From Candidatus Hodarchaeota archaeon (GTDB taxonomy: Archaea; Asgardarchaeota; Lokiarchaeia; Sigyniarchaeales; SOKP01), in NCBI GenBank assembly GCA_048886685.1, contig JBHLKM010000010.1:23946-87945 (forward strand): a stretch of DNA of 64,000 nt, read 5' to 3'. The notes beneath the pieces were generated by a model. It made no database searches, had not been told where the DNA came from, and saw nothing but the letters and a program-made list of their open reading frames with translations. A program made the translations under genes and the position numbers. Position 1 is the stretch's first letter. The number at the start of each line of letters is the position of its first letter. Positions 1-64,000 of this stretch are shown here, piece after piece.

Positions 1-858
1 CCATTTTATCTCCAAGTATGTTTTCCTGGGCCTCATCCACCATTTAATTCAGCACCAGAATATCGAGCTCTTTATAAACCGGAGGAAATGCCTATAGGTA
101 TACTCCAATTACCTGGAAAGCCTCGTCCCCTGTACACAGACTTTGTCATTAGATGGAGTAACCTTAGTGAAATGACTGCTGAGCAGATGCAATTAATGCG
201 TACTTTTTATTATGCAAAAATTACTATGATTGATGAGAGAATAGGAGATATCACTCGAGCTTTAGAAGAAAAAGGTATGTTGGATAATACATGGATTGTT
301 TATTCCACTGATCATGGAGAAAACCTAGGTGATCACCGACTTAATCAAAAAATCGTATTTTTTGAAAGTGCTCTACACATACCGCTTATCATTAGACCTC
401 CTGGAGGTGTTGAGGGTTGGCAAAGTTCTGCTCTCACCGATCTTTTGGATGTAGTAGCTACTTTTTTAGAAATAACAGAAGCTAAATCTATAAAAAGTTG
501 TGAGGGCCTATCACTTCTTAGCAAAATCAGAGCGGGCCCATCAGATCCTGCAGCTCAAAAGGGTAAAGATGTCATATTCAGTGAAGTACTTGGATATAGC
601 ATGGTTTTTGATGGACGATATAAACTCGCAGCCAATGCTAGAAATAGTAAGCTTGTAGAGTTGATTGACTTGAAAGAAGATCCTCAAGAATTAAGCAATA
701 AGGTTGATGATCCTTCTCTATTAGAGGTCCGTAATAACTTGTTTGAAAAGCATTTGAAACCTTTCTTAGAAAAAACAGATCTTAAAAAACTCAGTGAACA
801 TGAAAAACGGAGAGAAAGAAGGAGAAAAACGTTGATGAAACAGGCATCAATTAAATAA
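1..858 (+). CDS. S1-family sulfatase-like hydrolase, 5'-truncated by the window edge
   Basis: Frame +1 is open from base 1 (PFYLQVCFPGPHPPF...). It has STDHGENLGDH, KIVFFE, HIPLIIRPP and DPQELSN motifs and is a close paralog of 10158..11651. Confidence 0.9.
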   Translation, partial: PFYLQVCFPGPHPPFNSAPEYRALYKPEEMPIGILQLPGKPRPLYTDFVIRWSNLSEMTAEQMQLMRTFYYAKITMIDERIGDITRALEEKGMLDNTWIVYSTDHGENLGDHRLNQKIVFFESALHIPLIIRPPGGVEGWQSSALTDLLDVVATFLEITEAKSIKSCEGLSLLSKIRAGPSDPAAQKGKDVIFSEVLGYSMVFDGRYKLAANARNSKLVELIDLKEDPQELSNKVDDPSLLEVRNNLFEKHLKPFLEKTDLKKLSEHEKRRERRRKTLMKQASIK

Positions 859-917
859 TCAAATTTCTATTAAATATTTGAATTTTGAGAATTAATATTG
901 AAAAAAACTTTAAAAAT

Positions 918-1118
918 TTAAAATCCATATATATTTGATGAATATAGTTTCTGCTTCGCTGTTTTAAGATTATATACTTCCTCAAAATATCTTGGGTTTG
1001 AAATATAGTTTTGATCTCCTAGAGATTTATCTTCTTCATTTTCTTGATGAATTTGAACCTCATGTTTTTTAACTTTAGGACTTTTCAAAACAACTACTTC
1101 TTTATAAGTTTGGGTCAC
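918..1118 (-). CDS. small hypothetical protein (66 aa)
   Basis: GTG start preceded by an AGGAGGT Shine-Dalgarno (~1126-1133, minus strand) and a TATATATA box near 1167-1174. Confidence 0.6.
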   Translation of the reverse strand: MTQTYKEVVVLKSPKVKKHEVQIHQENEEDKSLGDQNYISNPRYFEEVYNLKTAKQKLYSSNIYGF

Positions 1119-1219
1119 TTTATATCTACCTCCTTTTCTATGCTAAGTATTGTTAGATCGGCAATCTATATATAGTTTAACATCTGGAACTTTTATTAGA
1201 GTCTTAGATTAGTACTAGA

Positions 1220-3067
1220 TTATAAAATCACTTCAGCCCCCTTACTAATAAATATTTCTGTGATTAGCGATTCTAAGAAAGGAAAATCCTTTAATTCAAG
1301 AATTTGGCTTGTGTTATAACATTTATCGAGAGTTTTTTGTACTAATTCGTTCATTTGTAAATGTTCAGCAAATTTAATTAATTTTTGCTTCGCATAATAT
1401 GATTCTCCTTTAAACAAATAACAAATTGAGAAATTTGCTAAAGGTTCAACGAGTACAGTATGTTGTCCTAGTTTAACTCGATCAAGCCCTTCAGAAAAAA
1501 TTTCATCACTAATTGAGTTAAACGCAGTTAAAAAACTTCCAAAGAGCTCATCACTAAATTTCCATTCATCAGAAAAGTGATATGAGAATATTAAGACCCC
1601 TCCCTCTGCGAGGATTAGAAGTACTAAAGATTGTTCATGCTCAGACTCTGGTGGTTCTAAAGCTCGTTTTCTTAACATAAGGTCTATTGTTTCATTTAAT
1701 GAGACTAGATTCAACCGTTCCGAAATAGGTGTCTCTAGGTTTTTGAAATTTTCCCATTTCTCTAATTGCTCCAATAGTCTATCATGTTCATTTGAAATTG
1801 ATCGAGCTAAGAGCTGAAGACCGTGTTCATCGGCTATCTCCTGAGCTTTAGTTAAATATCTCCGTGCATCTCCTAGATTTATTTGAAGTAAAGCCAATTG
1901 ACCCTGAAGTAAGTTTGCATGAGCTTGTTGCAAATAGGAATTTGTACGATCCGCATCTTTTAGTAGTCTTATTATATATGGTTGAATATCAGTTAAAACT
2001 TCTAAACTTTGAGTATTTCGTAACTCTTCAATATATAAATCACATATCTCGGTTATGGCATCTGTAAATAAGAACTGAGATCCACCTACTTTTATTACAC
2101 CCTCATATTTGTCAATAATGTCCTTTAGAATTGTTTCAGCTTTAGCTTTATCTCGGATTCTAGCGCTTGATTTTAATAATCGTGCGTGTGATAACTGATA
2201 AAAACCCATACTTACTGATTGTTTATTCTTCTCATTATATTGATATAATTGGTCTAAATACTCTTTTGCTTGTTCAGAAGAGTTATTATCTAATAAAAAA
2301 TTTATCAAACGAGCATATGCTCCCCCTGTTGCAGGAAGATTTAATTCCTCATAAATTTTTAAGCCCCTTTTAACATAATTAATAGCAAGGTCTAAATCAC
2401 CTTTTTGATGATAAACTCTTCCCATACCATATAAAGTCCAGCCAATAGTCATTTTGATCCCCATTTTTCCATCCTTAGTTCGTTCCAATATCTTTTTAAA
2501 ATATTTCAATGCTAAATTCAATTCACCTTTTTCCAAATAAATAATACCCTTTACCCACAGTGCCTGATCTAGTGTAAAAGCCCAACGTTTATATTTTTTT
2601 AAAATTAAATACCCCGTATTAATAAATTTTAAGGCAAGATCATATTCACGAGTCCAAAGGTAAATCCAACCTTTGAGATAAAAGAGGATTGCACTCAATT
2701 CTTCTATCTCGGATGGAAATTCTTGTGTTATAGATTTTAGCATTTTTTCGGCTTTTTCAATAGCCTTCCATGATGCTTCTGTGGCACCTAGACCAAAAAC
2801 TTTAAAAAAAAGAGATTTAATTAATTGGATCGGCATGTTTAATCTAGCGCTTTCTTTATTAACATAATTGGTTATATTAAGTACTTCTAGACGCTTTCCT
2901 GAAACAAAATAAATTATCCCTTTTAGATAAAGGTTTTCCAGTTTATCTTCAATGGTAAGTTCCTCCTTTTTTTCAATTTCAGATATTAATTTTAGGGCTT
3001 CTTCTAGCTTTCCTTCATTTAGAAGATCGTACCCTTCTTCTAATTTTTCGTCTATTGAATCAGTCAA
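1220..3067 (-). CDS. TPR-repeat protein with C-terminal longin/roadblock-like domain
   Basis: Repeated TPR motifs (KGELNLALKYF, KGDLDLAINY). The C-terminus LVLLILAEGGVLIFSY...LFGSFLTAFNSISDEIF..GLDRVKLG has a longin-type pattern. The TTG start aligns with the paralog's ATG. Confidence 0.8.
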   Translation of the reverse strand: MTDSIDEKLEEGYDLLNEGKLEEALKLISEIEKKEELTIEDKLENLYLKGIIYFVSGKRLEVLNITNYVNKESARLNMPIQLIKSLFFKVFGLGATEASWKAIEKAEKMLKSITQEFPSEIEELSAILFYLKGWIYLWTREYDLALKFINTGYLILKKYKRWAFTLDQALWVKGIIYLEKGELNLALKYFKKILERTKDGKMGIKMTIGWTLYGMGRVYHQKGDLDLAINYVKRGLKIYEELNLPATGGAYARLINFLLDNNSSEQAKEYLDQLYQYNEKNKQSVSMGFYQLSHARLLKSSARIRDKAKAETILKDIIDKYEGVIKVGGSQFLFTDAITEICDLYIEELRNTQSLEVLTDIQPYIIRLLKDADRTNSYLQQAHANLLQGQLALLQINLGDARRYLTKAQEIADEHGLQLLARSISNEHDRLLEQLEKWENFKNLETPISERLNLVSLNETIDLMLRKRALEPPESEHEQSLVLLILAEGGVLIFSYHFSDEWKFSDELFGSFLTAFNSISDEIFSEGLDRVKLGQHTVLVEPLANFSICYLFKGESYYAKQKLIKFAEHLQMNELVQKTLDKCYNTSQILELKDFPFLESLITEIFISKGAEVIL

Positions 3068-3109
3068 GTGGATTAACCTTATAAAATATAATTTGCGTTT
3101 AAAAATTAG

Positions 3110-3158
3110 ACTAAGAAAAAAGAAGACACTTCTGTATATAAGATTTTTTAACTATTTT
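3110..3158 (-). promoter_or_regulatory. archaeal promoter (TATA/BRE-like) conserved upstream of both TPR paralogs
   Basis: The block ACTAAG..AAAAAGAAGA..TCTGTATATAA..TTTTTAACTATTTT recurs at 5059-5107 and reads TTATATA on the coding strand. Confidence 0.6.
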
Positions 3159-3162
3159 AATG

Positions 3163-5016
3163 CTAGCTAATTAATTCAGAGCTTTTATGCTTAAATACTT
3201 CGGTGATTAGGGATTCCAGGAAAGGAAAATCCTTTAATTCAAGAATTTGACCTGTATTATAACATTTATCGAGAATTTGTTGTATTGAATCATTTTTTTG
3301 TAAATATTCAGCAAAATTGTTCAATTTTTGTTTAGCATAATATGATTGTCCTTTAAATAGATAACAAATTGAGAAATTTGCTAAAGGAATCACTAGTACA
3401 GTATGTTCCCCTATTTTAACTCGATCAAGCCCTTTAGAAAAAATTTCGTCGCTAATTGAGTTAAACGCGGTCAAAAAACCTCCAAAGAGCTCATCATTAA
3501 ATTTCCATTCCTTAGTAAAATGATATGAAAATATCAAGATTCCCCCCTCTGCGATGATTAGCAGTACTAAGGATTGTTCATACTCAGGCTCTGGTGGTTC
3601 TATTGCTCGTTTTCTTAACATAAGGTCTATTGTTTCATTTAATGAGATTAAATTCAATCGTTCCGAAATTGGTGCTTCTTGTTTTTCCAAATTTTCCCAT
3701 TTCTCTAATTGTTCCAAAAGTATATCATGCTCATTTGATATTGCCTGAGCCAAGAGTTGAAGACCATGTTCATCAGCTATTTTCTGAGCTACAGTTAAAT
3801 ATCTTCGTGCATCTCCCAGATTTATTTGAAGTAAAGCTAATTGACCTTGAAGTAAGTTTACATGAGCCTGTTGCAAATAAGATTTTGTACGCTCCGATTC
3901 CTTAAGTAATCTTGTTAAATATGGTTGCAGATCATCTACAATTTCTAAATTGTCGGTGGTTCGTAATTCTTCAATATATAAATCACAAATCTCGGCTATG
4001 GCATCTGTAAATAAAAATTGAGAGCCACCTATTTTTATTACACCCTCATATTTATCAATAATATCCTTTAAAATAGTTTCAGCATTAGCTTTATCTCGAG
4101 TTCTGGTGCTTGATTTTAGCAATCGTGCTTTTGAAAGTTGATAAAATCCTATACTTACTGGCTGTTTATTCTTCTCATTATACTGATAAAGACGGTCTAA
4201 ATATTCTTGTGCTTGTTTAAGGGAGTTTTTATCCATAAAAATATTTATCAAGGTAGCATATATACGACCTGTGATATGTCCATTTAACTCTTCATAAATT
4301 GCTAGCCCCTTTTTAACATATTCAATAGCGAGATCAAAATCACCTTTTTGATAATAGACTGATCCCATTAACGAAAAACCCCCTCCAGAATTTCTCTTAA
4401 TTCCTAAGGATCCTCCTTTAGTTCGTTCCATAAATCTATTGAGATAGTCTAAAGCTAGGTTCAATTCACCCTTTTCTAAATAAGTAGCAGCTATTAGCCG
4501 TGATTGCCAATCTAGCATAAAAGTCCAACGATTATAATGTTCAAAAAGTGAATAACTCTTATTGAATAATTCCAAAGCAAGATCAAATTCTTGTTCCATA
4601 TAATACATCCAACCTTTTAAGTTTAGTAGTAATGCTTCTGTTTCTTCAATCTCGGAGGATAATTCTTGCGTAATTGATTTTAGTATTTGTTCTGCTTTTT
4701 CAATATCTTTCCATGATACTTCAGCAGTGAAAAAAGCTAAAGTTCCAAATTTAAGAAGGATAGATTGGGCTAGATCAAATGGCTTTTTCAATCTAATGCT
4801 TTCTTTATAGAGGTATTCTACTAAATTAAGTACGTCCACAAAATTTCCCGCAAAAAAAGAGATAATTCCTTTTAGAGTCAAGATTCTCAATTTCTCTTCA
4901 GGGTTAATTTCCTCTTTTTTTTCGATTTCAGATATTAATTTCAAGGCTTCTTCTAGCTTCCCTTCATTTAGGAGATCCCAACCTCTTTCTAATCTCTCGT
5001 CTATTAAATCAGCCAT
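3163..5016 (-). CDS. TPR-repeat protein with C-terminal longin/roadblock-like domain (tandem paralog)
   Basis: Colinear with 1220..3067 and highly similar to it over the whole length. Confidence 0.8.
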   Translation of the reverse strand: MADLIDERLERGWDLLNEGKLEEALKLISEIEKKEEINPEEKLRILTLKGIISFFAGNFVDVLNLVEYLYKESIRLKKPFDLAQSILLKFGTLAFFTAEVSWKDIEKAEQILKSITQELSSEIEETEALLLNLKGWMYYMEQEFDLALELFNKSYSLFEHYNRWTFMLDWQSRLIAATYLEKGELNLALDYLNRFMERTKGGSLGIKRNSGGGFSLMGSVYYQKGDFDLAIEYVKKGLAIYEELNGHITGRIYATLINIFMDKNSLKQAQEYLDRLYQYNEKNKQPVSIGFYQLSKARLLKSSTRTRDKANAETILKDIIDKYEGVIKIGGSQFLFTDAIAEICDLYIEELRTTDNLEIVDDLQPYLTRLLKESERTKSYLQQAHVNLLQGQLALLQINLGDARRYLTVAQKIADEHGLQLLAQAISNEHDILLEQLEKWENLEKQEAPISERLNLISLNETIDLMLRKRAIEPPEPEYEQSLVLLIIAEGGILIFSYHFTKEWKFNDELFGGFLTAFNSISDEIFSKGLDRVKIGEHTVLVIPLANFSICYLFKGQSYYAKQKLNNFAEYLQKNDSIQQILDKCYNTGQILELKDFPFLESLITEVFKHKSSELIS

Positions 5017-5058
5017 ACGGATTTAACCTGTATAATATAAAAAATATTTGAGAGGATA

Positions 5059-5107
5059 ACTAAGGAAAAAGAAGAAGCCTCTGTATATAAAAATTTTTAA
5101 CTATTTT
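5059..5107 (-). promoter_or_regulatory. second copy of the TPR-gene promoter
   Basis: Matches 3110-3158 at the same position relative to the start codon. Confidence 0.6.
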
Positions 5108-5348
5108 TTTGTCTATTAATGCAGCAAATTGAAATTTCTTGGAGTATGCTTTTTCTTTTTACAATGTCGTTTGTGATAATCATATACTTTATTGACTTCT
5201 TAACGATCCATAGTTAATTTCTTAGAAATTTGTTACAGGTAAGCTTTTGTAAACTTAAAATTAATTTGATTAGAGTTTAATGCAAAATTAATTGTTCTTA
5301 CATTAAAGAAATAGAATTTATTGATTAAAAGAAAACAATTCTACCATT

Positions 5349-6950
5349 TTATGTTAAAGCTTGTCTATGAGGATAACAACTTTGAGCTTTAAGATTTTCA
5401 TGAAACAACTCATTAACTAGCTCATTCCTTAAATCTTTATCTTTATACCATAAATTATGTAATTCATTTGGGTCATTTTTTCTATCAAAGATATCTCCAT
5501 AATCTCGCAAACCTTCATATAAAGTAATTTTATAGTCCTCTGTAACCAGATGTCGTAATCTTATCTTGTAAGGATCAACTTCTTCATCTTCTTCAATCAA
5601 ACAACAATTTCTAATTTTCATGTTTGGGTTATCTAATATTGGAGTTATATCATATCCTTGCATGTCCGGTGGCTGACGACGTTGACCAATACCTAGAAGG
5701 TTTAATATTGTCTTAGGAATGTCGATAGAACTCACCAAAGAATCGGAAATTGCTCTTTTTGTTAGTCCAGGAACTTTCCATATTAAAGGAACTTGTAATA
5801 CGCCATTAAAAGGATTAGGTCCTTTTAAACACATTCCATGGTCTCCCATCAAATCACCATGATCACTTGTATAAATCACCATTGTGTTATCTTCTAAGCC
5901 TAATTTTTCTAAAGAAGTTAAAATTTTTCCAACACCATGGTCTATCATTGATAAAGATCCGTAAGTTAATGCAGTAAACTTTCGTACTTCTTCTTCTGCT
6001 GATTCTCGTATTAGAGTGCCTCTAAATGGTGGTTTTTTTAAATATTGGCCTAAGAATTTATGATGATATATATTCTCAATATCGGTGTAACTTGGGGGGA
6101 GTGTAATATTTTCTGGTTTATACATTTCATGATACTTTCCAGGTGGACCAACAGGATGATGTGGATCGGGAAATGAACAATGCATAAAGAAGGGTTTATT
6201 TCCATATTCTCCTTTAGCATATCTTTCAAGAAAGGCTATTGTGCGTTCTGCAACAAACGTAGTTGGATAAAGCTCTTCTGGCATTTCAGTTTCATATATA
6301 AAAGTAAATGGCTTTCTCTTCCTCCTTAACTTTAAAAGATCATTAAAGATTGTTCTTTCATTTTCGAATGTTCTTTTTCCTATTAATTCTTTCATGAAAC
6401 TAGTATTATTTAGTACCTTTTCCTTTAACCAATCTAAGTAATGCCCACCACAAATATCCCCATGACCGATAGAAATCTCTACCTCATCAAATCCATAATA
6501 AGGTGAGTTGAAAATTTCTTTCATTTTTGAAAATGTATTAATATCGTCCCATTTGGCAGCATGTTCTACAGAAGAAGATTTTCTTTGAAATGGAAGAAAA
6601 TGCCATTGCAGGTGCATTTTACCTACATTAACTGTGTGATAACCTTTTTTTTGTAAAGCTTGAGTTATTGTGGGAACATTTGTAGGTAAATTGATTCCAT
6701 TGCTTCTAAGTCCATGCATGTTTGGGTATAATCCCGTAAGTAGGGTGGCTCTATTAGGCATACACATTGGGTTAGCTACATAGGCATTTGTAAATCTTAC
6801 TCCTTCATTTGCGAATTTATCGATGTTAGGTGTTTTCAAAATTGGATTCCCTGAACAACCCAAGTGATCAGCCCGTTGTTGATCGGTTATTATAAATAAA
6901 ACATTCATTCTTTCGCTTATAGGACTCAACTCGTTTACTTTTGATTTCAA
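5349..6950 (-). CDS. Cys-type S1 sulfatase-like hydrolase
   Basis: TDQQRAD, CMPNR (CxPxR), GKMH, PDPHHP and SDHGD motifs. The real start may be the internal MNVLF. Confidence 0.92.
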   Translation of the reverse strand: MKSKVNELSPISERMNVLFIITDQQRADHLGCSGNPILKTPNIDKFANEGVRFTNAYVANPMCMPNRATLLTGLYPNMHGLRSNGINLPTNVPTITQALQKKGYHTVNVGKMHLQWHFLPFQRKSSSVEHAAKWDDINTFSKMKEIFNSPYYGFDEVEISIGHGDICGGHYLDWLKEKVLNNTSFMKELIGKRTFENERTIFNDLLKLRRKRKPFTFIYETEMPEELYPTTFVAERTIAFLERYAKGEYGNKPFFMHCSFPDPHHPVGPPGKYHEMYKPENITLPPSYTDIENIYHHKFLGQYLKKPPFRGTLIRESAEEEVRKFTALTYGSLSMIDHGVGKILTSLEKLGLEDNTMVIYTSDHGDLMGDHGMCLKGPNPFNGVLQVPLIWKVPGLTKRAISDSLVSSIDIPKTILNLLGIGQRRQPPDMQGYDITPILDNPNMKIRNCCLIEEDEEVDPYKIRLRHLVTEDYKITLYEGLRDYGDIFDRKNDPNELHNLWYKDKDLRNELVNELFHENLKAQSCYPHRQALT

Positions 6951-6997
6951 TTTTAAGTTTTCTTAAATAGTCAATCTTTAAATTATAAAAAATGGGA

Positions 6998-8584
6998 TTA
7001 TGCTCGAGCTTGTCTTACTGTTCGATCATCAACATTAATAATTTCGTGAAGTAACTTGTTTAAAAGTTTATCTCTAATTTCTCTTGAATTTTTATCATGC
7101 CATAAATTATTTAGTTCATATGGATCGTTTTTTAAGTCATATAAATCTCCAGTTTCTTCTCTTCCTTGATAAACAGTAATTCGATAACTATCTGTTATCA
7201 TTGTCCGAGCTCTAAATGGGGGGAAACCGGTTGTATCTCTTAGAGTATCCTCATCTTCTTCAATTATACAATTATCCCTTACCCTTATTTCTGGGTTTTC
7301 GAAAATTGGCGTTAAGTCATATCCTTGCATTCCAGGAGGGTGGTCTCTGTGTTTTATATTTAATAAATTTAAAATTGTAGTAGGAATATCGATTGAACTA
7401 GCAAGAGAATTGGTTATGGTTCCAGGTTTTGTCAAACCAGGAACTTTCCAAATAAAGGGTACTTTTACTTCTCCCTGGTAATGAGCTCTTCCTTTCATTA
7501 TTATTCCATGGTCTCCCATAAAATCACCATGATCGCTTGTAAATATTACCATAGTGTTTTCTTCTAACCCAAAAGTATTTAATGCTGCTAATATTTGCCC
7601 GATCCCATGATCTATCATTGAAACTGTCCCATAAGTGTAAGCTTGGAACTTTCGCAATTGTTCTTCAGGGATTCCGCGTGAAACTGACTCATGAGTGGAA
7701 GCCTGGACTTTTCGCAATTGTTCTTCTCGTATTCTGCGTGAACTTCTTCTTTTAAAATATACCCCTAATACTTCATGGTCGTGCACTCTATCTAGATTTC
7801 TAAACGTTGGGGAAATTTTAATTTCTTCAGGGTCATACATCTCTTTATATTTTCCGGGAGGGGAGACAGGATGATGAGGATCGGGAAACGAACAATGTAG
7901 GAAAAAAGGTTTGTTTCCATATTTCCCTTCTGAAAATCTTTTAAGAAATGAGATAGTTTTTTCTGTTACATAAGTTGTTTGATAAAGTTCTTCTGGGATT
8001 GTAGTATCATACATAATATAATCGAAGAGTTTAGGAGCATTATACTTCACTGACTTATAATATTCTAGATTCCTTTCTTCAAGCCAATCTAAATAGTGTC
8101 CTCCAACAGCCCATCCATGCCCTATGGTAAATTCTACTTCATCCAATCCATAATAAGGTTTTGGAATAGGTGGTTTTTTTTCTTTGTCAACGAATACACT
8201 AGTGATCATTGATTCTACAGACTTGAATTTCCTACTATAAGATGAACCATAATAATTTAGATGGATTTTTCCAATTGAACAGGTATGATAGCCATTATTG
8301 AGAAGAGTTTGAGTAATAGTTGGAATATTTGGGTTCAAATTGATCCCATTAGACCTTACTCCATGAACACTCGGATATTTTCCTGTAAAAATTGTAGCTC
8401 TGTTAGGCATGCACATTGGGTTAGCTACATAAGTATTAGTAAATCTAATCCCTTCACTTGCAAGTTTATCAAGGTTAGGTGTTTTTAAATCAGGATTTCC
8501 TGCACAACCCAAATGATCTGCGCGTTGTTGGTCAGTAATAATAAATAATACATTCATTTTTTCACTCATGATTTTCAACCTCAA
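6998..8584 (-). CDS. Cys-type S1 sulfatase-like hydrolase (paralog of 5349..6950)
   Basis: TDQQRAD, CMPNR, GKIH, PDPHHP and SDHGD motifs. Confidence 0.92.
   Translation of the reverse strand: MRLKIMSEKMNVLFIITDQQRADHLGCAGNPDLKTPNLDKLASEGIRFTNTYVANPMCMPNRATIFTGKYPSVHGVRSNGINLNPNIPTITQTLLNNGYHTCSIGKIHLNYYGSSYSRKFKSVESMITSVFVDKEKKPPIPKPYYGLDEVEFTIGHGWAVGGHYLDWLEERNLEYYKSVKYNAPKLFDYIMYDTTIPEELYQTTYVTEKTISFLKRFSEGKYGNKPFFLHCSFPDPHHPVSPPGKYKEMYDPEEIKISPTFRNLDRVHDHEVLGVYFKRRSSRRIREEQLRKVQASTHESVSRGIPEEQLRKFQAYTYGTVSMIDHGIGQILAALNTFGLEENTMVIFTSDHGDFMGDHGIIMKGRAHYQGEVKVPFIWKVPGLTKPGTITNSLASSIDIPTTILNLLNIKHRDHPPGMQGYDLTPIFENPEIRVRDNCIIEEDEDTLRDTTGFPPFRARTMITDSYRITVYQGREETGDLYDLKNDPYELNNLWHDKNSREIRDKLLNKLLHEIINVDDRTVRQARA
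7621..7740. repeat. imperfect 60-bp tandem duplication within the sulfatase gene
   Basis: 7621-7680 and 7681-7740 match at 49/60 nt (hand count). They encode RRIREEQLRKVQASTHESVS and RGIPEEQLRKFQAYTYGTVS. Confidence 0.9.
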
Positions 8585-8597
8585 TAATACTATTAAA

Positions 8598-10073
8598 TTA
8601 GAAAATTTCTTCCCCGATTTGACCTCTAGGCGTTATTTCTTTGAAATATTTGTTATATAACTCTTCTCCAATTACTTTTCCTTCAGAACTATGAGCAAGA
8701 TTATTATTTTCATAATAGTCATTAGTCCTGTCATATAACTCTAATAATCTTCCTGAAGTTATATTAAAGACAAATTTCCATTTTGTAGTAGCTCCCATAA
8801 TGAATTTACCAACTTGGCTAATACATAATTCTTTATGATGATAATTCTTATCTAATGTATCATCATAAATAAACGGCAGTAGAGATTTTCCACGATGATT
8901 TGGAGGAGGATTAATATTAAGAATCTCAAATATAGTTGCAGGAATATCAAGTAATTCAACATCCTGTTCAAAAACTTTACCTTTAATTCCCTCAGGAGGT
9001 CTGACTATTAATGGGATCATGACCGCCGATCGATAAAAAACGAATTTCATGAAGAGTTTATGATCTCCCAGCATCTCTCCATGATCACTTGTATAGATAA
9101 TCCAAGTATTATCTAATAATCCCTTTTCCTCTAAGATTTTTCTTATTTCTCCTATTTTCTGGTCAATTAATGTCACATTCGCATAATACGCTGCTCTACT
9201 CTTTTTAATATAATCCTCGGTAAGATTTTTACTTCTACTAATGTTTCGAGATACAGAAATGTAATAAGGAAAAGGTCTTTTTGGTCCTTGAATCTCTTCA
9301 CCATTTAAGTTTACTTCTTCTGGATTATATAGATCTACATATTCTTTTATACAATCAAAAGGATCATGGGGCCCAGGAATACCAATAAATAAGCAGAAGG
9401 GTTTATTGGAATCTTGAATATTATTGTAATTTTTCAGCCATTTTATTGCCAAATCTCCTACAAAATTGTCTATATAATACTCACTTGGTAAAGGGATTGG
9501 TTCGGCTAAAAGAATTGGGTATTTTGTTAGGTGTTCTTGATAAGCTTTTAAAAGATCATGTTCTTCTAATGCATCAGTATAGTATGAACCCACTCTTCTA
9601 GATTCCATTTTTCCACATACTTCTTGAATTTCGGTAAAGCCAATTTCCTTCATTCCGGCTTCATGATTTTTCGCATGATCATCTAATGATCCCAGTTCTA
9701 ACTTTGCAGTTCTTCCTTTTGATAAATGACGAACAAAATGTTGCTTACCTATATCAATCGTTTCATATCCATTATGCTTTAAAATGTTTAGAAAAGAGTC
9801 TTGAATTAGTTCTGGACATCTTTCGTGAATAAAGGTACGATTTGAATAGGTCCCTAATTCATGAACATACCGTCCCAATAAATGAACTGCTCTTGCAGGA
9901 ACACATAGGGGGGACTGAGTTATTGTATTCTTAAATCTAACCCCCTCCGAAGCAAGGCGATCTAAATTTGGTGTTTTAACAATAGGATGGCCAGCACAAC
10001 CCATAATGTCGGCTCTATGCTGATCAGGCATGATAATAACAAAATTTGGTTTTGTCCCCATGATTCTTCTCAT
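8598..10073 (-). CDS. Cys-type S1 sulfatase-like hydrolase
   Basis: PDQHRAD, CVPAR, GKQH, PGPHDP and SDHGE motifs. Confidence 0.92.
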   Translation of the reverse strand: MRRIMGTKPNFVIIMPDQHRADIMGCAGHPIVKTPNLDRLASEGVRFKNTITQSPLCVPARAVHLLGRYVHELGTYSNRTFIHERCPELIQDSFLNILKHNGYETIDIGKQHFVRHLSKGRTAKLELGSLDDHAKNHEAGMKEIGFTEIQEVCGKMESRRVGSYYTDALEEHDLLKAYQEHLTKYPILLAEPIPLPSEYYIDNFVGDLAIKWLKNYNNIQDSNKPFCLFIGIPGPHDPFDCIKEYVDLYNPEEVNLNGEEIQGPKRPFPYYISVSRNISRSKNLTEDYIKKSRAAYYANVTLIDQKIGEIRKILEEKGLLDNTWIIYTSDHGEMLGDHKLFMKFVFYRSAVMIPLIVRPPEGIKGKVFEQDVELLDIPATIFEILNINPPPNHRGKSLLPFIYDDTLDKNYHHKELCISQVGKFIMGATTKWKFVFNITSGRLLELYDRTNDYYENNNLAHSSEGKVIGEELYNKYFKEITPRGQIGEEIF

Positions 10074-10157
10074 ATTTATTTTTGATCTTAGAATATTTTT
10101 ATTTCGTTTTTTTAATATTTAATAATAACTAAAAAGGGAAAAAAATTTTAGATTCAA

Positions 10158-11651
10158 TTATTCTACAGCCCGTTTTGGAGGTGATCCGGATAATGTACTT
10201 TTAATACTGTTTTCTTGGAAAACTTTAAATTTGTTTTCATCCATCTTAGCAAGAAGCTTGATTAAATAATTATCTATTAATTCTTGACGAACAGAATTTA
10301 ATAATGAGTTATTAATGAGATTATTTAATTCATTTGGATCATTTTCTAAATCATACATCTCTACTGGTTTTCTATTCGCTGATTCAATTACCAGTTTATA
10401 TTTATCACTACGAACCATGGAGAAACCAGAAACCTCACTAAAGATAACTTTTTTTCCCGCTTGAGCTCCTTTACTATTGGGTCCAGATAGTACTTGTGAG
10501 ACTAAAGATCTTCCCTCACTACCTTCTAATGGTTGCGCATCAGCAATTTCTATTAAAGAAGCTGTAATGTCAAGATGATCTGTTAACCCTTGACAAGACC
10601 AACCGTTTATTCCTCCTGGTGGTCTAATTATGAGTGGGACATGAATAGCTCCTTCATAAAATACCAACTTATGACTCATGAAGTGATCCCCAAGCATTTC
10701 TCCATGGTCAGAATTATAAATAACCCATGTAATGTCTAATAAACCTTTTTCGGCCAATTCTTTTACAATTTCACCAATAAAAAAGTCGATTAATGTTATC
10801 TTTGCATAATAGAAAGTTCGTAAGATTTGATTTTGTTCTGTTGTCATATCTTTAAGACCACTTGAACTGAGTCTACTCTTATTTAAGCGGTGAGTTGGTT
10901 CCTGAGGCCATTCCAGAATTCCTAACGGCGTATTTTCTGGATTGTACATGTCTCTGTATTCTGCTGGAGAATCGAATGGATCATGAGGACCTGGAAACAA
11001 TATTTGAAGATAAAAGGGCTTATGGTCATTATAGTTGCGTATCCATTCTATAGCCCTCCGACCGGTATAACTATCTAAATGGTCTTCTGTCGGGAGAGGA
11101 CTGGGGGGATCTTCCCAAGGTTTAGCTTCACTAACCCAATATTTCCTGAGATATCTTAAAATATACGTTTTATGAGTTCTTAGTAATCCTTTTCCTTTTA
11201 AATAATCAGTATAAGGTGATCTATGAATAGCACTAGCCCATGGTCCTGTTAGGTCATGAATGTCAATAAAACCCCAATCCTCCAATAATTTAATTATCTC
11301 ATTGCGATTTTTCATTTTTCCTCGAACACCATGTGTATAAAGATGAGTCTTTCCGATAAGAGCAGTATGGTAACCAGCATCGCGAATATTTCTAACATGA
11401 CTTGGTCCATTGGATCTAGCTTCAATAGCATTATTCCACACTCCGTGCTCACATACATACCGACCAGTCATCATTGTAGCTCTAGCAGGCATACAGAGAG
11501 GAGAATTAGTAAAACAGTTAGTGTATATGACTCCTTCCCTTGCCAATTTGTCTAGATTAGGAGTTATTACGGAAGGATGCCCAACGCATCCAAGAGTGTC
11601 TCCTCGATGTTGATCCGAAAAAATATAGATAATATTAGGTTTTTCACTCAT
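10158..11651 (-). CDS. Cys-type S1 sulfatase-like hydrolase
   Basis: SDQHRGD, CMPAR, GKTH, PGPHDP and SDHGE motifs. Confidence 0.92.
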   Translation of the reverse strand: MSEKPNIIYIFSDQHRGDTLGCVGHPSVITPNLDKLAREGVIYTNCFTNSPLCMPARATMMTGRYVCEHGVWNNAIEARSNGPSHVRNIRDAGYHTALIGKTHLYTHGVRGKMKNRNEIIKLLEDWGFIDIHDLTGPWASAIHRSPYTDYLKGKGLLRTHKTYILRYLRKYWVSEAKPWEDPPSPLPTEDHLDSYTGRRAIEWIRNYNDHKPFYLQILFPGPHDPFDSPAEYRDMYNPENTPLGILEWPQEPTHRLNKSRLSSSGLKDMTTEQNQILRTFYYAKITLIDFFIGEIVKELAEKGLLDITWVIYNSDHGEMLGDHFMSHKLVFYEGAIHVPLIIRPPGGINGWSCQGLTDHLDITASLIEIADAQPLEGSEGRSLVSQVLSGPNSKGAQAGKKVIFSEVSGFSMVRSDKYKLVIESANRKPVEMYDLENDPNELNNLINNSLLNSVRQELIDNYLIKLLAKMDENKFKVFQENSIKSTLSGSPPKRAVE

Positions 11652-11811
11652 TTTTTATCCCCATTCAAAATGGTTAGTATTATTACTTATTTTTCAATCT
11701 ATGTTTATAATAGATTTAATAATAACTTAAGGTAAAACAAAATAAAAATTATACTATTTGATAATTTTCAAATCAGTACCATAAACAGTTTTTAAATTAA
11801 AGGATGATTGT

Positions 11812-13215
11812 ATGTCCAAGAGACCAAATTTTCTTATACTCTTTCCGGACCAGCATAGGGGAGATTTTATGCCTTATAATAAGGAAATATTTCAAAAGTT
11901 GGGCATGACAGAACTTCCCCTTAGAATGCCAAATATTAAAAGGATTATGAAAAAGGGGGTAACATTTACAAATGTAATTACTCCATCTCCTTTATGTGCT
12001 CCAGCAAGAGCCTGTTTAGCATCAGGATTAAGATATAAAGATTGCAGAGTTGTTAGTAATTCTGTGGATTATCCCGTTGATCTAAAAACATATTATTCAG
12101 CATTAAAAGAAGTTGGATATATTGTTAGTTCAGTAGGAAAATTAGATTTGCATAAACCAACGCTGTATTGGGGTTTAAATGGATGGATCCCAGATTTAGA
12201 TAAGATAGGATTTACGCATGTAATCGATAGTGAAGGCAAATGGGATGCATTCTTATCACTTAGGGCAGATAAATCAGAAACTAAACCTCAGAATGGAATC
12301 TCACCGCAAATTCACACCCCAAAAGGACCATACATGAAGTATTTACAAGATAAGAACCTCTTAACAGTTCATATGAGTGATTTTAAGAAACGATTTAAAA
12401 AATATTACACCGAACCTACACCTTTACCCGAAGAATCATATGGTGATAATTGGATTACTCAAAATGCGCTAACCATGCTAAATAATTTTCCAAAAGATAA
12501 TCCTTGGCATTTAGTAGTGAATTTTACAGGGCCTCATGAACCTTGGGACGTTACAGAACGAATGAAGAAAGAATGGGAAAATGTACCGTTTCCCAAACCG
12601 TTTAATGGGAATGTGAAAAAAGTGGACGAAGAAATAAAAATTCGTCAGAATTATGCCGCAATGTTGGAAAATATAGACCGGAATATTGGAATTATTATTG
12701 ATAAAGTAAAAGATAGAGGAGAAATCGACAATACGATTATAATATATGCAAGTGATCATGGAGAAATGTTAGGTGATTTTAACAAACATGGTAAACAATT
12801 ACCTCAACGTGGATCAACTCATATACCTTTAGTTATTTCGGGTCTAAATATATCAAAAGGCCAATATGACAACCAATTAGTAGAATTGCAGGATCTAACA
12901 AACACAATATTGGATTACGCTCAAATTAGCATGAAAGAGGCTAAAGCCTCTATATCATTAAAAGACTTGCTTGAAGGGAATAAAAATAACCACAGAAAAT
13001 ATCAGATATCTGCTCTTAATTTAAGTGGAAAGGAAAATTCTGGATGGAAGTTGATAAAGAATGAACGCTATAAACTCGTAATAGAGAAAGATATGGAGTT
13101 TAAGTTGTATGATCTCAATCAAGATCCTTGGGAAAGTGATGATTGCTCAAAAGAGAATCCTATTATCGTAAAAGAATTACTTAATGAATTACAAAATGTT
13201 TATCTTGAGAGATAA
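11812..13215 (+). CDS. Cys-type S1 sulfatase-like hydrolase
   Basis: PDQHRGD, CAPAR, GKLDLH, GPHEP and SDHGE motifs. Confidence 0.92.
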   Translation: MSKRPNFLILFPDQHRGDFMPYNKEIFQKLGMTELPLRMPNIKRIMKKGVTFTNVITPSPLCAPARACLASGLRYKDCRVVSNSVDYPVDLKTYYSALKEVGYIVSSVGKLDLHKPTLYWGLNGWIPDLDKIGFTHVIDSEGKWDAFLSLRADKSETKPQNGISPQIHTPKGPYMKYLQDKNLLTVHMSDFKKRFKKYYTEPTPLPEESYGDNWITQNALTMLNNFPKDNPWHLVVNFTGPHEPWDVTERMKKEWENVPFPKPFNGNVKKVDEEIKIRQNYAAMLENIDRNIGIIIDKVKDRGEIDNTIIIYASDHGEMLGDFNKHGKQLPQRGSTHIPLVISGLNISKGQYDNQLVELQDLTNTILDYAQISMKEAKASISLKDLLEGNKNNHRKYQISALNLSGKENSGWKLIKNERYKLVIEKDMEFKLYDLNQDPWESDDCSKENPIIVKELLNELQNVYLER

Positions 13216-13309
13216 TCCCTTTTTTAAAGAATCAAATAAATTTTTAAACTAATTGAAATTATGATTTGTTAATTTATATTCATTAATTTCTCAATAAATA
13301 GTTAAAATC

Positions 13310-14434
13310 ATGTTTGCGAAGCCAAAGAAAATAGGAAAATTAGAGATTAAAAATAGGTTTGTGAGGTCAGCAACCTATGAAGGATTAGCTACTGAGGATG
13401 GTGAAATTACTGATAAATTAATCGATTTTTATAAAACACTTTCAGAAGGAGGGTGCGGATTAATAATAACCAGCCATGCTTTTGTACAACCAAATGGAAG
13501 AGCTGGCGAGAATCAAATCGCTGTATCTAAAGATGATTTCATTCCAGGATTAAAAAAACTAGCAGATATTATTCATAAACATAATAGAGATTGTAAAGTA
13601 GCATTACAATTGACTCATTCAGGTCGCCAAACGAGGAGAATTGATGCTAAAGATATCATTGCTCCTTCAGCAGTATTGGATAGTTTTACAAATAAAATGC
13701 CAAGAGAAATGACTGTTGAAGAAATAGAAGAAACAATCGAAGCTTTCGCTCAAGCAGCAAGAAGGGCTAAAGAGGCTGGTTTTGACGCTGTTCAACTCCA
13801 TGGTGCCCATGGATGGTTGATTAGTGAATTTTTATCTCCTTATACAAACAAACGAACTGACGAATATGGTGGTAATACAGATAATCGAATAAGATTTGTA
13901 GAAAAAATTTATTTAAGAAGCAGAGAATTAGTAGGAGATGATTTTCCCATATTAATCAAAATGAATTGTGATGATTTTTTAGATGGAGGGATAACTCTTA
14001 AAGATTCAAAAAAAATCGCTAAAAAATTATCTAAAATTGGTTTTGGTGCTATAGAAATCAGTAGTTGCATGTGGGAAACTGTCAAACGAAAGAGAAAAGA
14101 AATTGGCTGGAAACCTACGTTTATACCTGAAAGCCGACCATCTGTTGGAACTAGAAATGAGGCTGCATATCATTTACCATATGCTAAAGAAATCAAAAAA
14201 GACCTTGATATTCCACTAATATTAGTAGGTGGAATTAATTCAATCGATTTAGTTGAAGAAATTTTAAAGAATGGGCATGCTGATTTCGTTTCATTTAGTA
14301 GACCATTAATTCGAGAACCAGATCTCCCAAATAGGTGGATGAAAGGCATCGGAAGTGCATTAGTTGAATGTGATTATTGCAACAATTGTTTATTTAATCT
14401 GGCTAAAACAGGTCTTCACTGCCCCAAAAAATAA
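13310..14434 (+). CDS. NADH:flavin oxidoreductase (Old Yellow Enzyme family) with C-terminal Cys cluster
   Basis: KNRFVRSAT, GFDAVQLHGAHGWL, NKRTDEYGG, SRPLIREPDLP and C-terminal CDYCNNC-x10-C. Confidence 0.93.
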   Translation: MFAKPKKIGKLEIKNRFVRSATYEGLATEDGEITDKLIDFYKTLSEGGCGLIITSHAFVQPNGRAGENQIAVSKDDFIPGLKKLADIIHKHNRDCKVALQLTHSGRQTRRIDAKDIIAPSAVLDSFTNKMPREMTVEEIEETIEAFAQAARRAKEAGFDAVQLHGAHGWLISEFLSPYTNKRTDEYGGNTDNRIRFVEKIYLRSRELVGDDFPILIKMNCDDFLDGGITLKDSKKIAKKLSKIGFGAIEISSCMWETVKRKRKEIGWKPTFIPESRPSVGTRNEAAYHLPYAKEIKKDLDIPLILVGGINSIDLVEEILKNGHADFVSFSRPLIREPDLPNRWMKGIGSALVECDYCNNCLFNLAKTGLHCPKK

Positions 14435-14623
14435 GAATCTTAAAAAAATAAAAGAGATTTCAATATCCTTAAACCATACAAAAATTTTATAAATCTATTA
14501 TTATTTTTAATTGAATTTTTATGGTCTAAAAACTTTAAAATATGTGTATTCATCCCAAATTCCTTAATTTAATAAATAATTATTTTGTTTAATTATTATA
14601 TCCAAAACAAATTGATCTAAACC

Positions 14624-15751
14624 ATGTTTGCGAAACCAAAAAATATAGGGAATTTAGAAATTAAAAATAGGTTTGTGAGAGCAGCAACTTTTGAAGGTTT
14701 GGCTACTGAAGAAGGTGAAATTACAGAAAAATTGATCGATTTTTATAGAACACTTTCAGAAGGTGGAACTGGATTAATCATAACTAGTTATGCGTTTGTG
14801 CAAGAAAGTGGAAGAGCTAACATTAAACAAATTGCTGCATGTAGTGATGATTTCATTCCTGGGTTAAAAAAATTAGCAAATGTTGTTCATAAGCATGGGG
14901 AGGGATCCAAAGTAGCGCTGCAAATAGTTCATGCTGGTCGTCAATCCCACCATTTGAAAGAACCTTTAGCTCCTTCAGCAGTATTGGAGAATTTTTCTAA
15001 AAAAATGCCAAGAGAAATGACCATAAATGAAATTGAAGAGACAATCGAAGCATTTTCTCAAGCATCAAGAAGGGCGAGAGAAGCAGGTTTTGATGCTGTT
15101 CAATTACACGGTGCTCATGGATATTTAATAAGTGAATTTTTATCTCCCTACACTAATAGAAGAATAGATGATTATGGTGGGGATACAAATAAACGACTAA
15201 GATTTGTTGAACAGATTTATGGGAGAACTCGAGAGTTAGTAGGGGATGATTTTCCAATTCTAATTAAAATAAATTGTGATGATTTTCTAGAAGGTGGAAT
15301 TACTCTCGAGGAATCCAAGAAAATAACAAAAATACTTTCTAATATAGGATTTGATGCTATTGAAATCAGTAGTTGTATGTGGGAAACTGTTCGACGAAAG
15401 AAAGAAGAGTTAGGATGGAAACCTACTTTCATACCAGAAAGTCGTATGGCAGTTGGTACCATAAATGAGCCAGCTTATCATTTGCCTTATGCTAAAGAAA
15501 TTAAAAAGGGTATTGATATTCCATTGATATTAGTGGGAGGTATTAATTCAATAGATTTGGTTGAAGAAATTTTAAATAAAGGAGATGCTGATTTTGTTTC
15601 ATTTAGTAGACCGCTAATTCGAGAACCAGACCTCCCAAATAGGTGGATAAAAGGCATCGGAAGTAACACTGTTGAATGTGATTATTGCAATAATTGTTTG
15701 CCGACAATATATGCAACAGGCCTTTTATGCCCTAAAAAGGAGAAATCCTAA
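14624..15751 (+). CDS. NADH:flavin oxidoreductase (OYE family), tandem paralog
   Basis: Same motifs, with the canonical HGAHGYL. Confidence 0.93.
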   Translation: MFAKPKNIGNLEIKNRFVRAATFEGLATEEGEITEKLIDFYRTLSEGGTGLIITSYAFVQESGRANIKQIAACSDDFIPGLKKLANVVHKHGEGSKVALQIVHAGRQSHHLKEPLAPSAVLENFSKKMPREMTINEIEETIEAFSQASRRAREAGFDAVQLHGAHGYLISEFLSPYTNRRIDDYGGDTNKRLRFVEQIYGRTRELVGDDFPILIKINCDDFLEGGITLEESKKITKILSNIGFDAIEISSCMWETVRRKKEELGWKPTFIPESRMAVGTINEPAYHLPYAKEIKKGIDIPLILVGGINSIDLVEEILNKGDADFVSFSRPLIREPDLPNRWIKGIGSNTVECDYCNNCLPTIYATGLLCPKKEKS

Positions 15752-15817
15752 AGTATCTGAAGAATTACACATAAATCTTCGATATTATAAATATTAAAAT
15801 AAAGGAGAATGTAATGA

Positions 15818-16678
15818 ATGAGTTCAAGTAAATTAATGAACCTAGAAGAAGCAGTTTCTACTTATGTAAATGATGGAGATCTTGTCGGGATTGGAGGACT
15901 TTCTTTTTGGAGAAAGGCAACCAGTGCTTGTCGAGAAATAATTAGGCAGAATAAAAAAGACCTTTCAATTTGTACGTTTGTTGGGGGCATAGAAGTAGAT
16001 ATGCTCATAGCAGGAGGGTGTGTTTCAGAAGTGAGAAGCTGTTTTGTAGGAATGGAAATATTTGGCATGGCTCCACACTACAGAAAAGCTGTCGAATCTG
16101 GTTCTATAAAAATTTCCGAAGAAAGTGAAGCTACTATTGCTTTAGGATTGAGAGCATCTTACTTGAAAGTTCCATTTATGCCTTTAAAGGGTATCATCGG
16201 AACTGACATGCCGAAAGTAAGGGATGATATTAAACAAATTGAAGATCCTCTTGGTTCAGGTACTCAAGTTATGGCAGTACCTAAGATAGACCTAGATGTT
16301 GCTATTTTACATGTGCCTTATGCAGATGAATATGGGAACGGTAATATAGCGGGAGCTGTGTGGATGGATGCGGATATGGCAAAAACAGCAAAAAAAACAA
16401 TTGTTATCTGTGAAAAATTAGTAGAAACTGAGGATATTCGCTATTTATCAGGAAAAGCACAATTACCTATGCAAACTACCACTGCTGTTGTGAAAAAACC
16501 TTTTGGCGCACATCCAACCTCATGTTACCCTTTTTATACGTTTGATCCGCTTCATATTCAATGCTATTTAAAAACAAATTTTGAAGAATATAGGAAAAAA
16601 TTCATAACAGATAAAACTACTGCTCAATATTTAGAAGAAGCAGGTGGAGTTCAAACAATATTTAATATTTTATTATAG
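15818..16678 (+). CDS. family I CoA-transferase-like alpha subunit (GctA/IpdA-like)
   Basis: DGDLVGIGG, VPFMP, DVAILHVPYADEYGNG and PFGAHPTSC motifs. AAGGAG SD upstream. Confidence 0.9.
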   Translation: MSSSKLMNLEEAVSTYVNDGDLVGIGGLSFWRKATSACREIIRQNKKDLSICTFVGGIEVDMLIAGGCVSEVRSCFVGMEIFGMAPHYRKAVESGSIKISEESEATIALGLRASYLKVPFMPLKGIIGTDMPKVRDDIKQIEDPLGSGTQVMAVPKIDLDVAILHVPYADEYGNGNIAGAVWMDADMAKTAKKTIVICEKLVETEDIRYLSGKAQLPMQTTTAVVKKPFGAHPTSCYPFYTFDPLHIQCYLKTNFEEYRKKFITDKTTAQYLEEAGGVQTIFNILL

Positions 16679-16690
16679 GAGGGAAAGATA

Positions 16691-17569
16691 ATGAGCGAAC
16701 ATTCGAAAGATTATACTATTGATGAATTGATGACAGTCTTAATGGCCAGAGAAGTAAGAAATGATGATGTAATGATCGTTGGTGTCGCAACTCCCATGGT
16801 ATGGGCAGCATTTACCTTAGCAAAAGTAACACATGCTCCTAACGCTATTTATCATTATATTATGGGAAACACATTTGTTATGGAACCTCGACAAGTGAGT
16901 TTGCTTTATCATGAAATGAACACAGCAAGAGCATACCGATTACAAGATAGTGTAGAATGCACTTTAGAATCATTGCCTTCTGATAAACTAACTACTATTG
17001 AATTTTTCAGACCCGCTCAGATTGATCAATATGGAAATAGTAATAACATATGCATTGGTGATTGGAACAATCCAAAAATAAGGCTTCCTGGCGCCGCAGG
17101 TATACTTGATTTTAGCATGTTCTATTCTCGTGGCTCTTTTCTTTATACACCTCGACATGATACAAGAACATTTGTGCCATCAGAAAAATTGTCTTTTATT
17201 TCTGGTGTTGGATTTCCTGAGGGAAAACCTTCAATATGTGGTGGGGCAGGCCCACAATGCGTCATTACCAATCTTGCTTATTTAGATTTTGATGAAAAAA
17301 CAAAAAAAATGAGATTAAGTTCAATCCATCCTGGTATTGACCTTGAAACAGTAAAGAATTCAACAGGATTCGATTTAGTAATACCTAAAAACCTATTAGA
17401 CTCTATGCCTCCTACTAAAAAAGAACTTGAATTGTTAAGGAATAAGGTTGATCCGTTAAATATAAGAAAATTAGAAATATTAGCTGGTAAAGAACGTGAA
17501 GATTTATTAAATGAAATCATCCAAAAAGAACTAATTATGGAAAATAGATTTCCTAAATTAATATTCTAA
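16691..17569 (+). CDS. family I CoA-transferase-like beta subunit (GctB/IpdB-like)
   Basis: YTIDELM..AREV, THAPN, AQIDQYGN, RLPG and GPQCVITNL motifs. GGAGG SD upstream. Confidence 0.9.
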   Translation: MSEHSKDYTIDELMTVLMAREVRNDDVMIVGVATPMVWAAFTLAKVTHAPNAIYHYIMGNTFVMEPRQVSLLYHEMNTARAYRLQDSVECTLESLPSDKLTTIEFFRPAQIDQYGNSNNICIGDWNNPKIRLPGAAGILDFSMFYSRGSFLYTPRHDTRTFVPSEKLSFISGVGFPEGKPSICGGAGPQCVITNLAYLDFDEKTKKMRLSSIHPGIDLETVKNSTGFDLVIPKNLLDSMPPTKKELELLRNKVDPLNIRKLEILAGKEREDLLNEIIQKELIMENRFPKLIF

Positions 17570-17739
17570 TTTGATAATTATAAATTATTAATCCAAATCA
17601 TATAAGATGATATAATCAAATTTCATATCTTCTTAAAAAGTAAAAATTATAAATTGAAATAACTGATTATTAATCATTCTTAAAATCAATGTAATAGAAT
17701 TTATGGTTAAGAAATTAGTGAAAATGTTAATGCAAACCA

Positions 17740-20700
17740 ATGATGGGCGAATCTGAAGATATATTATTAGAAAAAGCAGAACTTGAAGAAAAAACTTATA
17801 ATTGGACAGAAGCAGCAGTTGTATACGAAAAGCTAGTAAAAGAGTATAAAAGAGCAAACATATTAGATAAAGCAGCAGTTCTTTATAAAAGGCTTGGTTT
17901 TGTTAATTCACAAGCAGCTGATACGGTTAGAACAACAGAGCAGTATATTTCACTAAAAAGTATAGCAATAATGAATTATAGGAAAGCAGGTAACCTGTTT
18001 AAAAGTATCGGAATTAAAGCTGAAGAATTAGAATGTTATGGTGAAGCTCTCTATGAAGAAGGATGTACTAGCACTTCAATTAATACAGGTGAAAAAGAGT
18101 TCAAAAATTCTCTAGAATTTTTCATCCAAGCAAGTGAACTATTCTCTAATAAGGGAGATGAGGAGGGCTTTACAAGAAATATTATTAGATCTGCAATGTG
18201 TATGCATAATTTAATGAAATATGTTAAGAATCCTAAAGAATTGGAAAATATATTTGATGAAGGGACAGATTATGCAGAAAAAGCATGGAAATTTTCAAAA
18301 AAGTTAAACCATTTGAATTATCTAACTGATTCTCTTTACGCTTTGGTGAATATAATCATCCATAATTGCTTTGTAGAAGAAATGCCAACTTTTTATAATT
18401 TGGATCAAGGAAAAACACTAGCTTTTGATTTTAAAAAGTGGTTTAAGCGAGCAAAGATGACATTTGAGCTCACAAAAGATCAAAATAATTTAAAGATTCA
18501 TGGAATTATTAATTTTATCTTAGGATTTCTTTACTTCTATTATGGTTTTTTTCTCGCTGAAAATATGAGTGAGCAGAATCACAACATTGAAGAAGGTTTA
18601 ATTTTATGTGAAAAGGGATTAGATTTTATAAGAAAGACAAAGGATAATGGTATTATTACATTAATCATATTCTGGTTGAATTGGTGTGCGGTTATTGGTG
18701 GAAAAATTAATTATGTCCAGAAAAGGATTATTCAGGACATTAAAGAAATAAAAGAAGCTGGAAAGGTATATTCTAACTTATTTAGTTTTTGGAATTTTTA
18801 TAGCAATTTCTTACCTGCTCTTTATTACACAAATATTGCTCAGAGAAGCTTTTACGGTCCTAAGCAAAGAGAATCCTACGCCAAAGAAGCCTTAAACTAT
18901 GCTAAAGCTTCTCATAATAATATAGCTTTTAAGCCTTTTAGTGCCTGGGCATATCAAATATTAACTTGGTCTTACTCACAGTTAGTCTATCTTGCTAAAA
19001 ATGAGGAAGATAGAAGTAAATATGCAAAAAGTATGGTTGAGGCTGCAGAGAATACAAATAAAATTGGATCTGAGTACAAAAAAGGGTTTAGTAGAACTTC
19101 TGGATATTCTGCACTGTATAGATCATTCAAGACTCTAGCTGACATTGCTCAGAATAAAGAAAACAAAATTAAAATGTTAAGATCTGCTGTTGATGCTGCT
19201 GATAATTATTTAGATCACCCTGTAGAATCTCGGACAGGATTTATTGCTGCAAAGATACGTTTAGGGCTCCTTTATGAAGAATTGGGAATTATTTCTAAGG
19301 AAAAATCCTATTTAATAAGAGCAAAAGAAGTATATCTGAATGTAATAGAGGATAGCTTAAATAGGGGACATATTTCCTATGCAGCAGCTAGTCACGAATG
19401 TATTGCTCGTATCGAGGACCGATTAGGTAATCATAATGTTTCAGCAGAATATTATGATAAAGCACAAAAAGGATATGAAGAATCATTAAGTTTTATAGAT
19501 TATAAATTATTGAAAGACAGAATATTTGAGAAAAAGAATTATTCATTAGCTTGGAAATTAATTGAAAATGCTAAGTCATATCATAAAAAGGAAGATCATT
19601 CAAAAGCAAAGGAAAGTTATGAAGAGGCAAATAAAATATTAAGTGGTTTATCAAAATATAACTACGAAGCACATTATTATTTTGCTTGGATGCTATTGGA
19701 GGAAGCAGAATTACTTAGCAAACAAGAAGATCATAATAAAGCAATAAAGCAATATGAACAAACTAAAATGAATTTTTATGAAGCAATTACAATATTAGAA
19801 TCAACTCTTAATAAGACTAAAGAAAAAATGGAAAATGAAAGGATTAAGAAGCTCATTAAAGTAGCTAGAGTAAGAATGAACTATTGTTCAGCAAGAATTA
19901 ATCTTGAAAAAGCAAGGTTATTAGAAAAGCAAGGAAATAACCTAGCTGCTGCTGAAAACTTTGCAACTGCGGCTTCCATATTTAAGAATCTTTGTGAGGT
20001 ATTTAAGACAGAAAGTGAGAGAGTTGAGCTTGAGGCTATTTATTATCTTTGTCAAGCATGGGAAACTATGGCATTAGCAGAAACATATGAAGACCCAATA
20101 AGATTTGCACAAGCCTCAGACCTATTTAAAAATGCTAGTGAGATTTTTATTGATAGTAAATTAAATTTACTCGCATCAGGTAATTCATCTTTTTGTAAAG
20201 CTTTAGAATTAGGATGTAAATTTGACAAATCTCTTGAAAAGGAATTCAAAGAGGGATTATACCCAAAAGTTAAGATACTCCTAAGAAACGCGGCTTCTTC
20301 TTATAGAAAAGGTGGGTTTGAAAATGGAGCAGATTGGGCATTAGCAACTTCAACTTATTTTGATGCTGCTTGGTATATAATCAAAGCAGACATGGAAACA
20401 AATTTAGAGGAAAAGAAAAATCTATTAGAAATAGCAAGCAAACTTCTGACGTCAGCATCGGAGCTTTTTGAAAAAGCTGATTATGAACATAAGAAGAATG
20501 AGGTGTTAGATCGGCTTGAATCATTGAAAACAGAAGATAAAATTATTGTTTCTGCTTTGAATACTATAAAAAAACCATCAATGTCGAGCAGTACATTAGG
20601 AATTAAAGCATCTGCATGTCCATTAGAAACGAGTTCATCTTCAAAATTAAGTGAAATTCGTCAGTTTACGGAGGAAGAAACCAAGGGGCTTGAGAGGAGA

Positions 20701-21585
20701 AGTGTTAAGAAGAAATATAAACTTATTTATAAAGATTTATTAAAAATATATCCAAAAATCCAAAGAAGAGAATGTAGAGTTGGAATCGCTCAAATAGGGA
20801 TTTCAAAGACAGGTGATCTTTTAAATGAATTTTATGAAGTGAAATCTTCAGGTCTTTTAGGCATTCGAGATGAAAAAATCGAAAAAGTTAAATCAGTAGT
20901 AAAAAAAATAATTCAAAATGCGAATAAGAGTGATATAGATGTTCTAATATTTCCAGAAATGACTATTGACTTAAACTATATAGATTTTCTAGAGGAATTA
21001 TCAAATTTAGCTAGGACTCATAGCATGTATCTTATTCCTGGATCATACCACGACACGGCGACAAAAAGAAATATTAGCTTGGTAATTGGACCAGAAGGGA
21101 TCCTCTGGGAACAAGAAAAACATACACCTGCTATAATGCATATTGAAGGAAATAGAATTAAAGAAGCAATAAAGGTAAATGCTCTAATTAAAAAGACAAT
21201 AGTGTGCAATACCGAGTTTGGAAGAATTGTCATAGTTATCTGTCGGGATTTCCTTGATATGGATTTGAGAGTGGAATTGAAAAATTTTGAACCACCAGTT
21301 GATATCGTAATTAATCCCGCATTCACTCCTGTCACAGCTGATTTTAAAGCTGCTCATTTTGATGCACGTAGATCTATATTTGCATATTGCTTCTTTGCAA
21401 ATGTCGCTGAATTTGGAGATTCACTAATTTATACTCCTGAAAAAGATCGGACTGAAAGAAGGATTCCAGCAAAACAAGAGGGATTAATATATAAAGATAT
21501 TGATCTCTTCAAATTGCGTTCTGAACGGAAAAAATGGGAAAAGATAAAAAAGAACGAAGCAAAATTTATTCAAAGTACAAGATAA
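17740..21585 (+). CDS. large alpha-solenoid (TPR/SNAP-like) protein fused to a C-terminal carbon-nitrogen hydrolase (nitrilase) domain
   Basis: About 950 aa of Ala/Tyr-patterned helical repeats, then RVGIAQIG, LIFPEM (Glu), QEKHTP (Lys) and VICRDF (Cys), the nitrilase catalytic triad. Confidence 0.85.
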   Translation: MMGESEDILLEKAELEEKTYNWTEAAVVYEKLVKEYKRANILDKAAVLYKRLGFVNSQAADTVRTTEQYISLKSIAIMNYRKAGNLFKSIGIKAEELECYGEALYEEGCTSTSINTGEKEFKNSLEFFIQASELFSNKGDEEGFTRNIIRSAMCMHNLMKYVKNPKELENIFDEGTDYAEKAWKFSKKLNHLNYLTDSLYALVNIIIHNCFVEEMPTFYNLDQGKTLAFDFKKWFKRAKMTFELTKDQNNLKIHGIINFILGFLYFYYGFFLAENMSEQNHNIEEGLILCEKGLDFIRKTKDNGIITLIIFWLNWCAVIGGKINYVQKRIIQDIKEIKEAGKVYSNLFSFWNFYSNFLPALYYTNIAQRSFYGPKQRESYAKEALNYAKASHNNIAFKPFSAWAYQILTWSYSQLVYLAKNEEDRSKYAKSMVEAAENTNKIGSEYKKGFSRTSGYSALYRSFKTLADIAQNKENKIKMLRSAVDAADNYLDHPVESRTGFIAAKIRLGLLYEELGIISKEKSYLIRAKEVYLNVIEDSLNRGHISYAAASHECIARIEDRLGNHNVSAEYYDKAQKGYEESLSFIDYKLLKDRIFEKKNYSLAWKLIENAKSYHKKEDHSKAKESYEEANKILSGLSKYNYEAHYYFAWMLLEEAELLSKQEDHNKAIKQYEQTKMNFYEAITILESTLNKTKEKMENERIKKLIKVARVRMNYCSARINLEKARLLEKQGNNLAAAENFATAASIFKNLCEVFKTESERVELEAIYYLCQAWETMALAETYEDPIRFAQASDLFKNASEIFIDSKLNLLASGNSSFCKALELGCKFDKSLEKEFKEGLYPKVKILLRNAASSYRKGGFENGADWALATSTYFDAAWYIIKADMETNLEEKKNLLEIASKLLTSASELFEKADYEHKKNEVLDRLESLKTEDKIIVSALNTIKKPSMSSSTLGIKASACPLETSSSSKLSEIRQFTEEETKGLERRSVKKKYKLIYKDLLKIYPKIQRRECRVGIAQIGISKTGDLLNEFYEVKSSGLLGIRDEKIEKVKSVVKKIIQNANKSDIDVLIFPEMTIDLNYIDFLEELSNLARTHSMYLIPGSYHDTATKRNISLVIGPEGILWEQEKHTPAIMHIEGNRIKEAIKVNALIKKTIVCNTEFGRIVIVICRDFLDMDLRVELKNFEPPVDIVINPAFTPVTADFKAAHFDARRSIFAYCFFANVAEFGDSLIYTPEKDRTERRIPAKQEGLIYKDIDLFKLRSERKKWEKIKKNEAKFIQSTR

Positions 21586-21595
21586 TATTGTCTTT

Positions 21596-21754
21596 TTATT
21601 CATAACTAACCTTCTTTATATATAACTTTATTTCGCGATTATGCTTTTCAAGTATTATAAAATCCAGTTTAGTTAGTTTATCAACATGATATTTTACAGA
21701 ACTTCTTCTCATAATTAATTTCCTGGATATCATTGCTGAATTAATACCGGGATT
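21596..21754 (-). pseudogene. 3' remnant of a winged-HTH regulator gene
   Basis: NPGINSAMISRKLIMRRSSVKYHVDKL...REIKLY aligns with the C-terminal wHTH of 32751..34043 (NPGINSSEISRLLNLSRTTIKYHIDKL...RKIELY). The homology stops at ~21754. Confidence 0.75.
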
Positions 21755-21851
21755 TGAAGAATATAAAAATAAATTCATTTTGGATAAAACAACTACTCAA
21801 TATTTAGAAGAAACAGGTGGAATTCAAACAATTTTTAATATTTTACTATAG
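21753..21851 (+). pseudogene. 3' remnant of a CoA-transferase alpha subunit gene
   Basis: Translates as FEEYKNKFILDKTTTQYLEETGGIQTIFNILL*, matching the end of 15818..16678 (FEEYRKKFITDKTTAQYLEEAGGVQTIFNILL*). Confidence 0.9.
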
Positions 21852-21863
21852 GAGGTAAATATA

Positions 21864-22745
21864 ATGAGCGAATATTCGAAAGATTATACTATAGATGAAT
21901 TGATGAACGTTTTAATGGCCAGAGAAGTTAGAAACGATGATGTAATGGTTGTCGGTGTCGCAACTCCCATAGTGTGGGCAGCATTTACCTTAGCAAAAGT
22001 AACACATGCCCCAGATGCGATTTATCACTATATAATGGGTTATTCATTCGTAGCAGAACCTCGCCAAGTGAGCTTGCTTTATCTAGAAATGAATACAGCA
22101 AGAGCTTATCGCTTTCAAGACAGTGTGGAATGTACATTGGAATCTCTTCCTTCAGATAAACTAACTACAATTGAATTTTTTAGACCGGCTCAGATTGACC
22201 AATATGGGAATACAATTAATATATGCATTGGAGAGTGGGATAAATCAAAAATTAGACTTCCTGGAGATGCAGGTATTCTTGATTTTAGCATGTTCTATGC
22301 CCGTGGATCTTTTCTCTATACGCCTCGCCATGATACAAGAACGTTTGTTCCTTCTGAAAAACTTGATTTTATATCTGGTGTTGGATTCCCCGACGGAAAA
22401 CCTTCCATATGTGGAGGGTCAGGACCTCAGTGTGTTATTACAAATCTAGCTTATTTAGACTTTGATGATGATACCAAAAGCATGAAATTAGGAATAATTC
22501 ATCCCGGGATTGACCTAAAAACTGTAAAAGAATCAACTGGATTTGAACTAATTACTCCTGATAAAATAAAAGAGACTACACCCCCTTTGAGGAAAGAAAT
22601 TGAAATATTAAGGGAAAAAGTTGATCCATTAAATATCAGAAAAATAGAAGTTCTTTCAGGCAATGAACGAGAAGAGCTATTGGATAATATAATTCAAAAA
22701 GAATTAGCAAAGCAAAATAAATTTCCAAAATTACTTAACAGTTAA
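21864..22745 (+). CDS. second copy of the CoA-transferase-like beta subunit (orphan)
   Basis: Colinear, highly similar paralog of 16691..17569 with a GGAGGT SD. Confidence 0.88.
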   Translation: MSEYSKDYTIDELMNVLMAREVRNDDVMVVGVATPIVWAAFTLAKVTHAPDAIYHYIMGYSFVAEPRQVSLLYLEMNTARAYRFQDSVECTLESLPSDKLTTIEFFRPAQIDQYGNTINICIGEWDKSKIRLPGDAGILDFSMFYARGSFLYTPRHDTRTFVPSEKLDFISGVGFPDGKPSICGGSGPQCVITNLAYLDFDDDTKSMKLGIIHPGIDLKTVKESTGFELITPDKIKETTPPLRKEIEILREKVDPLNIRKIEVLSGNEREELLDNIIQKELAKQNKFPKLLNS

Positions 22746-22941
22746 TTGTTCCTCCTAATTTTTCTTTTTCCCTTAATTTTTCAACATTTCTTTTTAAAGA
22801 CTTCAGGATTATAAAAGTAATTGAAACTAAGAAGATTGCTATTATCGCCACAATCACAGAAATAATCCATTTAGAAGCCTGATTTTTTTTTATCATATTT
22901 AAAGCAAGTTCTAGCTCCTTAAATGTTTCAAAAATGTTCAA
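22735..22941 (-). CDS. small single-TM hypothetical protein or gene remnant
   Basis: Hydrophobic stretch WIISVIVAIIAIFLVSITFIIL followed by a basic tail. The TTG start is weak. Confidence 0.4.
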   Translation of the reverse strand: MNIFETFKELELALNMIKKNQASKWIISVIVAIIAIFLVSITFIILKSLKRNVEKLREKEKLGGTINC

Positions 22942-23062
22942 GATTTAGACCATCAAGTTCTTGCGAAGCTGTATTAGAAAATTTAAACTTTATTATATAA
23001 ATAAAATAAGTTTCAGAAATTCTTTGACATTAATGAAAGCTTGATTTGTTCATAACAAATGA

Positions 23063-23290
23063 ATGCATCTCGCTGTCCAAGATAATGGTATTGGACTCAC
23101 AGAAGAGCAAATAAACCGATTATTTACTAAATTCGGAAAGATCGAATGGTATGGGCAGGGATTTGATATTATTACTGAAGGTTCCGGGTTAGGTTTACAT
23201 ATTGAAAAAAAATTATTGATTTACATGGTGGAAAAATTTGGGTCGAATCTGGAGGGATAAATAAAGGTTCAACGTTCTAGTTTTGCCTAT
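23063..23290 (+). pseudogene. histidine kinase HATPase_c fragment with frameshift and nonsense codon
   Basis: DNGIGL..LFTKFGKIE..GSGLGL. After the A-run at 23205-23212 the alternative frame reads IIDLHGGKIWVESGGINKGSTF*(TAG), matching the end of 55500..57104. Confidence 0.85.
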
Positions 23291-23317
23291 ATAGGAATTC
23301 AAATTAATAATTTTAAA

Positions 23318-24988
23318 CTAAAATTTAAGAATTGCTCCTTCAGTAGCAGAAGATACGAGGTTACGGTATTTTAATAGCGCTTTACTTTTAATAACTTTCT
23401 CATAAGGTTTCCAATTTGCTAAACGATCTTGAATTTCTTCATTTGTAATATTTACATTAAGAGTTCGATTAGGAATATCAATATTGATTAAATCCCCATC
23501 TCTTACTATACCAATTGGCCCCCCAACATATGCTTCTGGACTCACATGACCAATACAAGGTCCTGAAGTATATCCTGAAAAACGACCATCAGTAATTAGC
23601 GCAACTTTATCTAAATCACGTTTCATTACTAAAGTCATTGTTACAGCTAATAATTCGGGCATACCCGGACCTCCTTTTGGACCTTCATATCGAACAATAA
23701 TTACTGAATTATTTTGAACTTGATTAGAAGTTAGAGCATCTGTCACTTCTTGTTCTGAGTTAAAACACATTGCTGGTCCTTCAAACTTTAACATATCCTT
23801 ATTTTTGATTGCTGATTGTTTGACTACTGCTCCTTCTGGTGCTAAATTGCCTTTTAATATTACAGTTCCCCCCTCAGGGAAGATAGGATCATTTAAAGGT
23901 TTAATAATGTTTTCATCTAAGACTTCAACTTTTTTGATAATTTTTCCAATAGTTTTTCCAGAAACGGTTAAGCAGTCCAAATTAAGAAAATCTTTTAATC
24001 TACTTAAAACTGCAGGGATTCCTCCTGCCTTATATAAATCCGGAGTACCATAATCTCCCGATGGAGAAACATTTACAATTGTTGGTATTCTTTTACTATA
24101 TTCATTAAAGATTTCTAAATCAAAATCTATTCCCATCTCATGTGCGATTGCTGGAAGGTGCAACGTTGAATTCGTTGATCCTCCAATTGCTAAATCAACG
24201 ATTATTGCATTTTCTAAGGACTTTTCAGTCATAATTTGAGACGGTTTTATTCTATTTTTTAACAATTCAATTATTCTTTTACCTGAATTTTTTGCTATCA
24301 TATATTTCATTTGAGTCATTGCAGGTATTGTACCAGCATTAGGTAATGTCATCCCAAAGGCTTCCATTAAACATTGAGTGGTATTTGCGGTACCCATAGC
24401 TTCACAAGCACCATACGTTGCACATGTAATACATCCAAACTTATGAGTAAAATCTTCATAAACATCTGTTGAAATTCCTTTATAATCTGGCATAAATCTT
24501 ACTTGATATAAATTTGATCCTCCTGGAACGCATATTGTAGGGATATCTAATCGTACTGCTGCCATTAAGATTGCAGGATTGATTTTATCACAGCTAGATA
24601 AAGTAACCATGGCATCCAATCGATGGGCTTCAACCATTAATTCAATTGAATCGACGATTACTTCTCTGTGTGGTAAGATAGAACGCATTCCAACATTACC
24701 CATAGCTAATCCATCACATGCTCCAATAGTGCAGAACTCAAAAGGAACCCCTCCAGCTTCTAGGATTCCATATTTAACTGCTTCAGCAAGACTTCTTAAA
24801 TGTTTATGACCTGGATTGAGTTCATTCCAAGTATTTACTACTCCAATGAAAGGCTTATTATCGATATCTTTATCATCTAAACCTAGTGCCTTTAACAATT
24901 CTATTTTACCATATCTAAATGGTGTTTTACTAATCCCATCAAAAAGGCTTTTACTTCTTATTTTTAAATCAATGTTTTTATTATTCAT
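23318..24988 (-). CDS. ilvD: dihydroxy-acid dehydratase (IlvD/Edd family)
   Basis: NPGH, CDGLAMG, CDK, GTANT, GGSTN, GNLAPEGAVVK, YEGPKGGPGMPE, TDGRFSG and GHVSPEA motifs. Confidence 0.92.
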   Translation of the reverse strand: MNNKNIDLKIRSKSLFDGISKTPFRYGKIELLKALGLDDKDIDNKPFIGVVNTWNELNPGHKHLRSLAEAVKYGILEAGGVPFEFCTIGACDGLAMGNVGMRSILPHREVIVDSIELMVEAHRLDAMVTLSSCDKINPAILMAAVRLDIPTICVPGGSNLYQVRFMPDYKGISTDVYEDFTHKFGCITCATYGACEAMGTANTTQCLMEAFGMTLPNAGTIPAMTQMKYMIAKNSGKRIIELLKNRIKPSQIMTEKSLENAIIVDLAIGGSTNSTLHLPAIAHEMGIDFDLEIFNEYSKRIPTIVNVSPSGDYGTPDLYKAGGIPAVLSRLKDFLNLDCLTVSGKTIGKIIKKVEVLDENIIKPLNDPIFPEGGTVILKGNLAPEGAVVKQSAIKNKDMLKFEGPAMCFNSEQEVTDALTSNQVQNNSVIIVRYEGPKGGPGMPELLAVTMTLVMKRDLDKVALITDGRFSGYTSGPCIGHVSPEAYVGGPIGIVRDGDLINIDIPNRTLNVNITNEEIQDRLANWKPYEKVIKSKALLKYRNLVSSATEGAILKF

Positions 24989-25166
24989 TTTAAATTTCTC
25001 TTTTTTTATAATAATTAAAATAAAAATAATCTAGTTTTAAAGTTTAAACCTCTTCATTCACAATTTTAAAGGGTATTTCCCATATTTCTTTGTGGCAGAA
25101 ATCATGGTAAATATGTTTTCGAGTTTACATGCATTTGTTATATCCTTTATCTCTTGTTTACTCTTT

Positions 25167-25946
25167 TCAAAATGGTTTAAAATTGAATATATAATTAGCT
25201 AAATGTTCTACTGCTAATAAACTGGGTGAATTTGCAGGGATATCAATTAAAGGTTTCCCTTCCATATCAAATTTGGTGATATTAGCATCTTCAGGAATCT
25301 TTGCTAATAAAGGTAATTCAAGATCTTTTAATTTTTCTACTATATAATCAACATTTCCTTTAACTCTATTCAAAATGATACCCAAGTCTTTGTAATTAGT
25401 AAATTTCTTAGCACTCTTTCGTATAGCATCTGCGGTTTCTATACTTCTGATTGATATATCCGAAACAATTAAAAGGAGATCTACTGTTTCTATGACCATT
25501 CGATTAATTTGCTCTAAACCTGCTTCACAATCTATTAATACTATATCAAAATCTTTCGTAATTGAACTAATAACTTTTCGTAAAAGCGCGTTTGAAGGAC
25601 AAAAACATCCTGGACCTTCTGGTTGACCGATAGAAAATAAACTAAAATCTTTACTTTCTGTAATCGCATTATATACTTCAAAATCGATGTTTTCTGCTAC
25701 TTTTTCCAAATCTTTTGCTTTTGTTAGAATTTCATCTATAACTTCAGTTCTTAATTTCTCAAGACTTTTTTTTGGAAGCAAATTCACCATATAACTTAAA
25801 TGAGGATGCGTTGGATCTGCATCAATTAATAAAATCTTATATTTTTCTTTTTGCGAAATAGTTTTTGCTAAAAGTGTCGTTATAACTGATTTTCCAGACC
25901 CGCCTTTCCCAACTATCGATATTTTAAGTGGAGTTTTGATTACCAT
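25167..25946 (-). CDS. cooC: CooC/AcsF-type MinD-family ATPase (nickel-insertion accessory protein)
   Basis: GKGGSGKS, IDADP, GPGCFCP (CxC) and IDCEAGLE motifs. Confidence 0.88.
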   Translation of the reverse strand: MVIKTPLKISIVGKGGSGKSVITTLLAKTISQKEKYKILLIDADPTHPHLSYMVNLLPKKSLEKLRTEVIDEILTKAKDLEKVAENIDFEVYNAITESKDFSLFSIGQPEGPGCFCPSNALLRKVISSITKDFDIVLIDCEAGLEQINRMVIETVDLLLIVSDISIRSIETADAIRKSAKKFTNYKDLGIILNRVKGNVDYIVEKLKDLELPLLAKIPEDANITKFDMEGKPLIDIPANSPSLLAVEHLANYIFNFKPF

Positions 25947-25973
25947 ATAATAGATACCTAAAATCCTATCACA

Positions 25974-26756
25974 TTATTTTTCAATTTTTTCTCTCTCTAC
26001 TAAAACTTGCTTAATGTCATAACATGTCTCTTGATAAGGGCATATTTCACAACCCCAGTCATAATCACAATCAATTCTTTTTTTCCAATTTTCTATTTTC
26101 TTTAACCATTTTTCATTTATGTGGGCATTAATTTTTGAAGTTAATTTGATAAATTCATCAATTACTTTTGTATTATTGCTAACAAAAATGATCTCCATAG
26201 ATTCAATTAATTCTTTAAATTGTTGCTTATACAAATAGAAAATTGCATTTCCTAAAAATTCCAATGTAAAATTCTTTATTATATTCTCACTGATTCTACA
26301 CCAAAATTTTCTTGGAATTGTTCTTATCAGAAATCCCTCAATTCCATTTGATATTAGATTAAATTGTCTCAAAGAATCCCAATCCTTTTCATTAATCTTT
26401 TTTCCACCTATCAAAATTATCATTCCAAAGTCGATAGAGGAATCTGAAATGTCCTTGATTTCTGGTCCAATTAGAGTAATTGTACCATTTTTTATATGCT
26501 TAATAATATCTAAATTAGAGAAGGGATAAACTAAGGAAAAGGACTTATTATTAATTCCCCCCAATTCTAGTCTTGTTTCTTCTTGAAGAATTATTTCCTT
26601 ATGTTTATCTAATTCCACTTTAATATCTAATGTTTCAAAAAAGTTAGTAGGATTTGGATTTTTTTTATAGATGAATATATCTTTTTCTTTTTGAGACTCA
26701 GAATTAATATAATTCTCTAAATTTTCTCGAAATTCTTCAAATAAGTTGATTTTCAT
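25974..26756 (-). CDS. stand-alone acetyl-CoA synthase beta (CdhC/AcsB) middle-domain-like protein with C-terminal Cys4 motif
   Basis: LELGG..SFSLV, GTITLIGPEI and IEGFLIR...WCRIS...LG resemble the ACS domain that precedes the A-cluster domain. It ends in CDYDWGCEICPYQETC. Confidence 0.65.
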   Translation of the reverse strand: MKINLFEEFRENLENYINSESQKEKDIFIYKKNPNPTNFFETLDIKVELDKHKEIILQEETRLELGGINNKSFSLVYPFSNLDIIKHIKNGTITLIGPEIKDISDSSIDFGMIILIGGKKINEKDWDSLRQFNLISNGIEGFLIRTIPRKFWCRISENIIKNFTLEFLGNAIFYLYKQQFKELIESMEIIFVSNNTKVIDEFIKLTSKINAHINEKWLKKIENWKKRIDCDYDWGCEICPYQETCYDIKQVLVEREKIEK

Positions 26757-26810
26757 AAAATTTCATTTAACCTTCTATAAAGATAATAAATAAAAAAAAG
26801 ATTAATAGTT

Positions 26811-28070
26811 TTAACTCTTAATTGCTTTATTAACTAATTCTGAAAGATCAAAGTTTTGAATTTCATCATTTTTGACATTTGCTTTGAATTGATTTAGACA
26901 GAATGGACAGCAAGATACCATTGCTTCAGCACCCGTCTCTTTTGCCTCCTCAATTCTTTCATTTGCAGCAAAGCTAGATAAATCCTTGAATCCAGATCTA
27001 ACTCCTCCTCCAGATCCACAACACCAAGAATTTTGTCTATTCCTTACCATTTCTATGAGCTCAATTCCAGGAAGCTTCTTCAATATTTCTCTGGGAGGCT
27101 CATAGATCCCCATATGTCGTCCTATGTGGCAAGGATCATGATATGTTATTTTCATATTTAGACTATTATTAAACTGTATCTCATTATTATTTACTTTCTC
27201 GAGTAAGAACTCAGGTAAATGAACTACTTCAATCCCATGATCAAGACCGAATTTTTTAGGGTATGTCTCTTTTAATGTTCGATAACAACCCGCGCAAGAA
27301 GTTATTATTTGCTCAATTCCAATATTTTGAAATAATTCAACATTTAACTCTGCAATTTCTTTTGCCTTATCAGTTTGCCCCGTCATATATACAGGAGAAC
27401 CACAACAATGTTCATTTTGAAAAATCCTAAAATTAACTTGCAATGAACTTAATATTTCAACTGTAGCTAAAGCAATATTTTGTTCTCGATAACTAGCTGT
27501 GCAACCAACAAAATAAGCTAATTTAGAATCATCTGTTTGTTTAATGTTAGCTGGAATCCAGTTAGTCCTGTTTTTATGTTTTTCCATGTATGGATTAAAT
27601 TCTTTAATAACATGTTCAGAGTATTTTTTTTGTTCTGGCATAGGACCAAAACCTTTTTTAACAGCTTCCTCTCTCATTGCCATGAGCCATTCACCAGCAT
27701 AATAATGAATTTCAGGGATTTGGCATTGTTGAGTACAGGCTAAGCATACAGAACATTGATAAAATATTTTTGCTAAATTCTCAGTCCATTTTAGGCGATT
27801 TGATTGTAATCCCCATGTTAGTAGATTTTTACCCCCAAGATAATATGCTTCAAATTTCCCAAATTCCCCAGAAGGACATACACGAGGCCATCCACTCTCA
27901 TGATATGCTGTTCTACATGTACCACATTTTCCACATTGATATAGAATCTCTTTATAATATTCAACATCTTTATTTCTATCTAATATTTGTTGATCTGGTA
28001 TATGTGTAATCTGTGAAATGCCTTTATCCTTCAGAAATTTCATTTCTCTTTTATTTGAAATATTAATCAC
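26811..28070 (-). CDS. Fe-S oxidoreductase with two 4Fe-4S motifs and two CCG domains (GlcF/HdrD-like)
   Basis: CGKCGTC...CP, CSVCLACTQQC, FVGC, EHCCGSP, SCAGC, YHDPCH, WCCGSGGG and CCPFC motifs. Confidence 0.92.
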   Translation of the reverse strand: MINISNKREMKFLKDKGISQITHIPDQQILDRNKDVEYYKEILYQCGKCGTCRTAYHESGWPRVCPSGEFGKFEAYYLGGKNLLTWGLQSNRLKWTENLAKIFYQCSVCLACTQQCQIPEIHYYAGEWLMAMREEAVKKGFGPMPEQKKYSEHVIKEFNPYMEKHKNRTNWIPANIKQTDDSKLAYFVGCTASYREQNIALATVEILSSLQVNFRIFQNEHCCGSPVYMTGQTDKAKEIAELNVELFQNIGIEQIITSCAGCYRTLKETYPKKFGLDHGIEVVHLPEFLLEKVNNNEIQFNNSLNMKITYHDPCHIGRHMGIYEPPREILKKLPGIELIEMVRNRQNSWCCGSGGGVRSGFKDLSSFAANERIEEAKETGAEAMVSCCPFCLNQFKANVKNDEIQNFDLSELVNKAIKS

Positions 28071-29538
28071 CTTCTATTCCATGTCCTGGATTCATTATAT
28101 TATTTGGATCTAGCAATTTCTTAATTTTTTTTATTAAATTATTCGTAGTGGAAAGAGTTTTGTTTTTATGGTGTTCTACTACCCAAAGGGGAGGCTTATA
28201 CATGACAACACCATCTAATTCATGAACTGCCTCAAATATTTCTTTTAAAACTTTTCTTGCCTTTTCAATATCCTCGGGATCATTTTTATCAAAACATATA
28301 TTTGCACGTGCAACACAATAGTGCCCTCCAAACATAATCCTACTATAGAATTGAGGAGGTTTATCATATTTAAGTGTTATTTCTCTGGCAAGTTTGTAAT
28401 ATTTTACTATATCGCTTGTTGAGCAATAAGATCCAATCCATTCTCCGCCACCACCTCGAGCAAAATTCCAACATCCCCAAGCTTGAATCGGTGTATAACC
28501 TCCATAAGCAGGAAAGAGATCGAGAAAAACACCTCTCATATCACTTGGAAATGATTCTAAAAAGGATTGTACTGTTTGAGGTTCAACATTAAATTCTCTA
28601 CAAATATCTCCTATAGCCTCACATTGGGCATTATGTTGATCTTCAGTATAGGCTTGGGTAGTTACAATACTAAACAAATCTGGCAAACCAAATTCAATTG
28701 GATCTTTTGCAACACTGTTTTCGTTAAATCCTTGAATTGCTTGACACCATCCCATGTTTAAAAATACGATGTCTACTATACCTAATCCAGCTTTTGAAAG
28801 TTTTCGCAAAAGCGGAACTCCTTGATCAACGGTTTGTGCTAAAATCGCGATGTCCTCACGAAACGGTAATTTTGGCCATAATTTAATAGCTGCTTTGGTT
28901 ACAATCCCTGTAGTGCCCTCCCATCCAATAAATAATCCTGCTAAGTCTGGTAATGGTTGTCTACCATACCATTTATTTGAAATGCTACAAGATCCTACTT
29001 TAATTAATTCTCCAGAACCTAAAACAGCTTCCAAACCATTAAGGAATTCTGCCCCAGTACCACCAATCATCCCTAGATCAAACATCCCATAGCACAAACA
29101 TGAAGGCACTACACCGGTACCGGGAGGAGAAAAAGTCACTCCAGCCCGAAAATTGGGGTGATGTTTATCAAGATATCCTTTCAAATCTGCCCACGTTGTT
29201 CCACCTTCTATTACTGCATACATATCATCCTCATTTACTTCAAGTACGCGATTCATACGCCGTAAATCTACAACAATGCCCCCTTTTCGTGGTGTAGCAA
29301 TTGAACCAAAATTTATCCCTGAAACCCAAGGTACTAAGGGAATCTTATATTTATTTGCAACTTTTACTATTTCTTGGACTTCTTCGGCGGTTTCAGGCAT
29401 AATAGCAATATCACATTTCCCTTCGGGTTCTGCGCTTATAAAATCATAATGGTATAAAAATTGTATCTCTGGTTCATCAGAAACATATCTTTCTCCAACA
29501 ATTTTTCCTAATTCTGCCACAATATCGCTATTATTCAT
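28063..29538 (-). CDS. FAD-binding oxidoreductase (GlcD/VAO-PCMH superfamily)
   Basis: P..AEEVQEIVKVAN, GGIVVDLRRMNRVLEVN, DLAGLFIGWEGTTGIVTK and DPNNIMNPG motifs. Confidence 0.92.
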   Translation of the reverse strand: MNNSDIVAELGKIVGERYVSDEPEIQFLYHYDFISAEPEGKCDIAIMPETAEEVQEIVKVANKYKIPLVPWVSGINFGSIATPRKGGIVVDLRRMNRVLEVNEDDMYAVIEGGTTWADLKGYLDKHHPNFRAGVTFSPPGTGVVPSCLCYGMFDLGMIGGTGAEFLNGLEAVLGSGELIKVGSCSISNKWYGRQPLPDLAGLFIGWEGTTGIVTKAAIKLWPKLPFREDIAILAQTVDQGVPLLRKLSKAGLGIVDIVFLNMGWCQAIQGFNENSVAKDPIEFGLPDLFSIVTTQAYTEDQHNAQCEAIGDICREFNVEPQTVQSFLESFPSDMRGVFLDLFPAYGGYTPIQAWGCWNFARGGGGEWIGSYCSTSDIVKYYKLAREITLKYDKPPQFYSRIMFGGHYCVARANICFDKNDPEDIEKARKVLKEIFEAVHELDGVVMYKPPLWVVEHHKNKTLSTTNNLIKKIKKLLDPNNIMNPGHGIEGD

Positions 29539-29659
29539 TCTATACCTACCTAATTTAAAATTTTAATGTAAGTGAATAATATTAAAAATTATAGACTTAA
29601 TCTTATTAAAGAGTTATTGAAAATAGTTTTGAAATTCCTTTTTAATCTTATAATATGCT

Positions 29660-30949
29660 TTATAGTAGAGTTTGAGCAAATAATTTAATTTTTTCTCGTA
29701 TTATTTTTTCAGATGCGAATCGAGCATCACCTACATCTACATCGATAAGAAGCATAGGTATTCCTACCTCATCTCGTAATGCTTCTCTTAAAATTTGAGG
29801 AACACTCCCAAATTGTTTGCATCCGATATGTGATGTAAAGATAAAGCAATCAGCTGAATAATCTTTTGCTAATCTTACGCATTCATCAATAAAAGGATAG
29901 TAAAATTCTGCGCTTTGCTTTGTCATTGGAGCCTCCATTGCCTTTTTTGCCATACCATAAAAAATTGTATCCAAATCTGATTTTGTATTAATTGGTTTCG
30001 AAAAATTATAGTTAAAGATATCGAATAAAATTGACATGCCTAGATTTCGATCCAGCCATTCACCAAGAGATAAATCGAAGAAAATAATCATATAAGGCCA
30101 TATGCTCCTAATTTTCTCTTCTCCAGCGTGATGTTCTTTAGCCTTATACCTTTTTTTGGCAATTTCTAGCATTTTCTTATGAAAATCGAGTTTTTCCTCT
30201 CGACCAGATAAATATATGTGTGCTGCTGCGGACATGGCATTATACATGTTCTCAACAGGACAGGGTGTAGCTTTTTTCAATTCGAAAATTTCTAGTTGGA
30301 TTTTTGTAACTTCATTTTCTAATCCCAATGATTTCTTTAAATTGTCGTAATTAGGTTGTTGATTAATTATTTTACCGAGAGAATCTAAAGCTAATCTAAT
30401 CTGCTCACCATGATAATGATAACTTTTTTCTGCTTTTAAGAAAGGCAAATCTGGAGCGATAAGAGGGATCTTTTTATGATATTCAAAAAAAGGATAAGAT
30501 GCATATGTATTATCACAAGGAGCCGTAGGGGTTATTATAGCATCAAATTTGAATAAATCATCCAAAGTCATTCCCATAGTTCCCTTTTGTGAGGTACACG
30601 TATGAAATGGATGTCCCCAGTGCGTAATTAGATCATAATATGGTTCGGAGCCATCTGGTAACAAAGCAGCCAATAAATAGGAAACAGCCTCTATACAAAC
30701 AGGTACACAATCAAAACAAGAAAGATATTCAGTTGGGAATGAAAAATGGTGACCTATAATAGGTAATCCTTCTCCTGCTTTCTCAATATACTCACCCATA
30801 ATTGACTTGATATGTTTTAAACCTATTCTTAATGAGGGTATTCCATTTTCGGGGAGAACTCCCTCAACTAATCCAGATGTGGACGAAACTGCTTCATATA
30901 ACATTTTATAAGGAATTATCCTATTTTCCATTTCAACTCTATTAAACAA
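29660..30949 (-). CDS. 2-hydroxyacyl-CoA dehydratase / benzoyl-CoA reductase family subunit (HgdA/BcrB-like)
   Basis: FPTE, TCTSQKG, APCD, GCKQFG and GIPMLLIDVD.GD.RF motifs. Confidence 0.85.
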   Translation of the reverse strand: MFNRVEMENRIIPYKMLYEAVSSTSGLVEGVLPENGIPSLRIGLKHIKSIMGEYIEKAGEGLPIIGHHFSFPTEYLSCFDCVPVCIEAVSYLLAALLPDGSEPYYDLITHWGHPFHTCTSQKGTMGMTLDDLFKFDAIITPTAPCDNTYASYPFFEYHKKIPLIAPDLPFLKAEKSYHYHGEQIRLALDSLGKIINQQPNYDNLKKSLGLENEVTKIQLEIFELKKATPCPVENMYNAMSAAAHIYLSGREEKLDFHKKMLEIAKKRYKAKEHHAGEEKIRSIWPYMIIFFDLSLGEWLDRNLGMSILFDIFNYNFSKPINTKSDLDTIFYGMAKKAMEAPMTKQSAEFYYPFIDECVRLAKDYSADCFIFTSHIGCKQFGSVPQILREALRDEVGIPMLLIDVDVGDARFASEKIIREKIKLFAQTLL

Positions 30950-30974
30950 ATTTATTCACCTCATTTTAAATGTT

Positions 30975-32141
30975 TTAAATCATTTCTAAGAATGCTTCAA
31001 TACGGGTTTGTAATCGCGTTGTATCTGCTTGAAAAAACTCTCTATCAATATTTAATACAGGAATATCGAGTTCTTTTAATTCATGCGTGAAAAGCATATT
31101 ATCACATCCGTGTAAATCACAGTTATTTATTCTCTGTAATAACACTCCTTCAATTTTCGCACTTTTAATCTCTTCCTTTAAGAATTCAAGTCGTCTAAGA
31201 TGGTCATCCATCATCCTTGGGCAAGATATTCGATGATATAAACGCCTTGTAATACTTTCTAAAGAACTTTCATCTTCTTTAATCATTACATCATCAGAAA
31301 AATTGCGCGTTCCAAAACACAGGAAATCAGAGGCAATAAAAGCGCCTGAGTTTTCAATTAACTGGGTAAAATCAATATTATCAACTATACTCCCAACTAA
31401 CAATATCCGTTTTTTATTCTCAATATCAATGTTTTTCCGTTTATTTAGATTATCTAGAAGTCTTACTAATTCTTGATTAGCCATTTCTTTAGGAATTGAA
31501 GAATTTGACATATTAATTTCTAAAGCTTCACTTCCAGTAAGTTTTGGGTTATTTTGAATTCTTAATTCATGGATTTTTCTTAATAATCTTCTATTTTCAT
31601 TGAAAATTTTAATAGATTCCATTAACTTTTCATTAGAAATATCATTAATTCCAAAAGCTTTTTCTAATTTAACTTTAAGTTCCTCAATTTCTTTTTTATA
31701 CCAGTTAAAACCTTCATCTGTAATAATATGTGGTAATGCGAAATAAAAGCTATTTACCTTTTTTTTAAAATTCTCTCTATTAAAGACTTTCAAATCGAAA
31801 ACTTCAAACATTCTACGGCTATGATCACAACTATTACATACTAAAAAGCCATCTAAAAAATCATAAACTCCTCTTAAAGCCATATCTAATGTTGCTCTTA
31901 CAAATGAACAGGTAAATCGAACCATATAAATATCCCCTAAATCAGTATCTTTATTACCTGTCGCTCTGATCCTGAAGGGTAGTAAACCTGCTGCATGAAG
32001 TAATTCTTCAGGAATATAAGTACAATAATAACCTACAATTTTTTTACCCTTCTTTTGCCAATCTTCGATATAGGGATTAAATATAGATTTGGAAAGAGTA
32101 AGAAAAGGATCTTTAAGTAAATTTATAAAAATACACCTCAT
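30975..32141 (-). CDS. 2-hydroxyacyl-CoA dehydratase / benzoyl-CoA reductase family subunit (HgdB/BcrC-like)
   Basis: GYYCTYIPEELLHAAG, CSFVR, SCDHSRR, CFGTR, CPRM, CDLHG and TRIEAFLEMI motifs. Confidence 0.9.
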   Translation of the reverse strand: MRCIFINLLKDPFLTLSKSIFNPYIEDWQKKGKKIVGYYCTYIPEELLHAAGLLPFRIRATGNKDTDLGDIYMVRFTCSFVRATLDMALRGVYDFLDGFLVCNSCDHSRRMFEVFDLKVFNRENFKKKVNSFYFALPHIITDEGFNWYKKEIEELKVKLEKAFGINDISNEKLMESIKIFNENRRLLRKIHELRIQNNPKLTGSEALEINMSNSSIPKEMANQELVRLLDNLNKRKNIDIENKKRILLVGSIVDNIDFTQLIENSGAFIASDFLCFGTRNFSDDVMIKEDESSLESITRRLYHRISCPRMMDDHLRRLEFLKEEIKSAKIEGVLLQRINNCDLHGCDNMLFTHELKELDIPVLNIDREFFQADTTRLQTRIEAFLEMI

Positions 32142-32626
32142 AAACTCTTTTTATATACATTATGCTTTCCAATCATAAGACACCGTGCTAATTTTAATGC
32201 AGCAACATAAGAACCTTTTATCTTAGCCTTTCCTGGAAGAATATACTTTAAAAGTTTTATCAAGCCAAATATATTATGTTTTGAACGAATAATATCGCTA
32301 ACTACATCAAGAATTTTATCTTGCTTAACATTGATTAGGATAGTTGACACAGGTTTATTAGCTCTCCCCATATAACAATCAAAATTCTCTTTATCAGGTG
32401 TAAGGATAAAAGTGATATACCCATCTAAATCTTTTAAGTATAACTCAATTTCTTTACCTTCAAGTTTACCGATTTTCTTAAAAGGAGCCTCCTGCCCAAA
32501 TAAATCGACCAGCATCTTAGCTAATCTGACAATATTGAGAATTTTCGTTTCTTTAATTAAATTTTCAGCTTTAATGGTTCGATCATTACTTATTATGCTT
32601 TCGATTTGATTTATTATTGCCACCAA
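32138..32626 (-). CDS. hypothetical protein, probable SCP2 (sterol-carrier)-like fold
   Basis: C-terminal GKAKIKGSYVAALKL resembles the SCP2 GKLKIKGD..ALKL signature. It overlaps the next gene by ATGA. Confidence 0.6.
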   Translation of the reverse strand: MVAIINQIESIISNDRTIKAENLIKETKILNIVRLAKMLVDLFGQEAPFKKIGKLEGKEIELYLKDLDGYITFILTPDKENFDCYMGRANKPVSTILINVKQDKILDVVSDIIRSKHNIFGLIKLLKYILPGKAKIKGSYVAALKLARCLMIGKHNVYKKSL

Positions 32627-32750
32627 TCATAGAGAATTACAATAATATGTCTTTTTAAGTATATAAAGATTCTTTAAAGACCTTGAGATATTGGTTTAAT
32701 TACTTATAAGTCAAATACAAGAAAGAATGTTTTGTATAGCAAAATTATAT

Positions 32751-34043
32751 CTAATACGGATATAACTCTATTTTACGTCCTTTTTTCACTAATTTTATTA
32801 TATTTTCTTCTGATAACTTATCAATGTGATATTTTATAGTAGTACGAGAAAGGTTAAGCAGTCGAGAAATCTCAGAAGAATTTATTCCGGGATTTTCTTC
32901 AATAATATTTAATACTTCTGAGGTCGTTTTTGATTTTAAATTGAGATATTTAAGATTATCATCTGTTTCAAATGAAGATAAAATTGGATAATAAATAGTA
33001 TATTGCCCATATTTTTCTTTTTTAATAATATGATTTTTTAATAGCACATCTAAATGCCATTGTAATTGTCCTTTCTGTAGGTCACAGTTTCGTAGCAATT
33101 CGTTATGATGCACTCCCGGATTATTAAGAATTTGATTTAATATTTTTATACGATTTTCATTCTCAAATATATCTGAGAGAGATAAATAAGATTTTCCCCT
33201 TTTAAAATGGTGTTTCCTTAGAAAATAACCTTTATATTCTTTAATCGTAAGTACTTCCATAATGGATAATAATAAAATCGTTGTTATTGAAATAGAAATT
33301 ATAATTATTCCTATAGTAGATTCATCATCACCAAAAACAGGTTCTCTATATGATTCAACTAACCTACCTAGAATAATAGATAATAAAACGAGAGAAATTA
33401 CAATTAAAACAAACTTAACCAAGAAAAAGCGACTATAATTTTTACCCCGCTTACTACTATAGTTTAAATTTCTGTTTAATCTTAAGAATGGAAACATGAA
33501 AGGCACTTCATTTGCATACTCTAAGAAGTTATTACCATATTTAGCTTTTAGGGCAATTTCTTCAATTTTTGCCAAAATTATATAGGCTAATAATTCACCA
33601 ATCCAAATATAAAATATGAGGGTATAACCATTGAAATCACCAATATCAAATTCGAAAATTGGACTAGTTTGAAATGCTATTAATGTCATTCCAAAAGTCA
33701 TAATAATGAAGGCGAGATATTGAGGGTGTCTCAAGTATTTATACGGTCCCGTTTGAATTAACTGCTTTCTATGAGTTAATTGATAAATTAAAGAGTAAAT
33801 GTACATGATGACCCCAAATATTATAAAATAAATAGCGTGATTTTGAAATAGGAATTGTACGTCATATCGTAGAATTCTTGGATTTTGAAAGAAATAAATA
33901 AAGTAGGTAATTAATGGTACACTCATTATACCTTTCCATATAGTAGTACACGGCACATATTGGAATATTGGAATTAAAATTGAAGAAATACTAGTAGAAA
34001 TCGATTCTATTTTACTTTTGATCTTACTTTTCTTAAAATTCAT
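32751..34043 (-). CDS. ICMT/PEMT-family membrane methyltransferase-like domain fused via two TM helices to a tandem winged-HTH
   Basis: LIQTGPYKYLRHPQY, IEE..L..KYG..F.EY..VP motifs, then NPGVHHNEL...LQWHLDVL and NPGINSSEISR...IKYHIDKL. Confidence 0.85.
   Translation of the reverse strand: MNFKKSKIKSKIESISTSISSILIPIFQYVPCTTIWKGIMSVPLITYFIYFFQNPRILRYDVQFLFQNHAIYFIIFGVIMYIYSLIYQLTHRKQLIQTGPYKYLRHPQYLAFIIMTFGMTLIAFQTSPIFEFDIGDFNGYTLIFYIWIGELLAYIILAKIEEIALKAKYGNNFLEYANEVPFMFPFLRLNRNLNYSSKRGKNYSRFFLVKFVLIVISLVLLSIILGRLVESYREPVFGDDESTIGIIIISISITTILLLSIMEVLTIKEYKGYFLRKHHFKRGKSYLSLSDIFENENRIKILNQILNNPGVHHNELLRNCDLQKGQLQWHLDVLLKNHIIKKEKYGQYTIYYPILSSFETDDNLKYLNLKSKTTSEVLNIIEENPGINSSEISRLLNLSRTTIKYHIDKLSEENIIKLVKKGRKIELYPY
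33482..33674. repeat. near-identical ~193-bp direct repeat (other copy 34103-34295)
   Basis: 5 mismatches by hand count, while the rest of the two paralogs is visibly more diverged. Confidence 0.85.
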
Positions 34044-34070
34044 TCTAGATTACCTGAAAACTGGCGTGAG

Positions 34071-34664
34071 CTATTCTTTTCCAATTTTACTTCTATTTAA
34101 CTTTAAGAATGGAAACATGAAAGGCACTTCATTTGCATATTCTAAGAAGTCATTCCCATATTTAGCTTTTAGGGCAATTTCTTCAATTTTTGCCAAAATT
34201 ATATAGGCTAATAATTCACCAATCCAAATATAAAATATGAGGGTATAACCATCGAAATCACCAATATCAAATTTGAAAATTGGACTAGTTTGAAAAGCAA
34301 CCGATGTTAATCCTAAAGTAATTATAATAAAAGCAAGGTACTGAGGATGCCTAACGTATTTATATGGACCTGTTCGAATTAACTGTCTCCTGTGAGTTAG
34401 TTGATAAATTAGAGCATAAAAATAAAATATAAGGCCGAAAATTACAAAGTAGAATCCAAATGTATCTGTTAAAAAATTATAATCATATTTGAGAATTTTT
34501 GGATTTTGAAAAAAGAAACCTAAATAAGTGATTAATGGGACACTCATGATACCAAACCATATAGCCGTACAAGGCACATATTGGAAGAGTGGAATAATGA
34601 ATGATGAAATACTAGTAGAAATCGAGCTTAATTTAATTTTGATTTTATTTCTTTTTAGACTCAC
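34071..34664 (-). CDS. isoprenylcysteine carboxylmethyltransferase (ICMT/PEMT) family membrane protein
   Basis: LIRTGPYKYVRHPQY and EE..L..KYG motifs. Paralog of the N-terminal part of 32751..34043. Confidence 0.88.
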   Translation of the reverse strand: MSLKRNKIKIKLSSISTSISSFIIPLFQYVPCTAIWFGIMSVPLITYLGFFFQNPKILKYDYNFLTDTFGFYFVIFGLIFYFYALIYQLTHRRQLIRTGPYKYVRHPQYLAFIIITLGLTSVAFQTSPIFKFDIGDFDGYTLIFYIWIGELLAYIILAKIEEIALKAKYGNDFLEYANEVPFMFPFLKLNRSKIGKE

Positions 34665-34718
34665 TAATAAAAACCTTTAAAATACTAATTGTACTTATAC
34701 AATAAGAAATAATTTTAT

Positions 34719-34749
34719 TTATAAAGATTTAAGGTGCACTTTTCGAACA
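34719..34749 (-). promoter_or_regulatory. 31-bp promoter/operator element, copy 1
   Basis: TTATAAAGATTTAAGGTGCACTTTTCGAACA, identical at 35962-35992. On the coding strand it ends in TTTATAA about 55 nt before the start. Confidence 0.75.
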
Positions 34750-34836
34750 GAAACATCTTTACCTTCATTAACGTGGCTAGCTACATTAAGAAATCACTCA
34801 TTATCAATCTTTAATTTGTAAACATATATAATTATT

Positions 34837-35913
34837 CTATTTTTTATATTTATACATAATAATAATGACTGTTACTAAAGCTGTAATAGTAGCTATGATA
34901 ATAACCAGGATTATGAAATCTGGATTTTGAGATGAATTTACATTTGTAAGTTCGATTAGTTCTAACCCATCATCTAAATCAGTTAAAAACACTATATTAT
35001 TTTCAATAAAGAGATTTCTTGTGTGTCCTCCATCATTAAATCCGCTTATCTTCCAAGGATTAGTGGGATCACTTATGTTAACGATTTCAAGCCCATCATC
35101 ATCGTCTGATAGGAAAGCTAAATCATCTAAAATGAACGTAAAGTATACGTTCCCTCCATTATTGAATGATCCTAAAGTAATCGGATGGAATGGATCGCTC
35201 ACATCTAAGATCTCTAAACCATTTGAACAGTAACTGAGATACGCAATATTCTCTACGACCTTAACACTATACGCACCCTCCCCATTAAAGCATCCTCCGA
35301 TTTCAAAAGGATTGAATGGATCTGAGATGTTGATTATTTCAAGCCCCGCATGATATTCTGCTATATAAGCTAAATCCCCATTAATAAAAACCCCGTTTGG
35401 ATTTCCTCCATCATTGTATTCACCAATTTTAACTGGATGTCTAATATCGCTACAATTAATAATTTCTAGGCCATTTTCTATACTCACTAAATAAACAAGA
35501 TCCCCAGTAGTAAAAACATCAGAAATATGTCCCCCATTATAGAAATCACTTATCTTAGTAGGATTTAATGTATTTGATATATTGACTATTTGCAATCCAC
35601 TAAAACAATTAGCTAAATAAGCGATGTCATTGAGAACATCGATACTGTGAGTTACTCCGAGGTCGAGGTGACCCAACTCGGTTGGATTTCGAGGATCAGA
35701 AACATCAATAATTTGTAACCCCTCTTCAGTTCCTCCGATATAGGCTATTTCATCGATTACAACGACATCCCAGGCGAATACAGTATCGAATTGTCCGATC
35801 TTTTGAGGATATATATTTAAATCAGCGCCTACATTGTAACCGTTTGAAAAAACCATAATAAATATTATAATTATAAGAAGAAATTTCTTTAAGCAAAGTT
35901 TCTTTGAACTCAT
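34837..35913 (-). CDS. secreted, membrane-anchored LVIVD-repeat (beta-propeller) protein
   Basis: N-terminal signal peptide, about 7 repeats of AYxAxxxxGLEII(N/D)(I/V)SDPxNP, and a C-terminal TM helix with KYKK. Confidence 0.9.
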   Translation of the reverse strand: MSSKKLCLKKFLLIIIIFIMVFSNGYNVGADLNIYPQKIGQFDTVFAWDVVVIDEIAYIGGTEEGLQIIDVSDPRNPTELGHLDLGVTHSIDVLNDIAYLANCFSGLQIVNISNTLNPTKISDFYNGGHISDVFTTGDLVYLVSIENGLEIINCSDIRHPVKIGEYNDGGNPNGVFINGDLAYIAEYHAGLEIINISDPFNPFEIGGCFNGEGAYSVKVVENIAYLSYCSNGLEILDVSDPFHPITLGSFNNGGNVYFTFILDDLAFLSDDDDGLEIVNISDPTNPWKISGFNDGGHTRNLFIENNIVFLTDLDDGLELIELTNVNSSQNPDFIILVIIIATITALVTVIIIMYKYKK

Positions 35914-35961
35914 TTTTCATCAATTATCTTTGAAGGTTTATTTTAATTTTTGAAAACATAA

Positions 35962-35992
35962 TTATAAAGATTTAAGGTGCACTTTTCGAACA
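35962..35992 (-). promoter_or_regulatory. 31-bp promoter/operator element, copy 2
   Basis: Identical to 34719-34749 and about 49 nt upstream of the LVIVD gene start. Confidence 0.75.
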
Positions 35993-36136
35993 TATTAACA
36001 ATTATGTTTTTTCAAAAGGCTCAAAACTTTTAAAAATTGAATCCTTTCTCAAATACTCCTTCTTAACTTGACAGTGAGAAATTTCTTCATTGTAATAAAT
36101 GCAATTACTACATGTAAAAATATTATTAAAAATAAT

Positions 36137-36943
36137 TTATTCTAGCTCATCTAATCCAAGAGTTTTTATATTTGGGCGTGGTGGAACTCGATAATATATT
36201 TGTCTTGGATATCCGAGGATTATAACTCCCAAAACATGCCAATTTTTACCAACATATTTTTCTCGGAGTTCTTTGTTCGAGTTTAAAACACCATGGGCTA
36301 ATCCTATCCAGCAAGATCCTAACCCCAGAGATTGAGCACATAACATTCCATACGTCAAAGCTATTGTAGAATTCATTGCATCCATTGGATTTCTTGAATG
36401 TATTATCATTACATGAGGGGCATTGTAGAATATAGTATCTATACCCCGTTCTTTAGCTTTAATAAAGTTTTCACTGTACCTTGGATTATTTAAAGCAATT
36501 ATTGCGTCCATGACCACATCTGATAGATTTTTGATTTTATCATCATCTGAAATTATGGTACAATGTAGTGTTCGGATGTTACCTCCTGTTGGGGCATATT
36601 TCATGGTATCTAAAACTTTTTTTAATACTTCTTTTGGAACTTTTTTCTTCTTAAACCCCCTTATTGACCGTTTAGCAATCATAAATTTGTGAATAGTTTC
36701 GTATGAGATTAATTTACTAGGATCTTGAACTTCATCAAAAGATAATAATTCTCCAATATTCTCATACTTAATCGCATCAGACTTACACATTGCAATGCAA
36801 CGTCCACAAGAATCACAAAGATTACTAGGATCTTCAAAAATAATTTTGTTTAGCTCTTTATCACGTCTGAAATATCTTATGCATGCAAAACGACATATTT
36901 GACAATTGTCGCATTTTTCATAATCTATTCCAAGTATTGGCAT
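36137..36943 (-). CDS. nitroreductase family protein with N-terminal 4Fe-4S ferredoxin domain
   Basis: CDNCQIC..C and CDSCGRCIAMC clusters, then RSIRGF, YAPTGGN and GLGSCWIG. Confidence 0.92.
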   Translation of the reverse strand: MPILGIDYEKCDNCQICRFACIRYFRRDKELNKIIFEDPSNLCDSCGRCIAMCKSDAIKYENIGELLSFDEVQDPSKLISYETIHKFMIAKRSIRGFKKKKVPKEVLKKVLDTMKYAPTGGNIRTLHCTIISDDDKIKNLSDVVMDAIIALNNPRYSENFIKAKERGIDTIFYNAPHVMIIHSRNPMDAMNSTIALTYGMLCAQSLGLGSCWIGLAHGVLNSNKELREKYVGKNWHVLGVIILGYPRQIYYRVPPRPNIKTLGLDELE

Positions 36944-37023
36944 AATTACCAGCTTTTTCTGATTTTAAATAATTTTTTTACTTTTTAAAAAATAAAGATT
37001 ATTGTTATAATTTAACCTTAAAA

Positions 37024-37995
37024 TTATCTTTTTTTAATTTCAAAATTCACATCTTCAAATTTAGTATGGATTGTGCGATATATTTTAAATTTTCCATCTT
37101 CTACGGCATGATTTATAATTTCATCTATATCTGATTCATTCAAAAACTTCTCCGAAATAATTCTGTCAATCTTTGAATAAATGAGCTCCTTAATTTTATA
37201 TTTAAAACGATTTTTTTTCTTAGTATTAATCAATCCGGATAATTCGACATGCTCTTTATGATCCATTATGTTTTGAATAAGTTCATCAATACCCTCTCCG
37301 TTAATAGCATCTGTCATCGATACGGGAGGTCTCCAGCCACTTTGAAAGGTTGAATCGTCAAGCATCACTTCTATTTGTACAGCAATATCTTCTCCACCTA
37401 AATCTTTTTTATTAATATCATAAATATCCCCAATTTCTATAATTCCTGCTTTTTGCATTTGTATCGCATCGCCATACCCTGGGACTAGAACTATAACAAC
37501 TGAATAGGCTAAATTATAAATATCAAACTCTGCTTGACCAACTCCAACAGTTTCGATAATAATTAAATCCATTCCAAAAGCTTCATATAATAGACTAATG
37601 TCAAAGACAGCTCTTGAAATCCCTCCCTTATATCCTCTGGATGCAAGACTTCTCATAAACACATTTGGGTGTAAAGAGATATTTGTCATCCTGACTCGAT
37701 CTCCTAAAAATGCACCACCACTAAAAGGAGAGGTAGGATCTACACATATAATTCCAATTCGCTTTCCTTCATTCAATAAGGTTTTACAAATTGCTCCAGT
37801 TAAAGTACTTTTTCCAACACCAGGAGAACCAGTAATCCCAATAATATATGAATCATGTTTTATATCTTCAAAATGTCGAAAAATCTCATGAGCTTTATCG
37901 GGTTCATTTTCGATTATTGTAATTAATCTAGCTAAGGCGATTTTATCCCCGTTTCTGAAATTAGTAATTAAGTTTTCTAAATCATATTGCGTCAT
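37024..37995 (-). CDS. meaB: B12 acyl-CoA mutase-associated GTPase MeaB/ArgK
   Basis: GSPGVGKST, VDPTSPFSGGAFLGDRVRM, ETVGVGQ, GDAIQMQKAG and NKKD motifs. Confidence 0.95.
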   Translation of the reverse strand: MTQYDLENLITNFRNGDKIALARLITIIENEPDKAHEIFRHFEDIKHDSYIIGITGSPGVGKSTLTGAICKTLLNEGKRIGIICVDPTSPFSGGAFLGDRVRMTNISLHPNVFMRSLASRGYKGGISRAVFDISLLYEAFGMDLIIIETVGVGQAEFDIYNLAYSVVIVLVPGYGDAIQMQKAGIIEIGDIYDINKKDLGGEDIAVQIEVMLDDSTFQSGWRPPVSMTDAINGEGIDELIQNIMDHKEHVELSGLINTKKKNRFKYKIKELIYSKIDRIISEKFLNESDIDEIINHAVEDGKFKIYRTIHTKFEDVNFEIKKR

Positions 37996-38139
37996 AGATT
38001 AAATGCATCCGTAGATTTAACTTAAATTCAATAGACAAAATTAATAACTAAAATTCTACATAGGTTTTTTATTTATTGATTTAAAACCATATCATTTAAC
38101 TAAAATCTACTAGGACGATTTTTTCTCTTAAAACGTCTT

Positions 38140-38973
38140 TTAAGTTATATCCACGCGCTCTTCGAACCTGGCAATCAACTGATCAATACGACTATAATCA
38201 TCTATAGAAATGGAAATTGCTCCGTTAGGGCATACCCTTTCACAACGACCGCATCCCATACAGTTCTCCTGATTAATCATTGTCTTGTTGTTTTTCATTT
38301 TCAATCCGTCATATATACAGAATTTAAAACATTTCCCACAACCTTCACAGAGATCTCTATTTACTCTTACTTCAACACCCTCCATTTTTTTTACAATTTT
38401 TTTATAATCGGATGGGCCATATTTCATTAGACTTACAACGCAGCAGCAAGAGCAACAGTGACAAATAGACATAAATTGATCCTCATACTCTAACACCCTA
38501 TATATAACCGCATCACCTCTCAGTTTTCCTAAATGGGGAACCAACCCATTTTCATATGCCAAACGTTCTCGCTCTAAAGCTTCCTCCTTCGTTGCAATAT
38601 ATGCTCCGGGCCACCTAGATAAATCCATGTTAGCGGCTCCTTTCCCCATCCAAGTACAGCCCAGATGAACATTGTGATTTTCACACTTATTGGCTATACG
38701 GCATGGACAATCCATCAAAACTATGGTCCCCGCCTTATTAATAAAGTATTCTGTGACTTTACGTGGCACTATCTGATCCTCATAAGTGCCCAAAGACAAA
38801 TTTACTGGTATAGGACTACCTGTTTGTTTTTCAAAATCATCATAATGGGCGCGTTTTCTGTATATACGTTTTATTATTGGCAATTTAGCAAACTTGGACA
38901 ATTTCTTCACTTTACTCGCCCACGGGGTGTTCATCTCGATTGGCTTTAAATCTAACTTTTGATTTCTCCTCAA
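38140..38973 (-). CDS. Cys-rich 4Fe-4S dicluster protein
   Basis: CPCR..C..C, CHCCSCCC, CEGCGKC...C and CMGCGRCERVCP motifs. Confidence 0.88.
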   Translation of the reverse strand: MRRNQKLDLKPIEMNTPWASKVKKLSKFAKLPIIKRIYRKRAHYDDFEKQTGSPIPVNLSLGTYEDQIVPRKVTEYFINKAGTIVLMDCPCRIANKCENHNVHLGCTWMGKGAANMDLSRWPGAYIATKEEALERERLAYENGLVPHLGKLRGDAVIYRVLEYEDQFMSICHCCSCCCVVSLMKYGPSDYKKIVKKMEGVEVRVNRDLCEGCGKCFKFCIYDGLKMKNNKTMINQENCMGCGRCERVCPNGAISISIDDYSRIDQLIARFEERVDIT

Positions 38974-39179
38974 TTGATCACCTTCAATGACAATTTAAAT
39001 ATTAAATATGTAAATGATTATTAAAGCTTATTAAATAGAGGGAAAATAAAAACTCAAATCTGTTCTCTTTCATGGTTATGTAATCTTTCTTGGCTTGTTG
39101 CTCTATTAGGATCTTAAAGTCTTAAAGGAAATTATTCAAAGGTTCGTTAAAAGAAATTAAAGAAAAAAATGGATTTAAA

Positions 39180-39581
39180 CTATTTTTTTACATTAGTTTT
39201 TATAAATTCTACAATATCCGATGTCATTGACCCTGGACCATAAACATTTGCCACACCCATTTCTCTTAATTTTGGAAAATCTTTTGCAGGGATGACTCCT
39301 CCCAATAAAATCATAATGTTATCAATTACGCCTCGTTCTTTTAATAAATCAATAACTTCTTGAGTATACGCAAAGTGAGCTCCAGAATGAATGCTCAACC
39401 CAATAACATCTACATCTTCTTGGATTGCTGCCTCTACAATTTGTTGAACATTTTGGAAACCTCCGAAAATAAGTTCCATACCAGCATCTCTTATAGCTCT
39501 TGATACGACAATACCTCCGCGCCAATGCCCATCGATGCCAGGTTTTGACATTAGCACTCTAATTTTCTTTTCAGACATCAC
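39180..39581 (-). CDS. B12-binding small subunit of an acyl-CoA mutase
   Basis: KPGIDGHWRG (DxHxxG), AAIQEDVDVIGLS and GGVIP motifs. GAGGTG SD upstream. The start may be the ATG at 39578. Confidence 0.93.
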   Translation of the reverse strand: MMSEKKIRVLMSKPGIDGHWRGGIVVSRAIRDAGMELIFGGFQNVQQIVEAAIQEDVDVIGLSIHSGAHFAYTQEVIDLLKERGVIDNIMILLGGVIPAKDFPKLREMGVANVYGPGSMTSDIVEFIKTNVKK

Positions 39582-39596
39582 ATATACACCTCAAAT

Positions 39597-41273
39597 TTAA
39601 ATTGCTAAAGGAGGTTCCCAAACACCCCAAATTTCTCTATAAATATCACAAATTTCGCCTACGGTGGCTCCTTCTTTTGTAGCTTCCATAACCACTGGCA
39701 TAACATTTTCTTCTTTCTCACATACATTTCGCAATTTATCTAAAATTTTCTCAAGTTTTGCATTATCTCTTCGAGCTTTAAGTTTTTCAATACGTCGAAC
39801 TTCAATGTCAATCGCTTCTTTATTTGTTCTAAATACATCAGTAACAGTGTCATAAGGAACTTCATATTTATTAACACCAAGCATGATCTCATCTCTTGCT
39901 TCAATACGCATCCTTCTCTTATGAAAGGCATCTCTCATTTCCTTATATAAGAATCCAGTTGAGAGTGCTTTATCGATTGTACCAACTTTTTGAATTTTAT
40001 CTATATATTTCCATACACGTTCTTCAACTTCATCGGTTAACCATTCAATAAAATATGAACCTGCGAGTGGATCAATAGTGTTATGAATTCTTGTTTCGTC
40101 CGATATAACTTGTTGAGTCCTTAAGGCAACTAAGGCAGCTTCTTCAGATGGTAAGCAAATAGCCTCGTCATAAGAATTAGTATGTAGTGATTGACATCCA
40201 CCTAAGTTTGCTTCCAAAGCTTGAATTGCTGTTCTTATTATATTTATCTTAGGTAATTGAGCTGTTAAAGAAGATCCTGCAGTTTGGACATGGAATCGAA
40301 AACCAAGGTTTCTCGGATCTTTAGCTTCATATTTATCTTTCATTAATTTGTACCATATTCTCCTTGCAGCTCTGAACTTTGCAATCTCTTCAAAGAAATC
40401 TTTATGTGCTGCTAAGTGAAAAGCAAGGCGACCCACAAAATCATCAACTTTCCATCCTCGGTCAATGAGGTTATCGATATGAGAGCAAGCACTAGCAAAA
40501 ACAAATCCAAGTTCTTGGACAGCATCAATCCCTCCTTCGCGATAATTATATCCTGTAAAATTGATCGGGTGCCACCTAGGAACATTTTTCATAGGAACAG
40601 TCCACTCAATGAAATCACATGCTAAGCGTAGAATGTGATTTGGAGGACAATTTTTATAGGGTATATAACCTACAGTCATGGTTAAAATGTCATTTTGTGT
40701 TGTACCTGTTAATTGGCTTATGTCATATCCTCGCATTTGTGCCATATTAAAGTACATAGCACATACCGGGGCAGAAGTGAATGGTTCAACGACTAATGCT
40801 ACGCTAATTTTGTCAATAGGTATATCTTCAGTTAAAGCAAAAAGACTATCTATGCAATACAGCGGTACTCCTGATGTTCCAACTTCTGGCGCTCCTTCTG
40901 GATTAGTAGGGTCAATCCCGTTAAATGTTAAGGCATCAACCGCTGCGCTAAACCCAGTTTCACCATTTTCATAAAGAAATTTCCATCTTTTATTGGTTTC
41001 TTCAGGAGTTCCATGACCTGAAAAAAGTCTCATTGTCCATAAACGCCCTCTATACATAGAGGGATAAACACCACGTGTATAAGGTGGTACTCCAGGAAAA
41101 CTGATATCACTTAAATATTCTTTATCTTTTATATCTAAAGGTGTATAAAGGTTCTTAATAGGAATCTCAGAGTCAGTTACAAATTTAACATCTCGTTCTT
41201 TCAGACTTTCATAAAGTTTTTCCCACTTTTCTTTTTCTTCTCTAATTTTTTCTAAATAGTTTTTATCAAACAA
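39597..41273 (-). CDS. acyl-CoA mutase large subunit (methylmalonyl-CoA mutase family, non-canonical active site)
   Basis: PG.PPYTRGVY..MY, GTTQNDIL, FFEEIAKFRAARR, QSLHTNSYDEA, ALRTQQ and DPLAGSY motifs. Confidence 0.93.
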   Translation of the reverse strand: MFDKNYLEKIREEKEKWEKLYESLKERDVKFVTDSEIPIKNLYTPLDIKDKEYLSDISFPGVPPYTRGVYPSMYRGRLWTMRLFSGHGTPEETNKRWKFLYENGETGFSAAVDALTFNGIDPTNPEGAPEVGTSGVPLYCIDSLFALTEDIPIDKISVALVVEPFTSAPVCAMYFNMAQMRGYDISQLTGTTQNDILTMTVGYIPYKNCPPNHILRLACDFIEWTVPMKNVPRWHPINFTGYNYREGGIDAVQELGFVFASACSHIDNLIDRGWKVDDFVGRLAFHLAAHKDFFEEIAKFRAARRIWYKLMKDKYEAKDPRNLGFRFHVQTAGSSLTAQLPKINIIRTAIQALEANLGGCQSLHTNSYDEAICLPSEEAALVALRTQQVISDETRIHNTIDPLAGSYFIEWLTDEVEERVWKYIDKIQKVGTIDKALSTGFLYKEMRDAFHKRRMRIEARDEIMLGVNKYEVPYDTVTDVFRTNKEAIDIEVRRIEKLKARRDNAKLEKILDKLRNVCEKEENVMPVVMEATKEGATVGEICDIYREIWGVWEPPLAI

Positions 41274-41447
41274 TCTTAAATCACGTCAACTTGCTAATTG
41301 ACTTTAAGTAATTTAATAAAAGATGTTTATATTTATTTTTTTAAATTGGATAATCAAGAACAATGAGATATTCATAATAACTCATTAGAGCCCTCATTCT
41401 TCGATTTTTAAATAAATTAAATATTATTTTATCGAAGTTTTTAGATT

Positions 41448-42104
41448 TTAAGTTGTGGTTATAGCAAAATCAAAATCCTCAGATTTATAAATCCTTATTC
41501 CCCTATCTTCGAACCCTAGTGATTTTAAAAAATTATATGATGCGTAATTATCAATATAAACTTCACTTCTTAATTCAATGATATTTTTTTTCTTAAAAAA
41601 TTCCCAAGCCGTAAGAGCCATGATTTTTCCCAGACCTTTTCTTTGAAAACGAGGAATTACACCCATTGCAACGATTATACCATATTCCTGTTTTGGTCCT
41701 TCAAAATCTAATATCATAAAGCCAGCATCTATTCCATAAACTCTGGCTATAAATATGATTAAATCAGGATCGTTATATAAATCTTTAACGTCATCTATAG
41801 TTAAAGCTCGAAAAGGTTCATGAGAGGTTAACCAAGCTCTATTATACAAGGTTATAAGATTTTCGAGATCATTTTCTTTCACTTCTCTTATTTTTGCTTG
41901 AATAATATTGCGTTCTACATTTTCTTTTAAAACAGTTTCTACTTCTTTGGTTATCTTGTTTAATGGTAACACCATTTGGATATATTTCATTTCAAAATCG
42001 AGATTTTCTTCAATACTTTCTAACTTTTCTAAATTTTTTGGATTTTTCTCTAAAGTCAAGAAATAATTTCTGATTTTTCCTCTTCTATCTTTTTTATCAA
42101 TCAT
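41448..42104 (-). CDS. GNAT-family N-acetyltransferase
   Basis: GVIPRFQRKGLGK acetyl-CoA motif and N..SYNFLKSLGF. Confidence 0.9.
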   Translation of the reverse strand: MIDKKDRRGKIRNYFLTLEKNPKNLEKLESIEENLDFEMKYIQMVLPLNKITKEVETVLKENVERNIIQAKIREVKENDLENLITLYNRAWLTSHEPFRALTIDDVKDLYNDPDLIIFIARVYGIDAGFMILDFEGPKQEYGIIVAMGVIPRFQRKGLGKIMALTAWEFFKKKNIIELRSEVYIDNYASYNFLKSLGFEDRGIRIYKSEDFDFAITTT

Positions 42105-42422
42105 TTTAATTTAGTATTTTATAAATTCTCGTATTTCATTTGTTGAGATTTTTTATTATTTTTCATTCTGTCCCTATTTATTTTTGATTCATTTTATATA
42201 AAATTATATCATAAATTTTCATTTAAAGAGAAATAACAAATCATTTCTTCTCTTAATATTTAGATCATTAATTATTAAGAATATTACATATAAATCAACT
42301 TTTGGTCATTGATTTTTATTTAAAGACTTAAATATAATCCTTTTATTATCTTTAATTGAAAAAAAAAAAAAGATAAGAATGTAAAAAAAATTATTTCAAT
42401 TAAAAAAAAGAAGTGATGAAAA

Positions 42423-43067
42423 ATGGAAGAAGTAAAAAATATCGAAAAATTGGCAAATGAGAATACAAATATAGCTAAAGACGAAAAGCTAAAAGCACAA
42501 GAAATGAAAAATTTAACAAAGCAAGAAGTAAAAAGAGCAAAAGCTAGAGAAATGTTAGTTAAAAATGAGCTTGAATTAGCAAAGATAAGAGAAAGATTAG
42601 CTGAGAAAAGTAAAAAGTTAGTAGAAAGAAAAGAAAAGGTAAAAAATCTTCTAAAATTTTCTGAGGCTACTTTAAAAGCTGAATTAAATCAAGCACGATA
42701 TAATGAAAAAGTTGCAGAGATTCAAAAAGACGTGGCTGAAATTCAACGAAAGATTGCTAATATCGAAACTGAAATTGTGGAGGTTAAAGTAAAACTAGCA
42801 AACATGAAACTTGATGAAGCCAAGGAAAGAGATAATCTAGCAAAAAAGCAATTCGCTTATGTAAAATTAGTAAATAAAAATGCCCCTGGTGAGAAAGTAA
42901 CAAAAGCTGAGGAAGCATACCTTAAACAACAAAAAGAATTGACTAAATTTGAAACTGATGCTATGCAAATAAATAAAAATCTCGTGGAAAAACAGAATAA
43001 ATTAGCTAATCTTAAAAAAGAACAATCGGAAAAATTAGCAGAAAGGGAAAAAATTCGACCGGAATAA
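42423..43067 (+). CDS. all-helical coiled-coil protein, paralog 1
   Basis: Continuous heptads ending in LAEREKIRP. Paralogs lie at 46947 and 49038. Confidence 0.85.
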   Translation: MEEVKNIEKLANENTNIAKDEKLKAQEMKNLTKQEVKRAKAREMLVKNELELAKIRERLAEKSKKLVERKEKVKNLLKFSEATLKAELNQARYNEKVAEIQKDVAEIQRKIANIETEIVEVKVKLANMKLDEAKERDNLAKKQFAYVKLVNKNAPGEKVTKAEEAYLKQQKELTKFETDAMQINKNLVEKQNKLANLKKEQSEKLAEREKIRPE

Positions 43068-43175
43068 ATCCTCTCAAAAATAAATAGAAAATATTTGCTT
43101 TTATTTCTTTTCAAAATATTAAAAAAGAATAGAGTGGAAAAAAAAATTTAAAAATAAAAATTAGTTCTTTTTATA

Positions 43176-43823
43176 ATGAATCCCGAGGATATAATTGTAT
43201 ACATTAGTTTAGGAGTTTCAATTGCAGTTCTTTTCTTTATAATCTGGGATCACATAAAAGATGATAGAATTTTAGCGCGTGAGGTTCAAGATTTTTATAG
43301 CGACATAGAAATGTTAATTTTTACTAATCTCCAAGTGAAATATTACGAAATACTTCAAACAAATCAGGGAGAAATGAGTGAACAAGAATTAAAAACCTTA
43401 GTAAAAAATAAAAATCGAGATGTCATCCAAAAAAACTATTTAAATACTAAAATCAGTCAAAATTTTAAGTTATATGCCCAGTATCTTGGATTAACTTACA
43501 ATAAGGAAAATAATACCTATTTAAATGGAACTATCTATGTTTTAAAAATTGATGGTGCTCTATTAAAAAGAAACATCGAATCTAATACTGAAGAAATAAT
43601 AGTTACATTATATACAGAAATCAAACCTCAGCAGATTTCAGAATTAAATGTGTATCTTAATAGTCTACGCTTTTATTGGAAAAAAAAATATTATAAAGCT
43701 ATTTTTCGACCTCATTTACATCAAACAATAATTTTTGAGGATTTACTCGGATACATAAAACCTTTAGAACAAAAAAAGCAAAAATATTTCAGTATAGTTC
43801 GAAGAAAGGGAAGTAGAATATAA
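43176..43823 (+). CDS. hypothetical protein with N-terminal TM anchor
   Basis: 215-aa ORF with hydrophobic IIVYISLGVSIAVLFFIIW. Confidence 0.75.
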   Translation: MNPEDIIVYISLGVSIAVLFFIIWDHIKDDRILAREVQDFYSDIEMLIFTNLQVKYYEILQTNQGEMSEQELKTLVKNKNRDVIQKNYLNTKISQNFKLYAQYLGLTYNKENNTYLNGTIYVLKIDGALLKRNIESNTEEIIVTLYTEIKPQQISELNVYLNSLRFYWKKKYYKAIFRPHLHQTIIFEDLLGYIKPLEQKKQKYFSIVRRKGSRI

Positions 43824-43862
43824 TTATAAAAAACTCATAAAAAAGTTCTATCCCTATCACTC

Positions 43863-44786
43863 TTACGAAATTTTATATTTATAAATAATATCATAGACAT
43901 CCTTTGCAAATTTTGGTTGAAAATCAAATATTTTTTGTGAATTAAATGTTAATAACCGAAATTTAACAATTATGCTTATATTATAATCAACAATATCAAA
44001 TTGAGGTCTAATTCGAAAAATATTTTTTTGATTGTATAATTCACAAAGTTGTGTTATTTGATTAATAATTACTTGAAATCCTCTATAGGGAAAGGCCATT
44101 CTAAATGTATAGTTGAATAATTTTGGATAGTATTTAGTTGTAAAGGAGTCATAAGCTCTTTTTAAATTCTTTTCAAATTCCTTTCTAGATTTCAAATTAT
44201 CTACGAGTAAATCTTTAAATCCTATATCTTGAGGTGCTAAAATCTTACTCTTAAAATCATCAAAAGTCTTCTTTTTTCCTAATTTGATTGTATAATTGAC
44301 GATCTTAGACGTAAGAACTTGAGTATTTGATTTTTCAATTATTAGATTGTCAAATGTTTCTAATTTCACCTTGGTTAAATTTATTGCTCGAATTATTCCT
44401 TTATCTCCTTCAATTTTGACTAAATCATTGACTTCAAAAGGTCTTGTTAACATTATCACAATACCTGAAATAAAATTTGCAAATATACCACTTGAAGCAA
44501 AAGCTATTGCAGTACTAATTGCTCCTGTAAGTACAGCAGTGTAGGTTGGGTCAATTTTGGATATAATAGGAAAACCCTCAATGATAAAGAACACAATGAT
44601 AAGAACCGTAATGATTTTTAAAGCAAAATTAAAAATAATTTTTTGTTTTAAGGGTATTTTTGTACTTTTACTAAATATCCTAGAGATTAATTTGTTTAAT
44701 AAATATAAACTAATACCTATAATTAAGATGTATACCAATGCTTCCAAATCTGAACTAAAAATTGCCATTTTTAACTTTTCCCTCAT
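43863..44786 (-). CDS. mscS: small-conductance mechanosensitive channel family protein
   Basis: Three TM helices and AIAFA..IFANFISG...RPFEVNDLVKI.G.KG. The start may be MAIF at 44768. Confidence 0.85.
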   Translation of the reverse strand: MREKLKMAIFSSDLEALVYILIIGISLYLLNKLISRIFSKSTKIPLKQKIIFNFALKIITVLIIVFFIIEGFPIISKIDPTYTAVLTGAISTAIAFASSGIFANFISGIVIMLTRPFEVNDLVKIEGDKGIIRAINLTKVKLETFDNLIIEKSNTQVLTSKIVNYTIKLGKKKTFDDFKSKILAPQDIGFKDLLVDNLKSRKEFEKNLKRAYDSFTTKYYPKLFNYTFRMAFPYRGFQVIINQITQLCELYNQKNIFRIRPQFDIVDYNISIIVKFRLLTFNSQKIFDFQPKFAKDVYDIIYKYKIS

Positions 44787-45672
44787 CTAATTCATTGACA
44801 TTCAAACCATAATTTATTTCCTTTTCATAGATCTTATAAAGAATTTCTTTTATTAACGGGTCAGTATAGGTTAAAATTAAGTTTGGATCCTCAGTAATAA
44901 TTTGTATTGTAATACTTAATCTGTTAACGATACCACTGACTGTATTATTAGCATAAAAATATGGTTTTGTTCCAAAAATGGGTTCATACTTCTTAAAAAT
45001 GGGATTTAATAGTGTTTCAAGTTTTTCTGAATCCACTGAACCTAGAAGTTCAACTACTTTAATGTATCGTGTTATTTTTTTTTCGTGTGTTATTATTTTT
45101 CTTAATTTTTTAACCACTTCTGAAATTTCTATTTTCGTTTCTTTTTTAATAGGGATATGAGTATAACGAACTACTGATGAATTGAAGGCAGTCTTATTTG
45201 GAATATAAGTAATAGATCCATCAAAATCTAATAATTTCAGATTATTTAACGTAATTTCCTTTACAATTCCATCAACTTGATTAATTCTGACTAAATCGCC
45301 AGCCTCGAAACCTTCTGATGATAAAAGCATCACTCCTGATGCGATATTGTTTATTATATTTTGAAAAGTGAGAGAGATTGCGACCACCAGAAAAGAAATA
45401 ATCGCTACAAAATAAATTGGTGAAATAATAAAAATTAACCAAAATGGAAATAATAGCCATATTACATTTATAATTATCATAATTATATAACGAATGAGAA
45501 GAGTTTTAATCAAACTCTGAAGTACATCAATTAAAATCGATCTTAGGACATAGGCTACCAAATTCAGAATTAATACATTTAATAATAATTGTTCAAATCC
45601 AAAAAAAATATAAATCACAACAATTGTGCTTATAAATATCATCCATACAGCGATTTTATAAACCCTTTTCAT
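44755..45672 (-). CDS. mscS: small-conductance mechanosensitive channel family protein
   Basis: LTFQNIINNIASG...FEAGDLVRI..DGIVKEI...DG.ITYIPN. Confidence 0.85.
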   Translation of the reverse strand: MKRVYKIAVWMIFISTIVVIYIFFGFEQLLLNVLILNLVAYVLRSILIDVLQSLIKTLLIRYIIMIIINVIWLLFPFWLIFIISPIYFVAIISFLVVAISLTFQNIINNIASGVMLLSSEGFEAGDLVRINQVDGIVKEITLNNLKLLDFDGSITYIPNKTAFNSSVVRYTHIPIKKETKIEISEVVKKLRKIITHEKKITRYIKVVELLGSVDSEKLETLLNPIFKKYEPIFGTKPYFYANNTVSGIVNRLSITIQIITEDPNLILTYTDPLIKEILYKIYEKEINYGLNVNELDEGKVKNGNF

Positions 45673-45816
45673 AAGAAAGCCCTTATGTCTACTGAAATTA
45701 TAATTCTAAGCATTATATGTTTAATTTAAAAAAGATTAAGAAAACTTTAATTTTAAAAGTTGGCTTAATAAATTATTGTCATTAAAATTCTTTATTATTA
45801 ATTGATGTGAGATAAT

Positions 45817-46905
45817 TTGAAGAGGTTCTCTCGACCTTTCCGGAGGGTCATTCCTTCAATTAAAAGAAAAAAGAAGGTTGGTCTTCCACCGGGAACTCTT
45901 ATTTATACAGGCGATAAAAAAAAAGAAAAAACTAAAATTAAGGTAATAGAATATAGTGAGGATCATTATACTTACCAAGAATTTGCAGATATTCAGATTG
46001 ATCTTACTAAAATTGAAAAACCTTTAATTAAATGGATTGATATATATGGTCTTGCACAAGTAGAAGTTGTTGATGAAATTGGTCGTCAATTTAATCTACA
46101 TCCTCTTGTTTTAGAAGATATTTTAAGTCCAAATCAACGACCTAAACTAGAAGATTATGGAAATTATATTTTTGCAGTGTTTAATAAATTAAATTGGAAT
46201 GCTGAAGAAGAAGATTTTGAATATGAACAAGTCAGTTTGGTTTTAGGAGAAAATTATGTAATATCATTTCAAGAGCGTGATACTAGACTCTTTAATCCGA
46301 TTTATGAAAGAATTTATGTTCCAAAGGGAAGAGTTCGACTAATGGGTAGCGATTATTTATTTTATGTTTTAATCGATATTATCATTGATAATTATTTTGT
46401 TGTTTTGGAAAAAGTAGGTGAGGATATAGAAGATATTGAGGATATTTTAATAAAGAATCCTGAGCCTGAAACATTGCAACTTATCTACAAATTAAAAAGA
46501 TCTTCTATTGAGTTGAGGAAATCAATTTGGCCAATTAGGGAAGTGATTAATAAACTCCAACGTGAACAATCGAACCTGATTAGCAATGATTTGCAGATTT
46601 ATTTAAGAGATATATATGATCATATTTTCAGGATTAGTGATCTTTTGGAAAATTATCGGGATATTATTTTTGGAATGCTAGATATGTATCTTTCAAGTGT
46701 TAGTAATAAAATGAATGATATTATGAAAGTATTAACTATAATCTCTACAATTTTTATTCCACTATCATTTTTAGGGGGTTTTTATGGAATGAATTTTATC
46801 ATATATCAGAGTTTTCAATATGATTTGTTTATAATAGTCATAATTATGATGAGTTCTATCGCCACTTTGATGATTTTATTTTTCAAAAGGAAGAAATGGA
46901 TTTAG
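45817..46905 (+). CDS. corA: magnesium/cobalt transporter CorA
   Basis: GLPPGTL, LHPLVLEDI...QRPKLE, MNDIMKVLT and YGMNF motifs. Confidence 0.95.
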   Translation: MKRFSRPFRRVIPSIKRKKKVGLPPGTLIYTGDKKKEKTKIKVIEYSEDHYTYQEFADIQIDLTKIEKPLIKWIDIYGLAQVEVVDEIGRQFNLHPLVLEDILSPNQRPKLEDYGNYIFAVFNKLNWNAEEEDFEYEQVSLVLGENYVISFQERDTRLFNPIYERIYVPKGRVRLMGSDYLFYVLIDIIIDNYFVVLEKVGEDIEDIEDILIKNPEPETLQLIYKLKRSSIELRKSIWPIREVINKLQREQSNLISNDLQIYLRDIYDHIFRISDLLENYRDIIFGMLDMYLSSVSNKMNDIMKVLTIISTIFIPLSFLGGFYGMNFIIYQSFQYDLFIIVIIMMSSIATLMILFFKRKKWI

Positions 46906-46946
46906 AAGTAAAATAAATTTAAAGATATAATTTCAGAGTTTAAAGT

Positions 46947-47615
46947 TCATTCTGCAAGAATGACTCCAGGATGTCTAATTTTTTCTCTTTCTGCGAGTTT
47001 CAATGAAAATTCCTTTTTTAAATCAGCTAGTTTATTTTCTTTTTTTCTTATATCCTTTTCCTTTTCTAAAACATCATTTTTCTGTTTTATTAGCCTCTTC
47101 TTTTCGGTTTCAGCATCATTTTTAACTTTTGAAAGTTTGTCTTCTGAGGTGGGTGCTTTAGCGATTTTTAAATATGCTAATTGCTTATTAGCTAATTTAT
47201 CTCGTGCTTTTGCAACATCTAATTTTTCATTGGCTAATTTTAATTTTTCCTCAGCAATTTGTCTTTCTACTAAAGCAATTTTTTTATTTATTTCAGCTAT
47301 TTCCTTTTGATTTTTTGCAATCTGTTCATTATAAATTGCATAATTATTTTCAATTTTAAGTTCTTCATCAGAAAAATCCAAAATATTTTTTTTTTTAATT
47401 TCAGATTTTGTCTTCGCTAAGATCCTTCTTTTTTCCGCAAGATCTTTTTTTTTCTCTGACAATTCAAATTCAATCTTAAACAATTTTTCTCTAGCTTTTG
47501 ATTTTTTAATTTCAACTATCGCATTAATTTTAGATTTTTGTGCGAGTTCTTTCTCATATTGTGCAATTTTAGAATTTTGCTGAGCTTCTTTCTCAATATT
47601 ACTTAAATTATTCAT
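46947..47615 (-). CDS. all-helical coiled-coil protein, paralog 2
   Basis: Shares AREKL, YNEQIA, LANKQLAYLK and LAEREKIR with the other two. GGTGA SD upstream. Confidence 0.85.
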   Translation of the reverse strand: MNNLSNIEKEAQQNSKIAQYEKELAQKSKINAIVEIKKSKAREKLFKIEFELSEKKKDLAEKRRILAKTKSEIKKKNILDFSDEELKIENNYAIYNEQIAKNQKEIAEINKKIALVERQIAEEKLKLANEKLDVAKARDKLANKQLAYLKIAKAPTSEDKLSKVKNDAETEKKRLIKQKNDVLEKEKDIRKKENKLADLKKEFSLKLAEREKIRHPGVILAE

Positions 47616-47785
47616 TTCTTTTCACCATTAAAAATTGAGTTAATTAATTGAATTTAGTTACACTTTTTAGCTAGGAGAGATATTATTTAAATTTACCATA
47701 ATTTTTCATCTCTCAACTTTACTTTTTTTATAGAATTTTTAAAAAAATAAAACGATTTAGAATATCATATTTATAATTAAGATTT

Positions 47786-47977
47786 TTATCTTCTCTCCGT
47801 AATCACACTTATTTCTGAAATGGGAATATAAGAAATATTCTCATTTTTATCTTCTAATAATACAATGTCGAATTCATTTATAGATTTGATTCTTCCCGTA
47901 AATTCTTTACCAATCTCTTTAATGTAGATATAAACAAAATTATCGATTAAATCATCAAAAATTTTTCTTGGAATCAT
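47786..47977 (-). CDS. small Sm/Lsm-like fold protein
   Basis: 63 aa with a helix, then V.I..K..GKEFTGRIKSINEFDIVLL and YIPISEISVI. GAGGG SD upstream. Confidence 0.6.
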   Translation of the reverse strand: MIPRKIFDDLIDNFVYIYIKEIGKEFTGRIKSINEFDIVLLEDKNENISYIPISEISVITERR

Positions 47978-48047
47978 TTTTCTTGATTTCCCCTCTCTTC
48001 TTTTATTTTAAATTTTATTCGATTAATTTATACATCAGTTTCTTTTT

Positions 48048-48617
48048 TTATTTAAGTTTAAATTCTAGATGAATTAAATTAGAGGTTTTTTCTTCCATTT
48101 TTGTTGTATATTCTAATTCAAAATATTCAGATAAAAGAGATTTATAAAATTTTGAGAAAAAATTTGAATAAACCTCATCCATCTCATGTAATCCCCTAAA
48201 AATAAAAGAATTTTCCCGAACTTGAATATCAAGGGTATTGAACCATTTTAATCCATTTTTACCGAAAAAATTAATTAAAAAAGCTGTATATGACTTAAAG
48301 GTATCTTCATTCATTGGTTTCGCCGTTGAGAATTTCATAATATCGGAAAATAGATCAGCAAAATCTTTTGCTATAATATCTAAAGATAAGTCGTCTAATT
48401 TGGATAGAATTTTGGAAAAAATTGACTTAGAAATCATAATCATTTCGTTAGTTTGATTCAACAATTCTAGATTAAGCCATTGTTCAATTGCATCTTTTGC
48501 AACTAGCCCCCGTGTCTTATTCTCTTGTTTAGCAATTAGTTCCAATTTATTTATTATTTCTTCTGAAAGCCTAAATCCGAGAAAATTGCTTTTTTTTTTG
48601 GGAGGTTTTTTCGTCAT
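48048..48617 (-). CDS. ribbon-helix-helix (CopG/MetJ-like) regulator with C-terminal domain
   Basis: FLGFRLSEEIINKLELIAKQENKTRGLVAKDAIEQWL. Confidence 0.8.
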   Translation of the reverse strand: MTKKPPKKKSNFLGFRLSEEIINKLELIAKQENKTRGLVAKDAIEQWLNLELLNQTNEMIMISKSIFSKILSKLDDLSLDIIAKDFADLFSDIMKFSTAKPMNEDTFKSYTAFLINFFGKNGLKWFNTLDIQVRENSFIFRGLHEMDEVYSNFFSKFYKSLLSEYFELEYTTKMEEKTSNLIHLEFKLK

Positions 48618-48668
48618 ATTAAGTTGTAGTTTATTATTTTAGTAAGACTCATCTTTTTATATCTAATA

Positions 48669-48744
48669 ATGATATCAAAGTATATAAAGTTGTCGGATCG
48701 ATTTATTGTTATCAAATGAAAACATTTAAATACTATGATATCAT
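48669..48744. promoter_or_regulatory. three TG(A/T)TATCA boxes in a divergent promoter region
   Basis: TGATATCA at 48670 and 48736 (palindromic) and TGTTATCA at 48707. Confidence 0.5.
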
Positions 48745-48789
48745 TATGGAATTATAAAAATCAACTACTAAAATAAAGGAGAAAAAGAA

Positions 48790-48966
48790 ATGAAAGGAGA
48801 CCCCAAAACAAAGAAGAAGAAATATGATTATGAATATGATGATTACAATGATGAAGATGAGGAAGAGAATTTAGATGATGTTTATGAGGAAGAAGATAAC
48901 TGGGATTATGAGGAGGAAGATGAGGAGGAAGAAGAATTAGAGGTTTACGATGAAATTTACAGTTAG
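48790..48966 (+). CDS. unannotated 58-aa highly acidic, Tyr-rich microprotein
   Basis: AAGGAG SD at 48776-48781. Translates as MKGDPKTKKKKYDYEYDDYNDEDEEENLDDVYEEEDNWDYEEEDEEEEELEVYDEIYS*. Confidence 0.8.
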   Translation: MKGDPKTKKKKYDYEYDDYNDEDEEENLDDVYEEEDNWDYEEEDEEEEELEVYDEIYS

Positions 48967-49037
48967 TCTAAATAAATTAGTAAATAGATATACTTTTTTA
49001 AAAAAAAAAGTTAGATCTAAAAAAAAAATAAAATGAG

Positions 49038-49703
49038 TTGATATATATGGAAGATACCAAAAGTATTGAAAAATTAGCTGAAGAAAATTCGAATCTAGCA
49101 AAGATGGAAAAAGATTCAGGAAGCGAACTGAAAACCTTAGCTAAACAAGTACTAAAAAGGGCTAAGGCTAGGGAGATGCTCGCTAAGAATGAAATAGAAT
49201 TAGCAAAAATACGAGAGAGATTAGCTGAGAAGACTAAGAAATTAGTTGAAAGGAAAGAAAAAGTAAAAAATCTTTTAAAATTTGGAGAGGAAATTTTAAA
49301 ATCAGAGAAAGCTCAAGCGATTTATAATGAAAAAGTTGCAGAAATTCAAACAAAGATTGCACAAACTCAGGAAAAGATTGCGAATGTTGAAACTGAAATA
49401 GCCGAAGTAAAAGTAAAACTTGCTAACAAAAAGGTTGATGAAGCTAAAGAAAGAGGGAATCTAGCAAATAAACAATTAGCTTATGTAAAATTAGTAAATA
49501 CTAAGGCTCCTGATGAAAAAATTTCTAAAGCAGAGGAAGCATATCTTAAGGTTCAGAAAGGTTTAAATAAACTTGAAACTGAAGCAATGGAAATAAATAA
49601 AAATATAGTTGAAAAACAGGATAAATTAGCTGATCTTAAGAAAGAGCTCTCAGAAAAATTAGCTCAGCGTGAAAAAGTCAGACCTACAGAAATGACTTCC
49701 TAA
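49038..49703 (+). CDS. all-helical coiled-coil protein, paralog 3
   Basis: Closely similar to 42423..43067. The likely start is the ATG at 49047. Confidence 0.85.
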   Translation: MIYMEDTKSIEKLAEENSNLAKMEKDSGSELKTLAKQVLKRAKAREMLAKNEIELAKIRERLAEKTKKLVERKEKVKNLLKFGEEILKSEKAQAIYNEKVAEIQTKIAQTQEKIANVETEIAEVKVKLANKKVDEAKERGNLANKQLAYVKLVNTKAPDEKISKAEEAYLKVQKGLNKLETEAMEINKNIVEKQDKLADLKKELSEKLAQREKVRPTEMTS

Positions 49704-49820
49704 AAAACAATTTAAATAAGAAAACTAAGCCACTTTTTTTTTTAAATCTTTAATTTGAAATAATATCAAATAAGGACAGGATTTGGAAGAAGTATTGTTA
49801 ATATAATTGAAAATAAAAAG

Positions 49821-50033
49821 GTGGATCAACTTATAATGGTAAATTCCTTAATGTTTTTAATTTTACTTTCAATAGGGCTATTGATGTCTTCTTATATCAT
49901 AGGTATCATAGGAATTATCATAAATTTGAAAAAAAAACCATATCAATACTTCATATTCATTATTTTCATCAGCATTACTACGATTTTATTAATTCCTATA
50001 ATATTTGGATTAATCGAAGATTTAAATATATAA
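49821..50033 (+). CDS. small 2-TM membrane protein
   Basis: Two hydrophobic stretches separated by KKKP. Confidence 0.5.
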   Translation: MDQLIMVNSLMFLILLSIGLLMSSYIIGIIGIIINLKKKPYQYFIFIIFISITTILLIPIIFGLIEDLNI

Positions 50034-50053
50034 TTTTTGTAATTTAAATAAAC

Positions 50054-50671
50054 CTATTTATGGCTTTTATGTATTTTTTCTTTTAATTGTTCGATTTCGA
50101 TATCTCTTTTTTCTATTTCATGGTTTAAATCTCCGCATTCAAGATCTAGATCATCTAATTTTTTAGTAATCTCTTTTATATCACCTTCAATTGTTCCTTC
50201 ATCAATTTCTTTTAATTCTTTACCAAATTTTTCAATTTTTTCTTTTTTTTCATGTAGTAATTCTTTTAAATGTTTAACTTCTTCTTCTTTTGCTATTATC
50301 TCTTGTATTATCAGTTCTCCTTCATCCATATCGATTAATTCTTCAATTCTGGTCATATATCTTTTTATTGCAGTCAATTTTAATTCTTTTTCTTCTTCTT
50401 TCTTGAAAAATAACGCAATATTACTATCTTCGCCAAGTTTCAAAATAATAATAGACATATCATCAGTTTCAAAAATTATTTTATTGTAATCTTCAAAAGT
50501 GAAATTGCAAATTTCATAAAGTCTTCTTATATGATTCAAGACTTCTGCTAAATTTTCACCCAATTTCGGTATATTAATATCTTGTTCAAATGTAGTTTGA
50601 AAAATAGTGCCATTATTATAAAACATAACAACATGTTTGACTTCAGGTAATGCTGCTTTTATTCGTTGCAC
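50054..50671 (-). CDS. roadblock/LC7-like domain fused to an acidic coiled coil
   Basis: VKHVVMFYNNGTIF, a helix, then KIIFETDDMSIIILKLGEDSNIALFF fits the roadblock pattern. The C-terminus is E/K-rich heptads. Confidence 0.65.
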   Translation of the reverse strand: MQRIKAALPEVKHVVMFYNNGTIFQTTFEQDINIPKLGENLAEVLNHIRRLYEICNFTFEDYNKIIFETDDMSIIILKLGEDSNIALFFKKEEEKELKLTAIKRYMTRIEELIDMDEGELIIQEIIAKEEEVKHLKELLHEKKEKIEKFGKELKEIDEGTIEGDIKEITKKLDDLDLECGDLNHEIEKRDIEIEQLKEKIHKSHK

Positions 50672-50693
50672 ATTTTTGAATACTATCTCTTGA

Positions 50694-52139
50694 TCACCTT
50701 ATTATGAGTTCTCTTAATTTATCACTAATAACATAAATATGAGATTTGATCTTTTTTGATCCAAATTTATTTAAAAAATATATTGCAACTAGAACTAAAC
50801 CTATAATCACTATAATAATAATCCCAATTTGAAAGTAAAAAATTAAAGAATAGTATAGTGAAAGAATAACTAATTGATAATTTGTTGTAATAAATCCTAA
50901 TTTGAAAAAGGATTTAAAAGTTATAGGACGCTTGTTCTGTTCAGCAATATTAACCACAAGAATATTATCACCAAGAGGAGTTAAATTATCCCCCCAATTA
51001 GCTCCAAATGCAAGACTGTAAAAGATTTGTTTTTTATTAATCAACGAAGCTGTTTCTGTCATAGTATCCGCGACTGGAATTAAAACCTTAGTGATTGGTA
51101 TATTATCAATACAACTACTTAAATAAGCTGAAAACCAAAGAATTAAGAAAAGTTGGAAAAAGAGATTAGTTCCTCCAATATTTTGTACAAAAATCCCTAT
51201 AACCTCAGTTGCCCCTGTCACCTCAAGACCTCCAACAATTATAAAAATCCCCAAAAGATAGAAAATCAACTCAAAATCTATTTTGTTTATAATATCTTTT
51301 GGTTCTAATCTAGTTATAATGATCAAAATAATAGCAATAATTAAAGCAATTATATCCGGAGAAAGAAGTGAAGAAGGAACGATTGTGAGTAATACCAATA
51401 AAACTATCAAAGATACTAATGACTGATATAAAAGCCTTTTATTTTGAACAACATTCCATACGTCAAATTCTTTTAATGCTTTTTGCCCCTCTTCTGGTAT
51501 TACTAACTCTCTTTTATAAATTAGAATGAAAAATAAGAGAGTAAATAAGAAAATTATAAAAGAAATTAATCCAACATTAATGAAGAATTCTATAAATTCT
51601 ATTCTTGCTGATGTTGTGATTAAAATATTTGGAATTGAAGAAATTGAAAAAATTGTACCACCTATATTTACTAATATTGCTTGAGTAAGAATATAGGGGG
51701 AAGGATTTATATTTAAAATTCTTGAAACTGTAATAGTAAGTGGAATTATAATGATAACTGTTAAAATATTGTTTAAAATTGCTGAAATGAGCACTGTTAC
51801 GCAACAAAATATAATCATTAAACGAATAGGTTTTCCTTTTGAGAGTTTAATTAGTTTTCCAGCAATAAATTGAAATGTGCCTGCTTCATGTGAGATTTGT
51901 ACAATCATCATCATTCCTATAATTAGAATTATGGAATGTAAATTTACAAAATCATCATCCTTAGAACTAAATAGAAGATCGACAATTATAGAAAAATCTA
52001 AATCTTCAAGAAAAATTAAAACAAAATAGGTGATAATTGCCCCTAATAATGATGCGATTGCTCTATTCATCTTTTCTGTTATAATAAAAAAAATAACTCC
52101 GATAAAACTTGAAAGTATTATGATAACACTTAGCAACAT
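50694..52139 (-). CDS. ArsB/NhaD/SLC13 (IT superfamily) permease
   Basis: Many TM helices with SAILNN, NIGG...IPN, IDNIP and GANWGDNLTPLG motifs. Confidence 0.88.
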   Translation of the reverse strand: MLLSVIIILSSFIGVIFFIITEKMNRAIASLLGAIITYFVLIFLEDLDFSIIVDLLFSSKDDDFVNLHSIILIIGMMMIVQISHEAGTFQFIAGKLIKLSKGKPIRLMIIFCCVTVLISAILNNILTVIIIIPLTITVSRILNINPSPYILTQAILVNIGGTIFSISSIPNILITTSARIEFIEFFINVGLISFIIFLFTLLFFILIYKRELVIPEEGQKALKEFDVWNVVQNKRLLYQSLVSLIVLLVLLTIVPSSLLSPDIIALIIAIILIIITRLEPKDIINKIDFELIFYLLGIFIIVGGLEVTGATEVIGIFVQNIGGTNLFFQLFLILWFSAYLSSCIDNIPITKVLIPVADTMTETASLINKKQIFYSLAFGANWGDNLTPLGDNILVVNIAEQNKRPITFKSFFKLGFITTNYQLVILSLYYSLIFYFQIGIIIIVIIGLVLVAIYFLNKFGSKKIKSHIYVISDKLRELIIR

Positions 52140-52431
52140 TTTTTTGATGTTCTTGTTTCAATTTCTGTTATTTTGAAATGATAATTAAAATTAAATGATA
52201 TGGTAATAAAAAATATTACTTATAATTCACTTTGCACTATAATAGATGAGAAAAGGCACCTACTCCTAAATACAAATTGGGAGAAAAAAATAATTTCACA
52301 CAAAAAGATAGTTTTATTTTTCATTGTTTGAGATGTGGAGCTGACCATTATCTAAAAGTTAAGTATTAAATTAATATAAAGTAAAAATTTCTAGGGAAAA
52401 AATTTAATAAGACTGTTTTTAAAACAAGAAT

Positions 52432-52752
52432 ATGGATGGTAAAGTTAATGAATACATAGAAAAGCAGAAATCTCCTCAAAAAGAGATTTGTCAGAAATTA
52501 AGAGAAATCATATTGAGTACATTCCCAAATATTATAGAAGAAATGAAATATGGTGTTCCATATTATGCAGATAAGTATTACATCGTTGCCTTAAAGACAC
52601 ATGTCAATTTGGGTTTCTCAATTAAGGGATTAACAAAAGAAGAGATAGAACTTTTTGAAGGGAGTGGTAAAACAACGAAGCACATTAAAATCAAGGCCCT
52701 TGAGAATATTGATGAAAAAAAGATTGTAAAGCTATTAAAAATGATAAAATAA
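52432..52752 (+). CDS. DUF1801/YdhG-like protein
   Basis: V.EYI...LREII....P...EEMKYGVPYY...KTHVNLGF...EGSGKTTKHIKI. Confidence 0.85.
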   Translation: MDGKVNEYIEKQKSPQKEICQKLREIILSTFPNIIEEMKYGVPYYADKYYIVALKTHVNLGFSIKGLTKEEIELFEGSGKTTKHIKIKALENIDEKKIVKLLKMIK

Positions 52753-52756
52753 TGAT

Positions 52757-54532
52757 TTAAAACAATTTAGAAAATGCACCTAATCCTATTACGTTTGAGA
52801 CTACTGCAGAGAAGAACAATTGAATAATCACAAAGGAACTTACTAATACAGCGCTAAAGGTTCTGGTATGCTCATAAATGATTGTATTACCGACCGTAAC
52901 TATTAGGAAAATAATAAAAGTAAATAATACAGAAGGTAAATACGAGTAGCTTCTGGCTAGCGTCATTAATGTGATATATATTATAAAAGCAGTGATGACT
53001 GTTATCTTTGCTATAGTTTTTTCAGATTTTACAAAATTGAGGAGAGGATATAGAATTTTTCTGAATAAAATTTCTATTGAGAAATAAATTGGAAAAATTG
53101 CTATAGAAATGAAAATATTTGTGATACTAGATGGCCACATAAAAGCAAATGGGTAGTAAAAGGAAAATAATAAATATACTAAAAGAAAATACAAAGCACA
53201 TATAGTCGTATAGACAAGTACATTCATATTAAATTCCTGCTTTATTATGTCCTTTAGATGCTTTCTACTAAATTTAATTTCCTGCCTCCATAGATGTATA
53301 ATGTATGCAACAAATTTTATTAACAAGAAGACACTACTAAAAACTAGAGATGCATAAAAAATCCCTATTAATCCGAAAAGATAACTAAAATATAACCAAT
53401 TTAATATGAAGAGCATAGAGTATATTATAATTTGAAGAATTTTAATGGAATTAACAACTTTTTTTTTAATTTTTTTCCCTATAGGTAACGGTTCTTCAAC
53501 TTTCTCAATATTTTGATTATCAATTGAACTAGTTAATCGAAAGAATTTAGCCGAATAGGATATTAAAAGGAATATTATTGCGATAAGTAAACCTAAGTTC
53601 AAAAATATTAGTACGTAATTCCACATAAACGTAATACTAATCTTTCCATTAATCATTTCGGAGCCAAAAAATGTTAACTCAAACCATTTGATTGAATCTT
53701 TTAGTACTTTATCAGAGAATAATTGGTGAGCTCCTCCGAGTAATGGTTTTGTTATATTTATAAGAGTACAATTTGTCAAACTTTTAGCTTTTACTGCATC
53801 TTGGTAATCCAAGACTTCATCTTTAGTATGCATTATTATTAACAGGTGTTCACTATTAGTGCTATTCAATAAATTAAGAGGAATGAATTCTTCATAACCT
53901 TGCCATTCAAGTCCAAAACGAGGTGGTGTGAAATTTAATAATGGTGCCCAAGCAACAGTCGCCTTAAATTCTGGATTCAATGCTTGATTCATAAGAACAA
54001 CCATGCCACCAAGTGAATGACCAATCAATCCGACCTGAGATTCATTTACATTCGAGTAAAAGGATAATGTTTTCAATTTTTCTAATAGTTTTGTACAATC
54101 TTGAGCAAGAGCAGGGGTATTGGTGGATACATCAATATTATTAATATTGCCTCCACTTTCACCATGTCCTTGATAATCCAAAGCTGCCACATAAAATCCT
54201 CGTTTAGTGAATTCTATAGGTACTCTGAGATCAAAATCCCGCTTGCTCCCAATGCCATGGCAGTAAATAATTAGTGGCTTTCCTTCCTGAAATGGTAAAT
54301 TTTTATTAGGATAATACAGATTCGCATAAAGAGTTGCTCCTGCTGAACGGAATTGAACTCTATCGTATTTTTTATAGCTTATAGATTTATTCACTTCTAA
54401 AGCTATGAGTGTAAAAACCAAGACAATTATTAATAAGATAATTTTCTCGAGATAGATAAGATCTTTACTATCAACTTTTTCATAAAAAAAATTGCTAAGT
54501 TTTCGTTTTAACTTCTCTTTTATATTAGCCAT
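52757..54532 (-). CDS. membrane-bound alpha/beta hydrolase
   Basis: HGIG, DYQGHGESGG and GHSLGG nucleophile elbow, with a multi-TM C-terminal region. Confidence 0.88.
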   Translation of the reverse strand: MANIKEKLKRKLSNFFYEKVDSKDLIYLEKIILLIIVLVFTLIALEVNKSISYKKYDRVQFRSAGATLYANLYYPNKNLPFQEGKPLIIYCHGIGSKRDFDLRVPIEFTKRGFYVAALDYQGHGESGGNINNIDVSTNTPALAQDCTKLLEKLKTLSFYSNVNESQVGLIGHSLGGMVVLMNQALNPEFKATVAWAPLLNFTPPRFGLEWQGYEEFIPLNLLNSTNSEHLLIIMHTKDEVLDYQDAVKAKSLTNCTLINITKPLLGGAHQLFSDKVLKDSIKWFELTFFGSEMINGKISITFMWNYVLIFLNLGLLIAIIFLLISYSAKFFRLTSSIDNQNIEKVEEPLPIGKKIKKKVVNSIKILQIIIYSMLFILNWLYFSYLFGLIGIFYASLVFSSVFLLIKFVAYIIHLWRQEIKFSRKHLKDIIKQEFNMNVLVYTTICALYFLLVYLLFSFYYPFAFMWPSSITNIFISIAIFPIYFSIEILFRKILYPLLNFVKSEKTIAKITVITAFIIYITLMTLARSYSYLPSVLFTFIIFLIVTVGNTIIYEHTRTFSAVLVSSFVIIQLFFSAVVSNVIGLGAFSKLF

Positions 54533-54717
54533 TAGTTATTTTAATTTTATTTAATATATATCAAAAATAAATTTTAGCTTATTATAATGCTTTTTCATTA
54601 TACCTTATGTTGTTAAAGCGTTGATTTAAATCTAAAAAACTTTAAATAAGTCTGAGAATAAAATCCTAATATTAAAGAAATTTTCTAGTAATACTATGAG
54701 AAAAGGTAGTAATAATC

Positions 54718-55437
54718 ATGGAAGAAATGAGAACAAAAGATTCGGCATATGTTTACATATATGAACATATTTGGAAAGTATTAAGTGGTGCTGCTGTTTT
54801 AATAGTTCTTGGTTTAATTTTACCTGCAGGTTTTTCAGATTTGGGTCCTCTAAGTGATACTTACATGTGGATTTTTGGATTTTGGTTTTCAACATCAGAT
54901 TTTGTATCTCCCTCAGCCGGTTGGCCTAGTGATTTTTATGTAGAACCCCATGATGCAGCGTTAATGACTGGGGGAATAGTTGCTGTAATTTTATTGATTT
55001 TTGCATTAATAATCATTTCTACAGCATCTAGAACAGCAAAATATGAGGGAGTTGACAAGGTGGCTGCGGGAACTGGTTTAATCGGTGGGATTTTGGCTAT
55101 TATTGGTCCAGCTTTTTATTACTATTATTTAGACTCTGAAATAGTTGAGATGGGCGTGAGTGTTCATTGGATGACTTTTGACCCAAGTTTTGGATTTTAT
55201 CTTCCAATCTTAGGTGGTGTTTTAGGTATTTTAAGTGCTATTGCAATAGGTTATGCTTATACATTAGAAACTAAGAGGAAACCCGAAGACACAATTCCTT
55301 CTAAACCAACTCCCGATAAAATTGCAATGGATAAAGAACTGGAGGTAATTAATCAACAAGAAGTTCCTAAATTTTGTAAGAATTGTGGTACAAAATTGGT
55401 TGGGGAATATTGTCAAGAATGCGGTCAAAAAGCCTAG
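54718..55437 (+). CDS. 4-TM membrane protein with C-terminal zinc ribbon
   Basis: Four hydrophobic segments, then CKNCG...CQECG. Confidence 0.85.
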   Translation: MEEMRTKDSAYVYIYEHIWKVLSGAAVLIVLGLILPAGFSDLGPLSDTYMWIFGFWFSTSDFVSPSAGWPSDFYVEPHDAALMTGGIVAVILLIFALIIISTASRTAKYEGVDKVAAGTGLIGGILAIIGPAFYYYYLDSEIVEMGVSVHWMTFDPSFGFYLPILGGVLGILSAIAIGYAYTLETKRKPEDTIPSKPTPDKIAMDKELEVINQQEVPKFCKNCGTKLVGEYCQECGQKA

Positions 55438-55499
55438 TTCTTGGCGGTCTTGGAAAGCCAAAATTTAATGTTATCAGAGTATTGATTAAAAGTTAAGAT

Positions 55500-57104
55500 T
55501 CAAATTATAGGAATAGAAAAGCTAAAAGTGCTTCCTTTATTCTTTCCTTCTGATTCTACCCAAATTTTCCCACCATGTAATTCTAAAATCTTTTTTGAAT
55601 TATATAGCCCAAGTCCAACACCATCAGTACCAATATCCCATCCTTTACCATATCTCTCAATTTTTCCAAATTGTGTGAATAATTTCTGTTTTTCTTCTTT
55701 TGTTAAACCAATTCCATCATCTTCTATAGATATTACGATGTCGTTATCTTTTATATCAGAATAGATCTTGATTTGACCTTTTTTTGGAGTATAATTGACA
55801 GCGTTGAGTAATAGGCTTGATATAACTTTATGGATCTTACTTTCATCAAATTTGGTTAATAATTTATCGTTTAAATTGAGAATTACTGAATGATTTCTCA
55901 TCTTTATAACTTCATTTAACTCTTCTAGAGTGTGCTCTATAAGAGAGGTTAAATCTCCTTCTTTAAGATTCAGTTTAATTTTGTTCTTTTCTAAACTTGA
56001 ACTTTCTAAGAGTTCATTGATGAGGTTTTCTAAACGTTCACTACCATTCATTATTGCTTTTAAGTAATCAAGTATATTTTCATCTAGATTTTCTTTATAA
56101 GTTCTTAATAATAAATCAGCATATCCTTTCACTGGTATTAATGGAGTTTTTAGCTCGTGTGATATACGATATAGTAATTCTGATTTCAAATTATTTATTT
56201 CTTTCAATTTGAGGTTTAACAGTTTCAGACTTTGCTCTAATTCTTTTTTCATAGCATTGTCTACAAATGGTTCCTCTAAATTAATTAGTTTTCCATTTTG
56301 GCTTTCAGCCGTTCTATATGGAGAAATAAATTTAGTTAAAGTGAAAACAGCAGGTTTACCCATAAAATAAAAACTCTTTCCGTAAGAATGAACCCATATT
56401 TTTGTTCCATTTTTATGATAAATCGGGTAAGTAATATCTAATGTTTCTTTAGATCCTCTTTCTATTTCTTGATAATTTAATTTTATTAATGTTCGGTATT
56501 CAACAGGAATCAAATCTAATACATTATAAACAGTCATGTTCATTAAATCTAAAAAAGAATGTCCTATTATGTCTGATAGATGGTGATTTACATATTTTAT
56601 TCTATTATCTTGAAAAATAGAAATTCCAAGTAAAGGGTTTTCATCTAAGAGTTGATCAAAGTCTAGATCAAATTTCATATCTTTACGATCATCTTTCTCC
56701 GTTTTATAACTTAATTCGATGATTTCTGTGTAATCTTGCATAGTTAATAGAATTGCTAATCTATCTCGATATTCAATTGCTTTCAACCATAATTTTACCC
56801 ATTTAATTCTTCCAGATTTTGAAATTAATCTGCAATTTAAGAATGTTGTTGCGTTCTTCCCTTGGTTTAAAGTAGAATTAAGATTTTCCTTTAAATGTTT
56901 CAAATCCTCAGGATGAGCGTCGTTAAAGAAGCCATATCTTTTCATAATTAATATATCATTAATAGGAGATTCAAGTATATTGGCTAATCCTTTATTAGCA
57001 TATATATTATACCCATCTTGAATTAATAAAACACCGATCAAATCATTATCTGAGGATATCATTTCGATTCCTTTAAAAATGAGATATGTGCTTTCTTTAT
57101 CCAC
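55500..57104 (-). CDS. PAS-domain sensor histidine kinase
   Basis: Two PAS/PAC repeats (HPED, SGRIKWV, NGTKIWV), SHELKTPL H-box, NAVNYT, DDGIG and GVGLGL. Confidence 0.95.
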   Translation of the reverse strand: MDKESTYLIFKGIEMISSDNDLIGVLLIQDGYNIYANKGLANILESPINDILIMKRYGFFNDAHPEDLKHLKENLNSTLNQGKNATTFLNCRLISKSGRIKWVKLWLKAIEYRDRLAILLTMQDYTEIIELSYKTEKDDRKDMKFDLDFDQLLDENPLLGISIFQDNRIKYVNHHLSDIIGHSFLDLMNMTVYNVLDLIPVEYRTLIKLNYQEIERGSKETLDITYPIYHKNGTKIWVHSYGKSFYFMGKPAVFTLTKFISPYRTAESQNGKLINLEEPFVDNAMKKELEQSLKLLNLKLKEINNLKSELLYRISHELKTPLIPVKGYADLLLRTYKENLDENILDYLKAIMNGSERLENLINELLESSSLEKNKIKLNLKEGDLTSLIEHTLEELNEVIKMRNHSVILNLNDKLLTKFDESKIHKVISSLLLNAVNYTPKKGQIKIYSDIKDNDIVISIEDDGIGLTKEEKQKLFTQFGKIERYGKGWDIGTDGVGLGLYNSKKILELHGGKIWVESEGKNKGSTFSFSIPII

Positions 57105-57289
57105 TCTCTTATCCCCATGAATTTGTTATAATAATTTAGAAATAGTACCCCAAAATATAGGGAAAATATACAATAATTAATTATTATGTGTAAAAAATAG
57201 TGACAAAAACTTATGAATAATAGTTTTTTTATAACATTTCGTTCGATAAGAACAAAAATAAAAATCTAGGAATTACACCCTGAAATGTT

Positions 57290-58099
57290 TTAAATTCTAG
57301 AGATATAATATCTAAATTTTTCATCATCAATTTGCCATGACTGAAAAAAGTCAAATGGCTTTTTCGTGTCCCAAATGTTCTCAATATTTCTAATGCCATT
57401 GTAGAGATCTGTCAAAAGTGTTTTATCACATGGATATTTTTGATGTGAAGGATAAAGTTCAAAAATATTTTGTTTTTCGCATAATTCTATCAATTTGGAA
57501 AGAGTATTTAGAACTTTTGGAAACATTTCTCTTGTTGGTAAAAATGTGTCTCCGTAATAAGCGACATCACTAGTAAAAAGTTCACCTTTATTAGTAATTA
57601 GACAAATAGAGCCAGGAGAATGTCCTGGTGTATGAATTACTCTAACTTTTATTTCTCCTAAATTAAACTCGTGTCCATCATTGATTTTTTTGATGACTTT
57701 AGCTGGAGGGATTGAAAAATTCTTTTCCTTATATTTATTTACAATTTCACAGGGCGAATCTATTAGAAATGATATATCATATGATGTTGAGATTCTATTT
57801 GCTTCATTTTTATGAACATAAACCTCTCTAAATTCCTCATTTCCTAAAATATGGTCCCAATGAGTATGTGTATTGAGTACATATAGTTTTCTTCTAGCTA
57901 TTAAATCCTCTACAATTGGCTTTAAAGGGTAGAGTCCACATCCCGTATCAAGAAGAAGAGCTGAATGAGAGCCTAAAATCAAATATAAATTAAGAGGATC
58001 GTTTCTATAAACAGGGTGAACAATAGAAATATTTTCTTTTATTACAAACAAATAATCCTTATGTTTTGAAATTTCAAAATGTTGGCTTTCATTATTCAT
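57290..58099 (-). CDS. MBL-fold metallo-hydrolase
   Basis: LDTG, THTHWDH, HTPGHSPGS, FTSD and PSH motifs. Confidence 0.92.
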   Translation of the reverse strand: MNNESQHFEISKHKDYLFVIKENISIVHPVYRNDPLNLYLILGSHSALLLDTGCGLYPLKPIVEDLIARRKLYVLNTHTHWDHILGNEEFREVYVHKNEANRISTSYDISFLIDSPCEIVNKYKEKNFSIPPAKVIKKINDGHEFNLGEIKVRVIHTPGHSPGSICLITNKGELFTSDVAYYGDTFLPTREMFPKVLNTLSKLIELCEKQNIFELYPSHQKYPCDKTLLTDLYNGIRNIENIWDTKKPFDFFQSWQIDDEKFRYYISRI

Positions 58100-58289
58100 A
58101 TTTCTAGTAATGTAAATAATAGATTTAAATTCACATATTTAAGATCTTATACTTTTAAAAATTCAATTAAAGCTTGAGATTTATAGATAAGTATACTCTT
58201 TTAGGCACTTTGAATTGGTAAAATATAATTATTATTATTAACTAATCTTTTCAATAATTTGATTTTGATATATTAAACAATTCATTGTT

Positions 58290-59462
58290 GTGAATGATAT
58301 GGATTTTGCTTTAAACGAACAACAGAAAATGTTAAGAAAAATCACAAGGGAATTTGCTGAAGAATTTATTGCTCCTGTAGCCGAAGAAAGTGATCAAAAT
58401 TCAAAATTGGATGATACTGTGTTTCAGAAAATGAAAGAAATGAACTATTTTGGCACGTGTATTCCAGAAGAATATGGAGGTGCTGGTCTTCATGATGATA
58501 CGATAAGTTTTTGCATTATAACTGAAGAGATTGGACGAGCAGATGCTTCATGGGGTATTACAACAGGTGTTCATTGTAGTGTCTGTGCATACCCCATTTA
58601 TAAATTCGGAACTGAAGACCAAAGACAACAATTTCTTATTGATCTTGCGAAAGGTGATAAAATAGGAGCTTTTTGTTTAACTGAAGCAAATGCCGGTTCA
58701 GATGCAGGAGGAGTACAATTGGGGGCCGAAAAAGATGGTGATGAATGGATTTTAAATGGGAGTAAGATATTTGCTACAAATGGGGGTATAGCAGGAACTT
58801 TACTGGTTGTCGCAAAAACAGGGGAGAAAGGTTCTCGAAAGGAGCTAACTATTTTTATTGTGGATACAAACACTCCTGGCTATTCAGTGGGAGTAAAAGA
58901 AGATAAACTAGGTGTACGGGCTTCAGATACTTCTGAACTTGTTTTTCAAGATGTTCATGTTCCACAGGGAAATATTTTAGGGAAAACAGGAGAAGGGTTC
59001 AAATTAGCTATGCAAATTTTAGATTTCGGTAGAATATCTATAGCCGCACAATGTGTTGGCTTAGGTCAAGCAGCATTAGAAGCTTCAGTTAAATATTCTA
59101 ATGAAAGAGTTCAATTTGGTCAGCCAATAGGAAGATTTCAAGGAATTCAGTGGAAAATATCTGATATGGCATGTGCTGTAGAATCTGGAAGATTATTAAC
59201 TTACAAAGCAGCATATCTGTGTGATAATGGAATGGATTATGGGTTAGCCAGTGCTATGGCAAAACTAGTAGCATCTGAGGCAGCAATGACAGCAGCTCAT
59301 AGTGCCGTTCAAATTCATGGTGGATACGGTTTAATGAAAGCTTATGCTGTAGAAAGATATTTCAGAGATGCTAAAATGGGTGAAATTTATGAAGGAACTT
59401 CTGAAATTCAGAGGTTGGTTATAGCAAACCAATTATTAAGAAAAGGTCCTAATATCTTATAG
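58290..59462 (+). CDS. acyl-CoA dehydrogenase (butyryl-CoA dehydrogenase-like)
   Basis: FCLTEANAGSDA, LNGSKIFATNG, KLGVRASDT, QIHGGYG and IYEGTSEIQR motifs. Confidence 0.95.
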   Translation: MNDMDFALNEQQKMLRKITREFAEEFIAPVAEESDQNSKLDDTVFQKMKEMNYFGTCIPEEYGGAGLHDDTISFCIITEEIGRADASWGITTGVHCSVCAYPIYKFGTEDQRQQFLIDLAKGDKIGAFCLTEANAGSDAGGVQLGAEKDGDEWILNGSKIFATNGGIAGTLLVVAKTGEKGSRKELTIFIVDTNTPGYSVGVKEDKLGVRASDTSELVFQDVHVPQGNILGKTGEGFKLAMQILDFGRISIAAQCVGLGQAALEASVKYSNERVQFGQPIGRFQGIQWKISDMACAVESGRLLTYKAAYLCDNGMDYGLASAMAKLVASEAAMTAAHSAVQIHGGYGLMKAYAVERYFRDAKMGEIYEGTSEIQRLVIANQLLRKGPNIL

Positions 59463-59554
59463 GATAGTTATGGATTCTTACCCGAATCTTTTTTTCTATA
59501 AAAAATTATAATTTATTTAACTTAAATTAAATTTTACAAATCCGGAATCAATTT

Positions 59555-60361
59555 ATGAAAATTTTCGTCTGTATTAAACAAGTACCAGGAGTAGCTGAAG
59601 TAAGAATAGATCCTAATACGAATACTCTCATAAGAGAGGGGATACCATCGATCATGAATCCATATGATAAAAATGCTATAGAGCTAGCCTTGACGATAAA
59701 AGAAGAATTCGATGCGGAAGTCATTGCTATAAGCATGGGTCCACCTCAAGCAGAAGAAGTTTTGAGAGAAGCTTTAGCTATGGGGATTGATAAAGCATTC
59801 TTATTAACTGATAAAGCATTTGCAGGAGCTGACACATTAGCCACGTCATATACTTTATCGCTTGCAATAAAAAAACTATTAAAAGGAATTAGAGAAAAAA
59901 AGAATTATCTCGTTATACTTGGTGCTCAAGCCATTGATGGTGATACAGGTCAAGTAGGTCCGGAACTCGCTGAAGAATTGGGTATACCACAGATTACTTA
60001 TGTTCAAAAATTTAAACTGAGTGAAGAAAAAATAATTGTTGAAAGAGTATTTAGAAAAGAAGAAGTTGTTATCATTGAGACAGAGTTACCTGCTTTATTA
60101 TCAGTATTAAAGGAGCTGAATAATCCTAGACATCCAACTCTTTCAGGGATCGTAGATGCATACCATAAAAAGGAGGTAATTTATTTAAATGCGGAAGAAT
60201 TAAAACCAGATAAACGCAAAATAGGTTTAAATGGGTCAATGACAGAAGTTTGGAAAATTTTTATCCCTGAAAAAAAAGTTGATCAAATTATTATTAAAGG
60301 CACAAATGAAGAAATTGCTAAAGAATTGATTGATAATTTAAAAAATGATAAAATTCTCTAA
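59555..60361 (+). CDS. etfB: electron transfer flavoprotein beta subunit
   Basis: VCIKQVP, NPYD, FAGADTLATS and QAIDGDTGQVGP motifs. Confidence 0.95.
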   Translation: MKIFVCIKQVPGVAEVRIDPNTNTLIREGIPSIMNPYDKNAIELALTIKEEFDAEVIAISMGPPQAEEVLREALAMGIDKAFLLTDKAFAGADTLATSYTLSLAIKKLLKGIREKKNYLVILGAQAIDGDTGQVGPELAEELGIPQITYVQKFKLSEEKIIVERVFRKEEVVIIETELPALLSVLKELNNPRHPTLSGIVDAYHKKEVIYLNAEELKPDKRKIGLNGSMTEVWKIFIPEKKVDQIIIKGTNEEIAKELIDNLKNDKIL

Positions 60362-60372
60362 GAGGATAAAAA

Positions 60373-61572
60373 TTGAGCATATTTATTGATGATGAGCTTT
60401 GCACTGGCTGCGGTAATTGTGCTGAAACTTGTCCTTTTGTAGGGATTGAAATAATTGATAATAAAGCGATTATTACTGAGAATTGTAGCTTTTGCGGTAG
60501 TTGTTTAGATGTTTGTCCAGTTAATGCCATTCTAATTGAAAGAGAGGAATTTAAAGTTGAAAAGGTTGATCTCTCTCAATATAGAGGAATATGGGTCATA
60601 GCTGAGCACTACAAGAACATCATTCATCCTGTAGCATTACAACTGTTAGGAAAAGGAGCAGAACTAGCTAAAGAATTAGAGGTCAAATTAACATTAGTCA
60701 TATTAGGTGCAGATTTTGATGATCAATTAGAAAAGTTTAGTTATTATGGACCAGACGAAATAATTTATATAAAATCTCCAATCTTAAAACATTATTATTC
60801 TGATTTATATGTCCAAGCTTTAACAGAAATAATTATTGAGAATAAACCAGAAATCATTTTGATAGGTGCAACTCCTACAGGAAGAGATTTTGCTCCTAGA
60901 GTTGCTAAAAGGTTAAATGCGGGGCTTACAGCTGATTGTACGGGTTTAGAAATCGATCAAACTACAAGGAATTTGTTACAAACTCGTCCAACATTCGGAG
61001 GTACTCTCATGGCAGTAATTAGAACTCCAAATAGCCGCCCACAAATGGCAACTGTAAGACCTGGAATTTTTAAACCTCCTGAAAAGAAAAGAAAAAAGAC
61101 CGAAGTTAAGAAAATTGAATATAATTTCAAAGAAAAAGATTTAGTTACAAAAATCATCAAAATAATTGATAGGGAGAGAAGCTCTGTAAACCTTGAGGAT
61201 GCTGAGATCATAGTTGCAGGAGGTAGAGGAGTCGGTTCGAGAGAAAATTTTAAAATCATTGAAGAATTAGCTGAAGTATTGGGAGCAGAATTAGGTGGTT
61301 CACGGGTTACTGTAGAGTTAAATTGGTTAGATCAGGATAGACAAATAGGACAAACTGGTAAAACCGTTTCTCCAAAATTATATATTGCTTGTGGAATTTC
61401 TGGTGCGATTCAACATCTGGTAGGAATGCAAAATTCAGAAATTATTGTTGCGATTAATAAAGATCGAAAAGCACCTATTTTTAATATCGCACATTATGGA
61501 ATTGTTGGAGATCTTCATGAAATTGTTCCTGTTCTTATTGAAGAAATCAAGAAGAATAAAAAAAAAGAATAA
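60373..61572 (+). CDS. etfA: electron transfer flavoprotein alpha subunit with N-terminal 2[4Fe-4S] domain
   Basis: CTGCGNCAETCP and CSFCGSCLDVCP clusters, then GLTADCT, RPTFGG, QIGQTGKTV.P and GISGAIQH. Confidence 0.95.
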   Translation: MSIFIDDELCTGCGNCAETCPFVGIEIIDNKAIITENCSFCGSCLDVCPVNAILIEREEFKVEKVDLSQYRGIWVIAEHYKNIIHPVALQLLGKGAELAKELEVKLTLVILGADFDDQLEKFSYYGPDEIIYIKSPILKHYYSDLYVQALTEIIIENKPEIILIGATPTGRDFAPRVAKRLNAGLTADCTGLEIDQTTRNLLQTRPTFGGTLMAVIRTPNSRPQMATVRPGIFKPPEKKRKKTEVKKIEYNFKEKDLVTKIIKIIDRERSSVNLEDAEIIVAGGRGVGSRENFKIIEELAEVLGAELGGSRVTVELNWLDQDRQIGQTGKTVSPKLYIACGISGAIQHLVGMQNSEIIVAINKDRKAPIFNIAHYGIVGDLHEIVPVLIEEIKKNKKKE

Positions 61573-62382
61573 ATTCAATATCAGTATAATCTTAACATTT
61601 CACTTCAGGATTTTTAAATAGTAAGATTGAGAAAGACATAAGAAAAAAAGTAATGGAATGAATTTTTAGTCAAATTCATGTGGAGGAATAAATTATAGGC
61701 TAAAAACAAACATTCCATTACAGCTTAGAAAAAAAAAAATTTTTTTCTGTTACTATAATTAGCAATCTCTTCTTATAAATTTTATGGTAAATCGTCAATT
61801 TTATGAACGCCCTATTCCATAATTCTGTGAATTTTAGTGGTATGATAAAGTATTGCGATTAAGATTTTAATATCTCTCTATAACATCCGTATTTTAAAAA
61901 TAAAAGCTAAATCAACTCATAAATTTAATGAATAAAAAATAATTTTCTTAAAAATTAGGGAAACAAAAACATTTATTTCGAAAATTATTACCCGAATTTT
62001 TGATTTAAAAGTTTTTCTAAAATTTTTGATCAAAAACTAATAATAATTTTATTAAGATTTTAATAAGGATGAAATCTGAAAAATTCACTCTAAAACATTC
62101 ATTTTTTAAGCCATATAACCAAAGTATTCATTCTTTCAATTAAATTTACGTATTATTTATTAACAAGCAACAATTAAATCTTTTATTAAAAAAATCTCAC
62201 ATTTTTCTTGATACTTCTACGATAAAATATTCCACCAATATATTATCATATTTTTTTCCCCATTGTCATTTAAATTTTAATTGAGTAAGAGCAAATTTAA
62301 ATTGATAAATTCTATTTAATTCTTAGTTGAATTATACTTTTATCAAAATTTCAAGTAGAATCATCCAGAAAAAGGTTTTATT

Positions 62383-62901
62383 ATGACGAGTAAAGAATAT
62401 GGAAAAAAGCATTATGTTCCGTTTGTGGGTCTACTAGAGGATTATGTAGGAAGATCTCCTTGGGATTATTACAGTTGGGGTCATATTGCTTTTGGAATTG
62501 GAGCTTTTTCAATTTTTTCATTGATAATAACACTTTGGGAACTTTATATAGGACCAGCCACAATGCCTTGGTATTGGATTCTGATTTTCGTTATTATTGT
62601 TGGGGTTGGATGGGAAATCATTGAAAATACGATCTTATGGAAACTAGGAGTAAAATATGAAAACAGAAAAGATTCCTTTATCAATGCTTTCTTTGATATT
62701 GTATTCGTTACAGTAGGGGGACTGGTAACATGGTTACTTAAGTGGATAGTAATGGATGCTATGGGAGAATTAGGAAGATGGTTTTATGTCTCAGCAATGA
62801 TACTATTTGTTATTATCTTAATTGCCTACTTTATTGGATTTTATATAACCAATGAGAACACTAAAAAGTCAAGAAAAGATTTGGGAAGACTCATTAGCTA
62901 A
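62383..62901 (+). CDS. small membrane protein with H...WE..E...D..D pattern (DUF2585/DUF2238/VanZ-like)
   Basis: WGHIAFG, WEIIEN and DSFINAFFD motifs, with 4 TM segments. Confidence 0.75.
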   Translation: MTSKEYGKKHYVPFVGLLEDYVGRSPWDYYSWGHIAFGIGAFSIFSLIITLWELYIGPATMPWYWILIFVIIVGVGWEIIENTILWKLGVKYENRKDSFINAFFDIVFVTVGGLVTWLLKWIVMDAMGELGRWFYVSAMILFVIILIAYFIGFYITNENTKKSRKDLGRLIS

Positions 62902-63114
62902 TTTTATAAATTATCTTATATTTATCCTTTTTTTTATTTTTATTCCTAAATAATGATTCTTTTGGGCTGAATAGCCTTTTCATCCCTTAATTGGATTTTA
63001 AATTATGGGAGATTATTCCCATTATTATTGATCATGTATAAGTTAATTAAAAACTAGTAATTAAGTAGAACTAGATAAATTTTTTATTAAATATAGTAAT
63101 TATATAAAGGTGCT

Positions 63115-63732
63115 ATGGAACTTAAGAGTTTTAACTTATTGATCGTCGGTATTGGTGGTCAAGGTGTTATTAGAACTGTGCAGATTCTTGCATGGGCGGC
63201 TCTATTAGAAAATTATAAAGTTCGAACCGCTGAAACACATGGTATGGCCCAGAGAGGTGGTTCTGTCTCTTCCTTCCTTCGATTTGGTAATGAAGTTGAA
63301 GGCCCTTTAATCCCTAACGGAAATTCTCAAGTTATTATAGCTCTTGAAGCTAGTGAAGCTGTACGTAATTTTAGGTATGCTAATTCAAACACTATTTTTC
63401 TTATAAATAACAATATCATTGTACCTCCTACGGTTCATTTATTGAATATGGATTATCCTGAACTAGATTCGATTAAAAAATTTTTAGGTCAAGTATCTTC
63501 AAATGTTTTTTTCGTTAATGGACATGAAGAAGCTTTAAAAGCAGGGGATATACGCACATTAAACGTATATATGCTAGGTGTTTTATTGGGTTCTGAAAGA
63601 TTACCAATCAAACATAAAACTCTTGAAAATTCTATAAGAAGATTTGTACCCCAAAAAGCACAAATTTTTAATAAGATTGCTTTTCAAAATGGAATAATAT
63701 ATGGAAAAAAAATAAAAGAGGAAATCAAATGA
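63115..63732 (+). CDS. iorB: indolepyruvate:ferredoxin oxidoreductase beta subunit
   Basis: [20 protein letters not shown] and N..MLG motifs. Confidence 0.92.
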
Positions 63733-64000
63733 GTATTCCACATTTTGCTGTAAGTAATCCAGGTAGCCACGTGATACTATTAGGAAATGAAGCAATAGCA
63801 CGTGGTATATTAGAGGCCGGTGTTATTATTGGTGCAGGATACCCGGGAACACCATCATCGGAGATCCTATCAACTCTTGCCCAAATGTATCCATATTTTT
63901 CGCATTTAAAGATAGAATGGAGTATAAATGAAAAGGTTGCATTTGAAGTTGCATATGGAGGTTCAATGTCAAATGTGCGATCTGTGGTGTGTATGAAACA
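63729..64000 (+). CDS. iorA: indolepyruvate:ferredoxin oxidoreductase alpha subunit, 3'-truncated by the window edge (not in the ORF track)
   Basis: ATGA overlap with iorB. Reads [13 protein letters not shown]....[10 protein letters not shown]...[10 protein letters not shown]...MK. Confidence 0.92.

Follow-up and report, generated by a model that had tools for sequence, protein, structure and literature searches.

What is the function of a single archaeal polypeptide that joins a very long helical solenoid to a nitrilase-superfamily enzyme? The gene in question, here called P0001, lies in a stretch of 64,000 nucleotides (the window) from a Candidatus Hodarchaeota archaeon (contig JBHLKM010000010.1, positions 23,946 to 87,945). 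It is a real gene, uninterrupted over 1281 amino acids and represented by 671 homologues in our search. The closest homologue is an orthologue with 90% identity, and other full-length relatives share 50–56% identity with P0001. The genome itself holds a single full-length copy. The protein consists of a TPR-like superhelix of about 935 residues, a 50-residue linker, the nitrilase domain, and a C-terminal FIQSTR tail (Table 1).

Table 1. Features of the P0001 locus, with positions in the window.
Feature	Position	Strand	Description	Basis
P0001, whole gene	17740..21585	+	1281-aa solenoid-linker-nitrilase protein	open ORF, 671 homologues
Superhelix, variable N-terminal part (aa 1-450)	17740..19089	+	candidate recognition surface	helical model with high pLDDT, identity profile
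Superhelix, conserved C-terminal part (aa 451-935)	19090..20544	+	core predicted to hold the linker	identity, invariant columns
Conserved extended linker (aa 936-985)	20545..20694	+		motif conservation, pLDDT, docking prediction
Divergent nitrilase-superfamily domain and C-terminal tail (aa 986-1281)	20695..21582	+		Pfam, PADLOC, PDB profile search, alignment
Flanking CoA-transferase copies	16691-17569 and 21864-22745		both beta-type subunits	81% identical to each other

The AlphaFold2 model of residues 1–985 is all-alpha, with 39 helices arranged as continuous repeats (pLDDT 89.9, pTM 0.82). Its best Foldseek matches are long TPR scaffolds (E 3e-10 to 1e-5), including Ctr9 (Paf1C), Ski3, IFT-A TTC21B, and TTC7. 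The fold of the modelled solenoid is TPR-like. Because the likeness to these eukaryotic scaffolds is generic (TM 0.2–0.4, identity 9–13%), we rejected specific homology of the solenoid to SNAP, Ctr9, or Ski3. An earlier note on this DNA described about 950 residues of SNAP/TPR-like repeats. The model bears out the superhelix, but in Pfam neither SNAP (PF14938) nor a canonical TPR profile exceeded the cut-off in P0001, where TPR_12, TPR_8, and TPR_2 appeared only below threshold; SNAP matches were confined to a few relatives. No NTPase family (NACHT, NB-ARC, or AAA-like) was found in P0001 with Pfam, NCBIfam, or PADLOC, and the absence of this or any other known switch domain tells against the immune reading.

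The two parts of the superhelix differ in conservation. Mean pairwise identity is 29–46% over residues 1–450, with the minimum at residues 151–250, and 51–70% over residues 451–935. Residues 701–950 remain 64–69% identical even across classes that carry different end modules, and 41 of the solenoid's 42 invariant columns (residues 1–935) fall within residues 451–935. Tandem paralogues in one array show the same pattern, with 25–33% identity in residues 101–450, 59–72% in residues 701–935, and 63–78% in the nitrilase domain. Among paralogues, the core, linker, and enzyme are 50–78% identical, and divergence is greatest at residues 101–450. Two aspects of this profile count against an immune-sensor reading: the conservation of the core is unusually high for a pathogen sensor, and the N-terminal part is variable rather than hypervariable, as the orthologue is 90% identical overall.

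The linker, taken in the earlier note as a Ser-rich connection, does not appear to be a floppy spacer. Its family consensus (EPSISRST.GIVAPACP.ETS.SPRL.E.RQFTEE) is kept in the nitrilase, longin, metallophosphatase, zinc-finger, and TIR variants, and residues 951–985 are non-helical yet modelled with a pLDDT of about 80–87. When the linker and core were supplied as separate chains, so that a contact in cis was modelled in trans, the predicted complex had an ipSAE of 0.68, compared with 0.00 for the best of three controls. In a benchmark, 58 of 80 solved complexes attained this mark, as did 2 of 110 mismatched pairs; these counts apply only roughly to the linker run because a custom alignment was supplied. 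The docking runs share at least 91% of contacts, with a partner pLDDT of at least 76. The predicted interface comprises 104 residues, including 20 of the 42 invariant ones, and this enrichment (hypergeometric p ~1e-9 overall and ~1e-4 within residues 499–925) is not independent of the docking, because the same alignment defines the invariant residues and was fed to the prediction. In this prediction, the linker occupies the groove on the inside of the conserved core and touches many invariant residues. The core and linker would then form a constant chassis, to which the end modules are joined just after the RQFTEE motif.

The C-terminal domain matches Pfam CN_hydrolase (PF00795) at residues 1048–1261 with 30.6 bits against a cut-off of 23.2 (32 bits in the Pfam scan of the whole genome). 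The complete catalytic triad proposed from the letters of the sequence is intact, with Glu1073 in FPE, Lys1127 in EKH, and Cys1168 in ICRD. In an alignment of 38 family sequences, Lys1127 is invariant, as is a fourth residue, Glu1142; Cys1168 is present in 37 of the 38 and Glu1073 in at least 90%. From its spacing, Glu1142 is probably the second glutamate of the nitrilase site. Members of the nitrilase superfamily have an alpha-beta-beta-alpha sandwich fold. The FIQSTR tail is invariant in the P0001 family.

The type of nitrilase was assigned from HMM scores with controls from the same genome. The isolated domain scored 54 bits with the PADLOC model CARF_nitrilase, 49 with RT_UG5-nitrilase, 42 with RTasNitrilase, and 21 with Drt1a. 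In contrast, the three ordinary CN hydrolases encoded elsewhere in this genome, which score 73–140 bits in Pfam, gave 0, 16, and 0 bits with PADLOC. NCBIfam nitrilase families did not match P0001 at E ≤ 1. When 1.84 billion representative sequences were searched, family matches had at least 38% identity, after which identity dropped to 25–36%. Of the 75 nearest outgroup proteins in this second tier, RTasNitrilase recognised 60 (best E 1e-55) and CARF_nitrilase 48 (best E 1e-110). The longest alignment in a PDB profile search was to DRT1 (9yfd; profile positions 76–290, E 1e-5). These scores place the P0001 nitrilase, as far as sequence can tell, with the DRT- and CARF-associated nitrilases and apart from the metabolic amidases. 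A grouping with ordinary amidases, which would have told against the earlier note, was not seen. Closeness to the PADLOC models indicates relatedness, not function. A profile scan detected no relatives of the nitrilase on viral contigs, which is neutral and provides no link to viruses.

The suggestion that the C-terminal effector is swappable was confirmed. Metallophos, TIR_2, and a Cys-rich zinc finger occupy the same position on P0001-type solenoids with the linker, and a paralogue in the same genome, P0122, carries a longin end module there. This last module gave nothing by sequence against PDB and Pfam and was recognised only by fold search, in which Foldseek matched it to AP2 sigma, zeta-COP, Mon1-Ccz1, LAMTOR, and Ykt6 (probability ~1.0, TM 0.4–0.55). 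The modules themselves are not restricted to this scaffold: the nitrilase module also occurs on classical TPR arrays and on beta-helix/PKD, alpha/beta-hydrolase, and HEAT scaffolds, and the longin module of the P0122 type is found on many ordinary Asgard TPR proteins.

The fusion is neither invariant nor universal, so the second pattern that would have told against the earlier note is absent too. Family matches occur in 57 of 200 Asgard genomes (29 of 84 among the high-quality ones), and complete genomes belonging to the same taxonomic family lack them. Copy number varies from 0 to 5 or more per genome, and tandem arrays contain two to five genes. The many full-length matches at 50–55% identity had suggested a universal housekeeping protein, an idea that we rejected given this patchy, multi-copy, and tandem distribution. 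A search of the literature on Asgard or Lokiarchaeota nitrilases, TPR, TIR, and carbon-nitrogen hydrolases found no publication describing the family.

Several known immune systems resemble P0001 in part. DRT1 (UG1) and UG5/DRT11 are defence reverse transcriptases of UG/Abi class 3 that end in a nitrilase (PDB 9yfd; PMC13275509, PMC13436386, PMC9226505), and both require this nitrilase for phage defence (PMC13275509, PMC13436386). Like P0001, they belong to the same divergent nitrilase clade by HMM score and carry the enzyme behind alpha-helical repeats, as the C-terminal end of a chain of about 1200 residues. A conserved tail at the very C-terminus is another shared feature; in DRT1, it forms the lid of the neighbouring active site. 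The sequence similarity to DRT1 is nevertheless remote, as the Drt1a and 9yfd scores given above indicate. The enzyme end of class 3 UG/Abi proteins can be replaced by a phosphohydrolase (COG3294, not Metallophos), which parallels the P0001 family by analogy only. In contrast to DRT1 and UG5, P0001 comes from an Asgard archaeon, has a TPR-like superhelix as its N-terminus and a conserved, predictedly threaded linker, and lacks a reverse transcriptase, since its C-terminal nitrilase is the sole part with a match in Pfam and PADLOC. Therefore, regulation by DNA adducts cannot apply.

CARF-nitrilase, an ancillary protein of type III CRISPR systems (PADLOC PDLC01989), is the top defence model for the domain and likewise fuses a sensor to the same type of nitrilase. 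However, P0001 has no CARF domain or CRISPR context, and the match is limited to the nitrilase part of the profile (positions 208–412); its sensor would be a protein-binding repeat scaffold, whereas that of CARF-nitrilase is a cyclic-oligoadenylate receptor. STAND/NLR-like immune sensors with TPR arms (Avs-type) are a known class of prokaryotic sensors. They share with the P0001 family a repeat sensor, interchangeable effectors including TIR, a patchy distribution, and paralogue expansion. Because P0001 has no detectable NTPase switch (NACHT or NB-ARC) and carries its effector at the C-terminus behind a constant core and linker, its mechanism of activation must differ from theirs.

The reading that we prefer, with about as much doubt as confidence, is that P0001 is a single-chain, ligand-gated sensor-effector of an Asgard-specific conflict (immune-like) family. 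The cue bound by the variable N-terminal repeats would be a protein or peptide, most plausibly of viral or mobile-element origin, and its binding would alter the superhelix or the linker plug. This change may allow the nitrilase domains to assemble into the oligomer required for activity; nitrilases need a homo-oligomer to be active, according to Pace and Brenner (2001) as cited in PMC13275509. The invariant FIQSTR tail might act as an inter-subunit lid, by analogy with DRT1. Once active, the enzyme would cause growth arrest by hydrolysing an essential compound that carries an amide or amine group. A broader version, which we put forward only tentatively, is that the family represents an NTPase-free class of innate-immune receptors in the archaeal relatives of eukaryotes. 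In such receptors, the linker-plugged TPR core would be the universal chassis, the fast-diverging N-terminal arm would sense invaders, and displacement or re-setting of the plug would license oligomerisation of the attached module (nitrilase, TIR, or metallophosphatase).

A regulatory or cell-biological role is the main alternative, and we regard it as somewhat doubtful. The solenoid would bind proteins as a platform within the signalling or trafficking-like machinery of Asgard archaea, and the end modules would be its signalling or protein-modifying outputs; the nitrilase would deamidate or deacylate a protein bound there or a small signalling molecule, without killing the cell. The longin and zinc-finger modules are no obvious toxic effectors and fit signalling better, which argues against the immune reading. 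The folds matched by the P0122 module, a protein-atlas lead to Roadblock/LAMTOR2, and the recurrence of this module on ordinary Asgard TPR proteins point the same way, as does the high conservation of the core and linker. No conserved neighbour or recognisable defence island was seen at the loci of the family, whose flanks are metabolic or unrelated in every context read, which weakens the immune reading. At loci L031 and L033, an E2-E1(ThiF)-JAB-P-loop cluster adjoins the arrays, and its small P-loop/GTPase-like protein contains a segment 40–46% identical to the solenoid core at about residues 700–895, a likeness in favour of the regulatory role. By tblastn, however, this cluster was present in only 2 of 29 stretches, both from one genus, and we rejected it as a general partner. 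Further points speak against a regulatory role: the nearest relatives of the nitrilase are defence-associated, TIR and metallophosphatase are typical conflict effectors, and for core cell biology it would be odd that complete genomes within one taxonomic family lack these genes and that copy number varies so much.

The immediate surroundings of P0001 invite a metabolic explanation, in which it would be an amidase linked to the CoA-transferase and old-yellow-enzyme genes nearby, with the solenoid serving only assembly or localisation. P0001 does lie among sulfatase, old-yellow-enzyme, and CoA-transferase genes. It is flanked by two CoA-transferase copies, as stated earlier, although these are more precisely two beta-type subunits, and the CoA-transferase pair upstream is retained in the relative with 90% identity. 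This synteny is confined to two very close genomes, and the neighbours of other homologues are unrelated; in the contexts sampled, the presence of P0001 does not track those genes. The lack of a match to NCBIfam metabolic nitrilase families, the three ordinary CN hydrolases already present in the genome and distinct in the HMM control, and the replacement of the nitrilase by TIR, longin, or zinc-finger ends, which a metabolic role leaves unexplained, make this account highly improbable. An offensive or addiction-type module would have the same architecture and another beneficiary than an antiviral sensor, whether as a selfish toxin-like gene or as a weapon used on competitors or hosts. The patchy, multi-copy distribution with module shuffling, the position of P0001 at a rearrangement and deletion breakpoint, and the extracellular-looking beta-helix/PKD proteins among relatives of the nitrilase module are consistent with it. 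We nevertheless consider it unlikely, as Pfam shows no signal peptide-like or secretion-associated domain in P0001, and neither a conserved immunity-like small gene nor mobile-element genes were seen adjoining it.

Nitrilases joined the known effectors of anti-virus immunity only recently and are still unexplained in this role. The P0001 family offers hundreds of natural variants of the DRT1/UG5-type enzyme on a simple protein-binding scaffold without a reverse transcriptase, and hence an independent route to its activation logic and to its substrate, which is still unknown for DRT1. It would also add a sensor-effector design without an NTPase switch, in which a self-threaded linker is the constant adaptor. 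If the NTPase-free receptor reading is true, the defence-type nitrilase is an immune effector widely shared across bacteria and archaea; if the signalling reading is true, the family makes up a large, still unexplored group of scaffold enzymes in those prokaryotes that are closest to eukaryotes. What Asgard archaea possess in immunity and signalling matters for how eukaryotic systems arose, and the P0001-type chassis carries both TIR and longin modules.

Between P0001 and the second beta-type copy, we also observed a remnant of a CoA-transferase alpha gene comprising its last 42 codons. Insertion of P0001 into this alpha gene was considered and rejected: a relative has a winged-helix gene in between, and a deletion scar fits the arrangement better.

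P0001, the product of the ORF under study, consists of a TPR-like solenoid (aa 1–935), a linker (936–985) and a nitrilase domain (986–1281). By sequence comparison, its gene is real, with 671 homologues at E ≤ 0.001, including one 90% identical orthologue, and a large group of full-length relatives (1265–1295 aa, 50–56% identity). The source is a 4.4-Mb Asgard-archaeal assembly, and the closest homologues are filed under the names Heimdall-, Prometh-, Hermod-, Hod-, Loki- and Thorarchaeota. No publication on this solenoid-linker-nitrilase family was found in the literature searched. In Pfam, P0001 matched only CN_hydrolase (aa 1048–1261, 30.6 bits; cut-off, 23.2 bits), all TPR matches being sub-threshold. 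The AlphaFold2 model of aa 1–985, based on a 63-sequence alignment, has 39 helices in an unbroken repeat (pLDDT 89.9, pTM 0.82). Its best Foldseek matches are the long TPR superhelices of Ctr9, Ski3, IFT-A TTC21B, TTC7 and separase, but with TM-scores of 0.2–0.4 the likeness to eukaryotic TPR scaffolds is generic. Pfam, the model and the alignment confirm the layout described in the earlier note (repeats, linker and C-N hydrolase with triad), except for the nature of the linker.

The claimed E-K-C triad is complete in P0001 (Glu1073, Lys1127 and Cys1168) and conserved across the family: among 38 aligned nitrilase domains, none deviates at Lys1127 or Glu1142, at least 90% have Glu1073, and 37 have Cys1168. 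Every one of these proteins has the C-terminal tail FIQSTR. No NCBIfam nitrilase family matched P0001 at E ≤ 1, and the PDB matches are remote: Nit-like 7elf (E = 1e-3) in a single-sequence search, and Nit2 (2.8e-6) and DRT1 9yfd (1e-5) in a profile search, with the longest alignment to the latter (profile positions 76–290). In the defence-gene HMM collection PADLOC, the isolated domain scored 54 bits with CARF_nitrilase, 49 with RT_UG5-nitrilase, 42 with RTasNitrilase and 21 with Drt1a, and the defence-nitrilase models fit it better than the generic Pfam model. As a control, the genome's own three ordinary CN hydrolases scored 73–140 bits with Pfam versus 0, 16 and 0 bits with the PADLOC defence-nitrilase models. 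When 1.84 billion representatives were searched exhaustively with phmmer, similarity fell sharply from family members (at least 38% identity) to other matches (25–36%). Among 75 such outgroup proteins, RTasNitrilase matched 60 (best 1e-55), RT_UG5-nitrilase 53, and CARF_nitrilase 48 (best 1e-110). By these HMM scores and similarity searches, the P0001 nitrilase groups with the class 3 UG/Abi (defence) nitrilases, which form a clade separate from other nitrilases (PMC9226505). The nitrilase is required for defence by the reverse transcriptases DRT1 and UG5 (PMC13275509, PMC13436386). The closest outgroups include the metagenomic proteins P0300 and P0326 (~1130 aa), which combine a TrmB C-terminal-like domain, HEAT repeats and a defence-type nitrilase; P0300 scored 43.5 bits with RTasNitrilase and 35.5 bits with RT_UG5-nitrilase.

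The suspicion that the C-terminal modules are swappable was well founded, as the same solenoid and linker carry longin/roadblock, Metallophos, TIR_2 and zinc-finger ends (see the table). The own-genome paralogue P0122 is 43% identical to P0001 across aa 5–993; its last 150 residues are predicted as beta-beta-alpha-beta-beta-beta-alpha-alpha (pLDDT 82.6), with fold matches to longin or roadblock domains of AP2 sigma, zeta-COP, Mon1-Ccz1, LAMTOR and Ykt6. This module is also common to many ordinary Asgard TPR proteins of 620–690 aa. The TIR_2 ORF of G140 adjoins two nitrilase copies. Some members of the same taxonomic family (G140, G064, G158 and others) are very rich in TIR_2 domains, with up to 16 matches per genome in ORFs of varied length; none was found in the own genome, and a TIR match precedes a solenoid match on G135:C221. 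Relatives of the nitrilase module at 40–65% identity occur on TPR_12/MalT-type arrays (800–980 aa), beta-helix/PKD proteins and alpha/beta hydrolases, and remoter ones (~30%) on HEAT + TrmB-C proteins.

Features of the P0001 locus and of related loci
Feature	Location	Remarks
P0001 ORF	window 17740–21585 (+)	1281 aa, uninterrupted
CoA-transferase beta, first copy	window 16691–17569	81% identical to second
CoA-transferase beta, second copy	window 21864–22745	intact; 81% identical to first
Deletion scar	window 21596–21851	minus-strand winged-helix remnant against last 42 codons of lost second CoA-transferase alpha; junction at 21754
P0122, longin/roadblock-fold end	L002:1075–4452 (-) = G000:C11:34515–37451	1125 aa; own genome
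Metallophos end	P0220, P0227, G143:C4	P0001-type solenoid + linker
TIR_2 end	G140:C253; G064:C66	ORFs of 1098 and 1120 aa; P0001-type solenoid + linker
Cys-rich zinc-finger end	P0222–P0224	P0001-type solenoid + linker
ThiF (E1) + JAB + P-loop/GTPase-like cluster	L003:62–2559 (-) = G000:C11	~30 kb from P0122
ThiF (E1) + JAB + P-loop cluster	L031:761–3695	plus UQ_con (E2)
ThiF (E1) + JAB + P-loop cluster	L033:14628–16000	

What the earlier note described as a Ser-rich linker is a conserved element with the consensus EPSISRST.GIVAPACP.ETS.SPRL.E.RQFTEE in all classes of relatives. In the monomer model, segment 951–985 is non-helical yet has a pLDDT of ~80–87. When docking was predicted in trans (aa 1–935 versus 936–985), the complex scored 0.68 versus 0.00 for the best of three controls; of the 80 solved complexes used for calibration, 58 attain this mark, as do 2 of the 110 mismatched pairs, counts that apply approximately, as a custom alignment was supplied. 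The runs agreed in at least 91% of contacts, with a partner pLDDT of at least 76. The predicted interface spans core residues 499–925 and contains 20 of the 42 invariant solenoid residues (e.g. Tyr601, Trp605, Arg701, Arg712, Arg719, Trp774, Trp866 and Phe874), an enrichment with hypergeometric p ~1e-9 overall and ~1e-4 inside aa 499–925; prediction and conservation share one alignment. The predicted interface supports, rather than demonstrates, the view of core and linker as a single conserved unit.

Mean pairwise identity within the solenoid rises from 29–46% at aa 101–450 to 66–70% at aa 701–950, where it is 64–69% also between classes differing in end module. Between copies of a five-gene tandem array on one Hermodarchaeota contig, identity is 25–33% at aa 101–450, 59–72% at aa 701–935 and 63–78% in the nitrilase. 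Tandem arrays and multiple copies occur in many genomes (three copies on G120:C33; two each on G170:C45, G191:C1 and G155:C71). Of 200 Asgard genomes sampled phylum-wide, 57 gave a hit at E ≤ 1e-20 (29 of 84 in the high-quality subset), distributed by taxonomic family as 21/39 (f1), 12/43 (f7), 15/19 (f12), 7/10 (f22) and 0/21 (f5); at this threshold, the gene was not found in several 98–100% complete genomes of the same family. Given these counts and the other end modules, the fusion is neither invariant nor universal in the lineage, contrary to the situation that the earlier note had set against its own reading.

In the contexts read, the neighbours of other P0001 homologues are unrelated. 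An E2-ThiF-JAB-P-loop cluster adjoins solenoid arrays in 2 of 29 stretches scanned, both from genomes of one genus, and no P0001 relative was found in the viral contigs scanned. Hence neither a conserved partner nor a sign of a defence island emerges. The P-loop/GTPase-like proteins of the ThiF-JAB clusters have 296–333 aa, and the C-terminal ~150–200 aa of the 333-aa protein on L003 are 36–46% identical to the solenoid core (~aa 700–895).

A one-protein sensor-effector acting in biological conflict fits P0001 better than a role in housekeeping or metabolism, because the nitrilase is of the defence type, the alternative ends include TIR and phosphoesterase modules, a variable arm is joined to a constant core, paralogues expand in tandem, and the gene is present or absent among close relatives. 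To a signalling scaffold we give roughly half that weight; the longin and zinc-finger variants on the same chassis, the strong conservation of the solenoid core and the lack of a defence neighbourhood in the contexts read argue for it. If P0001 is a conflict effector, its nitrilase domains may, by analogy with DRT1 (PMC13275509), assemble for activation, and the conserved tail may serve as a lid between subunits.

The genes 5' of P0001 encode three sulfatases, two paralogous old yellow enzymes and both subunits (alpha and beta) of a CoA-transferase; 3' of it lie the second CoA-transferase beta copy, IlvD and a MinD-like gene. The sulfatase genes (two minus, one plus strand) and then the old-yellow-enzyme genes occupy 8598–15751; these paralogue runs and the duplicated CoA-transferase beta suggest a region prone to segmental duplication. 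Window 15812–21754 (CoA-transferase pair, P0001 gene and convergent winged-helix gene) is collinear with the contig of a relative at 90.5% nucleotide identity, and the winged-helix remnant is 72% identical to residues 9–66 of the relative's 66-aa HTH_24 gene. On the contig of the 90% identical orthologue, a giant ORF at L018:14814–23846 (listed product size, 6673 aa; faint match to DUF6250) starts ~1 kb 3' of that gene and has no counterpart at the corresponding place of the window. Searches of the window for tRNA and Rfam families gave no match. The window is AT-rich, with a G+C content of ~30–34% around P0001; at 42000–53000 it falls to 24–27%, versus 30–34% elsewhere.
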